Shown here piece after piece: positions 1 to 64,000 of a stretch of DNA of 64,000 nucleotides. A program made the position numbers and the translations under genes. The notes under the pieces were generated by a model. It saw only the letters and a program-made list of their open reading frames with translations. It made no database searches and was not told the origin of the DNA. Numbering within the stretch: position 1 is the first letter of the stretch; each line of letters opens with the position of its first letter. The stretch lies in IMG/VR virus record IMGVR_UViG_3300046660_000219, positions 1 through 64,000 of that record, one strand, 5' to 3'.

Positions 1-1913
1 GATTGCGGCGTAACCACCAACAGATTGTCGTAACCGTTGTCTAAAACAGTAGGCAACAACTCTGCTAGTGCATGACGATTAGACGCCTGCGAACCGGCCT
101 CGATTTCGTCCAGCACCAGTGTACGCAAGCGCGCGTCAATAGGCAAGCAGAGCTGTGTAGAAACGGCCATCAGCAACATGAACACCCGGCTCTCATGCCC
201 AGAAAAGGTAGATACGTTTGCGGCCGCACCTTTGCGGTTGGCGATCAACGCACCAGCTTGCCAATCAAACTCCACAGGATAACTGTAGAAATTCTGAGAG
301 TGTTCGTTGAGCATAGCCACAAGGTGCGCTCCTACCATTTCTAGGTATGGATTACGGGCGTTCTTGCTCTCAAGCGCCTTGAGCATTTCGCGGATCAGTT
401 CAACGTCTTCGGTTTCCGGCAGTTGATCTAACTCGCTGCTGACCGTAGCGAAACGCTTGGCAGACGCCGAGAACTCAAGCTGTTGCTCGCGGTAGTCTGA
501 CAGAGATCGGATATAATGCGATAGCTTCTCGTGGCTAGCCGCCAACGTGTCGTACTGTTTTTCAGCATCGTCTGTAGCCATGACGAAGCCCTTCTCGCGT
601 AGCGCTAGCTCATCCTTGGCGTCGTCTATGCGATTGACGTCGGGGCGCGCGGTCTTCGGTCGTTTTACCTTTTTAAGATTAAAATCGCATGTACGGTTAT
701 GCTGTGCGGCGTCCTCTAACTCGTCAAGGTCGCGCACCAGGGCCATAAAACCCTCCGGGCTAACTTTGAGCGATGCTTGAATGCTGTCGATCCTATTGGC
801 CGCAGTTGCAAGCTCGGCCGACATAACCGCTGCTGCTATTTCACCCTCGACGCGTCGTAATTCTTTGGACATGGTACGCAGCATGATATCGCGATTTATT
901 TTACCATTACATGTCGGGCATTTGTCGTTATCATGAGCGCCTTTGAGATGAGAAACGCTAACACGCAAGTGACTAAGCCTATCTTGCAGAGCCGTAGCAT
1001 GACGGAGAGCACGAGCGCGGTTACGCGGCGGCACGTGCTTACCGTAAACAACTTCCCAGATGTATGGCAGTTGGTGCGCGTTGAGTCGTGTGTAGATTTC
1101 ACGTGCCAGCTCTAGGCGTTTAACGTCGAGAGGGCGCGGTTTAGGCGCGGCTTCGTATTCGTCGAAGTCTTGCCACGCCTGGAGATCCGCTTCCCCATCT
1201 TTTACTATTTGCTTAAGAGCAGCATCGCTTTCATGGGCGAGCGGCCGCACGGTATCCAGTTGTTCGCCGAGACGTTCCGCTCGCTCACGAATGGTAGCCT
1301 TGCGGCTCTGCAACGTCGCCAGCTTTTCATCAATCTTCGGGATAACTCGGAAGCTGGAAACAGATGGCTGCAACGCGTCGATTTCAGTTTGCAACCGCGA
1401 ACGAATTTCCGCTGTCAGACCCTCGCGATCGTAGATGGCGGACATGGCCTTGCGCAGTGTATCGAAAACAGTAAGACCAACAATGTCAGCGAGCAACTCG
1501 TTGCATTGGGTTGCATTACCAGACAAGATCGTGCCGGAGCGCAGCGCCGAGATGTAGTTAACAGTAGAGAAAGCCGAGTACGACAACGGCATACGCTTCT
1601 TCAGCCAAGCCTTAGCCGTACCTTTAAGGCGAATCTCCTGGGCTTGATTGTCTTCCATGCACCGCCATGACGTCTTACCTTTAACGGCTTGGACGAAACA
1701 CGAAGCTGGGACGCCGTTGTTCTCCCACGATACGCCCAATGTAGAGCCAGCGGTCAGCTTGCTTTGATCGAAGAACACGTCAGGAATAGTCGCGGCCAAC
1801 ATGGATTTTCCCGCTGCGTTGTTACCAGTGACAATGGTAACTCCGTCACGCAGCGGGAGAGTCATGCGGTAGCCGAGATGACCGACACGCGAAACGCTGG
1901 TCAGCTTCGTCAT
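1..1913 (-). CDS. Rad50/SbcC (gp46-like) SMC-family ATPase, 3' end beyond left window edge
   Basis: Absent from the ORF track; translated by hand from ATG 1913: Walker A GNNAAGKS, coiled coil with CPTC zinc hook, signature FSGHE, Walker B LVLDE; frame open to the edge. Confidence 0.9.
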   Translation of the reverse strand, partial: MTKLTSVSRVGHLGYRMTLPLRDGVTIVTGNNAAGKSMLAATIPDVFFDQSKLTAGSTLGVSWENNGVPASCFVQAVKGKTSWRCMEDNQAQEIRLKGTAKAWLKKRMPLSYSAFSTVNYISALRSGTILSGNATQCNELLADIVGLTVFDTLRKAMSAIYDREGLTAEIRSRLQTEIDALQPSVSSFRVIPKIDEKLATLQSRKATIRERAERLGEQLDTVRPLAHESDAALKQIVKDGEADLQAWQDFDEYEAAPKPRPLDVKRLELAREIYTRLNAHQLPYIWEVVYGKHVPPRNRARALRHATALQDRLSHLRVSVSHLKGAHDNDKCPTCNGKINRDIMLRTMSKELRRVEGEIAAAVMSAELATAANRIDSIQASLKVSPEGFMALVRDLDELEDAAQHNRTCDFNLKKVKRPKTARPDVNRIDDAKDELALREKGFVMATDDAEKQYDTLAASHEKLSHYIRSLSDYREQQLEFSASAKRFATVSSELDQLPETEDVELIREMLKALESKNARNPYLEMVGAHLVAMLNEHSQNFYSYPVEFDWQAGALIANRKGAAANVSTFSGHESRVFMLLMAVSTQLCLPIDARLRTLVLDEIEAGSQASNRHALAELLPTVLDNGYDNLLVVTPQ

Positions 1914-1921
1914 GATTACTA

Positions 1922-3091
1922 TTACTTTCGTCTGTTGACCGTGTCACCGGCTTGAGGCAACTCCGCCTTCAACAAGCCTTCGGCAATGCCTGGGGTGAGT
2001 GCGTAGCCAAGAAGCACGTCAAAAAGAATGATAGGTGGAACGTTGCCAGCAGAGGCGTGCGTCAGGGCCATGCCGACCGCGCGTTGCAAACGCACAACGT
2101 CGCTGACGTTGAAATCACCGCGCTTCATACCCTTAGCTAAGGAATTGAATTGCTCGCGAGTGTCACCGTCAACCCACATGGACAGGCCAAGCAATGCTCG
2201 AAGGTATTTACCCATGGCCATAAGAGTAGACGTGGTGATTTGCTCGTACTTAGCGTTGCCATTGGTGTGGCCGCCGACAAGCAACGCGCCTAGCAGATGC
2301 AGCGCCCCGCGCTCATCCGCAACGTCTTCAATTGTAGTGGAACCACCTAGCGCAGTCAATACCTGCCTAGGATTGGCCAAGCTATGCAAAGCATTGTCGG
2401 ATAGCGTTGGCTTACCATAACGCTTGGCGTATTTATCCGCGAACTTACGCAGTGCTTGTGCATCCCATGATGGTGCACGGATAATAGTAAATCGATCCTT
2501 GAACGTAGCCAGCAGCTTGTTAGGCATGTTGGTACAAGCAATGAACAGCGCGCCGCCCGGTTTGGGGCGTTCCAGCGGGGTTAGCAGCGCAGACACCGCC
2601 TCTTCCGTCAGCTTATGAACTTCGTCTAGTAGATAGACCTTGCGCTTGCCGGGATGCGCCACCAACGGCATGTCGCACATCTCAACGATCTTGCGGATGT
2701 CTGCTACCTTACCATCAGTACCGCAATTGACTTCGTTCAGAAGCTTGTCGGGGATGTTACCGTTTTCGTCCATGACAAGTTCATTGGCGATGGCTTGCGC
2801 CAAAGTTGTCTTACCATTACCAGTAGGGCCGATGATCAGGATACCGCGCGAGGTTTGCGCCATCTCCGTGTAACTGTCGATCTGCGCAGGCGTGATGTTG
2901 TCCAGAGCTGCCAGGGAGCCTGGACGTGCGTCAATGTTCAGTTGGGTACGTGGAACGCGTACAGCGCCCCTGTCAGGCGTCCTTACGGGCTTGGTGGTCG
3001 TTGATGGAGCCACACCCCGATTGGGGCGCTCGCTACCAGTACGTCGCGTGGCAACAACCTTCTTGATAGGCTTGATGGGTGCTTTAGCCAT
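1922..3091 (-). CDS. AAA+ clamp-loader subunit, DnaX (gamma/tau)/RFC-like
   Basis: GPTGNGKTT; KVYLLDEVHKLTEEAVSALLTPLERP matches the DnaX DEVH...LLKTLEEP pattern; basic N-terminal extension, no Zn finger. Confidence 0.85.
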   Translation of the reverse strand: MAKAPIKPIKKVVATRRTGSERPNRGVAPSTTTKPVRTPDRGAVRVPRTQLNIDARPGSLAALDNITPAQIDSYTEMAQTSRGILIIGPTGNGKTTLAQAIANELVMDENGNIPDKLLNEVNCGTDGKVADIRKIVEMCDMPLVAHPGKRKVYLLDEVHKLTEEAVSALLTPLERPKPGGALFIACTNMPNKLLATFKDRFTIIRAPSWDAQALRKFADKYAKRYGKPTLSDNALHSLANPRQVLTALGGSTTIEDVADERGALHLLGALLVGGHTNGNAKYEQITTSTLMAMGKYLRALLGLSMWVDGDTREQFNSLAKGMKRGDFNVSDVVRLQRAVGMALTHASAGNVPPIILFDVLLGYALTPGIAEGLLKAELPQAGDTVNRRK

Positions 3092-3115
3092 AAAATGGTA
3101 TCCTGGGCTTGGCGC

Positions 3116-3157
3116 AAAGAAAAAGCCCCGCGACCTGTTGAGGGGCCACGGGGCTTT
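3116..3157 (-). terminator. Intrinsic terminator
   Basis: AAAGCCCCG...CGGGGCTTT stem with adjacent A-run (U-tract on minus strand). Confidence 0.7.
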
Positions 3158-3195
3158 GGTCGTCGTTAAACTAACGACGTGGAACCAGAGGTGTA

Positions 3196-4302
3196 TTAGC
3201 CTTCGATCGCGTCGGCCGGGACCGTCAAGGCCGGGATTGCTTCATCGTCGGCACGCACGTTCCCCAGTGCATCGCCATTGGCTTGCATGATGGCCGTGAG
3301 CACCTTGTTGAAATCGGCGGCTTCCAAGTTCTGCACGAACGCTTGGGCGTGCGCCGCTTCTTCCTCCGAAAAGGTAGAAACGTCGCCGACCATCTTGACG
3401 GCTTCGCGCACGATCTGACGCGTGTTCTTGGTGATCAGCGCGTCCTTAACGAACGGCGCGAGACCGTCGTACCACAGGCTGTCGAGGGTCGCCGCCGACG
3501 TCGTGATCAGGCCGATCAAGTTGTCGGTAGTCAGCAGGTTGTCGAGAGCTTCGCCGGGCGTCAAATCAGCGCTACCGTTTTCGATGGCGGCGTCCGCGAA
3601 GTCGTCTTCACCGCGCGGCGCGAGAACTTCGTCGTCCTCTTCCTCGCCGAAGACAACCACATCGTCGTCTTCACCATACACCGGCACGTCTTCCGCCGCG
3701 AGTTGATCTTCGCCTTCTTCGTGCAATTCCGGCAGATCATCGTCGTCATCGTCGTCGAAGTTGACGGCCGACATGTCGAAGTTGTTAGTACCATTATTTT
3801 CGTCATCGACGATCGTATCGTCGTCTTCGTCGTCAGCGTCTTCTTCGCTGTCGTCGCTTTGACCTTCCGTCGCGACCATCGCGTCGTCGTAGCGACCTTC
3901 CTTCAGGGCTTGCGCCATGTCGGCGGCAGCGGTGTAGATGATGGCCAAGCCAGCTTCCACGGCTTCTTCGATTTGACCCATACCGGTGCTGTTACCATTT
4001 CCGCCAGCACGCAGCGCGGCGACTTCGGCTTGCAGCTCGGCGTTCTCGGATTGCAGAGCGTCCAGGGCGGCTTGATTGGCCAGACGCTCTTGATTGAGTT
4101 CGTCTTGCAGGCGCTCGATGTCCTTGCGCGCGTCCTCCAGCAAGGTCTGAGCAGTGCGCGCGTCGGTCTGGTATTGCTTACCCAGCTCCTTCAGCCGCGC
4201 ACGCGACTCCATGGCTTCTTCGTAGGTCTTCGGCTTGGGGTTACCCTTTTTGACCGGGATAGCTTGTCCCGGCTTCACGGGCGGGCGAAGGATGGCGTTC
4301 AT
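3196..4302 (-). CDS. Hypothetical coiled-coil protein with long acidic region
   Basis: 368 aa; heptad-like N-terminal half, D/E-rich middle; own promoter and terminator. Confidence 0.8.
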   Translation of the reverse strand: MNAILRPPVKPGQAIPVKKGNPKPKTYEEAMESRARLKELGKQYQTDARTAQTLLEDARKDIERLQDELNQERLANQAALDALQSENAELQAEVAALRAGGNGNSTGMGQIEEAVEAGLAIIYTAAADMAQALKEGRYDDAMVATEGQSDDSEEDADDEDDDTIVDDENNGTNNFDMSAVNFDDDDDDDLPELHEEGEDQLAAEDVPVYGEDDDVVVFGEEEDDEVLAPRGEDDFADAAIENGSADLTPGEALDNLLTTDNLIGLITTSAATLDSLWYDGLAPFVKDALITKNTRQIVREAVKMVGDVSTFSEEEAAHAQAFVQNLEAADFNKVLTAIMQANGDALGNVRADDEAIPALTVPADAIEG

Positions 4303-4355
4303 GTAGTGATGTCCCTTTGCAAAGGTCCGGCAAGGTCGCCGGGTTGTGACCCCTT

Positions 4356-4384
4356 ATCTTAGCAGGTTAACGGGCCTTGCGCAA
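4356..4384 (-). promoter_or_regulatory. sigma70-like promoter TTGCGC-N17-TAAGAT
   Basis: Exact 17-bp spacer, GC just before the -10, upstream of the 4302 start. Confidence 0.5.
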
Positions 4385-4423
4385 ATATCCCGCCCTGTAA
4401 GGGGTTTAGATCAATTAGACGAG

Positions 4424-5029
4424 CTATTCCGCGAGCGCTATCACGTCTACGACATGACCGAAGTAGAGGTAGGTAAGACATGCTTGTCGATTAACGCCCA
4501 CGTCCGAATAGATGTTGTATGGGTTACCATTAATCAATCGCAAGACATGCGTAATGACCATGTTATTAGACGGATCATTCCAGTCCACGTCGATAGCTCG
4601 ACCCTCTAGAATAGCGTCCAAGCTGGCGCGCGGTAAACGGTAACTTACCAGCGCATGTAAGCGTCGATGAAAGGTAGCGCGCCCGGCGTTCAACGTAAGC
4701 ACCAGTTCCGCGTCATCCATGCTATACTTTACGCGGTTCAGTTCAGGGTGCGTGAAATCGTTAACATCTAGTGTCGGACGCACAATCGACAAGACGCTAG
4801 GGGCGTGCATGCCACGTGCCGTGATTACACCCGGCGCTATGCATTCAACCTCATAAAGGTATTCAACCTTGTCCTGGGCGCACAACAGCGCGTGATCGCC
4901 GACAGGATCTATACCTTTACTGGACCAACGTAGCTGGTTAATAGAACGTGGCGATAGCGTACACGCATGTACTGAGTTGTGTATAACGCCTCCACTGTAC
5001 ATGCGCGATAGATGTTTTTTACTAGCCAT
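4424..5029 (-). CDS. Hypothetical protein
   Basis: Track ORF 4424..5101; start moved to MASKK at 5029, abutting the upstream stop. Confidence 0.7.
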   Translation of the reverse strand: MASKKHLSRMYSGGVIHNSVHACTLSPRSINQLRWSSKGIDPVGDHALLCAQDKVEYLYEVECIAPGVITARGMHAPSVLSIVRPTLDVNDFTHPELNRVKYSMDDAELVLTLNAGRATFHRRLHALVSYRLPRASLDAILEGRAIDVDWNDPSNNMVITHVLRLINGNPYNIYSDVGVNRQACLTYLYFGHVVDVIALAE

Positions 5030-5030
5030 C

Positions 5031-5465
5031 TTAAGTCTTCCTACGAGAGCGCGACACCGGTATACGTACGTAGTCGTTGGCGTCATGAGGCGCGTAAACA
5101 ACAGTACCGGGTGTCATAGATTTTGTGATTTTAGCGTTGGTCGCTGGTTGAGCGCATGTGACGAAAGACACGTCGCGCATACGCAGATTGATCCAACGTA
5201 AATCAGTAGCTTGCCCATTGATGTAGACGGGTTCACGATCGGGAAGCTTACCGGTATGCAACCACTGCGCCAACCTTCCGGCGCTAAGTGCAATGCGTTC
5301 CCCGTTGAGCATAATACTGACAAATACCACACCGTCTACGTTCCAAGCTTGCAGACCAATCTTACCTTTTATACAGGATTCGTGGCGCTCACTAGACGGG
5401 ATAGTACTGATCTCACCTGTATGAGGATCATATTTGAGGTACAGGTTCCAGGCGATTGAAGACAT
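5031..5465 (-). CDS. Degenerate HNH_3-type endonuclease homologue
   Basis: YDPHTG...GRLAQWLHTGKLP...VYINGQATDLRWINLR versus canonical HRLAW...DHINGxxxDNRxxNLR. Confidence 0.65.
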   Translation of the reverse strand: MSSIAWNLYLKYDPHTGEISTIPSSERHESCIKGKIGLQAWNVDGVVFVSIMLNGERIALSAGRLAQWLHTGKLPDREPVYINGQATDLRWINLRMRDVSFVTCAQPATNAKITKSMTPGTVVYAPHDANDYVRIPVSRSRRKT

Positions 5466-5572
5466 CGCAGGCTCTCACAATAAATAGTAAATCCAGCGTG
5501 AGCCTCTGCGCGCACGGGTGGTTCTCGTCTAGCAAATTAGCAAAACCGTGTTTTGGCTGGAATCATGGCACG

Positions 5573-5602
5573 AAAAAAGCCCCCAGGAAATTCCTGGGGG
5601 CT
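5573..5602 (-). terminator. Intrinsic terminator after H1-like gene
   Basis: AGCCCCCAGGAA-A-TTCCTGGGGGCT with A6 run. Confidence 0.85.
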
Positions 5603-5637
5603 CTCTTCATTCAGAAACGGTAGCCGAAGCTAACGTC

Positions 5638-6309
5638 TTACTTCATCGAACGCGCGCGCGACTTCGGCTTAGCGGCAGCCTTGGCCGGAGCCTTGGCGGC
5701 GGGCTTCGACGGCTTCGCGGCCTTCGGCGCAGGCTTGGCAGCGCGTTGCGGCTTAGCCGGCGGCGTCGGAGCCTTAGCGGGCTTCTTCGGCGCGGCCTTG
5801 GCCGGAGCCTTAGCAGCAGGCTTGCTAGCCTTTTGCGGCTTAGCCGGAGCGGCAGCAGCGGGCTTCTTCTTCAGCTTGCTCGGATCGGTCTTCGAACCGG
5901 GCGGACGGCCAAGACGCTTGATCTTACGACCGCCCTTGGTCATGCCGGTCTTAATGGCACGCTTAACGGCAAGACCAATCTTCTTATTCCAAGCAGGCGT
6001 GCGGACTTGCTTGTGCGTCTTAGCAGCCTTCTTGGCGGCGACCGAAGCAGCCATATCCTTCTTACGCAGCTTGCCGGTACCCTTATCGACGATCATACCT
6101 TTCGGCACGTTCTTGACAGGGGCCTTGTTTTGCAGGACCGGCTTAGCCTTCGGCTTACGCGCGGCGACCGGTTCGGCCTTGTGCACCGGAGCCTTCTTCA
6201 CCGGCTTACCGGGCTTGGTCGGCTTCGCCGTGGTCGCGGTCGGGGTCTTCTTGGCGGGCTTCTGCGGCTTAGCCGGAGCGGCCGCCTTCTTAACGGGCTT
6301 ACGGGCCAT
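5638..6309 (-). CDS. Histone H1-like K/A/P-rich basic protein with AT-hook-like motif
   Basis: PAKPQK/KPAAKAPAK repeats; KRLGRPPGSK. Confidence 0.8.
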   Translation of the reverse strand: MARKPVKKAAAPAKPQKPAKKTPTATTAKPTKPGKPVKKAPVHKAEPVAARKPKAKPVLQNKAPVKNVPKGMIVDKGTGKLRKKDMAASVAAKKAAKTHKQVRTPAWNKKIGLAVKRAIKTGMTKGGRKIKRLGRPPGSKTDPSKLKKKPAAAAPAKPQKASKPAAKAPAKAAPKKPAKAPTPPAKPQRAAKPAPKAAKPSKPAAKAPAKAAAKPKSRARSMK

Positions 6310-6430
6310 GATTGGCTCTCCTATTCGAGTTGAGGACTTCCACTTGGTATCAACTCAACCCTTCGGAGGTCGGCGTCAATCCGTTGTGGCTTCGGACTTA
6401 ACAGTATTTAATTAGTAAGGTACGGTTAAG

Positions 6431-6459
6431 GGTATAGGCCTTTAGCATTTCACTGTCAA
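6431..6459 (-). promoter_or_regulatory. sigma70-like promoter TTGACA-N17-TATACC
   Basis: Consensus -35, 17-bp spacer, -10 lacking the last T as is common in Alphaproteobacteria. Confidence 0.6.
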
Positions 6460-6462
6460 CAC

Positions 6463-7836
6463 CTATCTCGTGCCTTGTCTGGGCTCGATACCCATAAACA
6501 ATTTCTGCGCCACAATCTTCTCTGCATACATGGGGAACAGCGTAGCTTCAATCTCAGACGGTCCAACCAATTTGGTCTGCGTAGATACCGATGTGACCCG
6601 AAGATCCTTGTCTGAGATGGTATCCAGATCAGTCACCCTCCACACTAAAGCATATTTGGCTTCAGCAATGATAGAGTTGTTGTCGATGATCCCGACTTCA
6701 GCAGGCAGGGTAACAGTAAGTGGGTTGGCCTTGACTACCTGATCGAGGCCAGCTTGCGCCGTATAGTTACTCACCTGACCCTTCAGCATTATATGGCGCA
6801 CAGTAAGATCAACGTGCGTAAGCTTTTGCGGCTGGTTTGAGATGTTGGTTACTTTTACCACTAAATCATCGAGCGGTGACTGTGCGAAATCTTTGAGATT
6901 AGGTGAAGGTGTACCATTGCTACCGATGGAGAAAGCAAACTGTAAGCCAGCCGCCGCGTCACGGTTGTTGCGTGCCAGGGTCCAGGCAACCGTGAAATAG
7001 CTAGGCAGTGAAGTTCGCCACGCCGCATAACCGCCCGGCTGAATAGTCCACACCGGAACCTTGGCGTTATCTTCGTCAAGGACAGCACCCTCTGCTTCAT
7101 ACGCATACTCGACCGGCAAGATACGATGCGTACCACCCCACAAAGAGTAACCACCGATGAAGCCGGTGTTTAGGCACAGCGGACAGGCGGTATGTGTCAT
7201 ACCTAAAAGGTATGCATTGTCGAGGAGCATCTGCTCCGGGTTCCAAGACTGCTCACCTTCGAAATCGGCGATTAGTTGATCGGAAAACAGACCATCCGTA
7301 TTATCCCATTCGTGGTCTAACGGGTTCTGACCTGGGCCACCCGGCGTCACACGACCGTAACCGTGCAGCGCCTCCAACGGATCAATGGTAGGCTCAACAT
7401 CACTATCTTTAGTAGCTTCGAAATGGTGAGCCGGTTCAGCGTCAGAAACCAACGGCTTTTCCCATTCGGTGTGACGATGCGCAGGCGACACGTCAACGGC
7501 GTGTACCTTAATACTGCTATAACCGTCGTTGACGCTCGGCACGTGAGGCGAGTCATCTATACTGACCACATTGGGATCGGTGTTGGGCTCATCTTCTGGT
7601 GCACCACCTCGACAAGGACACGTCTCCCCAGCGTACAGGCGTTGCCACAGAAAAAGAGTAACACCATCGATGTTGGAGATGGCTTCCTTCTGACGCCTAG
7701 CGCTGGCGGCGGCTAGGGCCGCTAACGTGTCGTTAGCATTATCACCAATACCTGTGTTGGCAGGCACAATACCGGGAGCAAGACCAACACCAGTCGGGTG
7801 TAGACTAACGCCCCCTTGTCGGGGTCCAAAGCGCAT
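6463..7836 (-). CDS. Putative virion (head-closure-like) protein
   Basis: CPC...CPLCLNTGFIGGY Zn-ribbon pattern recalled from jumbo myovirus structural proteins. Confidence 0.45.
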   Translation of the reverse strand: MRFGPRQGGVSLHPTGVGLAPGIVPANTGIGDNANDTLAALAAASARRQKEAISNIDGVTLFLWQRLYAGETCPCRGGAPEDEPNTDPNVVSIDDSPHVPSVNDGYSSIKVHAVDVSPAHRHTEWEKPLVSDAEPAHHFEATKDSDVEPTIDPLEALHGYGRVTPGGPGQNPLDHEWDNTDGLFSDQLIADFEGEQSWNPEQMLLDNAYLLGMTHTACPLCLNTGFIGGYSLWGGTHRILPVEYAYEAEGAVLDEDNAKVPVWTIQPGGYAAWRTSLPSYFTVAWTLARNNRDAAAGLQFAFSIGSNGTPSPNLKDFAQSPLDDLVVKVTNISNQPQKLTHVDLTVRHIMLKGQVSNYTAQAGLDQVVKANPLTVTLPAEVGIIDNNSIIAEAKYALVWRVTDLDTISDKDLRVTSVSTQTKLVGPSEIEATLFPMYAEKIVAQKLFMGIEPRQGTR

Positions 7837-7979
7837 GCGGCTCGTCCTTGTAAAAGGTAGTCATCAAGGGGCTGTTGCGCTAATTTGCTGATAACCGGGT
7901 CATCACGCGCGCCTGCCTACTCACAAGTAAATTAGCCCACGTGTCGAGTATGGGTATTAGAGTAAGCAGCGTCATAAGA

Positions 7980-8654
7980 ATGGAAAATCTCATGGCTAGC
8001 ACTCCTACAGTTGTATGGGAGGAAACAGTTTTAGGCCTGGACATGGGGACCAGCAATTTTGGCTGGTGCGTCATTCGTGTCAGGCTTATGACTGACGGAC
8101 GTTATCGTTTTCGCGTACTTGGTGGTGGCTTGATGGCTATGCCGCTGTCCAATCTCACGCATCAAGCTAAGGTGGAAAAAGTAACTGTCAGTCGCAAGAC
8201 CGGTAAGGCTAAAAAGACCAACGCCGGTAAGAGTGAGCCTCCGCTAGATGTGGGTGTGCATTTGTTCCTCGATGAGGTCTCCTACATATTCTCTACCTAT
8301 TATATAACGCGCGTAGTGGCAGAAAGGTTCATGTCACGGGGTAGGGGTGGAGACAGCACGATTGAGGCGATTAGCCTCATGATTGGCCTGATCCTCGCAG
8401 AGTGTAAAAAGCTATCTCTGCATTATACCGTTTTAGCGGCCGCCACGTGGAAGCTGACTTGTGCGCGGGCTGCAAATGACAAGGAAATTCTGCCTAAATT
8501 ATACGCCTATGCTAAGCGGCAATATGGTAAAGAGCCTCACGCTTTCGACGCTGCACTGATGGCGCTGTATACCGTTGTACCGACTGAGGCTATGCGCGAC
8601 GTTCTTAAAACCCAGTTCATCGATCACGTCGCTTCGCGACAAATAGAGATTTAG
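7980..8654 (+). CDS. RuvC-like Holliday junction resolvase
   Basis: VLGLDMG, VVAERF, TWK, HAFDA acidic-motif pattern. Confidence 0.75.
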   Translation: MENLMASTPTVVWEETVLGLDMGTSNFGWCVIRVRLMTDGRYRFRVLGGGLMAMPLSNLTHQAKVEKVTVSRKTGKAKKTNAGKSEPPLDVGVHLFLDEVSYIFSTYYITRVVAERFMSRGRGGDSTIEAISLMIGLILAECKKLSLHYTVLAAATWKLTCARAANDKEILPKLYAYAKRQYGKEPHAFDAALMALYTVVPTEAMRDVLKTQFIDHVASRQIEI

Positions 8655-8658
8655 AAAA

Positions 8659-8919
8659 ATGGCTACCAACAAACTGCGTTACCTTTCTATGCAGATACCG
8701 GCCGATCGGTTCCCGCCCAACATGAACCTCACACTAATTCCCGCCAATAGTCTCATAGGAAAACTATTGGCGGCCATTGATGGCACGGTAACTAAGAAGA
8801 TCGATAGTAAAGGAAATACTAGTGTACGTATTTCCGGCGCTTTGAAATCAGCAGGCGTCATCCCTGATGAATTTAAGCGCCGTAACAAGCTGGCCAGTAT
8901 TCCTAAGTGGGGTGAGTAG
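8659..8919 (+). CDS. Hypothetical protein
   Basis: 86-aa ORF tightly packed between neighbours. Confidence 0.65.
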   Translation: MATNKLRYLSMQIPADRFPPNMNLTLIPANSLIGKLLAAIDGTVTKKIDSKGNTSVRISGALKSAGVIPDEFKRRNKLASIPKWGE

Positions 8920-8920
8920 A

Positions 8921-9682
8921 ATGTTGATGGCTGATAATAGTACGAAAATACGCGTAGTTTGGGACGCTCGCTACAACTCCTTTGTGATGACGATTGACGG
9001 CAAAGAGCCAGAGTTTATCAGCGAGGCTACTGTTTCTGCACTAGGGCTTACGCCCGAGCAAATTCGCGAAGCAGATTCTTCCCTAAACACGCGAGACCGT
9101 CTTGCGGAAATGGGTATACCCGTCCGACCGTTAAAGTGGGAAGAGATTGCGAAAATCACGGGTGTAAGTTTAGAAGAAATGGTGGCTGAACTTACGAGTC
9201 TAAGCACCAAAGAACTCCCAACAGCGGTGCGATCTACCCCGGAGACACCCTCTCGCGGTTGTTGGATCGGCCCTCCGGCGATCGACAAACTAGACCTCGC
9301 CTGTAACCTAATCAATCGTGCGTTTGGTGAGGTCTGCTACTTGGTCGGTTCAGCCACACGTACGCGCGACTACCGCGACGTGGATGTGCGAATGATGATA
9401 CCGGATGAAAAGGTAAATCTCCTATTCGGCCCGATCCGACCTTTGGAGCACTACGCGCTGTTCAATCTGATCAACCTGTCTGTTACTATTTATCTGCGTG
9501 AACAGACAGGTCTACCGATTGACTTCCAAGTTCAATCACGTGAGCAGGCCAACAAGACCTATTCAGGCGAAGTGAAACACTCACGCCACCCGCTAGGCCT
9601 GCACTCGAAACTGTCGCGCGAACAACTCCCCGCGTGGATGACAATCGACTGGCCGGAGGACGTGGATGAGGACGACGATTAA
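8921..9682 (+). CDS. Pol-beta-superfamily nucleotidyltransferase-domain protein
   Basis: YLVGSATRTRDYRDVDV (GS..DxD) and downstream PIDFQ. Confidence 0.7.
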   Translation: MLMADNSTKIRVVWDARYNSFVMTIDGKEPEFISEATVSALGLTPEQIREADSSLNTRDRLAEMGIPVRPLKWEEIAKITGVSLEEMVAELTSLSTKELPTAVRSTPETPSRGCWIGPPAIDKLDLACNLINRAFGEVCYLVGSATRTRDYRDVDVRMMIPDEKVNLLFGPIRPLEHYALFNLINLSVTIYLREQTGLPIDFQVQSREQANKTYSGEVKHSRHPLGLHSKLSREQLPAWMTIDWPEDVDEDDD

Positions 9683-9741
9683 GTTCGTTTTTGTTTACCG
9701 TTAAATACGCCTACTATTGGGAAATCAACGGGGACGGATCA

Positions 9742-10200
9742 ATGAGATTAGCGACAACGCTGGTTCAGCAGCGTAATGATACAGATTGCGCGGTTTGCGC
9801 CGTCGCAATGGCCCTGGATTTGCCGTACGACCGGGTGATGGCAGCGGCAATGGCCGCCAAGTGCTACAGCCGGGAAAACGGTACATCAGCCGTGTACAAA
9901 GTACTGGAGAAGCTAGGGCTGTCGTATACCTTTCTCCAGGGTAAACCGATTGGTGATTTCACGACGCGCATGCGCGATTACGCGCTGTCTAACGACATAT
10001 TCCGCGACATGGTGTGGGGACGGCCGGCGATCATCACCGCCAAGTCGATCAACGGCGCATTCAGTCATGCCGTTTGGTACGACGGAGAGAAGGTGTACGA
10101 CCCCAGCGCACGTCAAGTGCATACGTCGCTGTGGACGATGGAGATCGAAGACACTATACTATTTGCACCAGGTTTTCGGAGTAGCGTAGAAAAGGTATAA
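9742..10200 (+). CDS. C39-like cysteine peptidase
   Basis: QQRNDTDCAVCAVAM...HAVWYDG..VYDP (Q, C, H, D residues). Confidence 0.7.
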   Translation: MRLATTLVQQRNDTDCAVCAVAMALDLPYDRVMAAAMAAKCYSRENGTSAVYKVLEKLGLSYTFLQGKPIGDFTTRMRDYALSNDIFRDMVWGRPAIITAKSINGAFSHAVWYDGEKVYDPSARQVHTSLWTMEIEDTILFAPGFRSSVEKV

Positions 10201-10205
10201 CTTCC

Positions 10206-10236
10206 AGGGTGTCGGCAATGCCGACACCCTTTCTTT
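10206..10236 (+). terminator. Intrinsic terminator
   Basis: AGGGTGTCGGCA-A-TGCCGACACCCT-TTCTTT. Confidence 0.85.
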
Positions 10237-10239
10237 GTG

Positions 10240-11320
10240 TCAAAATTCAGCAATGTTGCGTGTTTCGGAAGTATTTCTTGAAATATTGCCGGAAATTTCT
10301 CCGAAAACAGGCTAAACCGGAGGCCATAGAAGCATTGTAATTGTCTAGTGATCCAATGAGCTAGCCTAGTCTCCTCCTCTCCTTGGAATACACACTCCCT
10401 CCACTAATCTAGGGAGCTAGAGAGACAGCCTAATTCTTAATCACAGCCAAACAGGGTAACAGAGGCTAGACACACTAGACGCAGTCCTCTACGTCATTTT
10501 TCGGGCTCCCTACAAAAACGCCTATTTTCTACACTTTTCTTCAATTCTCCCCTCTACCCTCCCTACAGCTCAGCTTCAATACTCAAGCTTCCCATCTTTC
10601 GTACCTACCATTACGTGCTAAACGCTTTACAAACCTGAAGATTTTTCACACCTCGATTTTAGCTCCTAAAACGTACCCTAAAATCCGAACACCCTCTAAT
10701 CGCTTCTTTACGGTGCGCAGCACCTAATGCGCCAAGTCTACGCAAAGATTGGCCGTTTCTACACGTCTAAAATAAAAGGTATTTACCACTTTTACCAAGC
10801 GCCAGGTTTAGCAGACCTTTAGCTAAAATTTCCTAAAGCTCGCTAAACTTGAACGTTGCTTCTTTCTGGGGTCTAGACACGTCTAGACCCCTCCCACACG
10901 AGTAGTTCAAAATCACGTCTCTCGCTAACTTGGCACTTGGTAAAATTTGCTAAAGCACCTCCACGCTCCAAGTGCACTTACCATTGTAGCAATATTTCCG
11001 ACGATCCTGTGGATCACCCATGTCATGGCTAGATCGGGTGAGCCAGTGTCCTGTGTGACGTGACTACTCTTCAGAGCGTACGTACTGTGGACATCCTGCC
11101 TTGTCCATGGGTGTTGCCGTGGGACCTGTGGTGGTAATTTATTTTCAGGTTTGAGGGGCGTGGAGTGCGTAAAATGGTAAAGAAAACAGGACGTATTGTC
11201 CTCTGGGTGACAGGTGGTTTGGCTGTGTACGCGGTCCTGCTGTGGCTCGTCGGCATGGCGGGCTACTACTGGTTTGGACGTTGACAGTACTTGTGTGTTT
11301 GAAGTCGGGGACGAGTAGAG
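10240..11320. other. Large non-coding region, candidate replication origin or packaging site
   Basis: No credible ORF; top strand C-rich then G-rich; dyad-symmetric element 10849-10910. Confidence 0.45.
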
Positions 11321-11323
11321 ATA

Positions 11324-12196
11324 ATGGTAGGGTTTACGAAGCACGTAGAGTTGGTAGAGAGCGCCGGGGACGTGAGGCGCGTACAGGCCGTGGGGAAGCG
11401 GCGGTTTGGTCTGTTACGTCTGGTGCTCAACTACTTGCGCGCCGTGGGCTTGGTGACGGCCAAGGAAGCCAGGGGGCACTTGTCGGAGGTCAAAGCCTGG
11501 GTAGAGAAGTTCCGCCGTGCACCGGCCTTGTCAGCCTCGCTAGTGGAACTGTCTCGCATGGGTCGTAACGTCGTAACGTTGGCTGTTGATACCATTGTTG
11601 GCTTGCTGGAGACGCGGTTTACGGCCGAAGGCCTAGGGGCGTTTCCCAAGGTGGAGGTGAAGACTACCGTCATGCGTTTCTTCAGCAATCGACAGGCCTT
11701 GACGCGGCTACTTGATTGCCTGGGTGGTTCAGAAGTGCACGGGGTGGTGTATTGTCGTCGAAAAGGTAAGATGCGGGGTGTGGAAGTAGACTCCGTATTG
11801 GAGTGCTTGCGGGGCTTGGCTAGGCGTGAGGATCTTGCCTACATGCTGGACGTTGGGCCGGGCGGTGTGCACTTCCACTTCTTGTGCGCTAGAGAGGTAG
11901 CGAAAAAGGTAGAGGAACGGGTAAACAGGTTGGAGCTTGGTTTACAAGCCTCAGTGACGCCTAAAGTGGTGCGTGAGTATTGGCAAGAAGTCGCGCCTAG
12001 CAGAGACGTCCACACGTACTTGGCCTTGAAGTTGACGCCTGCCTTGCAGGGAGACGGGATTTCGCGTAGAGTGCGCCGTGAAGTAGGGACCGTGTTCCAC
12101 GACTCACGTGAGTTCGGCCGCGTCACCTGTCACCTCTCCCGTCATCGCAGTAGCTCTGAGTTAGGCGCGTCTTCGCGTCGGTCTCGTGCTGCCTAA
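11324..12196 (+). CDS. Hypothetical protein with HUH-endonuclease (Rep-like) motifs
   Basis: YMLDVGPGGVHFHFL and TYLALK. Confidence 0.45.
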   Translation: MVGFTKHVELVESAGDVRRVQAVGKRRFGLLRLVLNYLRAVGLVTAKEARGHLSEVKAWVEKFRRAPALSASLVELSRMGRNVVTLAVDTIVGLLETRFTAEGLGAFPKVEVKTTVMRFFSNRQALTRLLDCLGGSEVHGVVYCRRKGKMRGVEVDSVLECLRGLARREDLAYMLDVGPGGVHFHFLCAREVAKKVEERVNRLELGLQASVTPKVVREYWQEVAPSRDVHTYLALKLTPALQGDGISRRVRREVGTVFHDSREFGRVTCHLSRHRSSSELGASSRRSRAA

Positions 12197-12209
12197 AAGG
12201 TAAGGTATT

Positions 12210-12665
12210 ATGTCCACGCTCACGCACACTCACGTCACGCTGTCGCCGTCCTTTCCTGTTGAGCGTTCTTTGAACTTCAACGTACACATAGGTGAGGACG
12301 TCACGTTCAGCAGTACAGTGCTTGCGAGTGAGATACGTTTTCCCGGGCGCGTATCTTTTACCCTGTCGAAAGGGCGATTGACTCCTGACCTGTGGTGCGC
12401 GTGGATTCGCGCAACCAGTAAAGTTGATCGTGTTCGGGACGGACGTGTAATAGCGTTATTGAACGAGAATGGTGATCTATTTATTGCGCTACATCTGCGC
12501 CCGAATGGACAATTACTCTTTATGACACCCGAAGCTTGGGTCGTCCACTGTGCACTTGTCGGCGCGTTTGCTACGATGTTTGAACGTAGCGTTACGTTGA
12601 AAGGTGCAGAGCCCGTGCCGCTAGTGATCAGTGAACACATCAGGTTCATCTTCGATTTGAAATAA
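12210..12665 (+). CDS. Hypothetical protein, TPExW paralogue family
   Basis: LFIALHLRPNGQLLFMTPEAW. Confidence 0.7.
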   Translation: MSTLTHTHVTLSPSFPVERSLNFNVHIGEDVTFSSTVLASEIRFPGRVSFTLSKGRLTPDLWCAWIRATSKVDRVRDGRVIALLNENGDLFIALHLRPNGQLLFMTPEAWVVHCALVGAFATMFERSVTLKGAEPVPLVISEHIRFIFDLK

Positions 12666-12676
12666 AGGTACAAAAT

Positions 12677-13099
12677 ATGGAAAACGAAACCGTCATCACC
12701 TGTGGCGTCGGCGCGTACTCTGGCGGCACGTTGGACGTTACTTTTACCATCGACAAGGTGACTTTCTCCGAGCGCATCGATTACTTCGTGCTGCGTAACC
12801 ACGGTCGCCTGTACATCCATGTCGATCGTGACGTATTGACGCCGAAAGCCTACAAGAACTGGTGTGTCGTTACGCTTGGGCTAGTTGGTAAAAATATTAT
12901 GCTAGAGACCAGCACGGGTGAACCATTAACGGTAATGATCATCCGTTCGGATGAAGTGGCTTTCGTCACACCGGAATACTGGGGTGGCTACTGCGCGCTC
13001 TACGGTGCGCAAGAGATTGACGGCAAGGTGAGTTTGCCGGTTGGCGAAAAGACTATCGAAAAACTCTTCGGGTACCCTTTCACTTTTACACTGGTCTAG
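12677..13099 (+). CDS. Hypothetical protein, TPExW paralogue family
   Basis: PLTVMIIRSDEVAFVTPEYW. Confidence 0.7.
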   Translation: MENETVITCGVGAYSGGTLDVTFTIDKVTFSERIDYFVLRNHGRLYIHVDRDVLTPKAYKNWCVVTLGLVGKNIMLETSTGEPLTVMIIRSDEVAFVTPEYWGGYCALYGAQEIDGKVSLPVGEKTIEKLFGYPFTFTLV

Positions 13100-13103
13100 C
13101 GTC

Positions 13104-13304
13104 GTGCCTAGGTGGTTGCGCCTGTGGCGAGCGGCTTGGTACTTGCGGTGTAGGCGCGCTAGGATCTGTCACTGTTATTTCTGTGTCGGACGCACGGACA
13201 ACCGTCCGTGGTCGCCTAACGTCAGCCACGGCTTGTATTTGTGGGTCGGCAAAGACGGCGAACTGCACGGGCAGACAAAGAGCCGCATCGTGTCTCTGCA
13301 TTGA
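13104..13304 (+). CDS. Small hypothetical protein
   Basis: GTG-started part of track ORF 13041..13304 filling the gap between genes. Confidence 0.4.
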   Translation: MPRWLRLWRAAWYLRCRRARICHCYFCVGRTDNRPWSPNVSHGLYLWVGKDGELHGQTKSRIVSLH

Positions 13305-13318
13305 AAGGTTATAAGGGT

Positions 13319-13492
13319 ATGTCGAAAACAAAAGCCGCTTGGGCCAGTTTAGTGTACAATTTACGTGGTCTGCTCATGGACACACTATTGGCGTGGGCCA
13401 TGGAGGTAGCGCCGCCCGAAGACCAAGCCGCGCTCGCTGGTGCGTTATTACCTTTCCTTGAGCAACAACAGGAGAAGCTTGCTAATGGCTAA
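13319..13492 (+). CDS. Small hypothetical protein
   Basis: MSKTKAAW start; overlaps next start. Confidence 0.6.
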   Translation: MSKTKAAWASLVYNLRGLLMDTLLAWAMEVAPPEDQAALAGALLPFLEQQQEKLANG

Positions 13493-13736
13493 ATATCCGA
13501 CACCGGAAAAGGAAGGCCACTACTGGGCCAAGTTACGACTGCACGACGAGCCGGATCAGAATTCAACGGATTGGGAAGTCGTGCAAGTGTTCGACAACAT
13601 CTTGCGCCCGTGGTGCGAAGCCGACATTGAGACTGGTGAATGCATGATGGTGCATGTCCCAGGTCTTGGTGAAAGTCAGCCGATCGACCACTTCATCTGG
13701 GGTCCAGAAGTCGTCAAGCCGACAGAGCTTGGTTAA
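13485..13736 (+). CDS. Small hypothetical phage protein
   Basis: MAKYPTPEKEGHYWAKL..WEVVQV; AGGAG RBS. Confidence 0.7.
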   Translation: MAKYPTPEKEGHYWAKLRLHDEPDQNSTDWEVVQVFDNILRPWCEADIETGECMMVHVPGLGESQPIDHFIWGPEVVKPTELG

Positions 13737-13763
13737 TAATATTTCGTGAGGGGAGACAAGAAC

Positions 13764-14183
13764 ATGACAGAGCATTGGGCGGCAACGCAAAGCTTTGGGA
13801 TGACTTACCTAGAGTTAATGGTAAGATGGCGTGACGATAAGCGTACCGATTTCGCTTGCAAAGGCGTAGTGCCGTTAGACACACTAAGCCGCCTAGGCGT
13901 CGTGTGGTTGGATTTCGCTGTAGATGGTAAGACCCCAGCCTTCGGTAACCGCGCTCGTCAGCCGTACCTGCTGATGGATGAGCCGGGTGGTTTGCCACTG
14001 TGCGTCATGCAGTTGCGTGAAAACGGTAGAATCGCTTTCTTCACGCTAACGGCGTGGGCGGCTTTCTCATTGACGATTACTCTGGACGGCATGACGACGT
14101 TCGGTGTGACTGGGCCGCATTCCATTTGCACGAACACACTAACCACGATCGGCTTTGCGTTAACGAGGCAGGACCATGACTGA
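13764..14183 (+). CDS. Hypothetical protein, TPExW paralogue family
   Basis: PLCVMQLRENGRIAFFTLTAW; GGAG RBS. Confidence 0.7.
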   Translation: MTEHWAATQSFGMTYLELMVRWRDDKRTDFACKGVVPLDTLSRLGVVWLDFAVDGKTPAFGNRARQPYLLMDEPGGLPLCVMQLRENGRIAFFTLTAWAAFSLTITLDGMTTFGVTGPHSICTNTLTTIGFALTRQDHD

Positions 14184-14646
14184 AGAGTTCTTGCGTAATC
14201 GGACCATCGGCAGTGACAGCGAGTTTGAACTAGAAATAGTAATGGCTAGCGGTCAGCGCCATTCGCATTGGTTCACTTACGTGTCGTTACGCAACATGGG
14301 TGTCCTGACCGTCAGCATTGATCTAGAAAAGGTTTCAGATTACGAGCGGAGTCGCTTGCGGGAAACTGACTACCGGGCTGGGCAGATTGTCGGTGGTCAA
14401 TACGCCGCGCCATTTATGGTCGTGCAGATGTGCCGATCTGGCATATACCATTTGTTCACACCGGAGCGCTGGGCTGCTCAGCACATAATGCTTGGCGTGC
14501 CGCAATATCTTACTGCGACCGCGTCTTTGAACAACATTCGCTGCCAGGTTCCCGGTGACGAGCAAACACTCGTCACACAGTTATTGGTGCCTACGGATGC
14601 GATCAAGTCGGTTACCATTATTCATCATTCCCACAAGTTCGTGTGA
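14176..14646 (+). CDS. Hypothetical protein, TPExW paralogue family
   Basis: PFMVVQMCRSGIYHLFTPERW. Confidence 0.7.
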   Translation: MTEEFLRNRTIGSDSEFELEIVMASGQRHSHWFTYVSLRNMGVLTVSIDLEKVSDYERSRLRETDYRAGQIVGGQYAAPFMVVQMCRSGIYHLFTPERWAAQHIMLGVPQYLTATASLNNIRCQVPGDEQTLVTQLLVPTDAIKSVTIIHHSHKFV

Positions 14647-15392
14647 GTTCGTCCATGTCGCTACCATATTCCGCGTTTATGTCGCACAGTGGCAAGGCCT
14701 ACAGGCTCACTGAACTGTTCGTGGTCCTGGCGTTCTCTTCGCGGCCGGGTGAGGGTTACTCGCTAGGCTCGTACACGCTGCATGACTTGCACGCGGCTAG
14801 AGACGGCACGTTGCACGACTTCAACGCCGACGCGAAGCGGTTAGCCGACGCTAACGTTATTAAAGAAATCCCCTTCTACCGTTCGCATGAGTCGTACCTT
14901 TTATGGTACGACGGCATGCCGCTGGTTTTCGTCAAGATGTTGGACGACCACGTCGAACTGCATCACGTCATGGACTTGTTGGTGTCACGGCGGCTATCAG
15001 ATCGTCAAGAATCGCCATCGCGCTATCGTGACATCCTCGCCGAGCGTTTTAACGTCGCGCCAGCATCTATCACTACCATTACCAGCACCGACGGCGTGTT
15101 CTACAAGTCACCGCTGGGATCGCGCACATCGCCGCAACTACACCTTGCTATTCATCCTGTTGCGCGTCCGCCCGTGGATCCAGTCATATCCACGGCCATG
15201 CCACTGGACGCTGAAGAGAAGGCGGATTTACGGCTGGCGCTAGTTACTATTTCGGGTCTGATGTCTGTGCTCGAAAACCTAGAAAGAGAAGACGGCGATT
15301 ATGCGGTCCCTTCCATGGAGGATGTGCGCGAGTATACTCTGGCCCGCGCCTTCGTTGAGCGCATGAAGGCAAAGCACGGTATAAAGCTATAG
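14643..15392 (+). CDS. Hypothetical protein, possibly a divergent member of the same family
   Basis: GMPLVFVKMLDDHVELH segment; coupled start/stop overlap. Confidence 0.65.
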   Translation: MSSSMSLPYSAFMSHSGKAYRLTELFVVLAFSSRPGEGYSLGSYTLHDLHAARDGTLHDFNADAKRLADANVIKEIPFYRSHESYLLWYDGMPLVFVKMLDDHVELHHVMDLLVSRRLSDRQESPSRYRDILAERFNVAPASITTITSTDGVFYKSPLGSRTSPQLHLAIHPVARPPVDPVISTAMPLDAEEKADLRLALVTISGLMSVLENLEREDGDYAVPSMEDVREYTLARAFVERMKAKHGIKL

Positions 15393-15529
15393 TGAAGCTT
15401 CTGGGTCGGCTCCGCTAATTGAGATTCACACCCCGTGCATTTGCTTGCGCAGCCGTCCCGTGGTAGATTCCGACCACATTAGTCAGACGTGATGCGCAGG
15501 TTTGTGCTTACCTTTTGAGAGCACTCGCC

Positions 15530-16294
15530 ATGGCCCATGAAGACCGTGATTTCTTAGTCTGTTCTTTCCCGCCCTATCCGTCCTACCGCACCCACCCAGA
15601 CGGTACTAAGCGCAAGCGCCCCATTCTGGATTGGCTATATTACACAGCCAGTACGGTCATCGGCTTTAGCATCTGGCATAAAGGTAACCACGGGTGCGAA
15701 ACTTTCCCGCGTGGTCCTGGCGTATACGAAGCTGCTGCAAAGGCCGTGGCTAAAGACGAGCTGCTGCAAAAGATGGTGCAAGACAGTCTTGCGATGCATT
15801 CATTGTATAACAACGGTGCTATGCCGCTGTATTGCGGCGCAGTGGCTTTCCAGGCTATTGCACACCAGCTAGAGGTCGAGCGTTTTAGCTACCATTATCG
15901 TGTGACCGGTCGTTCGCTCAATCGCCGCAAACGTGAAGAACGTCTAGCTGTTGTCGCTGCCGAGGCCCTAAACCTAGCAACTAACCCGGTAGACAACCTG
16001 CTACACGTACATGAGTATGACGCTCTCGTTCGCATGATCGCTGCGTGTCTAAACCGACGTCTCATTCCATGGTGGAAGCATCCGCGTTGGCACGTACACC
16101 ACTGGCGTTTCAACTTCGAGTTGCCTAGGAACATCCGCCGCGCTTTCTTTGAAAAGTGTATCGTGTGCCGTACGGCCATTGGCTGGGGCAAGTCGCCGAC
16201 TGCGGACAGCCGTGGCTCCTACCATTGTGATTGCTATCCTTCCACGCCTGTTAATACCCCTGCTGTGGTGACTGCGGACCATGTCATCCACTGA
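15530..16294 (+). CDS. Hypothetical protein
   Basis: Long ORF; C-terminal Cys/His cluster. Confidence 0.65.
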   Translation: MAHEDRDFLVCSFPPYPSYRTHPDGTKRKRPILDWLYYTASTVIGFSIWHKGNHGCETFPRGPGVYEAAAKAVAKDELLQKMVQDSLAMHSLYNNGAMPLYCGAVAFQAIAHQLEVERFSYHYRVTGRSLNRRKREERLAVVAAEALNLATNPVDNLLHVHEYDALVRMIAACLNRRLIPWWKHPRWHVHHWRFNFELPRNIRRAFFEKCIVCRTAIGWGKSPTADSRGSYHCDCYPSTPVNTPAVVTADHVIH

Positions 16295-16589
16295 TCAGCC
16301 ACCCACCAAACCCGTCAAACCTAAGCGTTCACAGAGTAAAACCACCATGCACGCATCATCCTCCACTCAGGAAACGTTTACGGTTGTCAGTTATCCTAGC
16401 GGCAACCCAACTACCAGCGAAGAGACGCAGCATCCCGATTTCGACGCAGCTTTGGCGGCCTTCGCTATGCAGCAAGAAACGGTATCTATCGGAAAGGACG
16501 TCGTGCTGATGTACGATCATCCTGAGCTACGTGGACGTTGGGCTGACAGCCCAGAGTTCGAACACCTTTTCAGCGACACGAGGCACTGA
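16281..16589 (+). CDS. Hypothetical protein
   Basis: ORF track, operon packing. Confidence 0.55.
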   Translation: MSSTDQPPTKPVKPKRSQSKTTMHASSSTQETFTVVSYPSGNPTTSEETQHPDFDAALAAFAMQQETVSIGKDVVLMYDHPELRGRWADSPEFEHLFSDTRH

Positions 16590-16911
16590 TGAAACAATTA
16601 CTATTTCTTTCGCTGGCCGTAGTGCTAGTTGGTTGTGGATCAAAATCGCAGGAACCTTGAACGACGTCGTTCAAGGTGATGGCTTCACTATCCAACGTGA
16701 CTACTTGAACAATGTTGTCACGTGCAAGAGCGTGTACGGCGAAACATTCACGTTCACTGGTGCGGACGTCCGCACTGCTCACAGCGATTTTCTAGGCTCT
16801 GCCGGAGTTATTACCGTTAAGGACGATAAAGGCTTCGTCCGTAACATCCGCACCGACTCGGAAATCTGGTCGTGTGGCGGTGAAACAATAAAAGTAAAAC
16901 CACAGGAGTAA
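16531..16911 (+). CDS. Hypothetical protein (start uncertain)
   Basis: ORF track, operon packing. Confidence 0.55.
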   Translation: MDVGLTAQSSNTFSATRGTDETITISFAGRSASWLWIKIAGTLNDVVQGDGFTIQRDYLNNVVTCKSVYGETFTFTGADVRTAHSDFLGSAGVITVKDDKGFVRNIRTDSEIWSCGGETIKVKPQE

Positions 16912-16913
16912 TC

Positions 16914-17141
16914 ATGCCGAAAAAGTACACAGTGCGTGTTGAGCGCGTTATCAACAAACACATTTACGCCAAGGCTGGCGAAGTCGTCTATGACTATATG
17001 GGCTGCGACTATGGTCTCAGCGGTGACGACAGACGATTGACCGGAGACGAGCACACTTCGGTAACTAAACAGGCCGATGGGTCTGCACCGTCGTTTACCA
17101 TTCCCAAGCACCACTTGGAGGAAATCCAGGAGGACGCGTGA
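16914..17141 (+). CDS. Small hypothetical phage protein
   Basis: AGGAG RBS; YDYMGCDYGL...PSFTIP. Confidence 0.7.
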   Translation: MPKKYTVRVERVINKHIYAKAGEVVYDYMGCDYGLSGDDRRLTGDEHTSVTKQADGSAPSFTIPKHHLEEIQEDA

Positions 17142-17383
17142 TGCGGAAGTACAACAGTCCGTACCATGGCGGCTACGGTACGTGTAATGGTTTCGGAAGT
17201 GTATGGGTAGATGACGGGGTTGCGTCTAACTCTTACACTGGTGGCCCACCGTGTCCTAACTGCTTAACTATGCAAGACAAGCTAGCTAAAGCGATGGTTG
17301 CGACACCTAATCCGCCTGCGCAGCAACCCGTTCCCGTGGAACGTCCATGGCCATACTCGCACCACGTAATCATGGTTAAGTAA
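17138..17383 (+). CDS. Small hypothetical protein with CPNC motif
   Basis: AGGAGG RBS, coupled overlap. Confidence 0.6.
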   Translation: MMRKYNSPYHGGYGTCNGFGSVWVDDGVASNSYTGGPPCPNCLTMQDKLAKAMVATPNPPAQQPVPVERPWPYSHHVIMVK

Positions 17384-17408
17384 GTGTAGCGTAACGGAGT
17401 GCTCAACC

Positions 17409-17687
17409 GTGCGTAAATCATCAACGAAACGTGACGCCTTACTATACCGTTTAGGTATACTGCTGTTTCTGGTGAGTTGGCTTCTGGTCATGCAGGCTTT
17501 TGCACAGCTCGTGCAGCCTGCCTTGATCCCTAGCGAAGTGATCGGTGTCGTCAAACGTTGCACCAATTCCAAAGAAGATTTGGTGCAACTGTATGGTGGT
17601 ACGTTGGCGTTTCGCAAGGAGACGAAGACCGCTGTGGAAATTACACCGTTGCCTGCTGGAGATATAGGTAGTAACACCAGTTGTTAG
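17409..17687 (+). CDS. Small membrane-anchored hypothetical protein
   Basis: N-terminal hydrophobic segment; GGAG RBS. Confidence 0.55.
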   Translation: MRKSSTKRDALLYRLGILLFLVSWLLVMQAFAQLVQPALIPSEVIGVVKRCTNSKEDLVQLYGGTLAFRKETKTAVEITPLPAGDIGSNTSC

Positions 17688-18067
17688 GTATACTCATTTT
17701 GAGTATACCATTACAGAATAGGTAATTTAGACTCAACCAGAGGATGCTCACTCCTCGGTCGTCTATGTAAGGGTAAGATGATGATTAATCGCTCGCAATA
17801 TCTCCAGATGCTCGCTCACACCAGGGCTAGGTTGATGACTAACAAATAGTAATCTAGTGTGAACCAAGCTCCATACGATGCTGCCGAGATCAACGCTTTC
17901 CGCTTGCGTGCATTGCTAGCCTTCCACTATTGGAAGGAAATAATAGTGGTGGCGTTCTCGTCCATCGAGCCATACAACCTAATAGGTCATTGGCTGTACA
18001 CCGTGCTATTCGATCGTTGATCGCGCTAGCACAAAAACTGTAAGCTTTATAGTCGGGGGAATACACT

Positions 18068-18388
18068 ATGCACATTCTACACGCAGCTCCGCTGCAATCC
18101 GAAGCGATCATCAATGCCGCGCTTTGTTTGCGCGATTGCATCATGTCGTTCAGTACAAGTACTGACAGACCGTACGTCGCGGTGATTGTAAACACCGCCG
18201 ATATTGAACGCTTCGTCGATGATCAAGAACTGAAAGCGTTGAGTGGTGAAAGGGTAGTTGGCAATACGTTGCGGCTGACTTTCGCCGACATGAACGTCTA
18301 TCTAGATAAAGAGTATTTCGATCAACCTCTTCCGCCTGGACGTGCGTATATCGTCGCGGAGGATGCATTGGCGTCAGGCTATGCTTGA
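18068..18388 (+). CDS. Small protein resembling an isolated HK97-capsid A-domain segment
   Basis: VAVIVNTADIERF...TFADMNVYLD...LPPGRAYIVA. Confidence 0.45.
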   Translation: MHILHAAPLQSEAIINAALCLRDCIMSFSTSTDRPYVAVIVNTADIERFVDDQELKALSGERVVGNTLRLTFADMNVYLDKEYFDQPLPPGRAYIVAEDALASGYA

Positions 18389-19112
18389 CCCAGCCGAAAT
18401 TGATCTAACACCTGACGGTTCAATCGGTAACAGCGATGTCGTTCTGATAGATCGCTTTGCCGAACTTGCCGCGAGCTATCGCAAGCTTCACGAGGCGTAC
18501 ACTTACCGGATTGGTTCTGGTGATACCTCTTGTGCTGCGCGTGTACGCCAATACCCTATGCGTCAGCTAACCGTGGTCGAGAAGATCGGTGCTTTGCTGG
18601 ACTCAGCCGCGACGCATACCAAGATCGTAACGAAACTATACTACGCCCAAGAGCCAGTTTCCCGCCAAGAGCTTTGTGATATAGCGGGTATAATAGAGGC
18701 TTCATGGAACCCTACCATTGCTCGTATGCGGACGCTGACGAGCGTTAACATCACTTGTGTGAGTCGTTCGACGCACGTGTACGACGCCAAGACCGACACG
18801 GCGCAACGCGTGTCCTACTATGTTCTTGATGAAAGTGTACGGCAGCGGATTGACTTCGCTCTAGCACATAGCGTTGTAGCCTATGGTTCCGACGAAGCTA
18901 TTATTGCGGCGATCTTGGCGATGCTTCGTGTCAACCCTAGCATGTCAATAAATAGTATCGCTGATCGAACTGGCTATCGCGATATGCTGGATATCGTCAA
19001 GATCGTCGCCCGCCGGATGCTGATCAACGATTTGGTCAATCGTCGGGCCGGACTTTATCGCATCACCAGTGCCGGCTTAGCGCTTGTGCGCGCCGAAGGT
19101 AATTCGAATTGA
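18381..19112 (+). CDS. Putative winged-helix DNA-binding protein
   Basis: VSRQELCDIAGI and SMSINSIADRTG...LVNRRAGLYRITSAG wHTH-like segments. Confidence 0.55.
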   Translation: MLDPAEIDLTPDGSIGNSDVVLIDRFAELAASYRKLHEAYTYRIGSGDTSCAARVRQYPMRQLTVVEKIGALLDSAATHTKIVTKLYYAQEPVSRQELCDIAGIIEASWNPTIARMRTLTSVNITCVSRSTHVYDAKTDTAQRVSYYVLDESVRQRIDFALAHSVVAYGSDEAIIAAILAMLRVNPSMSINSIADRTGYRDMLDIVKIVARRMLINDLVNRRAGLYRITSAGLALVRAEGNSN

Positions 19113-19129
19113 AACCTAGGGAGGGCCTT

Positions 19130-19474
19130 ATGCAACACGACATCATCGCTATCATTCCGAAAGACGGGTTCACCGGTACGTACGTCGAGCCCGGCTCAAA
19201 AGCTGTTACCTTTAAAGAGGTAGATGAACACATCTGTAGGTTCCCTGTTGGCAGGATGAACCTGTTAAATCCGGAAGAGTCGCTTTGTTGTGGTGCTGGC
19301 GTCGTCAATCCGAAGGCCAAGCGCGGTCACGCTGCGTCCTATTGCTGCGAACATCTACCGCTGGTCGCCGTGAAGAACAAAGAGCCCAAAAAGAGCCGCC
19401 ACGGCACGCGCCAGCACTACCGCGAACAAGCGCCAGTTCTACAGTCCCGGTTCGAGGATTTCCTTGAAGGTTAA
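19130..19474 (+). CDS. GcrA C-terminal-domain-like protein
   Basis: EVDEHICRFPVG...CCG...SYCCEH matches the GcrA CxWPIGDP..FCG..PYCxxH pattern; no N-terminal HTH. Confidence 0.65.
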   Translation: MQHDIIAIIPKDGFTGTYVEPGSKAVTFKEVDEHICRFPVGRMNLLNPEESLCCGAGVVNPKAKRGHAASYCCEHLPLVAVKNKEPKKSRHGTRQHYREQAPVLQSRFEDFLEG

Positions 19475-19509
19475 AGGTACAAAATCACGTGGTCATTCAG
19501 CTAATAAGC

Positions 19510-19538
19510 TTGCGCCCGTGATACGGGATCGCTAGTTT
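19510..19538 (+). promoter_or_regulatory. sigma70-like promoter TTGCGC-N17-TAGTTT
   Basis: 17-bp spacer; same -35 as the 4379-4384 element. Confidence 0.45.
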
Positions 19539-19607
19539 AATCCAGTGAACCACAGAGGGCGGACTAGCTCTCGATTTTGACAATGAACCCACGAAAGGGA
19601 CTACCAC

Positions 19608-20477
19608 ATGAGCAAGGGTAACACCGCTCGCAAGTCGGCTGATGTCATCGACATCAAGACGCATCCGAAGGCCGCCAAGAACACCAAGGCCACCGCTCCG
19701 GCGAAGGCTGAGAAGACCACCAAGCAAGCTAAGCCGGAAAAGGCTAAGGCCGTTGCCGCTACCAAGCCCAGCACGAAGACCCCGGCCGTTGCGCCGAAGG
19801 CTCCCAAGGCTGCTGCCAAGCCCACTAAGGCTGTGGTTCGTACCGCGACGATCGTTGGCAAGGCTACCGACGCCAAGGCCCCGCGTGCGGCTAAGGGTCA
19901 CTTCCTGTTTGCGTTTGGTAAGAGTATCGCGCAACAAGCGCTGATCACCCGCGAAGTTCCGGCCGGTCTGCTGGTTTCGAATAAGGTTCCGGCTGTCGCC
20001 AAGCAACTGCTAACGGAGGGCGGTATCCTTTCGAAGGCTGTCGCTAAAGAAGCTGGCCTGGACTTCGCCGCCGTGGTCGCCAAGGTTTCGGAAAGCCGCA
20101 AGGCTCACGTGATCGCCAAGGCCACGTCGCTGTCGGTTACGCCGTATGCCGACAAGGCTAATCTGATCCTCCCGGTTACCGCTGCGGCCTTGGCTAAGGG
20201 CGTGTCGGCTCCGGGTGCTAAGGCCTCTTCGGCTAAGAACATCCCGGCCGCCGCCGTGAAGGTTCCGGCCAAGGTGTCGATCAAGGAAAAAGCTATCACT
20301 CACGCTAAGAACGTGAAGGCTGAAAAGGGTAAGACTCAAGCTGCTCCTAGCAAGCCGCAAAAGTCTGCTACCAAGGCCACCGCTCCGGCGAAGGCTGAGA
20401 AGACCACCAAGCCGGTGAAGTCCGGTAAGACGAGCGCCAAGGTTGAGGCTTCGGCCAAGCCGAAGCGCACGAAGTAA
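19608..20477 (+). CDS. Second histone H1-like basic protein
   Basis: K/A/P/T-rich tails around a small globular core. Confidence 0.75.
   Translation: MSKGNTARKSADVIDIKTHPKAAKNTKATAPAKAEKTTKQAKPEKAKAVAATKPSTKTPAVAPKAPKAAAKPTKAVVRTATIVGKATDAKAPRAAKGHFLFAFGKSIAQQALITREVPAGLLVSNKVPAVAKQLLTEGGILSKAVAKEAGLDFAAVVAKVSESRKAHVIAKATSLSVTPYADKANLILPVTAAALAKGVSAPGAKASSAKNIPAAAVKVPAKVSIKEKAITHAKNVKAEKGKTQAAPSKPQKSATKATAPAKAEKTTKPVKSGKTSAKVEASAKPKRTK
19683..20412 (+). repeat. 43-bp exact direct repeat (19683-19725 and 20370-20412)
   Basis: ACCAAGGCCACCGCTCCGGCGAAGGCTGAGAAGACCACCAAGC occurs twice. Confidence 0.9.
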
Positions 20478-20499
20478 ACCATTAAGCCGTAAGACGTCT

Positions 20500-20576
20500 A
20501 GCTAGGGGGTTATTCCTTCCCTTAGCTTTTCGCACGCTCGGAAACCCCGGCTCTCGTGATGGAGCCGGGGTTTTTC
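20500..20576 (+). terminator. Tandem intrinsic terminators
   Basis: AGCTAGGGGG..CCCTTAGCTTTT then AAACCCCGGCTC..GAGCCGGGGTTTTT. Confidence 0.8.
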
Positions 20577-20602
20577 TGTGTCTATGGGTCGGGAAATGGA
20601 CC

Positions 20603-21724
20603 ATGCGTAATACCTTTAAAGAGCGCTCTCATACACGTGACGATCGCCACACGGCGCGGCGCAAAGCACGCCAAGACAATCAAGCACGCATCATCGTTGT
20701 TGGCGATCTGCATCTTGATTGGAACCCGCGCTTTTTGCAGCAAGGCGAGCACGACAAGTACACCTTGGACGTTATGCGTCACGCTGTAGCGCGGGCCGTA
20801 TTTCATGACGCTCACGCGATAGTGTTTACTGGGGATGTCTTCGACACGCCACAACCCTCACAAGATGCGCGCGCCGTCTTATCTACCTTTCTTAACGAGG
20901 TAGCACAGAACCACCCCGAACTAACCCTGTGGTTTTACACGGGCAATCACGATACTGAGTCAGCGACAGTCTACAGCCTGCGTTGGTTGAAGCCGCTCTG
21001 CGGAAAAGGTAGAGTGTTGCACAACGTGCGTGTCACAAACCGGCCGCAACGGATCAAAATCAACGGCGCTAACGTCCTGATCTTGCCGTGGTTTGAAGCC
21101 AACGAACAGAACAACGAAAATGTAAAGAAACTGCTTATCGGCGGGCGGCAACTAGTGTTCGCTCACAACGAGGTGCGCGGTGCTCTAATGGATAATGGTT
21201 GGGTTGCCGATGGCCTCGACCTGTCCACTACGCAACACGCCTGGGTCATCGGACACTTGCACACTGCACAAGACCTCCACCAAGGCATGGTTACCTACGT
21301 TGGTACGCCCACCGCCCGTCACATGAACCATAAGACGCGGCGGATGCTGCTAGTGACTTTGACTCATGACGATGGTACAATGACGGCCGTCGAAAAGCAG
21401 GATATTCCTGTACCGCAGCCTTACGAATTAGTGGAAGGCTTACCTCCGAAAAGGTATGAGCCAAACACTTACTATAAGGTTCACCTTGAGCTAGGCGAAC
21501 CCGTTCCAAACAACCCGCAAGTGGTTGCTACCAAGCGGATCGGCGAGACGTCCACCAAGGACAAGAAGAAAGCTCACATAAAGGTACCGGCAACGCTCCT
21601 GCCCAATCCCACCGATTGGTTGGTTTCGCGTTTGGCTCCGGAAAAACAGGAGCGCGGCCGCGCACTGTTGATGCGGGCTATCTCCGAAAGTAAACAGCAG
21701 TCGTTACACGATCAAGACGCATAA
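20603..21724 (+). CDS. Mre11/SbcD (gp47-like) metallophosphoesterase nuclease
   Basis: GDLH, GDVFD, GNHD, AH, GHLH motifs. Confidence 0.85.
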   Translation: MRNTFKERSHTRDDRHTARRKARQDNQARIIVVGDLHLDWNPRFLQQGEHDKYTLDVMRHAVARAVFHDAHAIVFTGDVFDTPQPSQDARAVLSTFLNEVAQNHPELTLWFYTGNHDTESATVYSLRWLKPLCGKGRVLHNVRVTNRPQRIKINGANVLILPWFEANEQNNENVKKLLIGGRQLVFAHNEVRGALMDNGWVADGLDLSTTQHAWVIGHLHTAQDLHQGMVTYVGTPTARHMNHKTRRMLLVTLTHDDGTMTAVEKQDIPVPQPYELVEGLPPKRYEPNTYYKVHLELGEPVPNNPQVVATKRIGETSTKDKKKAHIKVPATLLPNPTDWLVSRLAPEKQERGRALLMRAISESKQQSLHDQDA

Positions 21725-21734
21725 AGGTAGAAGC

Positions 21735-22709
21735 ATGGCGCGCTACAATGGCGATGAGCGCATCACCAAGGAAGGCTCGGCGCAAGTCGAGTTTATCCTT
21801 TCGGAGCTGCGCGACAACGACATTCGGAACGAAGTAAAAGGCGAGCACGTTTGGGTGTCGTGCCCATTCCACGGTAATGGTACGGAAACAACCGCGTCAC
21901 GTCGCATCAATCTCAGTGATCCGCGCTATCCAACTGGCGAGTCTTTCTGTTTCGCGTGCTCGGAAGGCAAGGTCAAATCGTGGAATGCTCTTGCCGCCGC
22001 GCGAGGCCTCGCGCCTATGGACAACGGCGGCGGGGAGCGCAACGAAAACTGGCTCCGCATCCCTAGTGAAGCCGAGTTTTACGGTACGCGTTCGGCCGGA
22101 GAGGTTCTGCGCCTCTACAAGCGTCCCAAAGGCTCCTGGCGCAACATCGGGGCGCGTATGATGGAGCGTATGGAGACCCGTCTTATCCAGTCCAAGGACG
22201 GGACACGGGTTTATTTCCCAGTAAAGGTAGGTGGCATTGTAGTAGGCCACTGCGATGCCTGCCCAACTGGGGAGAGCAAGGACAAGTACCTGCTATCAGG
22301 ACCGTGGTCCAACAGCGTCATGTACCCTTACGATTACGTGTCGTTGATGTTGCGCAGCGGTAGTTATCGATACGTGGTCATTGTAGAGGGTTTGAGGGAC
22401 GCTCTTACCCTTATTCAGCGTGGCGTGCCAGCTCTGTGTATGTGGGGTACAGGTGCGTGGACGCGAGAGAAAACCAAAGCTATACGCGCTCTTGGTGCTA
22501 TGGTTGTCATCGCCACGGATGACGACGCGGCCGGGGACGGTGCACGTCGCAAGCTACGGGAAGTATTGACGGATCTTGATCCGGTTGATTTAGAGTTCCA
22601 CAACGGCGGCGACCCTGGTAAACTCAAGCGACACGAAGTGGACAAGATCAAGACTATGCTTGAGCGCACAGCGCGTACGCGTGGGTTCGTTAACCGTAGA
22701 GCCGCCTAA
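21735..22709 (+). CDS. DnaG-type DNA primase
   Basis: CPFH...CFAC Zn finger; TOPRIM VEGLRD and DDDAAG. Confidence 0.85.
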   Translation: MARYNGDERITKEGSAQVEFILSELRDNDIRNEVKGEHVWVSCPFHGNGTETTASRRINLSDPRYPTGESFCFACSEGKVKSWNALAAARGLAPMDNGGGERNENWLRIPSEAEFYGTRSAGEVLRLYKRPKGSWRNIGARMMERMETRLIQSKDGTRVYFPVKVGGIVVGHCDACPTGESKDKYLLSGPWSNSVMYPYDYVSLMLRSGSYRYVVIVEGLRDALTLIQRGVPALCMWGTGAWTREKTKAIRALGAMVVIATDDDAAGDGARRKLREVLTDLDPVDLEFHNGGDPGKLKRHEVDKIKTMLERTARTRGFVNRRAA

Positions 22710-22805
22710 TTTAGTTAGGAAGCGTTGCTTTATAAACAGTAACGTAATTGTTCTAGCTATGTGAACCGCAGACGTTGGTTCGCCCGTCTTCAGGAGTATC
22801 TATCA

Positions 22806-25800
22806 ATGGCCGACGTCGTCACAACTAAGAACTATAATTTGTCCGCTAAGTTCGACGAATTCAATGCTAAATACTTTGACGGTCGCTTGGACAAGATCCG
22901 CGTTGAGTGGGCCGATCTACCCGGTGCGCACGCGCTGTTCCAAGCTTACACTTACGGTAAGACGGGTGGCTATGTCGCCAGCAAAGCCAAGATCCTGATG
23001 GATAACCGTTATGAGCGGACGGAGCGTCTGCTTGACGGTAATCTTATTCACGAAATGGTACACCAATGGGTGGCTCAGGTATTGCGCAATCCGCAAGCAG
23101 AAAACGGTGGCCACAACGATCAATTCTACGCCAAGTGCGAAGAGATTCAGAAGCGCGCCGGGTTCAACATTCCGATCAACGAAGAGGATGCTAGCGACAC
23201 TCTAGGCGCGTCGGAAATCGAGCCCGTGTCTATGGTTCTTCTAGACTCGATCGGCGGTAATGCAGATCGGATTTACTTTGCTGTGATCGCCAATCGTGAG
23301 GCCGACGAGCTACAAAGTGATGGTCGGGATGTTGCGGATAGCACTCTTAAGAGTATGCTCCAACGCCTAAAGCGTACGGATGCTTCTGCCGTGATCGCTA
23401 CCATTCGTGATCCCGATATTGCGCTGTGGTGGCTAGAGGCGTCGCAGCGCGTGCGTGTGTATGACGGTCTGCACGAACTACAGACCAATAGCTTCTATTC
23501 GAGTTCAGAGCTAAGCGATAAACTGCGCGGATTTATGGCGGGTGGCCCTGGTGCTACTATTATAGCGCAGACTCTGTCCTCTACTCCAAATCAAATAACC
23601 CCTGTTGCTCCTGCGCCGGAAATCGATGCGCCAGCGCCTAGTGTTGGGGAGGCTGCGCCCAAGCGCGATCTGATGACGCCGTTCCCCAACCTACCTAGTG
23701 CTGAACAACCCAATAGCAGCAACGCACAGCGTTTCCTTTACCGTAATGTCTTTGGTCAAGGCTCTGGTGTTGAATATCCTTACGTACTGGCGGGTGTTAC
23801 ATCCGAAGGCTTACCCACCCTTCAGGCCACAGATGATCTTACGGAACTGGCGGAGACTGGTTCCGACTATTTCGTCAACATCACGGTGTTAGCTAAAGGT
23901 AGTGAATTAAAAGCTAATCGCGGTGCAGACTTCGCTCGTGCGTTGTCGCGTATTACTGTTACATCTGTGGCGCAGGGCAAGAGCCACAACTACTCCGGCC
24001 AAGACATCCGTACGTGTACGCAGTTGGCTATGGAAAACGGCTTGTTCGCGCAAGATCGCCTGACATCTATGTTGTCGTGGCTTAACGGTATGAACCCGGC
24101 TGTGTCGATCGACGTCTCCAAGTTGACAGCATCTAATATTATTCCGTGGTTCCGTGAGGCTGTTTATGATGCGACTAGCGGTGACCAAAAATTCACGGCG
24201 TTCGTCGCTTTGGCTTGTGGTCTAGGCTCCGCAGACGGCTCGTTGTATCTTGCGGATCGCGTGCTTATGATGCGGCCGGATTATCGGCCCGGTATGGCCA
24301 TGAACGCTATCCCGTTGCTGTCGTATCTGGTCGAAGTGTTCCCAGAGAAATTCTATACCAATATCGCTACCTCAGATTGGTCTGACGACGATTTTGATCG
24401 TGTGTTTTCCAACAAGGGTTTGCTGAAGAAATACAAGGCGCAAGGCGGGGACGCTGGTGTTGTAGAGGCACCACCTAAACCGGAAAAGGAAACAAGCCCG
24501 GTTGATGCACCGGTACCGGAAACTATCCTTTTGCACACCAATCCCGATGGCGATCCGTACGATCGATATTCTATCGTCGTGCTGGACAAGATTGAGAATG
24601 GTAAAGGCTTCATCAAGCAAGTTCAGGCGCAAGATGCAGCGGAATTAGAGCAATACCGCGAAGCAATGATTTTCGATCGTAACGATCCTAAATACCAAGT
24701 GCGATCGTTCGACATCAGTGTCTTACTACTGGAATTGGACGCCGTTCTCCGACGCTTCGACGTACGTATCACGAAAGAGATGTTGCTTACCTTTGTTGAT
24801 AGTGCGCTGGATCGTGACGATTTCGAGTTAGTCGATAGCACGCGTGTCAAGACGCTGGAACAATGGTTCTACCAATGGTTCGGCGAAACCTTCAAGTTCG
24901 ACACAGCCCTTCCTTACACCAAGGCTCTGTTGCAGCTCGCGGGCGCTATCACCAACGCCAAGCGTGATGACCCGGAGTTCAATCGCTACGTCTTGAAAGA
25001 GATGCGCATTGGCGACGGTAAGGACTCTCGCGTACACAACGCTGGACTCATGGCCCAGTTGATGTGGAATGGTAGATTCGGCTCCTCGACTGACTCGCTT
25101 GGTCTGTGGTTGTTGCGTTTGCTGCCTCCCGTTAGTACGGAGCTGATGGACGCCGGCCTCATCAACTATGAGGCTATTAGCTACACTTTCTCGCAGACGT
25201 CTGTTGCTACGTTGCGGGAACGTTGGTTGGAACTGCAAAAGCCTCCGACGCCATCGGTAATTGAGTACACGCAAGACGACGTCACGGAAAAGGGCTACAA
25301 GCCTACGCCGCGCATCTTTGACGAACGTCCGGATGCTGAAGACCTTCGTAAGGTGCAAGCGGATTACAGTATCAGTAAGGACGATTACACAGTGTTTTTG
25401 ATGCACGGTGGTCGTTGGCAAGTGTTCCTCAATCCTGGCGTTACTAGCCCTGTCCTTGAACCGGAGTCTACGGTGCGAGCACCCAAAGTCACTGCGCCCA
25501 CGGGTGCGCGATCTAATCTACAAATGGTACCGGATCCGGAAACCAAACGCCTCGTGCTTCGGGTGGAACCGGGCGACGAGCCGGAAGGTAAAAACCGTAT
25601 GGGTCAGGTTGGTAAACGTGAGGCTCGTCCGATCGCGGCGCTTCTTAACGTGGTTATGGCTAATGACCTCGACGCCGTCCTAGATTTGATCAAGGATGGG
25701 CGACGGAAAGAAGCGGCGCAGAAGGCGGCTCATATATCCGCACGCATGTTGCCGTACTTCAAAAGAACGGTAGAAGAGAAGCAACCGTTCGCGGGACTTC

Positions 25801-25967
25801 AACCGTGGATCGACGCCAACTTCGGCGAGGGTCTGCAAGGCCAGAAAGCGGCCATGTACGCCCTAGAGGGTCAACGGGCTAAGTTGACCACCAAACAGCG
25901 CCAGTACTTGACCCAAGAGAAGAACAAGCGAGAGATCTTCGGCCTGCTGGGCATCAAGTGGAAATAG
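22806..25967 (+). CDS. Large protein with N-terminal SprT-like metalloprotease domain
   Basis: FDEFNAKYFDGRL...HEMVH...GHNDQF; CAGGAG RBS before 22806. Confidence 0.8.
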   Translation: MADVVTTKNYNLSAKFDEFNAKYFDGRLDKIRVEWADLPGAHALFQAYTYGKTGGYVASKAKILMDNRYERTERLLDGNLIHEMVHQWVAQVLRNPQAENGGHNDQFYAKCEEIQKRAGFNIPINEEDASDTLGASEIEPVSMVLLDSIGGNADRIYFAVIANREADELQSDGRDVADSTLKSMLQRLKRTDASAVIATIRDPDIALWWLEASQRVRVYDGLHELQTNSFYSSSELSDKLRGFMAGGPGATIIAQTLSSTPNQITPVAPAPEIDAPAPSVGEAAPKRDLMTPFPNLPSAEQPNSSNAQRFLYRNVFGQGSGVEYPYVLAGVTSEGLPTLQATDDLTELAETGSDYFVNITVLAKGSELKANRGADFARALSRITVTSVAQGKSHNYSGQDIRTCTQLAMENGLFAQDRLTSMLSWLNGMNPAVSIDVSKLTASNIIPWFREAVYDATSGDQKFTAFVALACGLGSADGSLYLADRVLMMRPDYRPGMAMNAIPLLSYLVEVFPEKFYTNIATSDWSDDDFDRVFSNKGLLKKYKAQGGDAGVVEAPPKPEKETSPVDAPVPETILLHTNPDGDPYDRYSIVVLDKIENGKGFIKQVQAQDAAELEQYREAMIFDRNDPKYQVRSFDISVLLLELDAVLRRFDVRITKEMLLTFVDSALDRDDFELVDSTRVKTLEQWFYQWFGETFKFDTALPYTKALLQLAGAITNAKRDDPEFNRYVLKEMRIGDGKDSRVHNAGLMAQLMWNGRFGSSTDSLGLWLLRLLPPVSTELMDAGLINYEAISYTFSQTSVATLRERWLELQKPPTPSVIEYTQDDVTEKGYKPTPRIFDERPDAEDLRKVQADYSISKDDYTVFLMHGGRWQVFLNPGVTSPVLEPESTVRAPKVTAPTGARSNLQMVPDPETKRLVLRVEPGDEPEGKNRMGQVGKREARPIAALLNVVMANDLDAVLDLIKDGRRKEAAQKAAHISARMLPYFKRTVEEKQPFAGLQPWIDANFGEGLQGQKAAMYALEGQRAKLTTKQRQYLTQEKNKREIFGLLGIKWK

Positions 25968-25986
25968 ACAACACAGGGGGCGTAAC

Positions 25987-26205
25987 GTGTATGACGGAGA
26001 AACTGTAACCAGTACCCAAGAGCGTTGCGTAAGATCCTACGAGAAGACGGGCTTTCTCCGGTTGGTCGCGGCGGACTTAGAGCTGCCGTGGCAACTGGTA
26101 TATGTCCACCTTCGTGAGGCTGGTGTTAATGGTATTGCGTTCGACAACGACTTCACCCGTTGCGCCGCGCAGACCTATCGCACCGATCCACCGGACGATG
26201 ACTAA
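25987..26205 (+). CDS. Small HTH-like protein
   Basis: LRLVAADLELPWQLVYVHLREAGV. Confidence 0.5.
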   Translation: MYDGETVTSTQERCVRSYEKTGFLRLVAADLELPWQLVYVHLREAGVNGIAFDNDFTRCAAQTYRTDPPDDD

Positions 26206-26244
26206 AAGAAAGGGGATGGCACTGTAAACGCCATCCCCTTTCTT
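26206..26244. terminator. Bidirectional-type terminator hairpin
   Basis: AAGAAAGGGGATGGC / GCCATCCCCTTTCTT 15-bp stem. Confidence 0.8.
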
Positions 26245-26308
26245 CCGTTTGACGTGGTACAGTATTGTTAGTTTAGCTGAGACAATAACTCTTAGCTTAG
26301 GTGCTAAC

Positions 26309-26581
26309 ATGCAAGTCATCGCTACCATTCCCGAATTTTCTATCGCTGCTTTGGCTACCGCTTTAGACGAAGTGCCGCGCAGCGCTCACGCCTATATCCA
26401 AATGAACATGGCCGCTGAAACCTATGCTCGTATGGAACGTGATCCAAAATTCACTGACGTGTTCGATCCTATCTGCGCTGTTTCCGAAATCAATAAAGGT
26501 AACATGGGCTACCTATACGGTATGCTCGTGGTGCGTGTCGAGGGTCAAAATGTTGAGGCCCAGTTAATCACAAAACAATAG
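26309..26581 (+). CDS. Small protein resembling an isolated HK97-capsid A-domain segment
   Basis: MNMAAETYARMERDPKFTDVFDP...EINKGNMGYLYGMLVV. Confidence 0.55.
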   Translation: MQVIATIPEFSIAALATALDEVPRSAHAYIQMNMAAETYARMERDPKFTDVFDPICAVSEINKGNMGYLYGMLVVRVEGQNVEAQLITKQ

Positions 26582-26603
26582 TACTAAACCTGGGGAGGCC
26601 ACT

Positions 26604-27020
26604 GTGTTTGCTTTTTTCAAAGCGCGCCGATTAGCAACGCTTAAGTACTTCACCTTGCAGGATTACGAGAACGCATTTTACGAAGCCATGTTGCATATGG
26701 ATGGTACACAGCTAACGCCCTTCAACATGTACCTCGTGACCAACGACGACGGCCTTCTTACCCTCTCTAATCCGAGTATCTTCGGGTGGCTAAGCGCGAC
26801 TAGTCTAGGCGATGTAATGGCCGGCGAAGAAGGCAGCTTCTGCGGTTACCCCATTCGTTATGGTACCATTATGGATGGCGAGGGCGCTATCATGTTACGA
26901 TCTACCTTTTCACTATGGTGGCGTGGCATAGTGCAGGACTGGAAAGACGGTGTGTTCCCATTGTCAAGGTTGTTCCAGCGCCGCTATACAGCGCAGCTTG
27001 CGGAACCGCCCGCGAACTGA
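26604..27020 (+). CDS. Small protein resembling an isolated HK97-capsid A-domain segment
   Basis: MYLVTNDDGLLTLSNPSIF...DVMAGEEGSFCGYPIR; GGAGG RBS. Confidence 0.45.
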   Translation: MFAFFKARRLATLKYFTLQDYENAFYEAMLHMDGTQLTPFNMYLVTNDDGLLTLSNPSIFGWLSATSLGDVMAGEEGSFCGYPIRYGTIMDGEGAIMLRSTFSLWWRGIVQDWKDGVFPLSRLFQRRYTAQLAEPPAN

Positions 27021-27051
27021 TAGACTGACGGATCAATTTTCGGGGTCTACC

Positions 27052-27405
27052 ATGCCGCTGCAACGCTGCTTAAATGATAATACCTTGGGCTTCGACACAG
27101 CTAAGGGCTGCCCTACAAAAGGCTGCTACAGAAATGATAACGGACGCTGTGTCACGGTGACGCCGCCGTTGTCCACCAAACAGTTAACTGCGATAGCCGA
27201 CGTTGCTACCGAAATCACCACGGCTATCGACATTACACGGGACTGTACACCTACTATTACGGTTAACGCCCGCACTCAGCGGTTCTTCAACGCTAAGCGA
27301 CGTTTCTTTACCGAAGCCGATATAACCGCCGGGCAGGTAGAGTCTGCTCTGACACAAGGGATAGACTGGATAAGCATGGTGCACAGCTCTAAAGTTACTC
27401 TGTAA
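27052..27405 (+). CDS. Hypothetical protein, Cys-rich N-terminus
   Basis: ORF track; start moved to MPLQRC. Confidence 0.55.
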   Translation: MPLQRCLNDNTLGFDTAKGCPTKGCYRNDNGRCVTVTPPLSTKQLTAIADVATEITTAIDITRDCTPTITVNARTQRFFNAKRRFFTEADITAGQVESALTQGIDWISMVHSSKVTL

Positions 27406-27474
27406 TTGTGTACCACAACGTTAGTTTACTTGCGAACATAACCCCCTCGTTCTTTCGCTTTAGGAGCGACAACA

Positions 27475-28107
27475 ATGCAAGTGACTAACCCTATTCGCGG
27501 CAGCGCGAGCATGCAGACTTTTGCTGCTGAGCAAAAGCTTATCCAGGCTATCCGTGAATCCGAACATCCGGAACTCTTTGTAATCAACAATTCGGACCTG
27601 CCGGATCATCATAACCGGCCTACGGATCAGCAAGGCACTATCCTTATGCGGTGTTCGCAAAAAGGTATCAATGGCGATCACCGTATTCGTATACCGTCGT
27701 CGTTTGTGCCAATCCAACTTACCACACAGAGCCCGTGCACTAAGGACGATCTTCTAGCGTCGGCCGATCTGGCGCGCCTGCGCCAGACTAAGCGTATCAA
27801 GCTGATTAGCTATGAAGACGCTATGGACATCATCGATAAGGATGGTGAGTCCCGAGCTGAATACGATCGCGTCATGGCTATTGCTATGCGCATCGGTGAT
27901 TATACCGGTGCTGATACACAAGGTAACATTGGTGAGCCTACGGAGATTTCGCAAATCAACGGCCACCTGGAAACGGTTGTCGATGGCTATAAGAGCGGGG
28001 CTATGAGCCTGCCTCGCCTACGTGCCGAGGTGCGTCGCATGGAGCGTACGCTTAACCTTGAAGATATGGCTTACCTTAACCGGGAAGTTCCCGATTGGAA
28101 CAACTAA
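27475..28107 (+). CDS. Hypothetical protein, putative virion component
   Basis: AGGAG RBS; IPSSFVPIQLT pattern recalled from jumbo myovirus structural ORFs. Confidence 0.6.
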   Translation: MQVTNPIRGSASMQTFAAEQKLIQAIRESEHPELFVINNSDLPDHHNRPTDQQGTILMRCSQKGINGDHRIRIPSSFVPIQLTTQSPCTKDDLLASADLARLRQTKRIKLISYEDAMDIIDKDGESRAEYDRVMAIAMRIGDYTGADTQGNIGEPTEISQINGHLETVVDGYKSGAMSLPRLRAEVRRMERTLNLEDMAYLNREVPDWNN

Positions 28108-28116
28108 TTTAGTAGC

Positions 28117-28338
28117 GTGAGATACCTTAACGAGACCGTCCCTCTCGGTTTAAGGTAGTCGCTATCTTCGGATAGCGATTGGTTGATCGGTGGCTCAACC
28201 TCTCACCTTTTAGAGCGGCCAGTAAAGGCCGCTCGGACGACGCGTGAGTATGCAGCAGTAGGTCCACTTGCTTTCCCCTCAGCAGGTTCGGTATAACTGG
28301 TCTGGCGCTCGTGTAGCGCTTATACTCACGCGTCGTCT
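28117..28338 (+). ncRNA. Candidate structured non-coding RNA (four-way junction, hairpin, long-stem multibranch domain)
   Basis: Up to nine nested stems including a cUUCGg hairpin and a perfect 16-bp helix; no credible ORF; CTAATTTA upstream, terminator downstream. Confidence 0.75.
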
Positions 28339-28378
28339 TACAGTTAGTGTTCTAGTCTCCTGTGAAGTCCCTCACCTC

Positions 28379-28413
28379 AAAGCCCGTCAGGCCTCGTGCT
28401 TGGCGGGTTTTTT
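28379..28413 (+). terminator. Intrinsic terminator, near-identical copy at 62707
   Basis: AAGCCCGTCAGGC-CTCGT-GCTTGGCGGGTTTTTT. Confidence 0.85.
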
Positions 28414-28507
28414 CGTGTCCGTACACTTAGCATTTAGCTAATTTACTGTAGAACGGAACGCTACCCGCCGACGTTCCCACTGTTTTGTTATTCAAGGTTT
28501 CGAGCCT

Positions 28508-29530
28508 ATGAAGGACTCTCGTTCGTTTGAGGCTGTGACGCGTGAATTGCGTAGGCAAGAAGCCGTTGGCGAAAAGGTAATCGCTAGCATCAAGGCTTTC
28601 CGTCCAGCAGGCAAGGCCAAGATCACCTTGGCTAACGCTAGTATCATGCTCGGTAATGCCGAATCCGTGATGCGTGAAGTCTCCACGCTGCGCGACGAGC
28701 TACGCCTCAATGCGTTTGCGGTTGAGGCGCGCTATGTCCAGCGTAACGCGATTGATCTGGATACCCTTTACGACAATCTGTTGGCCGCCGCTAACGATCT
28801 AGTCGAAAAGGCCAGCCCGATAGCGCCACTGGGTGCGTGCACTGACGTTATCGATACCGTTACTGCGGCATTGGTAAACGGTGGTCAAAACTGGGCTGCG
28901 CGTACGTCGGCTTTTTCTGAAAGTCCGACGACATCGTTCATCATCGCTACCTATACACGTCAGCCTTATACGGATGGCGATAACAAGTTGGTGGTGATTG
29001 TGTCGGTCGAGTATCCAGACACCGGTTATGCCCCGACGTCGGCCCGCTACGCGCTCAGCGTCCTTTACGGACCACTTGAGGCCTATGTCTGGGAAGCCAA
29101 CGTTGTGCACCGTAGCTTCAGCGTCAACCTGGGTGCTGCTAGCAGCACTATTGGTACACGTGCCGCTGACATCATCGCTAGCCGCCTGGAACGTGATGAC
29201 GTGACTCTACGATTTAATCGTAGGTTCAAGCAACCACGTCGCGCTAACGAGATTCGTGCCGATGACATCTGCGGTATGAGCATTCTACCGTTAGCTATCA
29301 CCGATATGGACGAGGAGCGTTGTCTTCTTACTGTCGGTGTTGATCTGCCTGGATTGATCAGCCCTACGTCGCTAGTTGCACTAGGTAGCGAGATCAAGCG
29401 GCGCACGATTAACCAGCTTGGTATCCGCGATATCAACGTCACGGATGAAGCTACACTTGTTATCGGCTTTGTCCCAGAGACGGATATGTCGTTGGCGGCC
29501 GAGCGGATCAAGAAGCTAGCGCAACGATAG
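28508..29530 (+). CDS. Hypothetical protein, late cluster
   Basis: 340-aa ORF after CTAATTTA at 28438. Confidence 0.75.
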   Translation: MKDSRSFEAVTRELRRQEAVGEKVIASIKAFRPAGKAKITLANASIMLGNAESVMREVSTLRDELRLNAFAVEARYVQRNAIDLDTLYDNLLAAANDLVEKASPIAPLGACTDVIDTVTAALVNGGQNWAARTSAFSESPTTSFIIATYTRQPYTDGDNKLVVIVSVEYPDTGYAPTSARYALSVLYGPLEAYVWEANVVHRSFSVNLGAASSTIGTRAADIIASRLERDDVTLRFNRRFKQPRRANEIRADDICGMSILPLAITDMDEERCLLTVGVDLPGLISPTSLVALGSEIKRRTINQLGIRDINVTDEATLVIGFVPETDMSLAAERIKKLAQR

Positions 29531-29539
29531 GAGACGGCA

Positions 29540-30652
29540 ATGCTACTGTATCCGTCATCCAATACCGTTGTGTCGCAGTTTTTCGATCCCAGTGTGCTTA
29601 GCATCACGGTAGAAGCGCGAGATTTCAACGGTCTTAGCTTGCCAATCACACCGCCAACTAAAGCGGTTGATGGTACGTGGAGCGCTACGCTTACTATTCC
29701 TGCCGCCGCGCCATTGTGCACTGTTGCGACCGACTACTACACGCTGACGTGGATCAACGGCACTAGCCGCACTATCCTACAGTTTCAAGTAGTAGGTTAC
29801 AGTGAAGGTCAAGAAGAGCCACCGCCAGCCGCGCTAGGGATAATCAACCAAAACCTCTACGACCAAGTCATCCTACCGTCCAACACAGATACTATTTCTG
29901 TCTCACTGTTGGATTTGGCTGGCAACGTAGTGTTAACGGCTGATCCCAGTGATATCACGTTGGTCGGCGAGAATCCCGGAGGTAAACAGTATCACGTAAA
30001 GTTTGCACTGGGTAACAACGCACTGCCTGCTGGTGTGACGCTGTACATCGGTGAGTACATCATGCTTTGGGAGTTCGGTCAGGGTGCGTTACAGGCGCAA
30101 GAGTACCGGCAAACCTTCATGATCACGTCAATGACGGCAGCATTGGTAACTGGGCTGCGTAACTCTCTGAAGCAGGTTATGTCCGCTTGGTTGCCGCGTC
30201 ACCAGATGCACGACGTTGAGCTTATCGATTGTTTGTACCGGGCAGCAGATCGTATCAATACGGAGCCACCGCAAGCCTGGAACTTCACGCCCGATAGACT
30301 ACAAAAACTTGTACCGATGGCTTTGCGGGAGGCTGGTGTTTACGAGGTGTTGTCGCGACTCTATTTAGCTGAAGGTATGGCGGCGTTTGATTATCAAGGT
30401 GGTTCTATTTCCGCCAACATCGACCGCACACAATATCTTCAATCGCGTATGCAAGAGGCCACGTCGTGGTTGGATAGCCATCTGAAGCAAAACAAGCTCA
30501 TGGCCGCCCGCAAATCTGGTCTGTCGCCGATCGGTGCGCTGCGCATCACGGTTAGTCCGACCGGAAACAATAACAACTTCGCTGCTATTCGCCCAAGCAC
30601 GGCGGAAATGTTCGCGTTGAGCGGTGCTCGCTCTTACTTTTTTGCTTCCTAA
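29540..30652 (+). CDS. Putative neck/head-tail adaptor protein
   Basis: Ig-like N-terminal half; LYLAEGMAAFDYQGGSISANIDRT pattern. Confidence 0.5.
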   Translation: MLLYPSSNTVVSQFFDPSVLSITVEARDFNGLSLPITPPTKAVDGTWSATLTIPAAAPLCTVATDYYTLTWINGTSRTILQFQVVGYSEGQEEPPPAALGIINQNLYDQVILPSNTDTISVSLLDLAGNVVLTADPSDITLVGENPGGKQYHVKFALGNNALPAGVTLYIGEYIMLWEFGQGALQAQEYRQTFMITSMTAALVTGLRNSLKQVMSAWLPRHQMHDVELIDCLYRAADRINTEPPQAWNFTPDRLQKLVPMALREAGVYEVLSRLYLAEGMAAFDYQGGSISANIDRTQYLQSRMQEATSWLDSHLKQNKLMAARKSGLSPIGALRITVSPTGNNNNFAAIRPSTAEMFALSGARSYFFAS

Positions 30653-30680
30653 CCAAACATTTTCTTCGGAGTAACTTTCC

Positions 30681-31481
30681 ATGTCTAACATTCCTACCGT
30701 CGCTAACGTGCGTACTTTCGAAGTCGCTCGTGACAACACTGTCGCCAACGTTCTCGCCATCACTGGCGGTCGAGTGGAAACCGCTGCTGCGTACGACCAG
30801 AAGGTTCGCGACGTTACCGGCGGCAAGTTGGAACTGGTTCCCGGCTCGCTGCGAAAGGTTAAGACCGAAGTCGCCTCGGCGCTTCCGGCCGTAGCCTTCC
30901 ACGTGCGCGCCGTTCGTGAAAGCCTTCCTTACGAGGAAGCTGCGAATATGCGTACCGTTGTTGAGGCAAATGTTTTTGAAGACACGTCGGATTCCATCTG
31001 GCAAGTCGTCGAAGCTAACGGCGTGAAGCGTCTGCTGAAGAAGACCGACACGGATATCGGCGCTCTCCTCGCCAAGGTAGCTGCTACCAATGTGACCTTC
31101 GTTGCGGCTAGCACTTATGCTGCCAATGCGTTGGATCACTTCCAAAACGGTAACTTCATCGCTTACGCCAACGCTAATGGCGAGCTTGATCACGGTGTTG
31201 CCGTGCGCGGTGATGACGGTGCTATCCACGTCGTGTCGGTGTCTACCAATGAAATGGTAGCTATCGACGATGCGCAGGTCGTCGCCCATGCGCCGTTTAC
31301 GGCTGTCGCGGAAGAAGGTGATACGAGCGCTGAAGTGGCCAGTCTGAACGTCGTCACTGCTGCGCCGCTAGACAGCGGACAGCGTGTGCGTGTGAAAGAC
31401 TATTACCGTGTGCTCTATGAAAAGCGCGGTGAATTCTGGGCTATCCTGTCGACTCAAATCGACAACATGTTCAAGGCTTAA
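30681..31481 (+). CDS. Putative head/virion protein
   Basis: Strong codon bias, several ExA motifs, C-terminal DYYRVLY. Confidence 0.6.
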   Translation: MSNIPTVANVRTFEVARDNTVANVLAITGGRVETAAAYDQKVRDVTGGKLELVPGSLRKVKTEVASALPAVAFHVRAVRESLPYEEAANMRTVVEANVFEDTSDSIWQVVEANGVKRLLKKTDTDIGALLAKVAATNVTFVAASTYAANALDHFQNGNFIAYANANGELDHGVAVRGDDGAIHVVSVSTNEMVAIDDAQVVAHAPFTAVAEEGDTSAEVASLNVVTAAPLDSGQRVRVKDYYRVLYEKRGEFWAILSTQIDNMFKA

Positions 31482-31556
31482 TAGCTAAGAACGGTAAGAA
31501 ATCAGGGCGGGCCAATCTAGGTCCGCCCTTACTAACTGTATGTTTGAGGTGAACCG

Positions 31557-32375
31557 ATGCGAAACGCTCCGAAGGTGAGTGTCTTCCTTATGGACCAAAG
31601 CGCTCACAAGGCGCTGAACACGCTGGTGGATGCGTGGAGCACGGTGGTTAATCCCAACAGCGAAGAGGATATGGTAGAAACGCCGGAGCTTTCGCCAGAT
31701 AAACGCGCTGTGCTCATGCATGCCATTTTCGACAAGCTTTCTGAGATCGCGCCAGAACTAATGACTGGCGACATCGTCGATAACGGCGAAGATGACGAGC
31801 CTGATGAGGACTACGACGCAGACGAGTACGCTCGCGCCTTTGAGACGGCGGGTGACAAGGACATGTCAAAGTTCTACAAGGCCTTTATGGGTAAGATGCG
31901 TAATGGCGTTGCACCATGGCACAACAACGTGCAAGCTTTCCTGCGCTTCTGGGCTGATCTTGGCAATGCTACGGCTGCTAAATCCCCGGCGGTTGATGGT
32001 GAGATTGGTTACCGTTTATCCGTGGTTCCGGATGACGCTCTAGAGGTCGCGGGTGGCTCGTTGCCCACGCCGCTGTTGATGGCGTTGCAACGCTATGGTT
32101 TCCAGCGCAACCACAATGACTCTAGCCTCATCAAATACGAGTTGATGGGTGGCGGGGATTCGCTGCCTAGCGGTTTCCGCTTGGACGTGGTGCGCAATAC
32201 CAACGAACCTACGGGCCACTACGTAGTTACTCTTTTTGCTAACGTGAACACTACCCGCGATTTTGGTCGTCCTGTACGTGAGCGCACGTTAGACTCTAGT
32301 GTGAAGACTGACAAAATCATTGACGTTATCGGACAAATGATAACGCGCGCCAGTACACATGAAGTGGTGGGATAG
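31557..32375 (+). CDS. Hypothetical protein, putative internal head protein
   Basis: GAGGTG RBS; acidic linker followed by AFETA. Confidence 0.65.
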   Translation: MRNAPKVSVFLMDQSAHKALNTLVDAWSTVVNPNSEEDMVETPELSPDKRAVLMHAIFDKLSEIAPELMTGDIVDNGEDDEPDEDYDADEYARAFETAGDKDMSKFYKAFMGKMRNGVAPWHNNVQAFLRFWADLGNATAAKSPAVDGEIGYRLSVVPDDALEVAGGSLPTPLLMALQRYGFQRNHNDSSLIKYELMGGGDSLPSGFRLDVVRNTNEPTGHYVVTLFANVNTTRDFGRPVRERTLDSSVKTDKIIDVIGQMITRASTHEVVG

Positions 32376-32386
32376 GAGACGCGATT

Positions 32387-32710
32387 ATGGAAATCAAAGC
32401 AAGCGCGATGACCGCTGCTGGTATTGGTAGTTTGGTGGGAATGGTGCTAACCAGACCTACTTCGATTACCGAAGCAGTCCTGTCTCTGTTCACCGGTGGC
32501 GTTACAGCCTACTATTTAGGTGAAGAAGTCGCCAAACTCATCCACTTCAACAACGGTGCAGCAACCTTTCTCGTCGGTGCGCTAGGCATGGCGGCGTTGA
32601 AGATTCTGAATGCGTTGGTCACTAAGATGGCGTCCGATCCATTACTATTTGTTGATCGGTTGATCAGCACGTGGTTCAACCGTGGCGGTGCCGCCAAACA
32701 GGAGGCTTAG
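32387..32710 (+). CDS. Holin-like membrane protein
   Basis: 107 aa with about three hydrophobic segments. Confidence 0.55.
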   Translation: MEIKASAMTAAGIGSLVGMVLTRPTSITEAVLSLFTGGVTAYYLGEEVAKLIHFNNGAATFLVGALGMAALKILNALVTKMASDPLLFVDRLISTWFNRGGAAKQEA

Positions 32711-32717
32711 ACGCGCC

Positions 32718-33071
32718 ATGACATTTGACACTGTTGTAAACCTGCTAGCTGTTGTCTCTCTGGTCCTCACGAGTTTCGTGCTCGTGATGATACAGTTTCG
32801 TTACTACAGCTACAGCCGGTTCAATCCGCGCCGCCTCATGTATTTGACCGGTGCTGGAGCGTCTTTCACATTCGCAGTGCAAATTCTGGCGCGTACCTCG
32901 CCATTCTTCGATCCGCTGTTACGGTTTTTGCCGGTACAGCCGATCGAAAAGATTCTGGCGTTCATCGTCTTAGGTCTTGTACTGCACACGTGGTCACACC
33001 TATCGAGATCAGACCCGGATCACATCCGCAACACACCTATCATTCCTCACGAACTACTCCCCTGGAAATAG
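32718..33071 (+). CDS. Small multi-pass membrane protein
   Basis: Three hydrophobic segments; follows holin-like gene. Confidence 0.6.
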   Translation: MTFDTVVNLLAVVSLVLTSFVLVMIQFRYYSYSRFNPRRLMYLTGAGASFTFAVQILARTSPFFDPLLRFLPVQPIEKILAFIVLGLVLHTWSHLSRSDPDHIRNTPIIPHELLPWK

Positions 33072-33080
33072 ATAGCCGTC

Positions 33081-33776
33081 ATGCAAGGTCAACGGATGGG
33101 CAACAAGCGACGTGCGCGTACTGAAGACGCTGCACCTTGGGACGATGACGACAACACGTCCTTAACGGTATACTCTCACGACGTCAGCGCCGATACTAAG
33201 CCCCGCAAGAATGTGGTGCCTGGAAAAGGTAGCTTTCGCGGTGCACTGCCTGTTGCTGCTCCTACTGCTGATCTAGACGGCATTCAAGAGGGTCACGAAG
33301 CGTATGGTAAGGCCATGCGTCGGCTAGCCAAACGTGTTCGTGATCTCGATCGTCCGTATAACAGCGTCGCGATCAAGGAAGAGGCTACGCGCCAAGCGCT
33401 AGGCTCGATTATGCGCTTGGTGCAGTTGTCAGAACAACAGTACATTGAGACGCGTTCTGACAAATCGAGCTATGCGCACTCAAACCTTTTGTCTCAGCAG
33501 CAATCCTTGCTCGCTGAGATGGCTACGATGGTTACCACCGATGCTCAAGCTGAGCGGGTGATCGCCGAAGTCATGCGCCCGGCGTTTGCTGACGTTCTAC
33601 AGTTTGTAGTGGCAGAGATTGGCGCGATCCGCCAAGCTTTGACCAATGCTAAAGACATGGCCACGCTGCAACGCAATACTAATCAGTCTCTAGGTAACCT
33701 GTTGCGCTCTCTAGGGACGTACATGCAGGAAGCGTCAGACAAGGCTGAGAGTGAGACGGCACGTGCGCTAAAATAG
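33081..33776 (+). CDS. Alpha-helical hypothetical protein
   Basis: 231-aa ORF in operon. Confidence 0.7.
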   Translation: MQGQRMGNKRRARTEDAAPWDDDDNTSLTVYSHDVSADTKPRKNVVPGKGSFRGALPVAAPTADLDGIQEGHEAYGKAMRRLAKRVRDLDRPYNSVAIKEEATRQALGSIMRLVQLSEQQYIETRSDKSSYAHSNLLSQQQSLLAEMATMVTTDAQAERVIAEVMRPAFADVLQFVVAEIGAIRQALTNAKDMATLQRNTNQSLGNLLRSLGTYMQEASDKAESETARALK

Positions 33777-33788
33777 TAAGGTATCATC

Positions 33789-34151
33789 ATGCGGTACATG
33801 CGCGGTGCTCCCAACTACGGGCCACCTAAGATGGCAAAACCCCGTAGCGTGCTAACCAAACAGTACCGCATGCCTGATGCTTATGGTACGGCTGACGAAT
33901 GGGCGCAAACTCGCACGCATATCTTGCGGCGCGATAACTACACCTGTCAGTATAGGGGATGTGGTCTTTACCGCCCGCCTCCCAAGCATGGCGCTTTACA
34001 CGTGCATCACATCTTACCGTTATCTCGCGGCGGTACGAACGCGCACCACAACCTGATTACTCTGTGTCACCCTTGTCACGACAAGACGCACGAAGAGCTA
34101 GATCGGTCCCACGGTAAGACACCAAGGAAGCGCACTTATGGTCGCACCTAG
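33789..34151 (+). CDS. HNH endonuclease
   Basis: RDNYTCQ..C, VHHILPLSRGGTNAHHNLITLCHPCHDKTH. Confidence 0.9.
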   Translation: MRYMRGAPNYGPPKMAKPRSVLTKQYRMPDAYGTADEWAQTRTHILRRDNYTCQYRGCGLYRPPPKHGALHVHHILPLSRGGTNAHHNLITLCHPCHDKTHEELDRSHGKTPRKRTYGRT

Positions 34152-34605
34152 CCCACGCATCAAGCCGCTACCTTTTGGCAAGCCCACGCAGGTAACCAAG
34201 TTCGGTAGCGAGCGCTTCAGACCCGAGAACTTACCGCCGCTCAACATTCGTGAATGGGTGATGCTCAGTCCAGAAGGGCGCGCACATCTGTTCTCGTCTA
34301 CGTCAGATCAACAAGCCGCTGATACAAGCTTGAAACCTGTGTTCGGCAAGACCTTCGTGGAAATGCTGCAATTAGGATGGATGTCTATAAGTAATGGTAG
34401 CGTTCGTCTTCCGGTGATCACCATGTTGGCTGGTCACGATATGGGAATACGGCAGCTCGCGGCGTTTCGCGTAGTGCTGAACCGTTACCCTACGGATCTG
34501 ATTACTATTATCGTGCGTGCGTACAGCCCCCAAGATAAAGCCTACAACAACGTCGGTCAATTTCGTACAAAGATCGGTGCTGAAATGGGCGCGCGGGGTG
34601 GCTAA
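34138..34605 (+). CDS. Hypothetical protein
   Basis: 155-aa ORF overlapping HNH stop. Confidence 0.65.
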   Translation: MVAPSPRIKPLPFGKPTQVTKFGSERFRPENLPPLNIREWVMLSPEGRAHLFSSTSDQQAADTSLKPVFGKTFVEMLQLGWMSISNGSVRLPVITMLAGHDMGIRQLAAFRVVLNRYPTDLITIIVRAYSPQDKAYNNVGQFRTKIGAEMGARGG

Positions 34606-34635
34606 CTCGCTGCCGTCTAGTGGTGGGTTACTGTC

Positions 34636-35535
34636 ATGCTGCGACCGCGCCGCCAGCTATTGGTAGATTGCGACTTTAATCGGCCGTTCATGAATGGTTA
34701 CTATTATTGTCGCTACAACAAGATGCTGTTTCGTGCCTATCACCTGTTACTGCAAGATCCCAGGAGCGCCAAAGCACTACTAGGTCTGTTGCAGGACTTA
34801 ACGCCTAATTTTCGAGGCGTTGTGAACCGCACGCGTCATTCTATAGTTTTCACGCTATTCGCTGGTCGATTTATCGCGGCAACAGCTACCTACGATTTGT
34901 TTCACGACACGCTCATTGACGTGCGCTCGTATCAGCGCAGGAGTGGCCTTGCGCGTATGCTCGTAGGGTTCATTTGCCGACACTTCGGCCCCCGCCATAT
35001 CACAGCCCGCGCCAGCCTCGATGAGCCGGGTGCACCCACATATGTTCTGCTACCCTTTTACGCAAGTTTCGGGTACCAGATCATCCCCAACAGTGACAGG
35101 TTGATCCTAATGCCCCAACTCGCCGAAATCATCCGAGAAGACAAGGCCGACCTCGCGGAAGAGAGCGAGGAAATGGAAGGCAAGGATGGTGTTGAAGAAG
35201 CTGGCGCTGATCCGCTAGATAGTGATGAAACGCTAGCTTTGACGGCGGTCCGTGCGGCTGTTAGTCGCAACGATTCCGCCAAGCTGGCGCAGCTTTATCG
35301 CTTGCTTCACAAGCCCAATTCTGATACTGTTAACAGCTTGCTCGCCAGCCAAGATCGAACCCCGGCGGCACTGCTTACAGCTACCACTATCTACACGGTT
35401 GACTGGTTCGATAACCAGCCGTGGGCGGACTATCACAAATCGGAATTCGCTGCCGGTATGCTTCAGATGATCCATACTATTTTGGGTCAGACGAACATCG
35501 TCTGGGAACGCTACGCCAATCTGTCCGCCGACTAA
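34636..35535 (+). CDS. GNAT-like acetyltransferase domain fused to an acidic/helical domain
   Basis: VRSYQRRSGLARML and PFYASFGY. Confidence 0.55.
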   Translation: MLRPRRQLLVDCDFNRPFMNGYYYCRYNKMLFRAYHLLLQDPRSAKALLGLLQDLTPNFRGVVNRTRHSIVFTLFAGRFIAATATYDLFHDTLIDVRSYQRRSGLARMLVGFICRHFGPRHITARASLDEPGAPTYVLLPFYASFGYQIIPNSDRLILMPQLAEIIREDKADLAEESEEMEGKDGVEEAGADPLDSDETLALTAVRAAVSRNDSAKLAQLYRLLHKPNSDTVNSLLASQDRTPAALLTATTIYTVDWFDNQPWADYHKSEFAAGMLQMIHTILGQTNIVWERYANLSAD

Positions 35536-35563
35536 CATCAACCAGCGAACACCCGAGGACACT

Positions 35564-38500
35564 ATGTACGTTGACAAGCTTGGCGGTGATGTTTCGCACA
35601 CCGCGCTTTCGCTGGCTATGCCTGAGCATGCTCCGCTTCCCACGCGCGATAGGGAAATCGCCCTTACAAAGGGTAAGAACAAAACTCCGCGTACGGCTAT
35701 TGGTAAGGACATCGCAGCGAAGAACGAAGAGACGGCGCGCGAAGTCCATAACTCCTTGCGTCAGATTGGTCTTACCGTCGCCTATGCTAGCTTAACCGTG
35801 GCTACGTTCCTGCGTGGTGCTGGTTTACGTAGTCTAGATGATCGTGGTCAAGAAGTCGGTACGCTGCGACGTGAAACGGATCACGATCCGCAAAAGGCTA
35901 ACTCCATCGCGGCTGGCGCACTGTCTGCGGAAAGCTTGTTCAAGCACGCGGCATATGATGACGATACTATTACGTTCACGATGGGCAAGTTGAACGGCGC
36001 GGCGTCGATCATTATCGATCCCTATTCGGATAACTTCGAAACGGTAATCAAGCGTGTCCTCCCGGCGTACAACAAGCCGGTTGGTTACGAGAAAGCTGGT
36101 TACAGCTCGGTCAACCTCGATTTCGGTGACAAGACTGACGAAGATTTCGATCTTACCATTGCGTATGACGATCTAGTCAAGGCTATTCAAGGTACTGGTA
36201 TCGAACTGGACACGCCGCTGTTCTGTGGCAAAGCCAAGCTACCGAAAGGTGTGCGAATCGATATCAACCTGCAAGGGTCTATGCGCGCTAGTGTACAAAC
36301 GGTAACGTCATTCCCGTCGCTAGCGTCCCTGACTAATGGTAAGGGTAGCATAACGTCGAATATGTACGCCATCATGCCTGTCGTGGCCACCGTGAAGGTG
36401 ACTGTGCCAAAGGCCTGGGCGATGTGGGCGACGTACGCGGATAATGATTCCGAATTCGTCCCTACTCTGGCTATGTCGCACTTCTCTACTCTTCTGGCAA
36501 CCGCTGTCGGTACCAAAGGTGGTCGTAGCAACGGCATTACGAAGCGTGATCCGTTCGACAAGGAGAACGAAGCGAAGTTTGCGAACAACTTTGCCAAGAT
36601 CAGTGCGCGTATTAGTAACGTCGCCACGGCTAAGCGCCTAAATCAATCCCGTGCGAAGGTGCTGGGTTTTGAGGCTAAAATCCGTACCAATAAAGATGGC
36701 TACGCCATTCTTCCTAACGGCGAGTTGTGGTTCATTCCGCCGACCGACAATGTCGCGGAATTCGTCAAGCTTTCCAAGGAAGCTTCGGACGGCACGATTG
36801 ATGGTTCGCGCTTCGACTACCCGTCGCGTATCCTTTACGTCGATGCGGTCAACGAAGTCCTCGTGCACACTACGGCGTCATCTACCATTCATACGGTGGA
36901 CTTGCGCGGTAGTCGGCCGCTCGATGACATCTCGCAAGCTAAGTACAGCGCGACCTGGGCGTTAAACCCTACGGCGCTCAAGCACCTGTCGCTGTTTAAC
37001 GGTGCGGATCTTCCGGTCCCGGCTGCATTTATAGCTAGCCTTATCCGCAACAACAACAAAAACAACGAAGTACTAGCCAACGTCCCGTATTTCGCTGATC
37101 TCTGGCGACCTATTCCGGAGAACGGTTCACATGCGGGCGCATCTGCCATGCAAGCCGGTGACTGGTCGCAGCTCATCCGTCTAACAGACGGCAAGAATAC
37201 CTATATGATCAGTGACCCGGCAGAGCGTGAGCGTCTGTTGGGTATCTTGGCGCTTAAGCGTAGCAACGCTGATGTTGATCAAGAAACTGTATGGGCTGCG
37301 GAAAATCGTGTCATCGGTGCGATCCACGAAGCCGCCTTGGCCTTCACCACGGAAGCTCAAAAGTTTGCCGCTAGCGGTGGCCTAGAGCTGAACATGCCGG
37401 AAGGCGCACACAGCGTTTCGACCACGAACCAAGTGCGAATTGCGCTGTATGCGTTTACCCATTTGCTGTCGCGTTGGCCGGAATGTGAATCTAAGCGTCA
37501 GCGCAAGTTCTACGCCAACACACCCAAACCTCTTGATCGCATGGCTTTGAAAGACAAGCCTATTGCGATCCCAAACGTCGATATCGATACCGGTCTGTCG
37601 TACCTTTTCCCACACCAAGCGGAAGTGGTCCAGAACATCGATATCGCTGATCCGCCGGAAGCTGCGGTAATTGGTGGTGCGCCTGGTTTTGGTAAGACCA
37701 ACGTCATCATGGCGGACGTGTTGCTCTTGCTACAAAAAGGTAAGATCAAGCGCCCGCTGGTCGTTGTTCCGAACAAGTTGGAAGGCCAATTTATTAGCGA
37801 GATCAACCGCTTCACTCGCGGTCGGGTCAACGCTTACTGCGCCACCTTCCAAAACCTCAAGGACATGCAGTCGCCAGACGGCCTAAACTTCTCCTATGAA
37901 GAGACCGTCAAGTTCCTGCGCGATCTACCGCCGAATACCATTTTGGTTACCAACTACAACACGCTGACCAACAGCTTCTCGCAGTTCCCGCAACTGTATG
38001 ACTCGATGGCGGCGTACGATACGGTAGGCACGACGCAACAGCTCATGTCGTTCCCGTTCGTGGACATGTTCTATGCGGCGGGTGTGGACTACGTGTGCGG
38101 CGACGAGAGCCACAAGGTCAAAAACCTTAAGGCTGGTCGTGGTCAAGCGTTCTTAGCGCTTTGCGCCAAGGTCGATTACATCCGTCTGTCTTCCGGTACT
38201 ACCGTTAACAACGTGGTTTCTGACCTCGTTGGCCAGATGCAGAAGATCAATCCGCTGGCGCTGGGTGCATCGGTTGAGGCTTTCCAGAAAAGGTTCTTGG
38301 GCGGTGACAAGCAAGTCACTCGTGCAAGCCAAGCGGAAGACATCACCGAAGCCATGCGTGAATACGCTATGGTTATCCAAAAGGATAGTCGTAGCTGGGC
38401 GTACATGTTGCCGCCGTTGACGGAAATCTATCACCGCGTCGAGTTGACGACGCTGCAAGCTCGTTACTACGCCATTCTATTTTACAAGATGGCCGCGCTG

Positions 38501-41467
38501 ATCGAACGAGACGCTGCAAAGCGTAAGATCGATCTGCGTGAAGAGGACGATCTTGACAGCGGCGGACGTGGTAGGCGTCGGCGTCGTCCTAGTGACGATG
38601 AAATGGATGATGCTTCGCCGGAACAGTCGAAGCGCGACTCTATCATCGAAGCCATTTCGGCACGCCATTTCGGCGTGATCGATCGCTTCGTCAATTCGCC
38701 TGATACCTTTGTTGACTTCGTTGATGGTTCGTGGACCGCCGATGAAGAAGACGTGCGTCGGGCAAAGTTGAAGATGGATCCGCTTAGCCCAACTGAGCGC
38801 GCTTCTTGGCCGGCTATTGTTCCAAGTGACAACGACCTTGTATCGGTGAAGGCCAAGTGGGCGTATACCCTTATGTACGCCCACTTCAACATGCACGGTG
38901 CTCTTGCCGAAGTGCAGGCTAACCCTGGCTCGGCCAAGTTCCGCGCCGACCCTGAAAACAAGGTCATTACCCTTTCGCCGTACAAGGTTACCGGCACGCA
39001 CCTTTACGACAAGATGCCTGCTGACCTGAAAGCGATGACTGTCCGCTACCAAGCTGGTAACTTCGTGGAGGTTGAGCGCTTCAAACGCGACGACAAGATT
39101 AAGATTGTCGTCGCTGATGAGATCTCGATCACCGAAGGCCATAATCTACAAATGGCCTCGCGTACTATTCGTATGCAGGGCGTCTGGACGCCGGGCTCTG
39201 AAACTCAGGCCCTTGCGCGTACCCGTCGCCCCGATCCGGGTGGTAAGCGTCAACGATTGGGCTACGATCACATCGTGGCTACTCTTCCTGGCGCTAACGC
39301 TGGCGAAACCAAGCCTACCATTGACGATCTGCGTACTGCCCGTTTGTTAGCTAAGAAACTGTCTAACTCGCGTGTCGAGTTCGGTTACGAGCTGTCTTAT
39401 CAACGTGCGGTCGGTCAGGTTGTGTCGGCACTGCCGCCGGTCAAGATGAGCATGAAGAACATCGAGGAGTTCAAGACCGAACAACTTGCTGCTTACTTCG
39501 ATGCACTTACTCGCCTGAACAACTGGATGTACGACAGTTCGAAGGCGATGACCAAGCAAATTGGTAAGGAAATCTTCGAGGCTACAGGCGAACAGGTTAT
39601 CGATGAAAACGGTAATCCTATCGACCTCGGAAAGTTCGTCGCTGCTGCTGTCGTCAAGACCGCTGCTGCGCCGGAACTGCCCGGTTCGCGTCGCTCCTAC
39701 GTTCCGTGGGTTGGTGGTTCTGAACCTATCAACCCACTCGGCTTTGAAATGATACCGGTACGATCGGCCACACCGATTTCGCTGGAGGATGACGAAGACG
39801 ACGGTGACGAAGGCGATGACGATGATCTAGCCTATGAGCGTATTTCCAACAACGTCGAGATTGATATCGGCACTTATGTGATGACCGAATACGGTCCCGG
39901 TATCGTTTCGCGCGTTGGTCGCCGTAAACGTGGTTCTTGGGCTGCTGCGGATGACATGTCGCCCGATGCTTTCCACGACGCGTCGTTTTACTATATCTCG
40001 ATCCCGTCTATTCGTAATGGTAAAGAAGCGCTGAACGTCCGTCTTGCTGCCAACCGCATCTTCGTCCCCGTTGATGATAATGGTAAGAAGATGTTGCGTG
40101 ACGCGATTAAGAACCGCACAAGCACGATGGCTCCTGTGCCTAATCCCATCACGGGTAAGCAGGTAGAGGATGCGCGCGACCGTAAGGCCGGTCGCAAAGC
40201 GGAAGAAGATCGTCGCTCGAAAAATCCGTCTGATGATGGATCGTTCGCCGACTATTCCGCGCCGACCGCTGATGACTTCGACTTCGACGACGAAGACTTT
40301 GATTTCATCGTTGATGACGAAGACGAGGCAGCCGATCCCGTCGATATCCTCGCGGATATGCTTGATGAAAACGGTAACATTGACTTCAGCGATGAGGTTG
40401 ATGACGACGAAGACGAGACAGACGACCAAGCCGACGATGAAGAAGAGTTCTACGGTTTCGCTCTAGCCATCAACGGCCAACTGGCCTTGTTGGTGGACAG
40501 TGAAAGTCAGGAAGACAACGCCCTGGACGGTATTATTTCCGACTATGGCTTCAAACGCTTCCCGAACTTCACCCGTCTGCACATCAAAACCAAAGCGGCT
40601 CTAGACGCTGTGCTTACACGTCTGGCTAAGAAACGCTATGTCATTCCGCCCCAAAACATGGCTGAAATTCAAAGCCTTGCTAAGGGTTTGACGCAGCGTG
40701 GTGCGCTGAAGCAAACGGAACCGTTCAACTTCCGCGAAGTCACGAACTTCATGATGACGGAGCAACGTCGCGTGCCGGCTGGTACTAATGGTACGAAGCC
40801 GTTCCGTGTCTACGCTCTTGTTCAGCACGGGCTGTTCTATCTTGTCGCCTCTACGGACAAACATCCGTTCCGCGTCAAGCAAGCCTTTACTGATGCTGCC
40901 GCTGGTGTTGCTGGTGTCGGCAAAATCAAGGATTTCTACAACCAAGCTGTTATGTTCGTGAAAAACAAACGGCAAGCGCAAACCGTCGCGAATAACCTCA
41001 TTTCTGCTGGCCTGATCAGCAACGAAGAGGAGTTCCTGTCGGATCTAGCGGAATTCCGTGTCGGCGGTCCTGCTGCCGGCCTACTGAGTCCGCCGGAACG
41101 TGAAGAGCCGGCGGTACCTAAAACGGTACCGACGCCAAAGGCTCCCGTGCCTGCGCAAGTGACTAGCGATTACAGAGAAGGGCCTAACAACCCTGACGTG
41201 GAAAATCTCGCTGAGTTCCGTAACTTCCTGCAAGCCAATAAACCGGTCATGGTGCTCGTTAAGGGTACAATGCTGCCTACGGGCGTGCCTTACATGGTCA
41301 AGGGCTACAGTAACGGAGAGTTCGCGCTCTCGAATCGCAAGAACCAAGCGCGCGACGACTACGAGATGTTCCATGTCCCGGGTAAGGCCGACGTCAGGTT
41401 CGACAACACCAAGGGCCTGATGTACGTCGGAAAAACTGTATGGCGTCTGTCCTATACGGCGTCTTAA
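35564..41467 (+). CDS. SNF2-like (SF2) ATPase/helicase, 1967 aa
   Basis: APGFGKT, DESH, SGT, EGHNLQ, QALARTRR. Confidence 0.9.
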   Translation: MYVDKLGGDVSHTALSLAMPEHAPLPTRDREIALTKGKNKTPRTAIGKDIAAKNEETAREVHNSLRQIGLTVAYASLTVATFLRGAGLRSLDDRGQEVGTLRRETDHDPQKANSIAAGALSAESLFKHAAYDDDTITFTMGKLNGAASIIIDPYSDNFETVIKRVLPAYNKPVGYEKAGYSSVNLDFGDKTDEDFDLTIAYDDLVKAIQGTGIELDTPLFCGKAKLPKGVRIDINLQGSMRASVQTVTSFPSLASLTNGKGSITSNMYAIMPVVATVKVTVPKAWAMWATYADNDSEFVPTLAMSHFSTLLATAVGTKGGRSNGITKRDPFDKENEAKFANNFAKISARISNVATAKRLNQSRAKVLGFEAKIRTNKDGYAILPNGELWFIPPTDNVAEFVKLSKEASDGTIDGSRFDYPSRILYVDAVNEVLVHTTASSTIHTVDLRGSRPLDDISQAKYSATWALNPTALKHLSLFNGADLPVPAAFIASLIRNNNKNNEVLANVPYFADLWRPIPENGSHAGASAMQAGDWSQLIRLTDGKNTYMISDPAERERLLGILALKRSNADVDQETVWAAENRVIGAIHEAALAFTTEAQKFAASGGLELNMPEGAHSVSTTNQVRIALYAFTHLLSRWPECESKRQRKFYANTPKPLDRMALKDKPIAIPNVDIDTGLSYLFPHQAEVVQNIDIADPPEAAVIGGAPGFGKTNVIMADVLLLLQKGKIKRPLVVVPNKLEGQFISEINRFTRGRVNAYCATFQNLKDMQSPDGLNFSYEETVKFLRDLPPNTILVTNYNTLTNSFSQFPQLYDSMAAYDTVGTTQQLMSFPFVDMFYAAGVDYVCGDESHKVKNLKAGRGQAFLALCAKVDYIRLSSGTTVNNVVSDLVGQMQKINPLALGASVEAFQKRFLGGDKQVTRASQAEDITEAMREYAMVIQKDSRSWAYMLPPLTEIYHRVELTTLQARYYAILFYKMAALIERDAAKRKIDLREEDDLDSGGRGRRRRRPSDDEMDDASPEQSKRDSIIEAISARHFGVIDRFVNSPDTFVDFVDGSWTADEEDVRRAKLKMDPLSPTERASWPAIVPSDNDLVSVKAKWAYTLMYAHFNMHGALAEVQANPGSAKFRADPENKVITLSPYKVTGTHLYDKMPADLKAMTVRYQAGNFVEVERFKRDDKIKIVVADEISITEGHNLQMASRTIRMQGVWTPGSETQALARTRRPDPGGKRQRLGYDHIVATLPGANAGETKPTIDDLRTARLLAKKLSNSRVEFGYELSYQRAVGQVVSALPPVKMSMKNIEEFKTEQLAAYFDALTRLNNWMYDSSKAMTKQIGKEIFEATGEQVIDENGNPIDLGKFVAAAVVKTAAAPELPGSRRSYVPWVGGSEPINPLGFEMIPVRSATPISLEDDEDDGDEGDDDDLAYERISNNVEIDIGTYVMTEYGPGIVSRVGRRKRGSWAAADDMSPDAFHDASFYYISIPSIRNGKEALNVRLAANRIFVPVDDNGKKMLRDAIKNRTSTMAPVPNPITGKQVEDARDRKAGRKAEEDRRSKNPSDDGSFADYSAPTADDFDFDDEDFDFIVDDEDEAADPVDILADMLDENGNIDFSDEVDDDEDETDDQADDEEEFYGFALAINGQLALLVDSESQEDNALDGIISDYGFKRFPNFTRLHIKTKAALDAVLTRLAKKRYVIPPQNMAEIQSLAKGLTQRGALKQTEPFNFREVTNFMMTEQRRVPAGTNGTKPFRVYALVQHGLFYLVASTDKHPFRVKQAFTDAAAGVAGVGKIKDFYNQAVMFVKNKRQAQTVANNLISAGLISNEEEFLSDLAEFRVGGPAAGLLSPPEREEPAVPKTVPTPKAPVPAQVTSDYREGPNNPDVENLAEFRNFLQANKPVMVLVKGTMLPTGVPYMVKGYSNGEFALSNRKNQARDDYEMFHVPGKADVRFDNTKGLMYVGKTVWRLSYTAS

Positions 41468-41553
41468 GACGCTAGTTTAATGGAGAAGCGGTGGAGGTCT
41501 TAACGGGTCTCCACCGCATTACCATTTCAATCCAATCAAGGAACCATGCCGTC

Positions 41554-42303
41554 ATGAGTAAGAACAACCGCAACAATCGTGCGCAACCAGCCGCCGACAA
41601 GCCGACGACTGCGCCTGCTACCACTACCACGTTGGAAGAAGTGCTGAACAACTCCGCGTTCACCACCGGTACCAGCGATGATCAAACCAGCGCTGGCGGG
41701 GAACAGCAAGGTGGCGAGCAAAACAGTAACGCGTCAGAAGCTACTGAGCAGGGCTCAGACGGCAATAATGACTCCAATCAAAACGGTACTGACACTGGTT
41801 CTAACGGCGACGCTGCTGAGCTTGGCGCTGCTATTGGGGACAACAGTAATGGCGATCAGTCTAACAACGGCAATGTTGAGCAGGGTGCGCCAGTAGTAAC
41901 CGTCGCCACAACCATCGAAGACATACGCGCGGCATTGGTTGCGCAGTTAGCTCCGCCTACCTCCGCGCCGCCTGAATTGGTTACTGAAGATTCTGAGTTA
42001 GGCGCGGCTGCCGAAGAAGAAACGGTAGACGAGATCGTCGAAGTCGTCGAAGGTGACGAGTATCACCCGACTGACGAAGAACGTCTGCCGTGGCTGTTTA
42101 ACTACGGTAAAAACTGCCTGCCGAACATCCCGCAGAACACTACGTCTCTATGGGGTGCGTTCTGCATGGATTTCCCTGGTATGCTAGGTCACATCCGCTC
42201 GTCTCCGGATGTCAATCTGATCCAAAGCGCTTACAAGGAAATGTTCGAAGCTCGTACGGTTGATCCGGAAGAGTACGTGGCGGAAGCCCAAGGCGAACAA
42301 TAG
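41554..42303 (+). CDS. Acidic low-complexity hypothetical protein
   Basis: N/Q/D/E-rich N-terminal half; AAGGA RBS. Confidence 0.7.
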   Translation: MSKNNRNNRAQPAADKPTTAPATTTTLEEVLNNSAFTTGTSDDQTSAGGEQQGGEQNSNASEATEQGSDGNNDSNQNGTDTGSNGDAAELGAAIGDNSNGDQSNNGNVEQGAPVVTVATTIEDIRAALVAQLAPPTSAPPELVTEDSELGAAAEEETVDEIVEVVEGDEYHPTDEERLPWLFNYGKNCLPNIPQNTTSLWGAFCMDFPGMLGHIRSSPDVNLIQSAYKEMFEARTVDPEEYVAEAQGEQ

Positions 42304-42361
42304 TACTACGTGGCTAAAGCCCGGTGGCGCTTACCACCGGGCTTCCTTCCGTGAGGCTAAC

Positions 42362-42556
42362 ATGACTGTACCTTATCGTGATCCCTTCGAAGTGCATGAA
42401 GAAAACGCGACGCGCCTCCGCGAAGAAGCGGCGCGATCGCCTAGCCCTAACCTGAACGGTGATGAAATCGCCTGTGTGGTTGGTGGTTACGGTGAAGCCT
42501 CCATCCCTGCGTTGTTCGATCCCTCTACTCGTACTGTTTTTCCTGTCCGTAAGTAA
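42362..42556 (+). CDS. Small hypothetical protein
   Basis: GAGG RBS, MTVPYRDPF start. Confidence 0.55.
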   Translation: MTVPYRDPFEVHEENATRLREEAARSPSPNLNGDEIACVVGGYGEASIPALFDPSTRTVFPVRK

Positions 42557-42587
42557 TTCAATCGCGTGTCCTTGAAGGGTATTCGCC

Positions 42588-44417
42588 ATGATTCGAGGTT
42601 TTGGTAGCTACAGCGAGCGTGGCGGTGTTATTCAAGCTAGAGAAACCGCCTCTTCGCAACGGCGCGGCGCTGAGCTTGCCGTGCGTGGTCGCGCTGGTCG
42701 TAATGTTGAGACTGCTAGCGGTGGCGCTGCTGTTTCGTCCATGGGTTTTGGTGGTTTGACCGCCGACGATCTTAGCTTGAGCTACATCGGTGGTTCGGCT
42801 AGTCGTAACACCCAGAACACCTATAGCGCTCCGCCAGAAGTCTACAATTATTACGCTGCCATCTTCCGTGAAGATCATGTGTGTGGTGCGGCTGTGGAGC
42901 TGCGCTCTAACATTCCGTACGCGGCAGGCATGCGCCTGTCTGGTACCAAGGACGCTAGCCGTCTGAAGGTCTATCAAGATACCGTTTCCGCACTCCGCAT
43001 GGAGTCGATGATGGCGCGTATCTCGATCGAGCGTGACGCCATGGGTGCGTTCTTCGGCTCGTTGGATTTCAACGCAGAGAAGAAGACCTTCGACTCCATT
43101 CTACCCTTATCGCGTCTGGACATCACGAAGATCAAGTATCCGCCTGTACACGGTCTTGATCCTGTCGTGGACGTTAAGCCTAGCCAACTCATCATGGATT
43201 TGCTTGCGGATGCTAACGATCCGCGCGTCAAGCCGTTGCTAGACTGTGTTCCGGACTTCCTGAAGACCGCACAAGGCACAAACGGTGTAGCCGTCCCCTC
43301 TAAAAACCTCGTGTGGATCGCACGTCCGCACATCGATCCGCGCTACAATTCTATCTATCACCGCATCCTACCTATTTTCTTGATCGAACGTGCGTTGATG
43401 CGCGGTACCATTGAAGGCGCGCACCGCCGTCAAAAACCTATCCTACACCTAATGCTAGGACAGGGCGAAGAATGGGCTCCTACTCCGGAAGAATTTGACT
43501 TCGTCTCAGGCCTGTTCACTGATGCTGACGCCGACCCGCTTGGCGCTATCGTCGCGACGCGTGACAACATTAGCGTCAACGAAGTGCGCAGCCCACAAGA
43601 CTTCTGGAAAATCACGGACATCTCCGATCAGACGCTTACCTTTAAGCTACGTGCTCTAGGGATTAGCGAAGCCTTCCTGTCGGCCGACGCTTCATTCGCT
43701 AACGCGGACTCTGCCGTTACCGTTTTCATCGAAGGTCTGCGAGCTGAACGTAACCAAGTGGAAAAGCAAGTCTTCTATGACAAGTTGTTTCCGCAAATCG
43801 CCATGGCTAACTCGTTCTTCAAAGGTAAGAAGGGCGCTGCTGGCTCTAACATGTCGCTCAATTCGATTGATGACATCAGCAACCTCGACGTTCCTACCGT
43901 TGAATGGCGGCGTTCGCTCCAACCAGAAGGCGACGGCGCGTACATGGATCTGTTGGCCGCGCTAGAGGCTCACAATGTACCTATTCCGGTGCGTATGTTT
44001 GCTGCTGCGTCCGGCATCGATTTGAATACTCTTTTGGAAGCTTCCGAACAAGACGTCAAGGACCGTAAGGCCATTGCTGATTGGCGGGAGAAAATCAAGG
44101 AATTCCAGCCTGAAGATCCTGCGATGATGGGTGCTGAAGGTGGTGGAGAGTTTGCTAGAGCCTCGCTCTTCGATGCACTGGCGTCGCCTAACTCTCTGCG
44201 TCCGATTGGTGTTCTCAATCGTGATTACGGTGACGTAGAACGGTACGATCATGCACCGCTAGACGGTCGTGGTCATCGCCAACCGGCTTCGAAGAAATGG
44301 AAGCTTGAGAAGCGTGACGAAATACATCGTCTTCTGGCGCGCGTAACCGCGCAAGTGGCGCAAAAAGAGAACTACCACGCCCGCCAACGCGGGCTGTTGG
44401 TCGACGGTCAAGTGTAG
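42588..44417 (+). CDS. Probable portal protein
   Basis: 609 aa; IFREDHVCGAAVEL, KLRALGISEAFLSADASFANA, PTVEW patterns typical of portals; head-gene context. Confidence 0.65.
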   Translation: MIRGFGSYSERGGVIQARETASSQRRGAELAVRGRAGRNVETASGGAAVSSMGFGGLTADDLSLSYIGGSASRNTQNTYSAPPEVYNYYAAIFREDHVCGAAVELRSNIPYAAGMRLSGTKDASRLKVYQDTVSALRMESMMARISIERDAMGAFFGSLDFNAEKKTFDSILPLSRLDITKIKYPPVHGLDPVVDVKPSQLIMDLLADANDPRVKPLLDCVPDFLKTAQGTNGVAVPSKNLVWIARPHIDPRYNSIYHRILPIFLIERALMRGTIEGAHRRQKPILHLMLGQGEEWAPTPEEFDFVSGLFTDADADPLGAIVATRDNISVNEVRSPQDFWKITDISDQTLTFKLRALGISEAFLSADASFANADSAVTVFIEGLRAERNQVEKQVFYDKLFPQIAMANSFFKGKKGAAGSNMSLNSIDDISNLDVPTVEWRRSLQPEGDGAYMDLLAALEAHNVPIPVRMFAAASGIDLNTLLEASEQDVKDRKAIADWREKIKEFQPEDPAMMGAEGGGEFARASLFDALASPNSLRPIGVLNRDYGDVERYDHAPLDGRGHRQPASKKWKLEKRDEIHRLLARVTAQVAQKENYHARQRGLLVDGQV

Positions 44418-44430
44418 GAAGGGTAAGACC

Positions 44431-44700
44431 ATGTCAACCCCCGGTCCTATTCGCTACGTTCTGTTGGCCGATATAGACGCTATGGACGGGGACACTGTGC
44501 CAGTGTTTCTGTCTACCTTTATTAACGAGCACACGTGGGTAAAAGCTGATCGCTGGCAAGCGACGGCTGTACGCGATAAGGCGATGCTGTTCCACAACGA
44601 ATGGACCGCACGCTTCTTCTATTCGCATTGGCTTACTGCTGATGCGCAAGCCACCTTCCGTGTTGCTACCGTGCGACTGCCCGTTAAAGGCCGCGCTTAA
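44431..44700 (+). CDS. Small hypothetical protein
   Basis: 89-aa ORF in operon. Confidence 0.55.
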   Translation: MSTPGPIRYVLLADIDAMDGDTVPVFLSTFINEHTWVKADRWQATAVRDKAMLFHNEWTARFFYSHWLTADAQATFRVATVRLPVKGRA

Positions 44701-44718
44701 TCGCAAGGAAATAGTATT

Positions 44719-45084
44719 ATGAGTGTAGCTGTTCTGGTGTCTTCGGACCTAACTAATGCGGGTGGCGCGTTGGTCACTGATACCTTTTCTACTGTCACCG
44801 GTACGACGTATACAGTGCAGTCTACTGACGCCGGCAAGATCTTGCGCTTCACTTCGGCGACGGCTGTAACGGTAACTTTACCAGCATTGACTGCGGGCTT
44901 CAATTGTCTGTGGCGTCAAGTTGGTGCTGGTAAGATTAGTTTCGTCGTAGCTGTGACTGATCCTGTGCAAACCTTGCGCAACACGGACGCTTTTTCAAAG
45001 TCGTCTGGCCAGTACGCCGAGGGCAGTCTGTCCGTGGATCTGGTCACGACTGATTGGTACCTGTCAGGTTCGTGCGGCGCGTAG
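44719..45084 (+). CDS. Small fibre-type beta protein carrying the AVLxxxDLxxAGG tag
   Basis: MSVAVLVSSDLTNAGG; TYTVQSTDAGKILRFT...QVGAG. Confidence 0.7.
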   Translation: MSVAVLVSSDLTNAGGALVTDTFSTVTGTTYTVQSTDAGKILRFTSATAVTVTLPALTAGFNCLWRQVGAGKISFVVAVTDPVQTLRNTDAFSKSSGQYAEGSLSVDLVTTDWYLSGSCGA

Positions 45085-45103
45085 CTGTTATTAGGAAACA
45101 GTA

Positions 45104-45232
45104 ATGAGCAAGCTCGCTAGACGAACGGTGCTTAAGCGTGGTGTACCTGCAAACGCACTGTATAATCGTAGCGGTTCGTTGGTGCTGACCAACAAGACCG
45201 GCTCTCTAATCCTGACCAAAAAGGTAAGCTAA
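45104..45232 (+). CDS. 42-aa MSKLxRR peptide
   Basis: Hand translation MSKLARRTVLKRGVPANALYNRSGSLVLTNKTGSLILTKKVS; AGGA RBS; paralogue at 52124. Confidence 0.75.
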   Translation: MSKLARRTVLKRGVPANALYNRSGSLVLTNKTGSLILTKKVS

Positions 45233-45233
45233 C

Positions 45234-46898
45234 ATGGCGAACGCCCGTGGCTATTTGGCCGACTACATTAACGGCCTGACCGGTGACGAGCGTATCGAGG
45301 TTGGCAATGCGCTAGCTGCGATTATCTCCTACGATCCGGCGGCACTGGACCTCTATACCCGCTTCACTTCTGCACCCAATGAGGCGTACAAGCGTGCAAT
45401 CTCAAACCGTATCCGCCTGCTGAAAGAGGCGAGCATTTGGCCCACCATTGACGTCACCTACGCTCTTGCGGCTGCTGATAGCCAAGCAGCGGCGCGTAAC
45501 TGGGTAGCGGACACGAAAAACCTAACGGCTACTGGCTCACCTACCTTTACGGCCAACAAAGGCTTCACGGGTAATGGCACGAGCGCATACCTCGATACCG
45601 GCGTCAATCCTGGTGCTGGCGGCACGAAGGCTACGCAAAATTCAGCGTGCATAAGCTTCTGGTGTTTGTCGCTGCGTAACCCGGACGCTAGTATTACTGT
45701 TGGTGCACGTAACGCCGGCGCAACCTCGTTCATGGACATGAACCCGCGCTTGACGGGCGAGCTGATCCTAGGTCGCCTGAACAACGCTGGCGGTGGTTTA
45801 TTCAACAACACCGTCACGCTAGGCCATTTTACCATTAATCGTCCAAACTCAACGACGATTGAAATCTATCGCGACGGCCAATTGATCGGCTCTAGTACCG
45901 TAGCGTCAACCACGCCGCCTAACGCTAATCTGTTGATCCTGGCGCGACAAGTTGCCGGTGGCGCAGCAGAGTCTTTCTCGTCTGATCAGATCGCTATGGT
46001 TACAATTGGTTCGGCTCTGACCTCGCAACAGGTTGCCGCTCTCTACAAGGCCGATTGCGCCTACCTTGACGCTATTGCAGGTTCTAGCGACCTCATCGCG
46101 GCGTTTGGTGATAGCCTTACGGCTACCGGATCGAGCACCTATCTGGCTACGGCCGGTGGCTTGTTCAGTCCGACGCGTTCACCTGCTAACAATGGTATCG
46201 GTGGGCAGACCAGTACGCAGGTTGCCGCACGTCAAGGTGGTCTACCGGTAAAGCTAACGGTAACTAGCAATCAAATTCCGGCGTCGGGCACTGTTGCAGT
46301 GACAGCTAAGTCCATCGGTGACTACGGCGTCGACGATGGCCCAATCACGGTGAACGGCGCACAAAGTCTGGCTGGTACTTTGGCTGGTATTCCCGGTACG
46401 TTGGCGCGTGATGGTGCTGGCGCGTACACTTTCACGCGTACGGCTTCCGGCTCTATCACCGCATGTCCGCCGAACTCAGTCTTTACTGTCAGTCTTGCGA
46501 TTAACAGTAAGCAGATGACGCAGTGGCTTTGGGTTGGTACGAACTTCACGAGCCGTGCTTCTACCTTGGCTGATGCTGCCGCGATGATTGCGTTCCTGGG
46601 TCATAGTCGCTACCTTATCGTTGGTCCGTTGACCAAGACGACGGACAGTCCTTCCGTGGTCGCGGAAAAGGTTCAAACCAACACGGATCTAGCCGCCTTG
46701 TATGGCTCGAAATTCCGCAACATGTTGTCCATCCTGCAAGCCAGTAACGATGGTTCGGCGAACGACCTTGCGGACGTCGCCGCCGGCTATACGCCGCGTT
46801 CGCTTCGTGTGGATGAAGTTCACCTTACCACTACTGCTAATAACACTATCGTTGCCCCTACGATGTACAACGCGCATCTGGCCAACGGTTATGCTTAA
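45234..46898 (+). CDS. LamG/ConA-like lectin plus SGNH hydrolase, putative virion appendage protein
   Basis: FTGNGTSAYLDTG; GDSL, GIGGQ, GTN, DEVH. Confidence 0.75.
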   Translation: MANARGYLADYINGLTGDERIEVGNALAAIISYDPAALDLYTRFTSAPNEAYKRAISNRIRLLKEASIWPTIDVTYALAAADSQAAARNWVADTKNLTATGSPTFTANKGFTGNGTSAYLDTGVNPGAGGTKATQNSACISFWCLSLRNPDASITVGARNAGATSFMDMNPRLTGELILGRLNNAGGGLFNNTVTLGHFTINRPNSTTIEIYRDGQLIGSSTVASTTPPNANLLILARQVAGGAAESFSSDQIAMVTIGSALTSQQVAALYKADCAYLDAIAGSSDLIAAFGDSLTATGSSTYLATAGGLFSPTRSPANNGIGGQTSTQVAARQGGLPVKLTVTSNQIPASGTVAVTAKSIGDYGVDDGPITVNGAQSLAGTLAGIPGTLARDGAGAYTFTRTASGSITACPPNSVFTVSLAINSKQMTQWLWVGTNFTSRASTLADAAAMIAFLGHSRYLIVGPLTKTTDSPSVVAEKVQTNTDLAALYGSKFRNMLSILQASNDGSANDLADVAAGYTPRSLRVDEVHLTTTANNTIVAPTMYNAHLANGYA

Positions 46899-47016
46899 TA
46901 GTAGAATCGAGGTTGCACCAACCTTGGTAATTTAGTGCATGCAAGACGTGGCCCCGTTGCTTCATTGCTTCGGGGCCATTGTCGTATCCAGATTATCATT
47001 TGCGGTGGGACAACAC

Positions 47017-47790
47017 ATGGGGCGTAGGTCCAACTTCAAGCGCCATCCGCGCGACCTGTATAAGACGTGCGACATACGCGCCATCATACCTTTGTTGCCA
47101 CATATCAAACACGTTTCTGTTTACGCGGAAACGTGCGCAGGCGACTCCGATCTGGTGCGCCTGTTGCTACCACATGGCAAGCGACCAATTGCGCAGTACG
47201 ACATCGTTCCACTAAATAGAAGTGTAGAGCGACGGGACGCGTTCTCGCTTACTCGTGCTGATATGCGTGGCTGTGGTACTATTATCACCAATCCGCCGTG
47301 GGATAGGAAGCTGTTACATCCGCTGATAATGCACTTCCTGTCGCTGGGCGTGGACGTGTGGTTGCTGTTTGACGCGGCATGGTGTCAGACTTTGCAATCC
47401 GTGCCGTTTATGCCATACTGTCGCAAGGTGGTAGCAGTCGGTCGGGTCTGTTGGTTTCCCAAGACCAAACAGACCGGCAAAGAAGATGCTAGCTGGTACC
47501 ATTTCTCACCGTACAATGTCGGCGAAGACACCCTGTTCTTTGGCCGTATACCTTCCGACGCCATAAAGGGACAACATGGCTCGCACCTACAGTTTCAAGA
47601 CGAAAGCCGAGGCCGCAAGGTTCAAGCCCACGTACGAGGCGGCCAACAACGCCTTCCACAACGGCGACAGCATAATGCTGGACTCGGACTTCGAAGCCCT
47701 CAAAGAAGCGCTGCTGCCGTGGTATCCGGAAATAGAAAGCCACATCGGCGCAACGCAAAACGCTTCAGCACGCATGGTGCCTCTGCCTAA
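47017..47790 (+). CDS. DNA amino-methyltransferase (NPPW motif)
   Basis: MGRRSNF..RDLYKT, ETCAGDSDL, IITNPPW. Confidence 0.8.
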   Translation: MGRRSNFKRHPRDLYKTCDIRAIIPLLPHIKHVSVYAETCAGDSDLVRLLLPHGKRPIAQYDIVPLNRSVERRDAFSLTRADMRGCGTIITNPPWDRKLLHPLIMHFLSLGVDVWLLFDAAWCQTLQSVPFMPYCRKVVAVGRVCWFPKTKQTGKEDASWYHFSPYNVGEDTLFFGRIPSDAIKGQHGSHLQFQDESRGRKVQAHVRGGQQRLPQRRQHNAGLGLRSPQRSAAAVVSGNRKPHRRNAKRFSTHGASA

Positions 47791-49429
47791 TGCGATGACC
47801 AGTCAGGTTAAGGCGCGCAAAGATACGATTCACAAGTACGTGGATCGCATCGGACCTGACACCCACGGTTCAGCCAAAGCCGATGGCTCATCGTTGCAGA
47901 TCGTCAACGTCAAAGGCGTCAAGAAATTGTACTCTAGAGGTGACGCCAAGACCAATACCGGTCAAGACGTTAGCCATCTAATACCATTGTTGAAGATTGG
48001 TGAATGTCCGCCCGGTTACGCGATCCGCTTTGAGTGCGTGCTGACACGCGCGGCCTTTGAGCAAGTAAAAGTCATCACCAAGGGTAAGCGCATCAAGGAT
48101 TACACAGCGGCGCGTAACGTGGCGTCCAGTGGGATCGTCAACAACTCCCGCCCAGACCCTGCGATAGTTGCTCTCGCGTCTTGCCCGGCTTTTACTATTT
48201 ACAAGCCGAAGATGACGCCGCGCCAAGCCTTCGCCAGACTAGTTGAGCTGGGTTGGGAAGTGCCGCTCAATCAACCAATCACCGATCTGTCCCCTAGAGC
48301 ACTAACCCTATTGCTGAAGACGTGGGAGCGTACCGTTCCGTACGACATCGACGGTATCGTGCTGTCAAAGAACGTGCACGAAGCGCCAGTAGCCGGTAGC
48401 AATCCGCACCACAGCGTTGCGTTCAAGGTAGATAAGCCGCCACAAAAGGTAGTTGTCAGCAAGGTTGTTTGGGAGGCTTCACAATATGGTAGACTCAAAC
48501 CAGTCGCCCATTTCGTTACACCCGTCAACCTCAACGGAGCCGAGGTCAGTAAAGCCACCGCTCACGACGCAAGAATGGTTCGCACTAAACGTATTGGGCC
48601 AGGAGCAGAAATCTTCATTATTCGGTCCGGGGAAGTTATTCCGAAGATCGTCGGTGTAGCCAAGCCTGCACTTAAAGCGTCGTTCCCTAAAAAGGGTACG
48701 TACACGTGGAACGGTGCGAACATCGAGGCAGTGGGTGACAACTACCGGGCCGAGATCCTGACCCGTCAGCGTGTAGCGTTCTTCGCCGACATCGGCGTGC
48801 TTGGCCTAGGCGAGTCCGTGGCGTCCAAGCTGACGGCCCTGTCGATCCCAGAAATCGCCCGCAAGAGCCCGATTGAGCTACGGGCGCTGGGTGTGGGCCA
48901 AGCGGACTCAGTAAAGCTCCCAGCGGCCATTAAAAAGGCCCTGGAGACGACCTCCATGCCACGGCTCATGGCCGCGTCGTCGGTGTTTGGTTCTGGGTTC
49001 GGTCTGACCAAGGCCAATGCTGTGTGGGCTGTGCTAAAAGGTAACCCACCTAAAACCCGCGCGGAGCTTGTCGAACGCGTGGTCGCGCTGCATGGCTTCT
49101 CCAAGGTATCCGCTGAGTCGTTCGCCGCACGTTATGCGCAGTGGCTAAAGTTCCTCAAGGACTTACCCTTTAAACCGATCGTATCTGGCGGCTCTGGTAA
49201 ATTGGTCGGTAAGCTGTATGCGTTTTCCGAGTTCCGCGACAAGGAGCTGGAGAACTTCATCATAGACCAGGGTGGTCAAGTTAAAGGTAGCGTATCGAAA
49301 GCAACAACTGCTGTGTTCGCCCCTCCCGGTGCTAACAGCACTAAAGCGCAAAAGGCTAGATTGCTACAGGTGCCAATCGTACCGCCTAGCCAAGCGCGCG
49401 ACTTTATCGGGTATGAGCCTAAACCATAG
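47576..49429 (+). CDS. NAD+-dependent DNA ligase
   Basis: DSDFE, KADG, YDIDGIV, AFK, IRSGEVIPKI, HhH and BRCT-like tail. Confidence 0.9.
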   Translation: MARTYSFKTKAEAARFKPTYEAANNAFHNGDSIMLDSDFEALKEALLPWYPEIESHIGATQNASARMVPLPNAMTSQVKARKDTIHKYVDRIGPDTHGSAKADGSSLQIVNVKGVKKLYSRGDAKTNTGQDVSHLIPLLKIGECPPGYAIRFECVLTRAAFEQVKVITKGKRIKDYTAARNVASSGIVNNSRPDPAIVALASCPAFTIYKPKMTPRQAFARLVELGWEVPLNQPITDLSPRALTLLLKTWERTVPYDIDGIVLSKNVHEAPVAGSNPHHSVAFKVDKPPQKVVVSKVVWEASQYGRLKPVAHFVTPVNLNGAEVSKATAHDARMVRTKRIGPGAEIFIIRSGEVIPKIVGVAKPALKASFPKKGTYTWNGANIEAVGDNYRAEILTRQRVAFFADIGVLGLGESVASKLTALSIPEIARKSPIELRALGVGQADSVKLPAAIKKALETTSMPRLMAASSVFGSGFGLTKANAVWAVLKGNPPKTRAELVERVVALHGFSKVSAESFAARYAQWLKFLKDLPFKPIVSGGSGKLVGKLYAFSEFRDKELENFIIDQGGQVKGSVSKATTAVFAPPGANSTKAQKARLLQVPIVPPSQARDFIGYEPKP

Positions 49430-49458
49430 CCTAACCTTCGGCTAATTTACTATTGAGC

Positions 49459-49493
49459 AAGCGCGCTGGGTTCACCGCTCAGCGCGCTTTTTT
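49459..49493 (+). terminator. Intrinsic terminator
   Basis: AAGCGCGCTGGG..CTCAGCGCGCTTTTTT. Confidence 0.8.
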
Positions 49494-49581
49494 GTTGTCT
49501 AAATCACAGGCAAAATAGTATAGTGCTTGCTAGTCACGGCCAGACTGAGCCTATACTTAAGCCATCACTATGGGACGAATA

Positions 49582-50136
49582 ATGAGCTACGTAAGAGACA
49601 TAACAGAACGCACCATGCACGAGATAGCTGACCATTTTGGGCCTAAGCCCTTGACGCAAACTGATCTGGCTAACTATTGGAACGCCAGTGCTGTTGCGCC
49701 GCGAAAGGCTATGAAGCTGGACGTTACCGCGCGCCTAGCGCAAACAGGTGAGAAGGTCGTTACTACTATTAACGGTAAGGTGGAGACGGTAAATATCGCC
49801 AAGACTGAAAGCGTCGTAGTACGCAATCAAACAGGCGAAGAGTATATTCTGCCGTACTCTACCTTTAAAGATCAATACAGCGGACCACCAGTTAATGGAA
49901 CCTATCAGGAATACGAAAGCATCGGCTTCCGCTATGTCATGCCGTACGATGGCAACGCTACGCAGCTAGAGGCGTCGTGGGGTGAATTGCAGACGTTAGA
50001 GCCCGGCGACATGCTAGGTTGCCTGACTTCTGGTCCTAACGGTGACATCTACCGTATCGCCTACGACGCCTGGAAAGACGGTTACAGTTTCATCGATGAC
50101 GGAACTACCGACCCGCGCCTTAAGCTTACGGTCTAG
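49582..50136 (+). CDS. PGDYG-like domain protein with E14-x-A16 leader
   Basis: GEEYIL..F...Y, ASWGE, EPGDML, DIYRI. Confidence 0.6.
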   Translation: MSYVRDITERTMHEIADHFGPKPLTQTDLANYWNASAVAPRKAMKLDVTARLAQTGEKVVTTINGKVETVNIAKTESVVVRNQTGEEYILPYSTFKDQYSGPPVNGTYQEYESIGFRYVMPYDGNATQLEASWGELQTLEPGDMLGCLTSGPNGDIYRIAYDAWKDGYSFIDDGTTDPRLKLTV

Positions 50137-50147
50137 GAGCTTTATAG

Positions 50148-50663
50148 ATGAGCCACGTAGCTGCCAGACTCTCGCGCCTGTTTGCAGAATTCGCTCAACA
50201 AACCAGAGTTCAGCATGTGGTTATTGACGCCAAAAATGGTATGGGTGCGACGCCTAACGGCGCTGACATCGATTACTTTGGCGTCCAAGTTCGTATGAAG
50301 CCTCTTGTGTTTTTGGATCTAGCAGACAAGCTACGAGGCGGTGCACAACGCATTGCAGCTATAGCTAATAAAATCGAAGAAGGTGCTCCCATAGCACCAC
50401 CATTTCTTACTATTATGGTGCCGAGTAATTGGCGGGACGCTGATTTTTCCGGTGTGCTACCAAAGATCGTTGGACATGACGGTCGCCATAGAATGCGTGC
50501 TGTCGCGCAAGTATTTGGCCCAGAGCCTATACCAGTCAATCTTTTTCTAAAGTCGCCCGATCGTCAATGGCGGGGGTCTAACATTACGCCAGATGTTCTT
50601 GATCACCTTAGAAAGGGTATGATCGAGCAAGATGGTTCCCGTGTTGTACAAGATGCGTTCTAA
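50148..50663 (+). CDS. ParB/Srx-like domain protein with E14-x-A16 leader
   Basis: APPFL...IVGHDGRHRMRA. Confidence 0.65.
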   Translation: MSHVAARLSRLFAEFAQQTRVQHVVIDAKNGMGATPNGADIDYFGVQVRMKPLVFLDLADKLRGGAQRIAAIANKIEEGAPIAPPFLTIMVPSNWRDADFSGVLPKIVGHDGRHRMRAVAQVFGPEPIPVNLFLKSPDRQWRGSNITPDVLDHLRKGMIEQDGSRVVQDAF

Positions 50664-50674
50664 GGAAACAAGCC

Positions 50675-51202
50675 ATGAGCTTCGTCAAAGATATAGCAGA
50701 TAAAACCTTACGGGAAGTGGCTAATGCTTTTCCACTCGCGCACAGCCCGCACTACATCTATGACCCTGTAAATAGTTATCAGAGTGGCGCGGCTGCTGGT
50801 GCTTTTCTGTACTCGCAGGATCGCGGTAACTTCTGCCTTCTTCAACGTGGGCACGCCGGTGATCAATCCGGTACATGGGGCACGGCTGGCGGTTTATTAA
50901 ATCCAGGTGAATCAGAGGCCGATGCAATACCGCGTCTCCTGAAAAGCACTATTGGCTATATCGGTGAAATTGTAGCCCTGGTTCCCATCTACATTTACCA
51001 GCGTGCTGCTTTTACATACGAAACTTTCGCGGCTGTCGTGCGTGAAGAATTCGTACCAGATTTAACACCCGATATTACAGGTTTCCGGTGGGATAAATTC
51101 GGCCGCTGGCCTGATCCGTTGCACTACGGTTGGCAGGCGGTAATGGATGACAAAACTGCCTATGAGCGTGTGATGCAAGTAGACATCACTTACGGCCTGT
51201 AA
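50675..51202 (+). CDS. Nudix-fold protein, degenerate box, with E14-x-A16 leader
   Basis: LLQR...GTWGTAGGLLNPGES...RLLKSTIGY. Confidence 0.7.
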   Translation: MSFVKDIADKTLREVANAFPLAHSPHYIYDPVNSYQSGAAAGAFLYSQDRGNFCLLQRGHAGDQSGTWGTAGGLLNPGESEADAIPRLLKSTIGYIGEIVALVPIYIYQRAAFTYETFAAVVREEFVPDLTPDITGFRWDKFGRWPDPLHYGWQAVMDDKTAYERVMQVDITYGL

Positions 51203-51264
51203 CGATAATACTAGATCAGTATCCGCCTAATTTAAGTACTGAATAGCCCTAAGAGGAATACACC

Positions 51265-52113
51265 ATGGAACTCTGCCTTGCTATCATGCTGGCGGCTAAG
51301 AAGGCCGGTATCCTCGCTGGCGGTGACGGCAAGGACGGCACGCACGTCTATACCGTTGTTGACGCCCGTGATCCGGTTACCGTGGTCATTCGGCCGACTG
51401 GTCGTGCTACCCTTTCTACCGTTGAGAGTGACAAGGAACACCACTTCACGCTGAATGACGAGGATGACGTCGCTTCGCTGTTCGAGACCCTGGCCAAGAT
51501 GTTGATTGAGGAAAATCTCGACACCAAGGCTAACCGCTTGCTCAAGATTATCGAGTCAATGGGCGCTCAAGCCGACTCGGAGATTGAAGCGGACGGTGAC
51601 AATGCTACAGTTTCCGCCGATGACTCGGAAGAGGACGATACCAGTGAAGACGATGAAGAAGAGTACGAAGAGGAAGCTCGCGTGACCCAACCTTCTTTGC
51701 TGTCTAACAAGAGCGCCGCCTTAGACCTTTTTGAGCAAGAGTTAGCCACGGCGGCACAGCTTCCTATGCATATGCCTGCTGTGGATTTGGTTGTCGCTCC
51801 CGTTGAAACGGCGGCTAGCGCGTTAATGTCGTCGTGCGTTGATATGGTAGTGCTGACCAACATGACGAAGGGTGATTTCACGGTCTTTCAGATCATGGCA
51901 GCCTTAGCCGAAATGGTTGGTCATACCGACGCCGCGCGTATCTTCAACGCTGTGCAAACCTTCCACGAAGTAAATGGTATTCTGCCAGGCGGAGTAGGCG
52001 AACTGGCAGACCAGTGGATCTACAAGCTCATGGGCTATGTGGTTGACACGGCGGGTCCGATTACTGGTGCCGAGGTGCGCGGTACGCTCATCTCGTACAT
52101 GCCTATGATTTAG
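51265..52113 (+). CDS. Acidic hypothetical protein, putative head protein
   Basis: GAGGA RBS; acidic linker, EEA/ELA/ETA motifs. Confidence 0.7.
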   Translation: MELCLAIMLAAKKAGILAGGDGKDGTHVYTVVDARDPVTVVIRPTGRATLSTVESDKEHHFTLNDEDDVASLFETLAKMLIEENLDTKANRLLKIIESMGAQADSEIEADGDNATVSADDSEEDDTSEDDEEEYEEEARVTQPSLLSNKSAALDLFEQELATAAQLPMHMPAVDLVVAPVETAASALMSSCVDMVVLTNMTKGDFTVFQIMAALAEMVGHTDAARIFNAVQTFHEVNGILPGGVGELADQWIYKLMGYVVDTAGPITGAEVRGTLISYMPMI

Positions 52114-52123
52114 GAGCACCGTT

Positions 52124-52252
52124 ATGAGCAAACTCACTAGACGCTCTGTTGTGCATGGTAGCAGTGCTACCGTTTTACGCTCCGCTATTAATGGCGCAGT
52201 CCTTGTTTCTGCCATAAATGGTAAATTGTTGACTAGTGCTCGGAGCACCTAA
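52124..52252 (+). CDS. 42-aa MSKLxRR peptide
   Basis: Hand translation MSKLTRRSVVHGSSATVLRSAINGAVLVSAINGKLLTSARST; AGGAG RBS. Confidence 0.75.
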   Translation: MSKLTRRSVVHGSSATVLRSAINGAVLVSAINGKLLTSARST

Positions 52253-52253
52253 C

Positions 52254-53798
52254 ATGACCGTTCTAAACGAACTTGAATTGGCTTCTGCTGGTGGGGCTAC
52301 GGCTGCTAGTGTTCGTCAGCGGGCTATCTTGTCGGCACTACGGTTTACGCCTGGGGTATTGCCGCTGGCGGCTTCCGCTCCTACCGTAACGGTAGCTACT
52401 AACGGCACAGCGACAATCACCAGTACGGTTGACGTGTCAAAGACTACACCTAACACAACGATACCTGTAACGAATGCGAAAATCGCTACTGTTGGTACTC
52501 CGTTGAGAGCTGTGAATTCACAGCTTTTCATGGGTAATAGTATTCAACAAGATGCCGCTAACACCGCGACATCGCGTCGGTCCAATCGACAGCGTTATCG
52601 TTTTTTGTTTGACGGTCCAGTGTTTGAAGCCGCTTTTACCAATCGCCAGGGTCGCGTTTGCATCATGGTCGATGGTGAGATGGTGTTCAATGCTCAAACA
52701 GAGCCGCGTCTCCCTATACAGTTATTGAACGACCAAAATGCGTCATTGGTAAAGGTAGATTTCGGTACTAACACGCCGTCTCTTTACGCGTCCTTCGTTC
52801 AAAACAACGGCGCGCCCGCCGTTGGTGGTAGCGGTTACGTGGTAGGCGAAGTTATTACTATGACAGGTGGGACTTTTACTGCACCTGCAAAAATAAAGGT
52901 AACAGCGATAAATGCCGGTGCCGTGCTCTCGGGGCAGATCGTAGATCCTGGCATTTATTCAGTGTTCCCAAACAATAACGTCGCACAGGGATCAACCACA
53001 GGGTCTGGGACTGGTGCGACGTGGAACCTAGTCTCTAGTGCTAGACATTCGGTACGACGTATGCGCCGTATTGAAATTATAACGTCTGGCGATAACTATC
53101 AGCCATACGTGATAGGTATCAATGTTGGTGCACAAGATTGCGTGCAGCCGTGGCCCGTAGTTGGTCCGCGCATCCTGTTCCTTGGTGACAGTCTTGTCGC
53201 TAATACCTTTTCTGACTGGCCGACTGGTGGTTTTGCGGATCTATCTGGTCAGTTTCTTGGCCTGGATGACATCTGGATTTCTGGTCGCAGCGGCGAAGGG
53301 TATTTGCAGCAAGTTAGTGGCGTCAAGTTGCGTGATCGCCTAATCAACGATGTGTACGCATACACCCCGGACATCATTGTTACCTGCATGGGCTACAATG
53401 ATAAGGCGCAAGATCCTACGGCGCTACAAGCCGAGGTGCAGGCCTGTCATGCTGACCTTCTAACCAATCTGCCCAATGCATTCCATTTCGCGATGAACGC
53501 CCATCGTGATTACTTAACTAGCCTTACTCCTCCAGCTAACGTCACAAATGCTATCGCAGCCGGTATTAATGCGGCCTACGCATCTTATGCTAATCGGGCG
53601 CGATTTATCGACAGTGTAGCCTTGGGTTGGGATGTTGGTGGTAGTGGTACCGTAAAAGCACCGACTGGTGTTGGTACGAGTGATTTCTGGATATCCAGCG
53701 ATACACTGCACATGACGCAGGCTGGCCACGAGCGCCGCGCCTACTTGCTAGCGCAGGCTATCTACTCAGCTTCGCGGTCTATTCTGCTGAACATCTAG
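52254..53798 (+). CDS. SGNH hydrolase with fibre-like insert and variant tag
   Basis: MTVLNELELASAGG; GGSGYVVGE insert; GDSL, GYND, DTLH. Confidence 0.8.
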   Translation: MTVLNELELASAGGATAASVRQRAILSALRFTPGVLPLAASAPTVTVATNGTATITSTVDVSKTTPNTTIPVTNAKIATVGTPLRAVNSQLFMGNSIQQDAANTATSRRSNRQRYRFLFDGPVFEAAFTNRQGRVCIMVDGEMVFNAQTEPRLPIQLLNDQNASLVKVDFGTNTPSLYASFVQNNGAPAVGGSGYVVGEVITMTGGTFTAPAKIKVTAINAGAVLSGQIVDPGIYSVFPNNNVAQGSTTGSGTGATWNLVSSARHSVRRMRRIEIITSGDNYQPYVIGINVGAQDCVQPWPVVGPRILFLGDSLVANTFSDWPTGGFADLSGQFLGLDDIWISGRSGEGYLQQVSGVKLRDRLINDVYAYTPDIIVTCMGYNDKAQDPTALQAEVQACHADLLTNLPNAFHFAMNAHRDYLTSLTPPANVTNAIAAGINAAYASYANRARFIDSVALGWDVGGSGTVKAPTGVGTSDFWISSDTLHMTQAGHERRAYLLAQAIYSASRSILLNI

Positions 53799-53844
53799 TA
53801 GTGTAGATTACCATTACGCTCTAAACAATATAGGAGTTACAGCT

Positions 53845-54642
53845 ATGAGTGCGGAGCGTTTCATTGAGACCGCCGATTGTCATGGTTTCCAAGCCTATTC
53901 GCTGCATGATGTGCTAAACGGTAGAGAAGACGATGCCAAGCGCGCGTTAATCACTGCCGGTATGGAAGTCAGTGACGGTGCTAGCGGTGCAGCTCTGGGT
54001 ATGGGGTGGCTTGAAGCCGCCGCTAGTCACTACAATGTCTCGCGCGATCCGAAAGACTACGTCATTGCACCGGTTAGCATCCTCGTTTCGGGCATGCCTA
54101 ACCGCAATGGTGTAGCATTTCCTTTGCGCGAGCTTGCTGCGTTCGACGTCGAATACAAGCAAATGGCTTACGAGACGTGGACCCGCTCGCCGGTGTTCTA
54201 CGAACACGCCAACGAAGATCACACCAAAGCACTCGGCGTGATCTTCGACACGACGATGCGTCATGCGCCAGAATTCGCTGGAGACGTACTATTTCGTGTC
54301 AATGCGTTGTGTGGTGTTGACCGTACGCGTGCACCAATGCTGGCTAATCGTGTTTTGACAGGTAACCTTAAGACGTGGAGCATGGGTGCTAGCGTTGCGC
54401 AGTATCAGTGCTCGATCTGCGGTCACAAGCCGACCAAGACCAGCCGTCGCTGTGAGCATATGAGCCTGGACAACAGGCAAATGCGTACCTTTGTTGGTGC
54501 ATCCGGTCGCCCCCCTAAGCTCGCTCACTACACGTGCGCGGGCATTCGTGGTTTCGAGACTTCGATGGTTGAGATTCCCGCTTGGGCTTCAGCGCAAAAT
54601 GAGCCTAATCAGCTCATGTCGCTGTACTCCCCCGCCGACTAA
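53845..54642 (+). CDS. Prohead (capsid maturation) protease
   Basis: NRNGVAFP..EL, PVFYEH, GVIFD, WSMG..CSICG, SMVEIPA. Confidence 0.7.
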   Translation: MSAERFIETADCHGFQAYSLHDVLNGREDDAKRALITAGMEVSDGASGAALGMGWLEAAASHYNVSRDPKDYVIAPVSILVSGMPNRNGVAFPLRELAAFDVEYKQMAYETWTRSPVFYEHANEDHTKALGVIFDTTMRHAPEFAGDVLFRVNALCGVDRTRAPMLANRVLTGNLKTWSMGASVAQYQCSICGHKPTKTSRRCEHMSLDNRQMRTFVGASGRPPKLAHYTCAGIRGFETSMVEIPAWASAQNEPNQLMSLYSPAD

Positions 54643-54657
54643 TAAGGAAATAGTAAC

Positions 54658-56040
54658 ATGGCTACTGCCGTTTTGTCGGCTTCTGATCTCGCCACGGCGG
54701 GTGGTTCGATCAATCTTTCGACGCGTTTGCGTCGCCTTGCGGAAAGGGCTGCGCTAAGTAACCCTTTCGATACGCCGCCTTTGGTGGTTCCACCCGACTA
54801 CGCTAACTCTACGGCGCTCCTGCAAGGGCACGTCGTCAAGAGTGGCGGTAACATGTTCATGACGGTGACGGCTGGTACTACTGCATCTAGCGGTACGCCG
54901 TCTACAGCCAATGGTGACGCCAATACTAACGGTACGGCGGCCCTGGCTTTCATGGGACCTATACCGCGCACCGCCGACGATCCTAGCGCACCTACTGTTA
55001 CTTTCGTAACGAGTAACCCGGCGCTCGGCGTTGTCTGGGACCCGGTTGGTAATCCTACTCTTTATCGTGCACTAGGTGCTACGCCGCAAGCCTATCGTAC
55101 GTCTCTCTGGGAGCTGCGTTCTTTCGTCCCGGCTGCTAGTGCGGCTACTGTTTGTCGTAGCGCGGTCATTCAGACGATCGTGGACGATTTCAAGTTCGCT
55201 GTCTCCATCCCGTCGAATTCGCAAAGTGTGCGTATCGCTATTGACGGTCAATTCTACAGTGTGTCGAGCTGGAACCCTGGTGGTTCTGACTCCTGGGCTG
55301 TTTTTGACTACACCGGCAAAGCCGCGAAGAAGCATCGCCTCGTTAGTGTTTACACTAACAAGAGCACTAGCTATTTCGGTGGCGTGCAAACGACCACGGC
55401 TGGACAGATTCACACGCCACCCGTCTCTGACACCATCAGAATGGTAGAATGTGCTGACAGCCTTGGCGCTGGTGCTGGTCCTGGCCCGTGGGGTGCGGGT
55501 AACGCCCCGGCTGTCGCTTTCGGTTCGATGATCGGCGTCGAAGATGTGTGGGTGCTGTCTACCGGCTCGACCGGCGACATCGCTAACGCTACTAACACTG
55601 CGTACAATTACGCAGAGCGCGTTCCGCAGATCATTGCTCTCGCGCCGCATATCATTTGGATACCGACATCGACTAACGATCTCGTGTCCACTACGAGTGC
55701 GGTTACCGCCGCACGTGTCGCTACGCTGCAAGCGTTACGCGCTGGTTTGCCTAACGCAATCATCGTCAATGAAGGTATCTGGCCCGTTCTGAACGGTGGT
55801 AACACCGCTGCTGTGACGGCACTAGAGAACGCTGTAAAAGCGGCTCACGATACCGTTGTTGACGCGCGCATGTTCTGGGTTCCGCGTGCTACTGAAACGC
55901 CGCCGTGGATCACCAGCAACAACCGTGGTTGGAACATCGCGGCCGACGGCATTCACCCGCCTGACGCGGGTTCGTTGTACATCGCCCGTCAGCGTGCGCT
56001 CGCTTGGCGTCGCTACGTCCTACCGTTCTTGCAAGGCTAA
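54658..56040 (+). CDS. Tagged SGNH hydrolase
   Basis: MATAVLSASDLATAGG; ADSL, STND, DGIH. Confidence 0.8.
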   Translation: MATAVLSASDLATAGGSINLSTRLRRLAERAALSNPFDTPPLVVPPDYANSTALLQGHVVKSGGNMFMTVTAGTTASSGTPSTANGDANTNGTAALAFMGPIPRTADDPSAPTVTFVTSNPALGVVWDPVGNPTLYRALGATPQAYRTSLWELRSFVPAASAATVCRSAVIQTIVDDFKFAVSIPSNSQSVRIAIDGQFYSVSSWNPGGSDSWAVFDYTGKAAKKHRLVSVYTNKSTSYFGGVQTTTAGQIHTPPVSDTIRMVECADSLGAGAGPGPWGAGNAPAVAFGSMIGVEDVWVLSTGSTGDIANATNTAYNYAERVPQIIALAPHIIWIPTSTNDLVSTTSAVTAARVATLQALRAGLPNAIIVNEGIWPVLNGGNTAAVTALENAVKAAHDTVVDARMFWVPRATETPPWITSNNRGWNIAADGIHPPDAGSLYIARQRALAWRRYVLPFLQG

Positions 56041-56060
56041 CGCACAAAGGAAATACTATT

Positions 56061-57389
56061 ATGACAACTGCGGTCCTTGCTGCTTCAGATTTAGCCACGG
56101 CTGGTGGTGCGTTAGCTAACGGGTCGCGCTCGTTCACTGGTACGCGCGTCTATACGGGCATGGGTGTAACTGCGTCTACCGCCTATCCTGGCTACACTTG
56201 GCAACAAATGGTAGCTGCGCCTGGACCTTTTGACGCTGTGCGCTTGATTTTCGCCAACACTACCAACGCTGCCGTGACGATTGACGCGGTGTGTTGCGGC
56301 GCTACGTCTAGCATTGCCGCTTATGATAACGTCTCAGGTACGGGTGTCAGCGGTCGTGCGGCACAATGGGTGCTAGGGAAATTTACAGCACCGGGAGCGG
56401 CTAGCACAACGGCTGGTGTAATGCCTGCCAACACCAACGCTGACATTACGGTAGAAGCGCTGGCGGGTGGTGCTACCTTTGCTACCATTCCTTCGCTCTT
56501 CTATTCCGACTGGATGGCTTGTGAGAGTGTAGCGCGCACGGATGGCGGTACAAAGCCGTTGGTTTTGGTGCGCGCTTACATTTCCCAGGCTGGTGCTATT
56601 CCGCTGTTTGGTACGAACTCATCGATCCCGGATTGGGATGACGAGACCAAGATCGGACTGGTTATTCAGAACCGACAGAAGGTGAATGACTTCGTCACCG
56701 TTAACAACGGTAGCTACACTTTTGCCGGCGAATTCCCGAACAATCCCATTCTTGGCGTTGAGTTCGCCATGCGCGTTCCTACTATTACGATGGTAGGCAT
56801 TGGCGATAGTAAGGTGCGCGGTCAGGCCAGCACGCCTGACGGCTACAATTATATGGAGATTTTAGCTAACTCTGTCAGCACTTTGACGGCTCCTGTCATA
56901 CCGGCCATTTACGGATGGGGCGGCCAACAGACGTCGTACAATTTCTCGCGCTGGCAGAAGCTTATTGCGGCTGGTATCAAACCACAAATTGCGATCTTCT
57001 CGCCGTTCTCTCAGAACAACTGGACAGGTACGGCCAGCCAAGTGTCGTCGGCGCAATATGCTACTATTCAATTCGTACGCTCCTGTTGCGAACGCGGTAT
57101 CTTCCCTATCCTCGTGACCGGCGAACCTATTGGTGCGGTTGACGACAGCAGCCCTACTCTACAAGCAGATAATGCTAGAAAGCTGGTGAACACTTTCATC
57201 CGCAATCTTGAGAGCACTTACGTGGGTGTCTTCGACAACGCAACGGTTATGGGTGACGGTGCTACGCCAGAACGGTATAAGCCATCTATGGTTAGCTCTG
57301 ACCACGTGCACCCCAACCTTGTCGGTCATCAAGCTGCCGCTACAGCGGCGTTGCCGAAACTGCAAGCGATCCTCGCGCGTATTCGCTAG
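56061..57389 (+). CDS. Tagged SGNH hydrolase
   Basis: MTTAVLAASDLATAGG; GDSK, SQNN, DHVH. Confidence 0.8.
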   Translation: MTTAVLAASDLATAGGALANGSRSFTGTRVYTGMGVTASTAYPGYTWQQMVAAPGPFDAVRLIFANTTNAAVTIDAVCCGATSSIAAYDNVSGTGVSGRAAQWVLGKFTAPGAASTTAGVMPANTNADITVEALAGGATFATIPSLFYSDWMACESVARTDGGTKPLVLVRAYISQAGAIPLFGTNSSIPDWDDETKIGLVIQNRQKVNDFVTVNNGSYTFAGEFPNNPILGVEFAMRVPTITMVGIGDSKVRGQASTPDGYNYMEILANSVSTLTAPVIPAIYGWGGQQTSYNFSRWQKLIAAGIKPQIAIFSPFSQNNWTGTASQVSSAQYATIQFVRSCCERGIFPILVTGEPIGAVDDSSPTLQADNARKLVNTFIRNLESTYVGVFDNATVMGDGATPERYKPSMVSSDHVHPNLVGHQAAATAALPKLQAILARIR

Positions 57390-57410
57390 CACATTCAAGG
57401 AATAAATAGT

Positions 57411-58571
57411 ATGACCACAGCAGTTCTCGCCGCGACGGATCTATCTAAGGCAGGCGGCGCGCTAAGGCAGTTTCGCGCGGCGTTCTCCAAAACCGGTACG
57501 CTGGGAAATACCGATACTACCGGTATTTCGGATGGTGTGGCCACTTCAGAAACCAGTCGTGATGTCTTCATGTCGCCGCCGTATCAAGTTAGCGACATTC
57601 AACTGTGCTTCAGCAATATCTACATCAACTCATCCGGCGAAGCTGTCACTACTAACGACATAACGGTACAAGCGAACGTCGAGATCGCAGGTGTGTCTTA
57701 TCCGCTGTTCCAGGCCGGTCGCCGTAACATGGTGCTGGAGCCGGGTGCGGTTGACGTACCGTTTGATCCACTAGCCATCGACATTCCCGCTAACACTGCG
57801 ATGTACTATCGGGTCTACGTTAGTGTTTCGTCTGGTGGCGTGTGGCCGCGTGGGCGTTTCGGCCGCCATAATCGCGCAGGCGGTATTACTGCTGGCGCGA
57901 ACTCTACGGCGGCTATTGGTACGCTACCTAACGATCAAGGCCAGTACATTTACGGTCCCAGCCTAGTGCTAGGTCGTACCGTTGGTAACTCGGCTCCTAG
58001 TGTTCTTGTTGTTGGTGATAGCCTCGTGGCTGGGCAAGGTGACACTGGCGACGCTAACGGCGCAGTCGGCTTCGCGGAACGCGCACTGACTGGTGTAGTA
58101 GGTTACACTACCCTTACCAAGTCCGGCTATCTGATGACGTCGCTCACCAACTCGCACACGCGGTCGCTGGCGCGCTGCACGCAGTTCTGCTCATCGGCCA
58201 TCTTGGAGCTTGGCTCTAACGATATTTTCGGCTCGCACGTCAACCTTGCCACCATGCAAAGCCGTGCGGCGGCTGGTGCCGCGCTCCTGAAGAATCGTGG
58301 TCTCAAGGTCTTTATGACTACTATTATGCCACGTTCGAGTGGCGGTGTGTCGGCTAACCCTACCGATAGCGCAACCACGGCGGCGTACAATGATTGGCTG
58401 CGCCTAGGTCAGTCATTCATGGACGGTCTGTTCGACATTGCTGACATCTGTGAGACGACGCGGAATTCGGGTCTGTGGAAGCCGGCGCTGCAACCGGGTG
58501 ATGGCATTCACCCCAACGGTGCTGGTTACGCTACTATTTCTGCGGGCATAATCACCAGTCAATTGGTCTAG
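57411..58571 (+). CDS. Tagged SGNH hydrolase
   Basis: MTTAVLAATDLSKAGG; GDSL, GSND, DGIH. Confidence 0.85.
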   Translation: MTTAVLAATDLSKAGGALRQFRAAFSKTGTLGNTDTTGISDGVATSETSRDVFMSPPYQVSDIQLCFSNIYINSSGEAVTTNDITVQANVEIAGVSYPLFQAGRRNMVLEPGAVDVPFDPLAIDIPANTAMYYRVYVSVSSGGVWPRGRFGRHNRAGGITAGANSTAAIGTLPNDQGQYIYGPSLVLGRTVGNSAPSVLVVGDSLVAGQGDTGDANGAVGFAERALTGVVGYTTLTKSGYLMTSLTNSHTRSLARCTQFCSSAILELGSNDIFGSHVNLATMQSRAAAGAALLKNRGLKVFMTTIMPRSSGGVSANPTDSATTAAYNDWLRLGQSFMDGLFDIADICETTRNSGLWKPALQPGDGIHPNGAGYATISAGIITSQLV

Positions 58572-58594
58572 CCACACATAGAAAAGGTAGGATC

Positions 58595-58936
58595 ATGAAT
58601 GAGCGCCCGGTAATCCGCCGTTTGGCTAGTAAGGACGATCCAGAAGGCGTGACACGTTTTCGTTTCCCTTGTCCCGGCTGTGAGTATGGTCATTGGGTAC
58701 GTGTGAACGCAGCAGATTCTCCCAACTGGACGTGGAATGGCGACTTCGTGCGTCCTACCTTTTCTCCTAGCGTGCATGTCTTTCCTGGCGGCAGCCTGCA
58801 GACTAAAGCCGAAGGTGCGCGAGACGGCACGTGTCACAGTCACGTCATTGATGGCAACATACAGTTTCTTAGCGATTGCTGGCACGACCTCAAGAATCAG
58901 ACTGTGCCGCTACCGCCACTCGACTACGGAGATTGA
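58595..58936 (+). CDS. DUF6527-like Cys/His protein
   Basis: CPGC..H, WTWNGD..PTFSPSV, CHSHV.DG.IQFLSDC.H. Confidence 0.75.
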   Translation: MNERPVIRRLASKDDPEGVTRFRFPCPGCEYGHWVRVNAADSPNWTWNGDFVRPTFSPSVHVFPGGSLQTKAEGARDGTCHSHVIDGNIQFLSDCWHDLKNQTVPLPPLDYGD

Positions 58937-58939
58937 ACC

Positions 58940-59209
58940 ATGGCAGTTAAAGACGGCCGCACGCATAAGAGTAAAGCACATCGCAAAGCTATTTCAGACG
59001 GTCTACGCGCTTACCACGCCAACAAGAAGTTGGGTGCTTACTACAAGCTCGATTCTCCAAGTAAGTGGCGTAAAAACCTAAAGAGTTCTATGGCAAAGCT
59101 AGAGCGTGAGATTAAAAATAATTCCGCTAGAGGGCTGCCAGCAAATAGAGAAAAGGCTATGCTGGCCAGTTATGCCAAGCTGCTGGCTAAAGGCCCTCCT
59201 AGCAATTAA
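58940..59209 (+). CDS. Small basic protein
   Basis: K/R-rich 89 aa. Confidence 0.65.
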   Translation: MAVKDGRTHKSKAHRKAISDGLRAYHANKKLGAYYKLDSPSKWRKNLKSSMAKLEREIKNNSARGLPANREKAMLASYAKLLAKGPPSN

Positions 59210-59227
59210 TAATAGGATTAGCAAATT

Positions 59228-59623
59228 ATGCCTAGCAGCAAGTGGTTCAACAGCCTGTCGCCACAGCGCAGGAAAGCTTACCTTAAACAGCACAAGAAAT
59301 CCAAGTTCCACGGCAAGCCTGTCAGTGGAGCCAAACCGGTGATTGGCGCACGCCCTAGCCTGGGTGGTGCTATCCAACCGTCCACGGCGGTTAAACCCGG
59401 CCAAAAGGCCGCTGTAAAGCCGCCTGGGAGCCACTTACAGGGCGTGAAGCCCGGTGCGCCTAACCCCGAGGCCGAAAAGCCGATCAAGCTTGTCCCCAAG
59501 GCTCCTAGCGATCACGACGGCAAGGCCGCGCCCGCTAGAGACGTCAAGAAACCTGACCCGGCGCGGGTAAAGGGTTTCACCAACAAGGTCGGCGACGCGA
59601 TCCGTCGTGCGCTCAAGTCGTAA
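59228..59623 (+). CDS. Basic protein with WxxxxSP..Y...H..SK motif
   Basis: WFNSLSPQRRKAYLKQHKKSK. Confidence 0.7.
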   Translation: MPSSKWFNSLSPQRRKAYLKQHKKSKFHGKPVSGAKPVIGARPSLGGAIQPSTAVKPGQKAAVKPPGSHLQGVKPGAPNPEAEKPIKLVPKAPSDHDGKAAPARDVKKPDPARVKGFTNKVGDAIRRALKS

Positions 59624-59635
59624 GGAAATAGTAAC

Positions 59636-60880
59636 ATGGTAACTGCGGTCCTTGCTTCTACGGACATTGCTACGGCTGGTGGTTCACTAAAAGAGTATGT
59701 ACCACGTCGCTTGATTCACGTTGGGACGCGCTCTGGTAACAACGGTGTTGGACAATCAAACGGTACGAACCTTCAATTCAATACCGTTACCAACCATTAT
59801 GTGCCGATCGCCGCTCGCGGTTTGCGTTTGATGTACGTTAACTTTCAAGTAGCGCAGGGCGCTGCCGAGGCTGATCAAACGGCTGACATTACCTTGAAAG
59901 TTGGCGCACGTCCCGCTGGTGCGTCGCCCGGTAAAACCCAACCTGACGCGCCGTCAATTGGTACCTGCCGCCGTGTTACTTGGGGCGGTGCTGTGTCCAC
60001 GACACTGTTAGGATCAGTGTCCGCTGTCGTCGGTAGCACCAACGCAATATCGGATCCACTACCTTTTTATCTGCCCGGCAACACTCTGCTATCAGTGCAG
60101 ACGTACGCTACCTTGACGTCTGGTCAGTACTGGCGAGGGCGTGGCGTAATTAGTGGCCCCGGCGAACGTAACGAAGAAGGCGTTACCGTTACCGATCGCT
60201 CGATTTCTGGTGGTGCGGCTGGTACGGCTGCGTGGTCCATCGGGCCTAACCTTATTTTAGGTATCCCTGATAACCCTAATGCTAGATCTGTGGCCATTAT
60301 CGGTGACAGTATCGCTACCGATACCGGAGACACGGCCGATACTTCGACTGGTATTGTTGGTTACGTTGAGCGCGGGCTAGGTATTTCTGTACCTAACGCC
60401 AAATTCACGCGTGGTGGTACTAAACTCGCGCACTGGACCACGCGTAGCTATTCGCAAATGGATCTAATCGCGGCGTACTTCACCGATGCTATTATCGAAC
60501 TTGGCATTAACGACGTTGGCACGCCGTCTAGTCTTTCGACCATGCAGGCAGATGTTGGTGCGATCATCAACAAACTCCGAGCCCAAGGTCTGCGTATCTA
60601 TCTTGCTACGCTGACGCCGTGGACTACGTCCACTGACAGTTGGGTTACGACTACCAATCAAACGGTAACAGCTAACGAAGCTCTACGTGTTGCGTACAAC
60701 ACGTGGGTCCGCACTATGCCTTTGGGGATTGCTGGCGTGATCGAGGCGGCGGACATCGCTGAAACCGCCCGCAATTCTGGCATCTGGAAAGCAAATAGTA
60801 CGGCAGACGGTGTTCACCCTAACGCCGCTATGCACTTGCTGTTGTCCGCGTCTGTTACTCCTGCCATGTTTGGCTACTAA
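59636..60880 (+). CDS. Tagged SGNH hydrolase
   Basis: MVTAVLASTDIATAGG; GDSI, GIND, DGVH. Confidence 0.85.
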   Translation: MVTAVLASTDIATAGGSLKEYVPRRLIHVGTRSGNNGVGQSNGTNLQFNTVTNHYVPIAARGLRLMYVNFQVAQGAAEADQTADITLKVGARPAGASPGKTQPDAPSIGTCRRVTWGGAVSTTLLGSVSAVVGSTNAISDPLPFYLPGNTLLSVQTYATLTSGQYWRGRGVISGPGERNEEGVTVTDRSISGGAAGTAAWSIGPNLILGIPDNPNARSVAIIGDSIATDTGDTADTSTGIVGYVERGLGISVPNAKFTRGGTKLAHWTTRSYSQMDLIAAYFTDAIIELGINDVGTPSSLSTMQADVGAIINKLRAQGLRIYLATLTPWTTSTDSWVTTTNQTVTANEALRVAYNTWVRTMPLGIAGVIEAADIAETARNSGIWKANSTADGVHPNAAMHLLLSASVTPAMFGY

Positions 60881-60881
60881 G

Positions 60882-61112
60882 GTGGCGAAGGTTGTCAGCA
60901 AGAAAGGTAGCACGCAGAAAGATTGGTGGCACAGAATGTCACCGGAAGCGCGTGCTACCTATTTCCACAGCCACCCCAACAGCAAGCTACGCAAGGTGTC
61001 TGGCGTCAAGAAACCACTAGCCATTGGCGAGCTGTTGACCCTGCAAGACAAGCGGTTGCGCAAGCGTCGCGCCAAGTGGCACGACAGTAAAACCCGGCCT
61101 ATCCAGATCTAG
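60882..61112 (+). CDS. Basic protein with WxxxxSP..Y...H..SK motif
   Basis: WWHRMSPEARATYFHSHPNSK; GTG start right after upstream stop. Confidence 0.65.
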   Translation: MAKVVSKKGSTQKDWWHRMSPEARATYFHSHPNSKLRKVSGVKKPLAIGELLTLQDKRLRKRRAKWHDSKTRPIQI

Positions 61113-61124
61113 AAGGTTATGTAA

Positions 61125-61511
61125 ATGGTAGCCTTAGAGAACCCGTTCCGCACAATCCGTCTTAGCGCCAAGCTAATGCGCCGTGAGGGTTACCACTACG
61201 TGCCAACCTATGCACATTGGTGTCCTGGCTGTGAAGAGCTGCATGATTATGCCGTAGATCAACCATTTCGTAACGGCGCGCGTTGGTCGTTTTCTGGACC
61301 TCCGGATAGACCTAGCTTTTCACCTTCCATGAACATCTCGATCGGTGAGCCTGTCGAAGAGCGCTGTCATTATTACCTGACTGTTGGTGTCTTACAATTC
61401 TGTCCCGATAGCACGCATGCTTTAGCCGGACAATCTGTGCCACTTCCCGATATCCCACAACATATTTGGCTACGCGCCGGTATTAACCTTTCTTCGGAGA
61501 CGTCAACATGA
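61125..61511 (+). CDS. DUF6527-like Cys/His protein
   Basis: WCPGCEELH, WSFSG..PSFSPSM, RCHY..G.LQFC.DSTH. Confidence 0.75.
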   Translation: MVALENPFRTIRLSAKLMRREGYHYVPTYAHWCPGCEELHDYAVDQPFRNGARWSFSGPPDRPSFSPSMNISIGEPVEERCHYYLTVGVLQFCPDSTHALAGQSVPLPDIPQHIWLRAGINLSSETST

Positions 61512-62689
61512 CGACCGCTGTACTTAATGCTAATGATCTTGCTACGGCAGGCGGTCCGCGTCGCGTCATGCAAGTTGGTACTCGCTGCCAGATTCTGGGT
61601 ACGCCGGTGGCCTCAAAGAATAGTACCAACACGCTTACCCGTCACATCATTCCCATCGCCGCGCGCAACATTCAACTGGGTTATTGTAACTGGGCCGTCA
61701 CCTCAGTTAATAACACGCAAGGTGGCGAAACTGACGGCCCGGCGCAATACTCTCGAATGTCAGCAGGCTTCCTACCGGACTTTGCTGTAGCTAATGTTAT
61801 AGCCGCGCAATTCAGCGGTAAGACTACTCCGACGTTGGATGTTGGTGGTACTTTTATTTCTGATCCTATCGGTGTGTACATACCGGCCGGAACCGCTATT
61901 GGTGTTCGCAGCTCTATGGCTACGGCCACGGACGTTAACTGGTTCGGTGGTCTGACTACCGTTAGTGGTCTTACGGAGCGCACGGAATACGGTACGGTAG
62001 CCAGCCCGGTGACTGACAAGTCGCTCAGTGGTTCCATCGCTAATGGCCTTGGTGCTAGCTTCACGCCTACTCTTATTCTGGGTGTTCCTGTAAACCCATT
62101 GGCGCGCTCTGTTGCGATCATTGGCGACAGTATTCCCACGGGTACGGGCGACACGGCTGACGCCAGTACTGGCGCTATCGGTTATATCGAACGCGGCCTG
62201 ACCATGGCTGTACCTGCGTCTAAGTTTACTCGCGGTTCCGATCGCTTGAGTTATTGGGCGGTGCGTCGCTATTGCCGCATGTCTTTGATCACGAAGTATT
62301 TTACGGACGTGATCATCGAACTCGGTGTTAACGACTACCAATTGACGTTGTCTACCGCTTCGCAAATGCAGACCAACTTTATGGCTCTGCGTGATGAATT
62401 GCTTAGCGCCGGTATACGTGTTTGGGCGTGTACCGTTACGCCCGTTACCACGGGTACGGCTGGAGCCCAAACGCCAAGCACTTATGTGGCTGTACAGCAA
62501 GCCTATAACACTTGGTTACGCGCTGGTGTGGCTGGTGTAAGCGGGCTTATCGATGCTGCGCTTATAGCTGAAGGCGGTCTCAATACGGGTGTATGGGTGC
62601 AAGCTTATTTCGGTGATGGTACTCACCCTAATCAAGCTGGTTCTATTGCTATGTCGGCTGCACTTAACCCGGCTATGTTTGGATACTAA
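61508..62689 (+). CDS. Tagged SGNH hydrolase
   Basis: MTTAVLNANDLATAGG; GDSI, GVND, DGTH. Confidence 0.85.
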   Translation: MTTAVLNANDLATAGGPRRVMQVGTRCQILGTPVASKNSTNTLTRHIIPIAARNIQLGYCNWAVTSVNNTQGGETDGPAQYSRMSAGFLPDFAVANVIAAQFSGKTTPTLDVGGTFISDPIGVYIPAGTAIGVRSSMATATDVNWFGGLTTVSGLTERTEYGTVASPVTDKSLSGSIANGLGASFTPTLILGVPVNPLARSVAIIGDSIPTGTGDTADASTGAIGYIERGLTMAVPASKFTRGSDRLSYWAVRRYCRMSLITKYFTDVIIELGVNDYQLTLSTASQMQTNFMALRDELLSAGIRVWACTVTPVTTGTAGAQTPSTYVAVQQAYNTWLRAGVAGVSGLIDAALIAEGGLNTGVWVQAYFGDGTHPNQAGSIAMSAALNPAMFGY

Positions 62690-62706
62690 ACGCTAACTTT
62701 GGATTT

Positions 62707-62740
62707 AAGCCCGTCAGGCCTCGTGCTTGGCGGGCTTTTT
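62707..62740 (+). terminator. Intrinsic terminator, copy of 28380
   Basis: AAGCCCGTCAGGCCTCGTGCTTGGCGGGCTTTTT. Confidence 0.85.
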
Positions 62741-62862
62741 AGTGCCTATACCGTAAGCTATAACGCAATTATGCCGAAAAGCTAACCGTATAAGTCTAAT
62801 TCAATATAGCAAAGAACGCTAGCGGTATAGCTAGCCCGGTTAAACTCGCAAGGAGGCGGCTA

Positions 62863-64000
62863 ATGCCTAAGCCGAATAGCCTGCGTGGGAACGTGAACGC
62901 GGCCAATGGTCCCGCAGGCGCGCCGATGATCATTGGCGTCGCTTCGGGGGCTCGACCGCGAACCATTTCCACCGCCACCTATCAAGACGCAGTGGAAAAT
63001 CCTACTATTTCCCTGCGCACCAACCATTTCGGTATCGGCCAAGAGGTCGCTTCTCCGGTGGATGGTACGCCACTAACCCGCGTCGAAGAGCCGCAAGACG
63101 TCTCGGCCGCCGACCTTTTCGCCACTACGGCGAAAGTCGGTAGCTGTGAATTCTGCGCTACCGATCTTTACGCTGACAAACAAGTCGCGTCGCTGATCGA
63201 CGGCCATCAAGGCCACTGTGTGATGTGCGGTCACGGCGTCGCGTTCAAGGCGGAAACCAATCCGGTTACTGCTGAAACCCCTGCCGCCAATGTTGAAGCT
63301 ATCGAAACGGTACCCGGTGTTGCTCTCGCGAGCGATAACACTAACCGTTTCGCTTTCGACGACATGACCTTCGTTAACGAAGAGGGCGGCGAACCTAACC
63401 AAGAGGAAGCTGCCATGACGGATCGCGATAAGGACCGCGACGCTATCGTTTCGGCTCTTCGGCCGACTGTGATCGCATCCGATGCGAAGACCATGGACGG
63501 CGAGCCGGAAGGCGACGAAGACGAAGACGACACCGAAGAAGAGGACGAAGAACCGGAAGGCGAATCGTCTGAAGGTGGCGAAGAGAACACCGATGACGCT
63601 GCTGGCGATGCTTTCGCTGACGACGTTGAGAACGATGAAGAATCGGAAGGTGACGACGAAGGCGAAGACGACGATGACGAGGAAGAAAACGACGAGGAAG
63701 CTAATGCTAACCTCGACGCTCCTCCGGTTGTTGAACCTGTAGAACCTAGCGTTGACACGCCGCCTGCTGAAGTGGCTACCACGGAAGAGGCTCCGGCTCC
63801 TGTCGTGCCTACGGAAGTCATTGCGCAGCCTCCCGAGGCTGTTGCGGAACCTGTTACCGTTGTTGCTAACACGGAAGAACAGACGCCACCGGTTGAAGAG
63901 GCTCCTACGCCTACGCCGGATGCTACTGTTACGGCTGCTGACGTCGCCATCGATGATTATCAAGCCGTTGACATCAATACCGTTGATCTGACGAGCGCGG
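62863..64000 (+). CDS. Acidic scaffold/prohead-core-like protein, runs off right edge
   Basis: Absent from ORF track; AGGAGG RBS, MPKPNSLRG, CEFC..CVMC Zn ribbon, long D/E then P/V/E/T tract; frame open to the edge. Confidence 0.75.
   Translation, partial: MPKPNSLRGNVNAANGPAGAPMIIGVASGARPRTISTATYQDAVENPTISLRTNHFGIGQEVASPVDGTPLTRVEEPQDVSAADLFATTAKVGSCEFCATDLYADKQVASLIDGHQGHCVMCGHGVAFKAETNPVTAETPAANVEAIETVPGVALASDNTNRFAFDDMTFVNEEGGEPNQEEAAMTDRDKDRDAIVSALRPTVIASDAKTMDGEPEGDEDEDDTEEEDEEPEGESSEGGEENTDDAAGDAFADDVENDEESEGDDEGEDDDDEEENDEEANANLDAPPVVEPVEPSVDTPPAEVATTEEAPAPVVPTEVIAQPPEAVAEPVTVVANTEEQTPPVEEAPTPTPDATVTAADVAIDDYQAVDINTVDLTSA

What the first reader, a model, noticed from the sequence alone, without database searches (positions are those of the whole stretch)
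45104..52256. Two unannotated 42-aa MSKLxRR peptides each coupled to an SGNH gene
Seen: 45104-45232 and 52124-52252 are both exactly 42 aa, start MSKL(A/T)RR(T/S)V, contain an internal tandem repeat (NRSGSLVLT/NKTGSLILT; VLRSAING/VLVSAING), have good RBSs, and join the next gene through the same TAA-C-ATG junction. They precede the only SGNH genes that lack the tag (45234) or have a divergent one (52254). Inference: trans-acting adaptor or chaperone peptides replacing the tag; +1 recoding into the enzyme is also possible.
Basis: partly seen in the sequence, partly recalled or inferred. Interest (0 to 1): 0.6.

Follow-up and report, generated by a model that had tools for sequence, protein, structure and literature searches.

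The report
Mini-adaptor peptides for phage enzyme cargo
The two 42-residue ORFs are real genes of an undescribed family of tiny phage proteins that always sit just upstream of a surface-sugar-cutting enzyme gene and most likely tether that enzyme to the virus particle through a matching tag at the enzyme's start.

Summary
Both 42-codon ORFs, their shared MSKLxRRxV start, the 9-residue internal repeats, the RBSs and the TAA-C-ATG junctions are there.

They are not chance ORFs. A profile search of 1.84 billion proteins found about 16 clusters of 42-74 aa relatives, none named or in Pfam, PHROGs or NCBIfam.

In all 18 loci read, the small gene lies directly upstream of an enzyme gene: GDSL/SGNH esterase, alpha-L-fucosidase or unknown. 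These loci come from different phage types.

- **Two peptide types.** Type A ends in SAING-like repeats (pep2). Type B ends in NKxGS-like repeats (pep1).
- **Matching tags.** Each type pairs without exception with one N-terminal enzyme motif (13/13 and 5/5). Gene 45234 therefore has its own tag, type B.
- **Split peptide.** The N-terminal third follows the phage lineage. Recombination breakpoints fall in the Gly-rich linker.
- **Anchor form.** In one phage the same C-terminal repeat is fused to a 110-aa domain that a neighbouring esterase carries covalently.

Best reading: a two-part adaptor, with a lineage-specific anchor strand and a cargo-specific docking beta-meander.

+1 recoding is not supported. 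Junction gaps of -1, 1, 2 and 3 nt occur, stop and pre-stop codons vary, and the downstream SD lies inside the last peptide codons. Binding itself remains untested.

The parts
45104..45232 (+). pep1: 42-aa mini-protein, type B. It has an N-terminal MSKLARRTV anchor segment, a Gly/Pro linker, and two NxxGSLxLT repeats at the C-terminus.
   Evidence: ORF and RBS. Family members P0009, P0011, P0012, P0015, P0021. Motif HMM hit at E 1.7e-21, the only one in the genome. Third-codon positions are the least conserved.
52124..52252 (+). pep2: 42-aa mini-protein, type A. It has an N-terminal MSKLTRRSV anchor segment followed by two (S)AINGxxLxS repeats and a C-terminal LTSARS motif.
   Evidence: ORF. 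Relatives P0003, P0004 (E 3.4e-13), P0007, P0008, P0010, P0014, P0017, P0018, P0022. AF2 model: mean pLDDT 72.8, with 83-88 over residues 21-40 and beta bridges every 9 residues.
45234..46898 (+). Cargo of pep1: a 554-aa protein with a type B N-terminal tag (MANARGYLADYING...), a ConA-like/laminin-G region and a C-terminal SGNH-like esterase.
   Evidence: Pfam and PHROG (phrog_11419 tail fiber, E 2e-42). The same N-terminal motif follows type B peptides in L010, L012, L013 and L024. The C-terminus is 46% identical to the L005 cargo.
52254..53798 (+). Cargo of pep2: a 514-aa protein with the canonical type A tag (MTVLNELELASAGG), an Ig-like head-decoration-like region and a GDSL/SGNH esterase.
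   Evidence: Pfam Lipase_GDSL_2 E 6.8e-11 and phrog_9703. Tag alignment A4. Type A tag behind type A peptides in 13 of 13 loci.
45220..45236 (+). pep1/cargo junction: an AAAGG Shine-Dalgarno inside the last pep1 codons, then TAA, C, ATG.
   Evidence: The same SD-in-peptide arrangement occurs in all type B loci.
52242..52256 (+). pep2/cargo junction: a GGAG Shine-Dalgarno inside the SARS codons, then TAA, C, ATG.
   Evidence: An (A)GGAG lies within the conserved S-A-R-S codons in type A loci.
44719..45084 (+). 121-aa protein just upstream of pep1: a type A-like tag followed by a ~100-aa beta-sandwich knob. Homologous knob proteins precede MS(K/R)xxRR peptides in other phages.
   Evidence: 62% identical to the L008/L010 186-aa protein and 44% to the L025 upstream protein. 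AF2 pLDDT 77.5 with the tag region disordered. Foldseek best hit is the Pa223 capsid spike (E 1.2e-4), followed by T4 gp9/gp10 and CBA120 TSP4 N-terminal domains.
54658..62689 (+). Array of five further SGNH genes (54658-56040, 56061-57389, 57411-58571, 59636-60880, 61508-62689). All carry the phage-specific type A tag variant M-x-T-A-V-L-x-x-x-D-(L/I)-x-x-A-G-G and none has a peptide gene of its own. A sixth lies at genome position 83281-84516, outside the window.

Best explanation
pep1 and pep2 are translated, stand-alone adaptor mini-proteins with two functional parts.

1. **Anchor (inferred).** The N-terminal ~10-15 residues (MSKLxRRxV here) are specific to the phage lineage. They are inferred to dock onto a virion component of this phage. 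The knob protein encoded upstream of pep1 is one candidate, and a capsid or neck site is another.
2. **Docking module (partly shown, partly inferred).** After a Gly-rich linker, the C-terminal ~25 residues are predicted to form a small three-stranded beta-meander made of two 9-residue repeats with NG or NKxG turns. This part is specific to the cargo and is inferred to bind non-covalently the short N-terminal tag of the enzyme encoded immediately downstream. Type A repeats go with the M-x-V-L-N-x-x-E-L-x-A-G-G tag, and type B repeats with the M-A-N-A-x-G-Y-L-A-D-Y tag.
3. **Coupled translation (arrangement shown, purpose inferred).** The stop and start codons are adjacent and the enzyme's SD lies inside the last peptide codons. 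This would give matched amounts and let the two pieces meet as they are made.

The enzymes are carbohydrate esterases here, and an alpha-L-fucosidase elsewhere. They would then be displayed on the particle as receptor- or glycan-modifying appendages.

The cassette 'peptide C-terminus + junction + tag + enzyme' moves between phages by recombination in the linker, so a resident anchor can pick up new enzymes.

Shown: the genes exist, are conserved at protein level, are always coupled to an enzyme gene, co-vary with the tag, and have a mosaic structure. Inferred: physical binding, presence in the virion and the site of attachment.
For: 1. **Family.** Profile search: 22 hits at E<=1e-3, of which ~16 are true small proteins of 42-74 aa. 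The motif is always at the extreme C-terminus.
2. **Context.** In 18 of 18 loci read, the gene is directly upstream of an enzyme gene. Settings include a jumbo myovirus, an E217-like myovirus, tape-measure siphovirus-like prophages and baseplate-J phages.
3. **Covariation.** Type A peptide with type A tag in 13/13 loci, type B with type B tag in 5/5. The enzyme bodies behind one tag differ: an SGNH esterase and a fucosidase both follow type B tags.
4. **Mosaicism.**
   - L008 and L010 are 100% identical in DNA through the upstream gene and the first 12 peptide codons. They then diverge completely into type A and type B cassettes.
   - L021 and L024 behave likewise.
   - The window's pep1 and pep2 repeat the pattern within one genome.
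5. **Domain-fused form.** P0016 is a 110-aa domain plus type A repeats. That domain is 47% identical (E 3e-33) to the N-terminal domain that the neighbouring 507-aa esterase carries covalently.
6. **Protein-level selection.** Third-codon positions are the least conserved in both peptide and tag: 0.52 vs 0.66/0.69, and 0.40 vs 0.62/0.69.
7. **Fold.** AF2 gives periodic beta bridges at 17/19, 26/28 and 35/37 with pLDDT 83-88.
8. **Upstream knob.** MS(K/R)xxRR-type N-termini co-occur with a homologous knob protein upstream in three lineages.
9. **Precedents.**
   - The Pa223 capsid spike is anchored solely by its N-terminal 40 residues (bioRxiv 10.1101/2025.06.11.659172).
   - The phi24B esterase is held on the capsid by a 54-aa N-terminal domain (bioRxiv 10.64898/2026.04.10.717836).
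   - Short N-terminal docking peptides are known in K1-5/SP6/KP32-type systems (PMC6872550, PMC13352976).
Against: - There is no direct evidence of binding or of virion incorporation. The one co-folding job gave no answer.
- Covariation could partly reflect descent of two ancient cassettes whose adjacent parts are simply linked. The loci are not phylogenetically independent.
- Seven other type A-tagged proteins in this genome have no peptide gene. pep2 is the only SAING-motif protein encoded. Either pep2 serves them all, which sits badly with 1:1 translational coupling, or the tag can work without a peptide.
- The attachment site of the N-terminal part is unknown.
- pep2's codon usage is only borderline gene-like.
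Confidence: 0.55

Rival explanations
1. Assembly chaperone or co-folding factor. The peptide binds the nascent N-terminus of the enzyme, helps it fold, oligomerise or stay inactive in the cytoplasm, and is not retained in the virion.
For: It shares the coupling and covariation evidence of the adaptor model. Tight stop-start coupling suits co-translational action.
Against: - The lineage-specific N-terminal part is conserved, and recombination boundaries fall at the linker. This implies a second, phage-specific partner.
- P0016 carries a structural N-terminal domain shared with a full-length esterase.
- Known fibre chaperones are larger and usually encoded downstream. There was no HMM match to any.
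Confidence: 0.15
2. A purely regulatory leader ORF. Translating the small ORF only delivers ribosomes to the enzyme start by termination-reinitiation, and the peptide itself has no function.
For: The stop and start are 1 nt apart in most loci, and the SD of the enzyme gene lies within the last codons of the small ORF.
Against: - The amino-acid sequence is conserved while third-codon positions vary.
- The whole peptide, not only its 3' end, is conserved across distant phages.
- The motif also occurs as the C-terminus of 136- and 174-aa proteins.
- AF2 predicts an ordered repeat fold.
Confidence: 0.1
3. Programmed recoding. A +1 frameshift at the TAA fuses peptide and enzyme into one polypeptide.
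For: Both window junctions are TAA-C-ATG, and a 1-nt gap recurs in most other loci.
Against: - Gaps of -1 (L005, L020), 2 (L008, L021) and 3 nt (L027) also occur, so all three relative frames are used.
- The stop codons are TAA, TAG and TGA.
- The last sense codons differ (AGC, ACC, GCA, GAA, GCC, GTT, TCC, GCT), with no slippery pattern.
- Each enzyme has its own ATG and SD.
- No naturally fused homologue appeared among the profile hits.
Confidence: 0.03
4. A trans-acting export signal. The peptide is a free twin-arginine-like signal that carries the folded enzyme across the membrane by hitch-hiking.
For: The language-model look-alike search listed Tat-signal clusters at score 0.90. The window peptides have (T/A)-R-R-x-V-(L/V) near the N-terminus. 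Type A peptides end T-S-A-R-S, which resembles a signal-peptidase site.
Against: - No Tat-signal model (Pfam or NCBIfam) matches any of 10 members even at E<=10.
- Many members lack RR (P0003, P0007, P0009, P0012, P0015, P0016).
- Conserved Arg/Lys lie inside the would-be hydrophobic region.
- The tool itself rates a score of 0.90 with few shared features as a weak lead.
Confidence: 0.04
5. Chance ORFs in two regulatory intergenic regions.
For: The ORFs are short, pep2's codon usage is borderline, and ORFs also exist on the opposite strand.
Against: Homologues reach E down to 3e-13 in unrelated phages at the same position. Variation follows the codon-position pattern expected in the + frame.
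Confidence: 0.02

Closest known systems
Adaptor and branching systems for multiple receptor-binding proteins: K1-5/K1E/SP6 gp37, G7C gp66-gp63.1, CBA120 TSP2/TSP4, KP32 'anchor-branch' with a conserved docking peptide (PMC6872550, PMC13352976)
   Same: Enzymatic appendages carry a short conserved N-terminal peptide (7 to some tens of residues) that plugs non-covalently into a separately encoded piece. The anchor part is conserved within a phage group while the enzyme part is exchanged horizontally. Several enzymes can sit on one virion.
   Different: In those systems the socket is a T4gp10-like domain inside a protein of hundreds of residues. Here the partner is a free 42-74 aa protein with a repeat beta-meander, encoded immediately upstream and translationally coupled. 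The same family occurs in different phage morphotypes, next to tail genes or head genes. There is no sequence similarity to those systems.
Pa223 capsid spike gp52 (PDB 9ny6; bioRxiv 10.1101/2025.06.11.659172)
   Same: An N-terminal segment of about 40 residues is solely responsible for anchoring a trimeric appendage to the particle. Its C-terminal knob is the best structural match to the 121-aa protein upstream of pep1.
   Different: In Pa223 the anchor is covalently part of the spike. No enzyme is attached and there is no separate small gene.
phi24B gp84 NanS-p-type esterase as capsid decoration (bioRxiv 10.64898/2026.04.10.717836)
   Same: A carbohydrate esterase is displayed on a phage capsid through a very small (54-aa) N-terminal binding domain that ends up as a separate polypeptide.
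   Different: There the separation is by proteolysis of one precursor and the domain is DUF1737 (helix plus three strands, hexameric). The window peptides do not match DUF1737 or any other Pfam family and are encoded separately.
T4 long tail fibre joints (gp34-gp35-gp36-gp37)
   Same: Consecutive genes encode consecutive fibre segments joined non-covalently, C-terminus of one to N-terminus of the next (established knowledge).
   Different: The T4 segments are large trimeric proteins. No homology was found and no mini-protein is involved.

Membership tests
Adaptor/branching RBP systems (K1-5 gp37, KP32 anchor-branch type) | Cargo proteins carry a short conserved N-terminal docking peptide | tested here: met
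   Type A and type B N-terminal motifs are conserved across 18 loci, and on 9 proteins of this genome while the bodies differ.
Adaptor/branching RBP systems (K1-5 gp37, KP32 anchor-branch type) | The docking site is a T4gp10-like domain in the adaptor or primary RBP | tested here: not met
   The peptides are 42 aa with no such domain and no Pfam, PHROG or NCBIfam hit. The neighbouring 121-aa knob resembles T4 gp9/gp10 and TSP4 only weakly (Foldseek E 0.03-0.13; best hit Pa223 knob, E 1.2e-4).
Adaptor/branching RBP systems (K1-5 gp37, KP32 anchor-branch type) | Physical binding of adaptor and cargo, both present in the virion | not testable with these tools
   This needs pull-down, virion MS or cryo-EM. 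The single co-folding job returned no answer and is not used as evidence.
Programmed +1 frameshift (prfB type) | Conserved shift site (slippery codon before an in-frame stop) and a conserved relative frame of the two ORFs | tested here: not met
   Gaps of -1, 1, 2 and 3 nt occur, the codons before the stop vary, and all three stop codons are used.
Twin-arginine (Tat) signal peptide | S/T-R-R-x-F-L-K motif, an uncharged hydrophobic region, and a match to Tat-signal models | tested here: not met
   An RR-like motif is present in the window peptides but absent in many family members. Conserved R/K lie in the central region. No hit to PF10518 or the NCBIfam Tat models at E<=10.
DUF1737 capsid-binding domain of NanS-p esterases (phi24B gp84) | Sequence membership in Pfam DUF1737 | tested here: not met
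   No Pfam family matches at E<=10 for 8 small family members.
Phage tail-fibre assembly chaperones (Tfa, gp38, gp57A type) | Homology to known chaperone families, with the gene downstream of the fibre gene | tested here: not met
   No PHROG, Pfam or NCBIfam hit. The small gene is always upstream (18/18 loci).
GDSL/SGNH hydrolases (the downstream cargo) | Match to Lipase_GDSL/Lipase_GDSL_2 over the curated cut-off | tested here: met
   52254 scores 43.4 bits against a cut-off of 32.9. 45234 is below the cut-off (17.6 bits) but matches the esterase part of phrog_11419 at E 2e-42 and the L005 SGNH protein at 46% identity.

The most novel reading that the evidence does not exclude
The peptide's C-terminal beta-meander and the enzyme's N-terminal tag form a portable two-piece 'plug and socket'. 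Phages of unrelated architecture use it to hang exchangeable glycan-modifying enzymes on their particles.

In this jumbo phage a single species, pep2, would be the shared socket for all eight type A-tagged proteins (seven esterases and the knob protein). pep1 would serve the type B esterase. The result would be a virion carrying up to nine different appendages through two mini-adaptors that share one anchor sequence.
Probability: 0.3. Interest if true: 0.78.

Novelty: new variant of a known kind. Interest (0 to 1): 0.62.

Why it matters
- **Missed genes.** The family is absent from Pfam, PHROGs and NCBIfam, and sources call its members at most 'hypothetical protein'. Genes of this size are routinely skipped by gene callers, so a component that may decide which enzymes a phage displays is invisible in current annotations.
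- **Minimal connector.** If the adaptor model holds, this would be the smallest separately encoded receptor-binding-protein connector I know of. It would explain how enzyme modules move between phages with different tails and heads: recombination in a Gly-rich linker of a 130-nt gene.
- **Engineering use.** A pair of about 25 and 15 residues would be a compact natural docking system. It could be used to attach chosen enzymes to phage particles in laboratory phage-host systems.
- **Annotation rule.** The N-terminal tags allow prediction: an enzyme gene starting with either tag should be checked for an upstream mini-ORF.

Tried and rejected
- **Close relatives.** None was found.
  - Megablast of the region against cultured phages gave nothing.
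  - tblastn of either peptide against cultured phages gave nothing.
  - Single-protein locus searches with both esterases, the portal and the protease in IMG/VR gave nothing.
  - The two-peptide alignment in IMG/VR gave nothing.
- **Variant tag.** A DNA pattern for the phage-specific tag variant found no other viral contig.
- **Other collections.** Scans of reference genomes and JGI metagenomes each gave only one more locus. The family is rare or poorly called.
- **Co-folding.** pep2 was co-folded with the first 60 residues of 52254, each with my own small alignment. The verdict was 'no answer' (score 0.00, controls not run). This is no evidence either way.
- **Solved structures.** A sequence search of solved structures gave only chance-level matches: a cyanovirin decapeptide, and actinohivin at E 0.7.
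- **Tat-signal lead.** It came from the language-model search and was rejected after HMM tests and inspection of the family.
- **Spurious hits.** Four profile hits (P0005, P0006, P0013, P0020) are low-complexity, LRR or surface-repeat proteins, not relatives.
- **Expression.** No RNA run holds the phage, so expression could not be checked.
- **Step not taken.** I did not read the in-frame L027 junction through its stop to make an artificial fusion for folding, because no alternative code is shown by that genome.

Full report
**Setting.** The window is the first 64 kb of a 205,908-bp IMG/VR virus record with direct terminal repeats, rated complete. It comes from a rhizosphere metagenome.

It is a jumbo myovirus. 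Its portal (42588-44417) is ~31% identical to those of Rhizobium phage RHEph12, Pseudomonas phage PaBG and Erwinia phage Yoloswag. The order of the relevant genes is:
- portal;
- an 89-aa ORF;
- a 121-aa protein (44719-45084);
- pep1 and esterase 45234;
- NAD-ligase and other genes;
- pep2 and esterase 52254;
- prohead protease (53845);
- five more esterase genes;
- beyond the window, a 627-aa ORF of unknown function (62863-64746), a virion structural protein, the major head protein, sheath, baseplate genes and one more tagged esterase at 83281.

In RHEph12 the portal is followed directly by the ligase. The block holding pep1 is therefore an insertion relative to that phage.

**The observation.**
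- There are two 42-codon ORFs at the stated coordinates, sharing the start MSKL(A/T)RR(T/S)V.
- Each has two 9-residue repeats, with Gly at positions 24 and 33 in both.
- Shine-Dalgarno sequences lie 5 and 7 nt before the ATGs.
- Both junctions are identical, TAA-C-ATG.
- No other ORF in the genome has the MSKLxRR start or either repeat motif.
- The first nine codons of the two ORFs differ at five codons, three of them synonymously.
- Codon usage is gene-like for pep1 and borderline for pep2.
- Short contigs from two other rhizosphere studies are 100% identical across the pep1 start and the pep1/esterase junction. The one-base spacer is therefore not an assembly error.

**A real and undescribed family.** A word search with the two peptides found one relative, P0003. 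A profile of the three, run against 1.84 billion representative proteins, gave 22 hits at E<=1e-3.
- Four hits are repeat or low-complexity proteins.
- The remainder are 42-74 aa proteins, plus two longer ones (136 and 174 aa) with the motif at their extreme C-terminus.
- No member matches Pfam, PHROGs or NCBIfam, even at E<=10.
- Where a source names one, the name is 'hypothetical protein'.

The C-termini fall into two types:
- Type A has SAING-like repeats ending LTSARS (pep2).
- Type B has NK(S/T)GS-L-x-L-T repeats (pep1).

**Context.** I read 18 loci. In every one the small gene ends 0-3 nt before, or 1 nt inside, the start of an enzyme gene. The enzyme is usually a GDSL/SGNH esterase, in two lineages an alpha-L-fucosidase, and once unknown.

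The surrounding phages differ:
- an E217-like myovirus, where the pair lies between head/neck genes and the tail terminator (L008);
- tape-measure-bearing temperate phages, where it lies between tail and lysis genes (L005, L027);
- phages with Baseplate_J (L012/L023);
- a locus beside lysis genes and an integrase (L013);
- a Phenylobacterium MAG (L031).

**Covariation with an N-terminal tag.** Every enzyme behind a type A peptide starts with M-x-(x)-V-L-N-x-x-(E/D)-(L/I)-x-x-(A/G)-G-G (13/13). Every enzyme behind a type B peptide starts with M-(A/P)-(N/D)-A-x-G-Y-(I/L)-A-(D/A)-Y (5/5).
- Gene 45234 therefore does have a tag, of type B.
- Gene 52254 carries the canonical type A tag. The tag on the seven other proteins of this phage is a local variant with two extra N-terminal residues.
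- The enzyme bodies behind one tag type are unrelated. Type B tags precede both an SGNH esterase and a GH29-like fucosidase, sometimes with the catalytic domain starting within 25-40 residues.
- Recombination has therefore occurred downstream of the tag, but never between peptide C-terminus and tag.

**Mosaic peptide.**
- L008 and L010 are 100% identical in DNA through the upstream gene and the first 12 peptide codons. They lose all similarity at the Gly-rich linker, one continuing as type A and the other as type B.
- L021 and L024 do the same at ~85% identity.
- pep1 and pep2 show the pattern within one genome.
- The N-terminal third thus belongs to the resident phage, and the C-terminal two-thirds travel with the enzyme.
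- MS(K/R)xxRR-type N-termini occur in three lineages that all have a homologous knob protein encoded just upstream: the window's 121-aa protein, 62% identical to L008/L010 and 44% to L025.

**A domain-fused form.** In L011 the type A repeat sits at the end of a 136-aa protein, P0016. [quoted passage not shown] The same N-terminal domain is thus covalently joined to one enzyme and, in the adjacent pair, joined to the next enzyme only through 'repeat + tag'. This is the clearest hint that the repeat/tag pair replaces a peptide bond.

**Selection and fold.**
- Across loci, third-codon positions are the least conserved in both the peptide C-terminus and the tag. Selection therefore acts on the proteins, not on an RNA element.
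- AF2 with an 11-row alignment gives pLDDT 83-88 over residues 21-40 of pep2. Beta bridges lie at 17/19, 26/28 and 35/37, consistent with a three-stranded meander with NG turns. The N-terminal 15 residues are less confident.
- The 121-aa protein folds as a beta-sandwich knob with a disordered tag. Its best structural match is the Pa223 capsid spike (E 1.2e-4), followed by weak matches to T4 gp9/gp10 and the N-terminal domains of CBA120 TSP4.

**Recoding.** The one-base spacer is common (13 of 18 loci), but gaps of -1, 2 and 3 nt also occur. All three stop codons are used and the preceding codons vary. Each enzyme gene has an SD embedded in the last peptide codons: AGGAG within the S-A-R-S codons, or AAAGG in type B. 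That SD also explains part of the C-terminal sequence conservation. A uniform frameshift mechanism is excluded, and independent or coupled initiation is the simple reading.

**Mechanism proposed.** The peptide is a two-part adaptor: a lineage-specific N-terminal anchor strand, a flexible Gly linker, and a cargo-specific beta-meander that captures the enzyme's N-terminal tag.
- Coupled translation supplies the two in matched amounts.
- Published precedents show that about 40-54 residues suffice to hold an appendage or an esterase on a capsid (Pa223 gp52; phi24B gp84).
- They also show that 7-11-residue N-terminal peptides suffice to dock tailspikes on adaptors (K1-5, SP6, KP32; PMC6872550, PMC13352976).

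**What remains open.**
- Binding and virion presence are not shown. The single co-folding job gave no answer.
- Where the anchor docks is unknown. The genes lie in the head module here, next to tail or lysis genes elsewhere, and the knob protein is only a candidate.
- Seven tagged proteins here lack a peptide gene of their own, while pep2 is the only type A motif carrier in the genome. Either pep2 is shared or the tag can act alone.
- The 18 loci are not independent samples, so the perfect covariation overstates the statistical weight.

**Verdict.** This is a genuine, conserved, unannotated mini-protein family, functionally coupled to N-terminally tagged phage enzymes. It most likely acts as a minimal, separately encoded attachment adaptor. 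That makes it a new variant of the known adaptor / docking-peptide principle rather than a new principle.

Noticed in passing
window 54658-62689 and genome 83281-84516: The genome holds eight SGNH/GDSL esterase genes: seven by PF13472 plus 45234. Six of them, and the 121-aa knob protein, start with the same near-identical tag M-x-T-A-V-L-x-x-x-D-(L/I)-x-x-A-G-G. Several also share the upstream sequence aaggaaatagtaac-ATG, which suggests duplication or gene conversion that includes the RBS. Five lie between the prohead protease and the head genes, and one lies after the baseplate genes.
   Followed up: partly
window 58595-58936 and 61125-61511: Two paralogous DUF6527 proteins with a Cys-rich CPGCE motif (E 6e-12 and 3e-10) are interleaved with the esterase genes. 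Their function is unknown.
   Followed up: partly
window 44719-45084: This 121-aa protein is a type A-like tag plus a beta-sandwich knob. The best structural match is the Pa223 capsid spike, with weaker matches to T4 gp9/gp10 and CBA120 TSP4 N-terminal domains. Homologous knobs end Gordonia phage minor tail proteins. In Rhizobium phage P106B a homologous knob follows the coat-protein gene two genes on and directly precedes an esterase, with no small ORF between.
   Followed up: partly
window 46939-47790 vs 47576-49429: A 283-aa ORF with an N6-adenine-methyltransferase-like NPPW motif overlaps the annotated start of the NAD-ligase ORF by 215 nt. Its Arg-rich tail looks non-coding. The ligase probably starts further downstream, or there is a frameshift.
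   Followed up: no
window 56004-57389: The longest ORF starts at TTG 56004, but the conserved tag shows the real start is ATG 56061, 20 nt after the stop of the preceding esterase gene.
   Followed up: yes
window 44431-46898 compared with L019 (RHEph12): In the nearest cultured relative the portal gene is followed directly by the NAD-ligase gene. The 89-aa / knob / pep1 / esterase block is an insertion at that point.
   Followed up: partly
L013 1943-6315; L012 1189-3687: In other phages the peptide-enzyme pair lies next to surface-polysaccharide-modifying genes: an Acyl_transf_3 acyltransferase, and an RfbT-like methyltransferase. This hints that these enzymes act on O-antigen or exopolysaccharide.
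   Followed up: no
L011 3332-3457: A 41-aa hydrophobic ORF lies directly before the 507-aa esterase in L011, with a 0-nt gap. It does not belong to the peptide family and looks like a membrane peptide.
   Followed up: no

What the first reader, a model, noticed from the sequence alone, without database searches (positions are those of the whole stretch)
49582..51202. Second address label: three unrelated proteins with a 16-aa leader ending E14-x-A16
Seen: consecutive genes begin MSYVRDITERTMHEIA, MSHVAARLSRLFAEFA and MSFVKDIADKTLREVA (MS-aromatic-V, Glu at 14, Ala at 16), followed by unrelated PGDYG-like, ParB-like and Nudix-like domains. Known: T4 internal proteins share a short capsid-targeting sequence removed by the prohead protease. 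Inference: a capsid-targeting propeptide for cargo packaged in the head and injected with the DNA, possibly nucleotide-binding anti-defence factors.
Basis: partly seen in the sequence, partly recalled or inferred. Interest (0 to 1): 0.75.

Follow-up and report, generated by a model that had tools for sequence, protein, structure and literature searches.

The report
Head-cargo address tag in jumbo phage
Adjacent genes of an uncultured 206-kb phage put the same ~19-residue helical tag on unrelated proteins, most likely a tag that loads them into the phage head for injection, like the one known from phage T4 but with a different sequence.

Summary
The three genes are real, tightly spaced, and follow a strong terminator and a promoter-like site. 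They lie in the head module between portal and prohead protease.

Leader similarity is very strong for g1 and g3: top non-paralogous pair among 44,551 N-terminus pairs, kept at protein rather than DNA level. For g2 it is no better than chance (local-alignment p 0.2-0.7; rank 8 of 297).

Two related metagenomic contigs support g2's place in the set. In L026 the g2 orthologue and the Nudix orthologue share a clear leader with each other. In L019 the Nudix orthologue keeps the leader.

All three proteins carry a 20-35 residue N-terminal extension that their families lack.

The g2 family elsewhere mostly starts with a T4-type capsid targeting sequence. RsoM2USA has three such genes, a Pfam S77 protease, and one tagged protein abundant in virions. 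The XacN1 homologue of g1 is tagged the same way.

The window's protease models as a T4 gp21 fold with invariant His/Ser.

Best reading: a capsid-targeting leader of a new sequence type. Packaging, cleavage and injection are untested, and E14-x-A16 is not conserved across the clade.

The parts
49459..49489 (+). Strong intrinsic terminator after the NAD-dependent DNA ligase gene. It separates the ligase from the cargo operon.
   Evidence: 13-bp stem with 8 G-C pairs, followed by a T-run. The sequence was read. A similar hairpin precedes the g2 orthologue in L026.
49495..49524 (+). Sigma-70-like promoter candidate (TTGTCT-18-TATAGT) in front of g1.
   Evidence: Consensus scan, 9 of 12 matches. 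This is weak evidence on its own. No shared phage promoter motif was found.
49582..49638 (+). g1 leader, residues 1-19: MSYVRDITERTMHEIADHF.
   Evidence: Score 45-51 against the g3 leader. In the AF2 model residues 1-10 have pLDDT below 50 and residues 12-19 form a helix. Absent from family members.
49582..50136 (+). g1, 184 aa: leader, short linker, then a PGDYG-like beta-rich domain from about residue 24.
   Evidence: No Pfam or PHROG hit. Atlas neighbours include PF14083 PGDYG clusters and modules fused to DHH/DHHA1 proteins. Homologues in phages fHe-Yen9-02, GR11A and XacN1 match from residue 22-25 onward. No solved structural relative.
50148..50204 (+). g2 N-terminal extension, residues 1-19: MSHVAARLSRLFAEFAQQT. 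Amphipathic, and a diverged or doubtful member of the leader set.
   Evidence: Not significantly similar to the other leaders. Hydrophobic moment 0.54. The family core starts at about residue 20-25. The orthologue P0045 in L026 carries a clear clade-type leader.
50148..50663 (+). g2, 171 aa: a ParB/Srx-like small protein with a GHDGRHR motif.
   Evidence: 761 homologues at E<=1e-3. H110, G112, R113 and R115 are invariant. Atlas neighbours include ParB_N clusters. No Pfam hit for the family.
50675..50731 (+). g3 leader, residues 1-19: MSFVKDIADKTLREVANAF.
   Evidence: M1, V4, K5, I7, A8 and F19 are invariant in orthologues from L019 and L026.
50675..51202 (+). g3, 175 aa: leader, about 16-residue linker, then a Nudix-fold domain with a degenerate Nudix box (RLLKSTIGY).
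   Evidence: Pfam PF00293, E 5e-8, residues 39-141. Phage Nudix homologues align from residue 34-40. Orthologues keep REI[KR]EEIGY.
51265..52113 (+). Conserved acidic 'core protein X', a candidate scaffold or core component and a possible receptor for the leader.
   Evidence: An orthologue lies immediately upstream of the protease in L019, L023, L024 and L026. It has an acidic tract. No Pfam or PHROG hit.
53845..54642 (+). Prohead (head maturation) protease with a gp21/assemblin fold.
   Evidence: phrog_18299, E 9e-65. H121 and S179 are invariant in 33 homologues. The AF2 model has pLDDT 84. Its best PDB match is T4 gp21, 5JBL, E 6e-4, probability 1.0.
42588..44417 (+). Portal protein. It marks the start of the head module that contains the cargo genes.
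   Evidence: phrog_16240, E 1e-112. The order portal - ligase - variable genes - protease is syntenic in RHph_I42 and in the contigs L019, L023 and L024; Yoloswag keeps ligase - variable genes - protease.

Best explanation
The first ~19 residues of g1 and g3, and the equivalent but diverged extension of g2, are an amphipathic-helix address label.

Proposed mechanism:
- During procapsid assembly the label docks these otherwise unrelated small proteins onto the internal core or scaffold. Candidate receptors are the conserved acidic protein X at 51265-52113 or the large acidic scaffold just beyond the window.
- The proteins are thereby enclosed in the head.
- The gp21-fold prohead protease (53845-54642) probably then clips the label after the Glu at position 13-16.
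- The cargo stays in the head and enters the host with the DNA, where it most likely acts early on nucleotide- or DNA-based host defences.

Shown:
- A shared leader on unrelated domains in two phages of the clade.
- Protein-level conservation of the leader.
- Its add-on nature relative to the families.
- Its position in the head module.
- The gp21-like fold of the protease.
- The same cargo families carrying T4-type capsid targeting sequences in other phages.

Inferred: packaging, the receptor, cleavage, injection, and what the cargo does.
For: 1. Leader shared by unrelated proteins within a genome.
- g1-g3 score 51 and L026 ParB-Nudix score 42, both p<=0.001. Unrelated N-termini have mean 12.9, sd 3.7.
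- Within-phage cross-protein pairs (51, 42) exceed between-phage cross-protein pairs (21-28).

2. Protein-level selection.
- Nucleotide identity is only 62-63%.
- Only 5 of 8 and 4 of 11 identical residues share a codon.
- Upstream DNA is unrelated.

3. The leader is an add-on.
- Family cores begin at about residue 24 (g1), 20-25 (g2) and 36 (g3).
- In the g1 model the leader is low-confidence and detached.
- All leaders are amphipathic helices.

4. Genomic position.
- The genes form their own transcription unit inside portal...protease...MCP.
- The slot between ligase and protease is variable in relatives.

5. The protease has the T4 gp21 fold with an invariant His/Ser pair. The diverged gp21 relatives studied, T4, phiKZ and SPN3US, cut after Glu (PMC9026906). 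Every clade leader has a Glu at position 13-16.

6. The same cargo families are CTS-tagged elsewhere.
- 47 of 149 g2-family representatives match a strict T4-CTS regex, against 0 of 299 own genes.
- They sit in arrays of consecutive CTS-tagged genes.
- RsoM2USA ORF385 (MQTFKQFLSE) lies 4 kb from an S77 protease. ORF89, with the same tag, is among the ten most abundant virion proteins (PMC8504454).
- The T4 CTS is MKTYQEFIAE (PMC8442874).
- The XacN1 homologue of g1 starts MKLHDIITE, 13.4 bits on the CTS profile, and XacN1 has an S77 protease.

7. T4 Ips share nothing but an N-terminal packaging leader, and they are injected anti-restriction factors (PMC12373910).
Against: - There is no direct evidence that any of these proteins is in virions or is cleaved.
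- The phage is known only from metagenomes, and only two related contigs carry the leader.
- g2's own extension is not significantly similar to the others.
- The putative cleavage motif is not positionally conserved. The L026 Nudix has G14/E16, and the residue three positions before the cut (P3) varies between M, L, V, F and A, G.
- The protease matches neither Pfam S77 nor S78, and its specificity is unknown.
- No other gene in the 206-kb genome carries the label. The 'system' would therefore serve only two or three proteins.
- Nudix and ParB-like genes are also neighbours in a phage where only one of them is tagged (L030). A shared non-capsid function could therefore explain the linkage.
Confidence: 0.6

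Rival explanations
1. The shared helix is a docking element for a non-capsid partner. It might assemble the Nudix-like, ParB-like and PGDYG-like proteins into one cytoplasmic complex, or bind a common host or phage target. It would have nothing to do with packaging.
For: Nudix and ParB-like genes are neighbours in three different phages: G000, L026 and L030. That suggests functional coupling. The conserved positions are on the hydrophobic face of a helix, as expected for any protein-protein interface. The Glu motif is not strictly conserved.
Against: The genes sit in the head-morphogenesis module next to the core protein and protease in all three clade phages. In other phages the same families carry bona fide T4-type capsid targeting sequences, which points to a packaged lifestyle. 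In L030 the untagged Nudix shows that the pairing does not need a shared helix.
Confidence: 0.17
2. The leader is a historical by-product with no function of its own. The 5' end of one gene was copied onto its neighbour by recombination, giving a shared translation start region, and has simply not yet decayed.
For: The genes are adjacent and only two or three carry it. Phage hyperplastic regions often recombine at gene boundaries.
Against: DNA identity is only 62-63%, with many synonymous differences, and the upstream regions are unrelated. The copy is therefore old and maintained at protein level. The Nudix orthologues, only 38-42% identical overall, keep six invariant leader positions. An independent pair in L026 shares its own version of the leader.
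Confidence: 0.08
3. The leader is a regulatory tag, such as a degron or an auto-inhibitory propeptide. The phage protease or a host protease would remove it to time the activity of potentially toxic enzymes, without capsid targeting.
For: There is a Glu-containing motif near the end of the leader, and the genes lie close to a protease gene. ParB-like and Nudix enzymes could be harmful if active early.
Against: Prohead proteases of the gp21 type act inside the procapsid (PMC9026906). g3 lacks the catalytic Nudix glutamates, so it hardly needs inhibition. The tag is detached from the domain in the g1 model.
Confidence: 0.07
4. Chance resemblance.
For: For g2 alone the resemblance is at chance level.
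Against: g1-g3 and the L026 pair lie far outside the null, and the leader is conserved in orthologues.
Confidence: 0.03

Closest known systems
T4 capsid targeting sequence (CTS) of internal proteins IPI/IPII/IPIII and Alt, removed by prohead protease gp21
   Same: - A short N-terminal peptide is shared by otherwise unrelated, non-essential small proteins encoded in adjacent genes.
- The phage has a gp21-fold protease.
- A Glu lies near the end of the leader, preceded by a hydrophobic residue two positions earlier.
- The cargo families overlap with those tagged by T4-type CTS in RsoM2USA, XacN1 and metagenomic phages.
   Different: - The leader is about 19-20 residues rather than 10.
- It has no sequence similarity to MKTYQEFIAE. 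A strict CTS regex matches 0 of 299 genes in this genome.
- The protease does not match Pfam S77.
- The phage belongs to a different lineage, the Yoloswag / RHph_I42 / GR11A-type head module.
- Nothing has been shown experimentally.
Arrays of T4-CTS-tagged genes in RsoM2USA/XacN1-like and metagenomic large phages (L029, L030)
   Same: Consecutive genes have unrelated bodies and a common N-terminus. The arrays include the ParB-like family of g2 and, in XacN1, the PGDYG-like family of g1.
   Different: Those arrays use the T4-type decapeptide M[KR]xx[DE]-hydrophobic-hydrophobic-x-E and, where checked, an S77 protease. Here the label is a different, longer helix.
P1 DarB N-terminal packaging signal (Dar anti-restriction system)
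   Same: An N-terminal signal longer than 9 and at most 30 residues directs a protein into the head. The genes lie next to portal and protease. A giant helicase-containing protein sits just upstream of the portal in both phages (PMC9024508).
   Different: No common N-terminal consensus was found among the P1 Dar proteins. In P1 no cleavage of the signal is reported.
phiKZ / SPN3US ejection-protein propeptides
   Same: Head-internal proteins have N-terminal propeptides that a diverged gp21 homologue cuts after Glu. The paralogues gp53 and gp54 share an identical 15-residue N-terminus (PMC5694885).
   Different: Those propeptides are mostly longer than 100 residues and sit on paralogous families. 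Here the tag is short and sits on unrelated families.

Membership tests
T4-type capsid targeting sequence system | A short N-terminal peptide shared by otherwise unrelated proteins of one phage | tested here: met
   Met for g1/g3 (score 45-51) and for L026 ParB/Nudix (score 42), p<=0.001. Not met for g2 itself.
T4-type capsid targeting sequence system | Leader sequence matches the T4 consensus (MKTYQEFIAE; aromatic at positions 4 and 7, I/L at 8, E at 10) | tested here: not met
   The strict CTS regex matches 0 of 299 genes of this genome. Scores on the family-derived CTS profile are -10.2 (g1), -2.6 (g2) and -7.4 (g3), against a null mean of -8.2.
T4-type capsid targeting sequence system | Phage encodes a gp21-type prohead serine protease | tested here: inconclusive
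   At fold level, yes: the best PDB match is 5JBL, E 6e-4, probability 1.0, with invariant H121 and S179. At sequence level, no: there are no Pfam S77 or S78 hits.
T4-type capsid targeting sequence system | Leader removed by cleavage after Glu in a short motif | not testable with these tools
   A Glu is present at position 13-16 in all six clade leaders, but its position and the P3 residue vary. No proteomic data exist.
T4-type capsid targeting sequence system | Leader necessary and sufficient for packaging, and the proteins are present in virions and ejected | not testable with these tools
   The phage is uncultured. The only indirect support is RsoM2USA ORF89, a CTS-tagged protein that is abundant in virions (PMC8504454).
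Nudix hydrolase (g3) | Nudix fold / Pfam PF00293 match | tested here: met
   E 4.8e-8, 33.5 bits against a cut-off of 21.1.
Nudix hydrolase (g3) | Nudix box GX5EX7REUXEEXGU with the catalytic glutamates | tested here: not met
   g3 reads G-x5-E-x7-R-L-L-K-S-T-I-G-Y. Orthologues in L019 and L026 read REIKEEIGY and REIREEIGY.
ParB N-terminal / Srx-like domain (g2) | Sequence match to PF02195 or a solved ParB | tested here: not met
   No Pfam hit for g2 or for 27 relatives. The family profile has no PDB hit.
ParB N-terminal / Srx-like domain (g2) | ParB-like fold with an arginine-rich motif | tested here: inconclusive
   Atlas feature neighbours include ParB_N clusters (score 0.93), and the structure TM-score is about 0.5. 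The motif GH[DE]GRHR is invariant. No own model was compared with the PDB.
PGDYG domain (g1) | Match to Pfam PF14083 | tested here: inconclusive
   No Pfam hit. Atlas neighbours carry PGDYG in 13-39% of members, with TM-scores 0.51-0.59. The motif PGDM/PGDY is conserved.

The most novel reading that the evidence does not exclude
A second, independently evolved capsid 'address code'. In a clade of jumbo phages with a divergent gp21-fold protease, a ~19-residue amphipathic helix has taken the role of the 10-residue T4 CTS. The same cargo families (ParB-like, PGDYG-like) move between phage lineages by exchanging address labels. The label drifts in concert among the cargo genes of each phage because it co-evolves with that phage's head core. 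The cargo, including a Nudix that has lost its catalytic glutamates, would be injected nucleotide- or DNA-binding counter-defence factors.
Probability: 0.45. Interest if true: 0.72.

Novelty: new variant of a known kind. Interest (0 to 1): 0.6.

Why it matters
- If confirmed, this extends sequence-defined capsid targeting beyond T4-like phages. It would give a recognisable rule for spotting injected proteins in uncultured jumbo phages: the same N-terminal helix on unrelated neighbours near the protease gene.
- It nominates three protein families as packaged early effectors. One of them, the ParB-like family, is shown here to be very widely CTS-tagged in metagenomic phages.
- It offers a new tag for loading foreign proteins into large capsids.
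- The within-phage concerted change of the label is a testable case of co-evolution between a signal and its receptor.

Tried and rejected
- Close relatives of g1, g3 and the protease in IMG/VR: none.
- Degenerate DNA patterns for the leader in IMG/VR and JGI metagenomes: no match.
- Profile-guided locus search: only leaderless Nudix genes from unrelated phages.
- Word-based homologue search with g3: found only itself.
- DNA or RNA-level explanation of the similarity: rejected because of synonymous differences and unrelated upstream DNA.
- MAFFT alignment A5, which placed the family N-termini under g1 residues 11-21: judged an artefact. The register TQxD...W / TQxE...F needs no 10-residue gap and agrees with the BLAST ranges.
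- The idea that g2 keeps a relic of a T4-type CTS (LFAEFAQQ against TFKQFLSE): not supported, p 0.10.
- Shared late-promoter motif (CCTATA) upstream of g1 and the L026 operon: not enriched.
- Pfam S77 and S78 for the protease: no hits.
- Sequence search of the PDB with the protease: no hits.
- Fold search for g1 in the PDB: nothing significant.
g2 alone was used instead.
- Checking the L029 and L030 records for an S77 protease was not possible.
- Literature searches found no proteomics for the Yoloswag-type clade.
Full report
**Setting**

The window is the first 64 kb of a 205,908-bp IMG/VR virus record with direct terminal repeats. No cultured phage matches it at DNA level.

Gene order around the finding:
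- portal, 42588-44417 (phrog_16240, E 1e-112)
- a small protein and a fibre-like GDSL protein
- NAD-dependent DNA ligase, 47576-49429
- g1, g2, g3
- a conserved acidic protein 'X', 51265-52113
- a GDSL esterase
- head maturation protease, 53845-54642 (phrog_18299, E 9e-65)
- several GDSL esterases
- beyond the window: a large acidic scaffold-like protein, a virion protein, the major capsid protein (65652-66731), tail sheath and tail tube

The order ligase - variable genes - protease recurs in Erwinia phage Yoloswag. Rhizobium phage RHph_I42 and the metagenomic relatives also show the portal upstream of the ligase. A 13-bp-stem terminator (49459-49489) and a promoter-like site (49495-49524) precede g1. 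The three genes are separated by 11 nt.

**The observation**

The quoted N-termini are correct. Start 49582 is preferred over 49570 because of the leader homology and a weak GGGA upstream.

g1 and g3:
- They share M-S-[YF]-V-[RK]-D-I-[TA]-[ED]-[RK]-T-[ML]-x-E-[IV]-A-x-x-F.
- Among 44,551 pairs of predicted N-termini in this genome, only the paralogous 'MTTAVL' esterase family scores higher.
- Among 5,842 start candidates, each is the other's top hit by a wide margin.
- The similarity is maintained in the protein, not the DNA. Nucleotide identity is 37/60, three of eight identical residues use other codons, and upstream DNA is unrelated.

g2:
- Local-alignment scores to every other leader are 11-16 (p 0.19-0.74).
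- It ranks 8th of 297 genes against a profile built from g1, g3 and an orthologue.
- The 'three-of-5,842' regex result is real but was fitted to g2.
- What g2 does share is an extension of the right length and a strongly amphipathic helix pattern.

**The leader is an add-on**

- g1: phage homologues (fHe-Yen9-02, GR11A, XacN1, Vibrio phages) and seven metagenomic relatives match only from about residue 22-25. Most are 145-156 aa.
- g1 model: residues 1-10 have pLDDT below 50, residues 12-19 form a low-confidence helix, and the beta-rich core follows.
- g2: an exhaustive search gives 761 relatives whose match begins at g2 residue 20-30.
- g3: about 100 phage Nudix genes align from residue 34-40. 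An IMG/VR relative has no extension.

**Relatives of the phage**

Protease homologues led to two informative contigs.

L019 (protease 75% identical):
- Order: ligase - two unrelated small genes - Nudix - X - protease.
- Its Nudix is 41% identical to g3 and starts MTFVKKIADTIVKEIAATFP.

L026, found through the best g2 homologue P0045:
- Order: hairpin - ParB-like P0045 - a 232-aa gene - Nudix - fibre-like genes - X - protease with an intein.
- Its Nudix starts MQRVKEIANRALIGIEHAF. Its ParB-like protein starts MSVRVLAIASRALEGITAAF.
- With one gap, 11 of 19 positions are identical (score 42, p 0.0008), again with many synonymous differences.

So in a second phage, two unrelated proteins share a leader. 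That leader resembles, but differs from, the one in the window.

Score comparison:
- Within-phage cross-protein pairs: 51 and 42.
- Between-phage cross-protein pairs: 21-28.
- Between-phage orthologous pairs: 53, 34 and 22.

This is the pattern expected if the label co-evolves with something else in each phage. In the three Nudix orthologues M1, V4, K5, I7, A8 and F19 are invariant. More distant relatives (L023, L024) keep X and the protease but fill the slot with other genes and have no leader.

**The same cargo families carry T4-type labels elsewhere**

The T4 CTS is MKTYQEFIAE (PMC8442874). Residues 4 and 7 matter for targeting, and residues 8 and 10 for processing (PMC9026906).

Ralstonia phage RsoM2USA:
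- ORF385 is the only homologue of g2 in a cultured phage (33% identity). It starts MQTFKQFLSE.
- Exactly three genes in the genome have this N-terminus, and the control pattern gives 0. A fourth is close.
- It has a Pfam S77 gp21-type protease (E 2.5e-30) 4 kb from ORF385.
- ORF89, with the same tag, is one of the ten most abundant virion proteins by mass spectrometry (PMC8504454).

The g2 family at large:
- Among the 149 best representatives, 47 match a strict regex, ^M[KR]xx[DEQK] then two hydrophobic residues, x{1,2}, E. The figures are 0 of 299 for genes of this genome and 0 of 39 for control proteins.
- Many more are near-misses.
- In two contigs the family member sits inside runs of four to seven consecutive genes with unrelated bodies, all starting MRAxxF[IL]xE or MK[VL]x[ED][LI]xxE.

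The g1 family:
- Xanthomonas phage XacN1 ORF211 starts MKLHDIITE. This scores 13.4 bits on that profile, against a null of -8.2 +/- 4.2.
- XacN1 also has an S77 protease.

Both uncharacterised cargo families therefore behave elsewhere as T4-style internal-protein cargo. T4 Ip1-3 share nothing but the N-terminal packaging leader, and they are injected inhibitors of GmrSD enzymes (PMC12373910).

**The protease**

- It matches no Pfam family, and sequence search of the PDB finds nothing.
- 33 homologues share invariant H121 and S179, plus a Cys3-His insertion.
- The AF2 model (pLDDT 84, pTM 0.81) has T4 gp21 (5JBL) as its only significant PDB match (E 6e-4, probability 1.0). Herpesvirus proteases follow.
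- T4 gp21 and its diverged phiKZ and SPN3US relatives all cut after Glu in short motifs (PMC9026906, PMC5694885).

The leaders have these Glu motifs:
- g1: M-H-E14
- g3: L-R-E14
- g2: F-A-E14
- L019: V-K-E14
- L026 ParB-like: A-L-E14
- L026 Nudix: G-I-E16

A Glu is therefore always present at position 13-16, but 'E14-x-A16' is not conserved. If cleavage follows the family rule, the new N-terminus is residue 15 (or 17 in the L026 Nudix). This step is inference.

**The cargo**

- g3 has the Nudix fold, but its box reads RLLKSTIGY. Both orthologues have REI[KR]EEIGY. It has probably lost hydrolysis and may only bind ligand.
- g2 has an invariant GH[DE]GRHR motif and ParB_N-like neighbours in the ESM Atlas, but no Pfam or PDB sequence match.
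- g1 is PGDYG-like by Atlas neighbours. It resembles modules fused to DHH/DHHA1 phosphoesterases. Its fHe-Yen9-02 homologue is next to a DHH gene, and its XacN1 homologue lies among NAD-salvage and NADAR genes. It has no solved relative.
- Nudix and ParB-like genes are also neighbours in L026 and L030.

A role against nucleotide- or DNA-based defences is a reasonable guess and no more than that.

**Verdict**

It rests on convergent comparative evidence rather than any direct test.
- It works like the T4 CTS. It is not a member of that sequence family, and the protease is related only at fold level.
- I found no report of this label in the literature searched.
- I rate it a new variant of a known kind, with interest 0.6.

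Noticed in passing
window 44719, 52254, 54658, 56061, 57411, 59636, 61508 (+ strand starts); genome 83281: Eight proteins, mostly GDSL/SGNH esterase-like, start with a near-identical MTTAVLAASDLATAGG-type peptide. They are interleaved with head genes. In more distant relatives (L021, L023, L024), small proteins in or next to the ligase-protease slot start with a vaguely similar ITNVSA...SLTLAAG peptide.
   Followed up: partly
window 3091 (- strand), 33789; genome 128890, 137036, 198883, 204389: Several unrelated proteins begin with Pro/Lys-rich N-termini of the type KKP[IV][KR]P. This is a possible third shared N-terminal element.
   Followed up: no
window 35564-41467: A 1,967-aa protein with SNF2/ResIII helicase domains lies just upstream of the portal. 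This is the position darB occupies in phage P1 (darB-prt-pro), so it may be another packaged protein (PMC9024508).
   Followed up: partly
window 50675-51202 (residues 72-95): The g3 Nudix box has lost the RE..EE glutamates (RLLKSTIGY). The orthologues in L019 (3766-4350) and L026 (1375-1896) keep them.
   Followed up: yes
window 53845-54642; L026 6232-8178: The protease family carries an invariant Cys189/Cys192/Cys203/His205 insertion, zinc-ribbon-like, in a gp21 fold. The L026 orthologue is interrupted by a LAGLIDADG intein right after the conserved FYEH motif.
   Followed up: partly
L029 8423-13527; L030 10001-13095; RsoM2USA ORF81, ORF89, ORF90, ORF385: These are runs of consecutive genes with unrelated bodies and T4-CTS-like N-termini in large phages outside the Tequatrovirus group. 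The ParB-like family of g2 is a very frequent member: 47 of 149 representatives match a strict CTS pattern.
   Followed up: yes
L030 9513-9941 and 10001-10483; L026 105-653 and 1375-1896: Nudix and ParB-like genes are neighbours in three different phages, which hints at a functional pair. L030 also has NAMPT nearby.
   Followed up: partly
window 51265-52113: Acidic protein X has a highly conserved about 70-residue N-terminal domain. It lies directly upstream of the protease in every relative examined except this phage, where a GDSL esterase gene is inserted between them.
   Followed up: partly
genome 65652-66731 (outside window): The major capsid protein orthologues share a conserved [QT]-G-E-[LI]-N-A motif at about residue 29-40. 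This is a possible maturation cleavage site after Glu, and is speculative.
   Followed up: no
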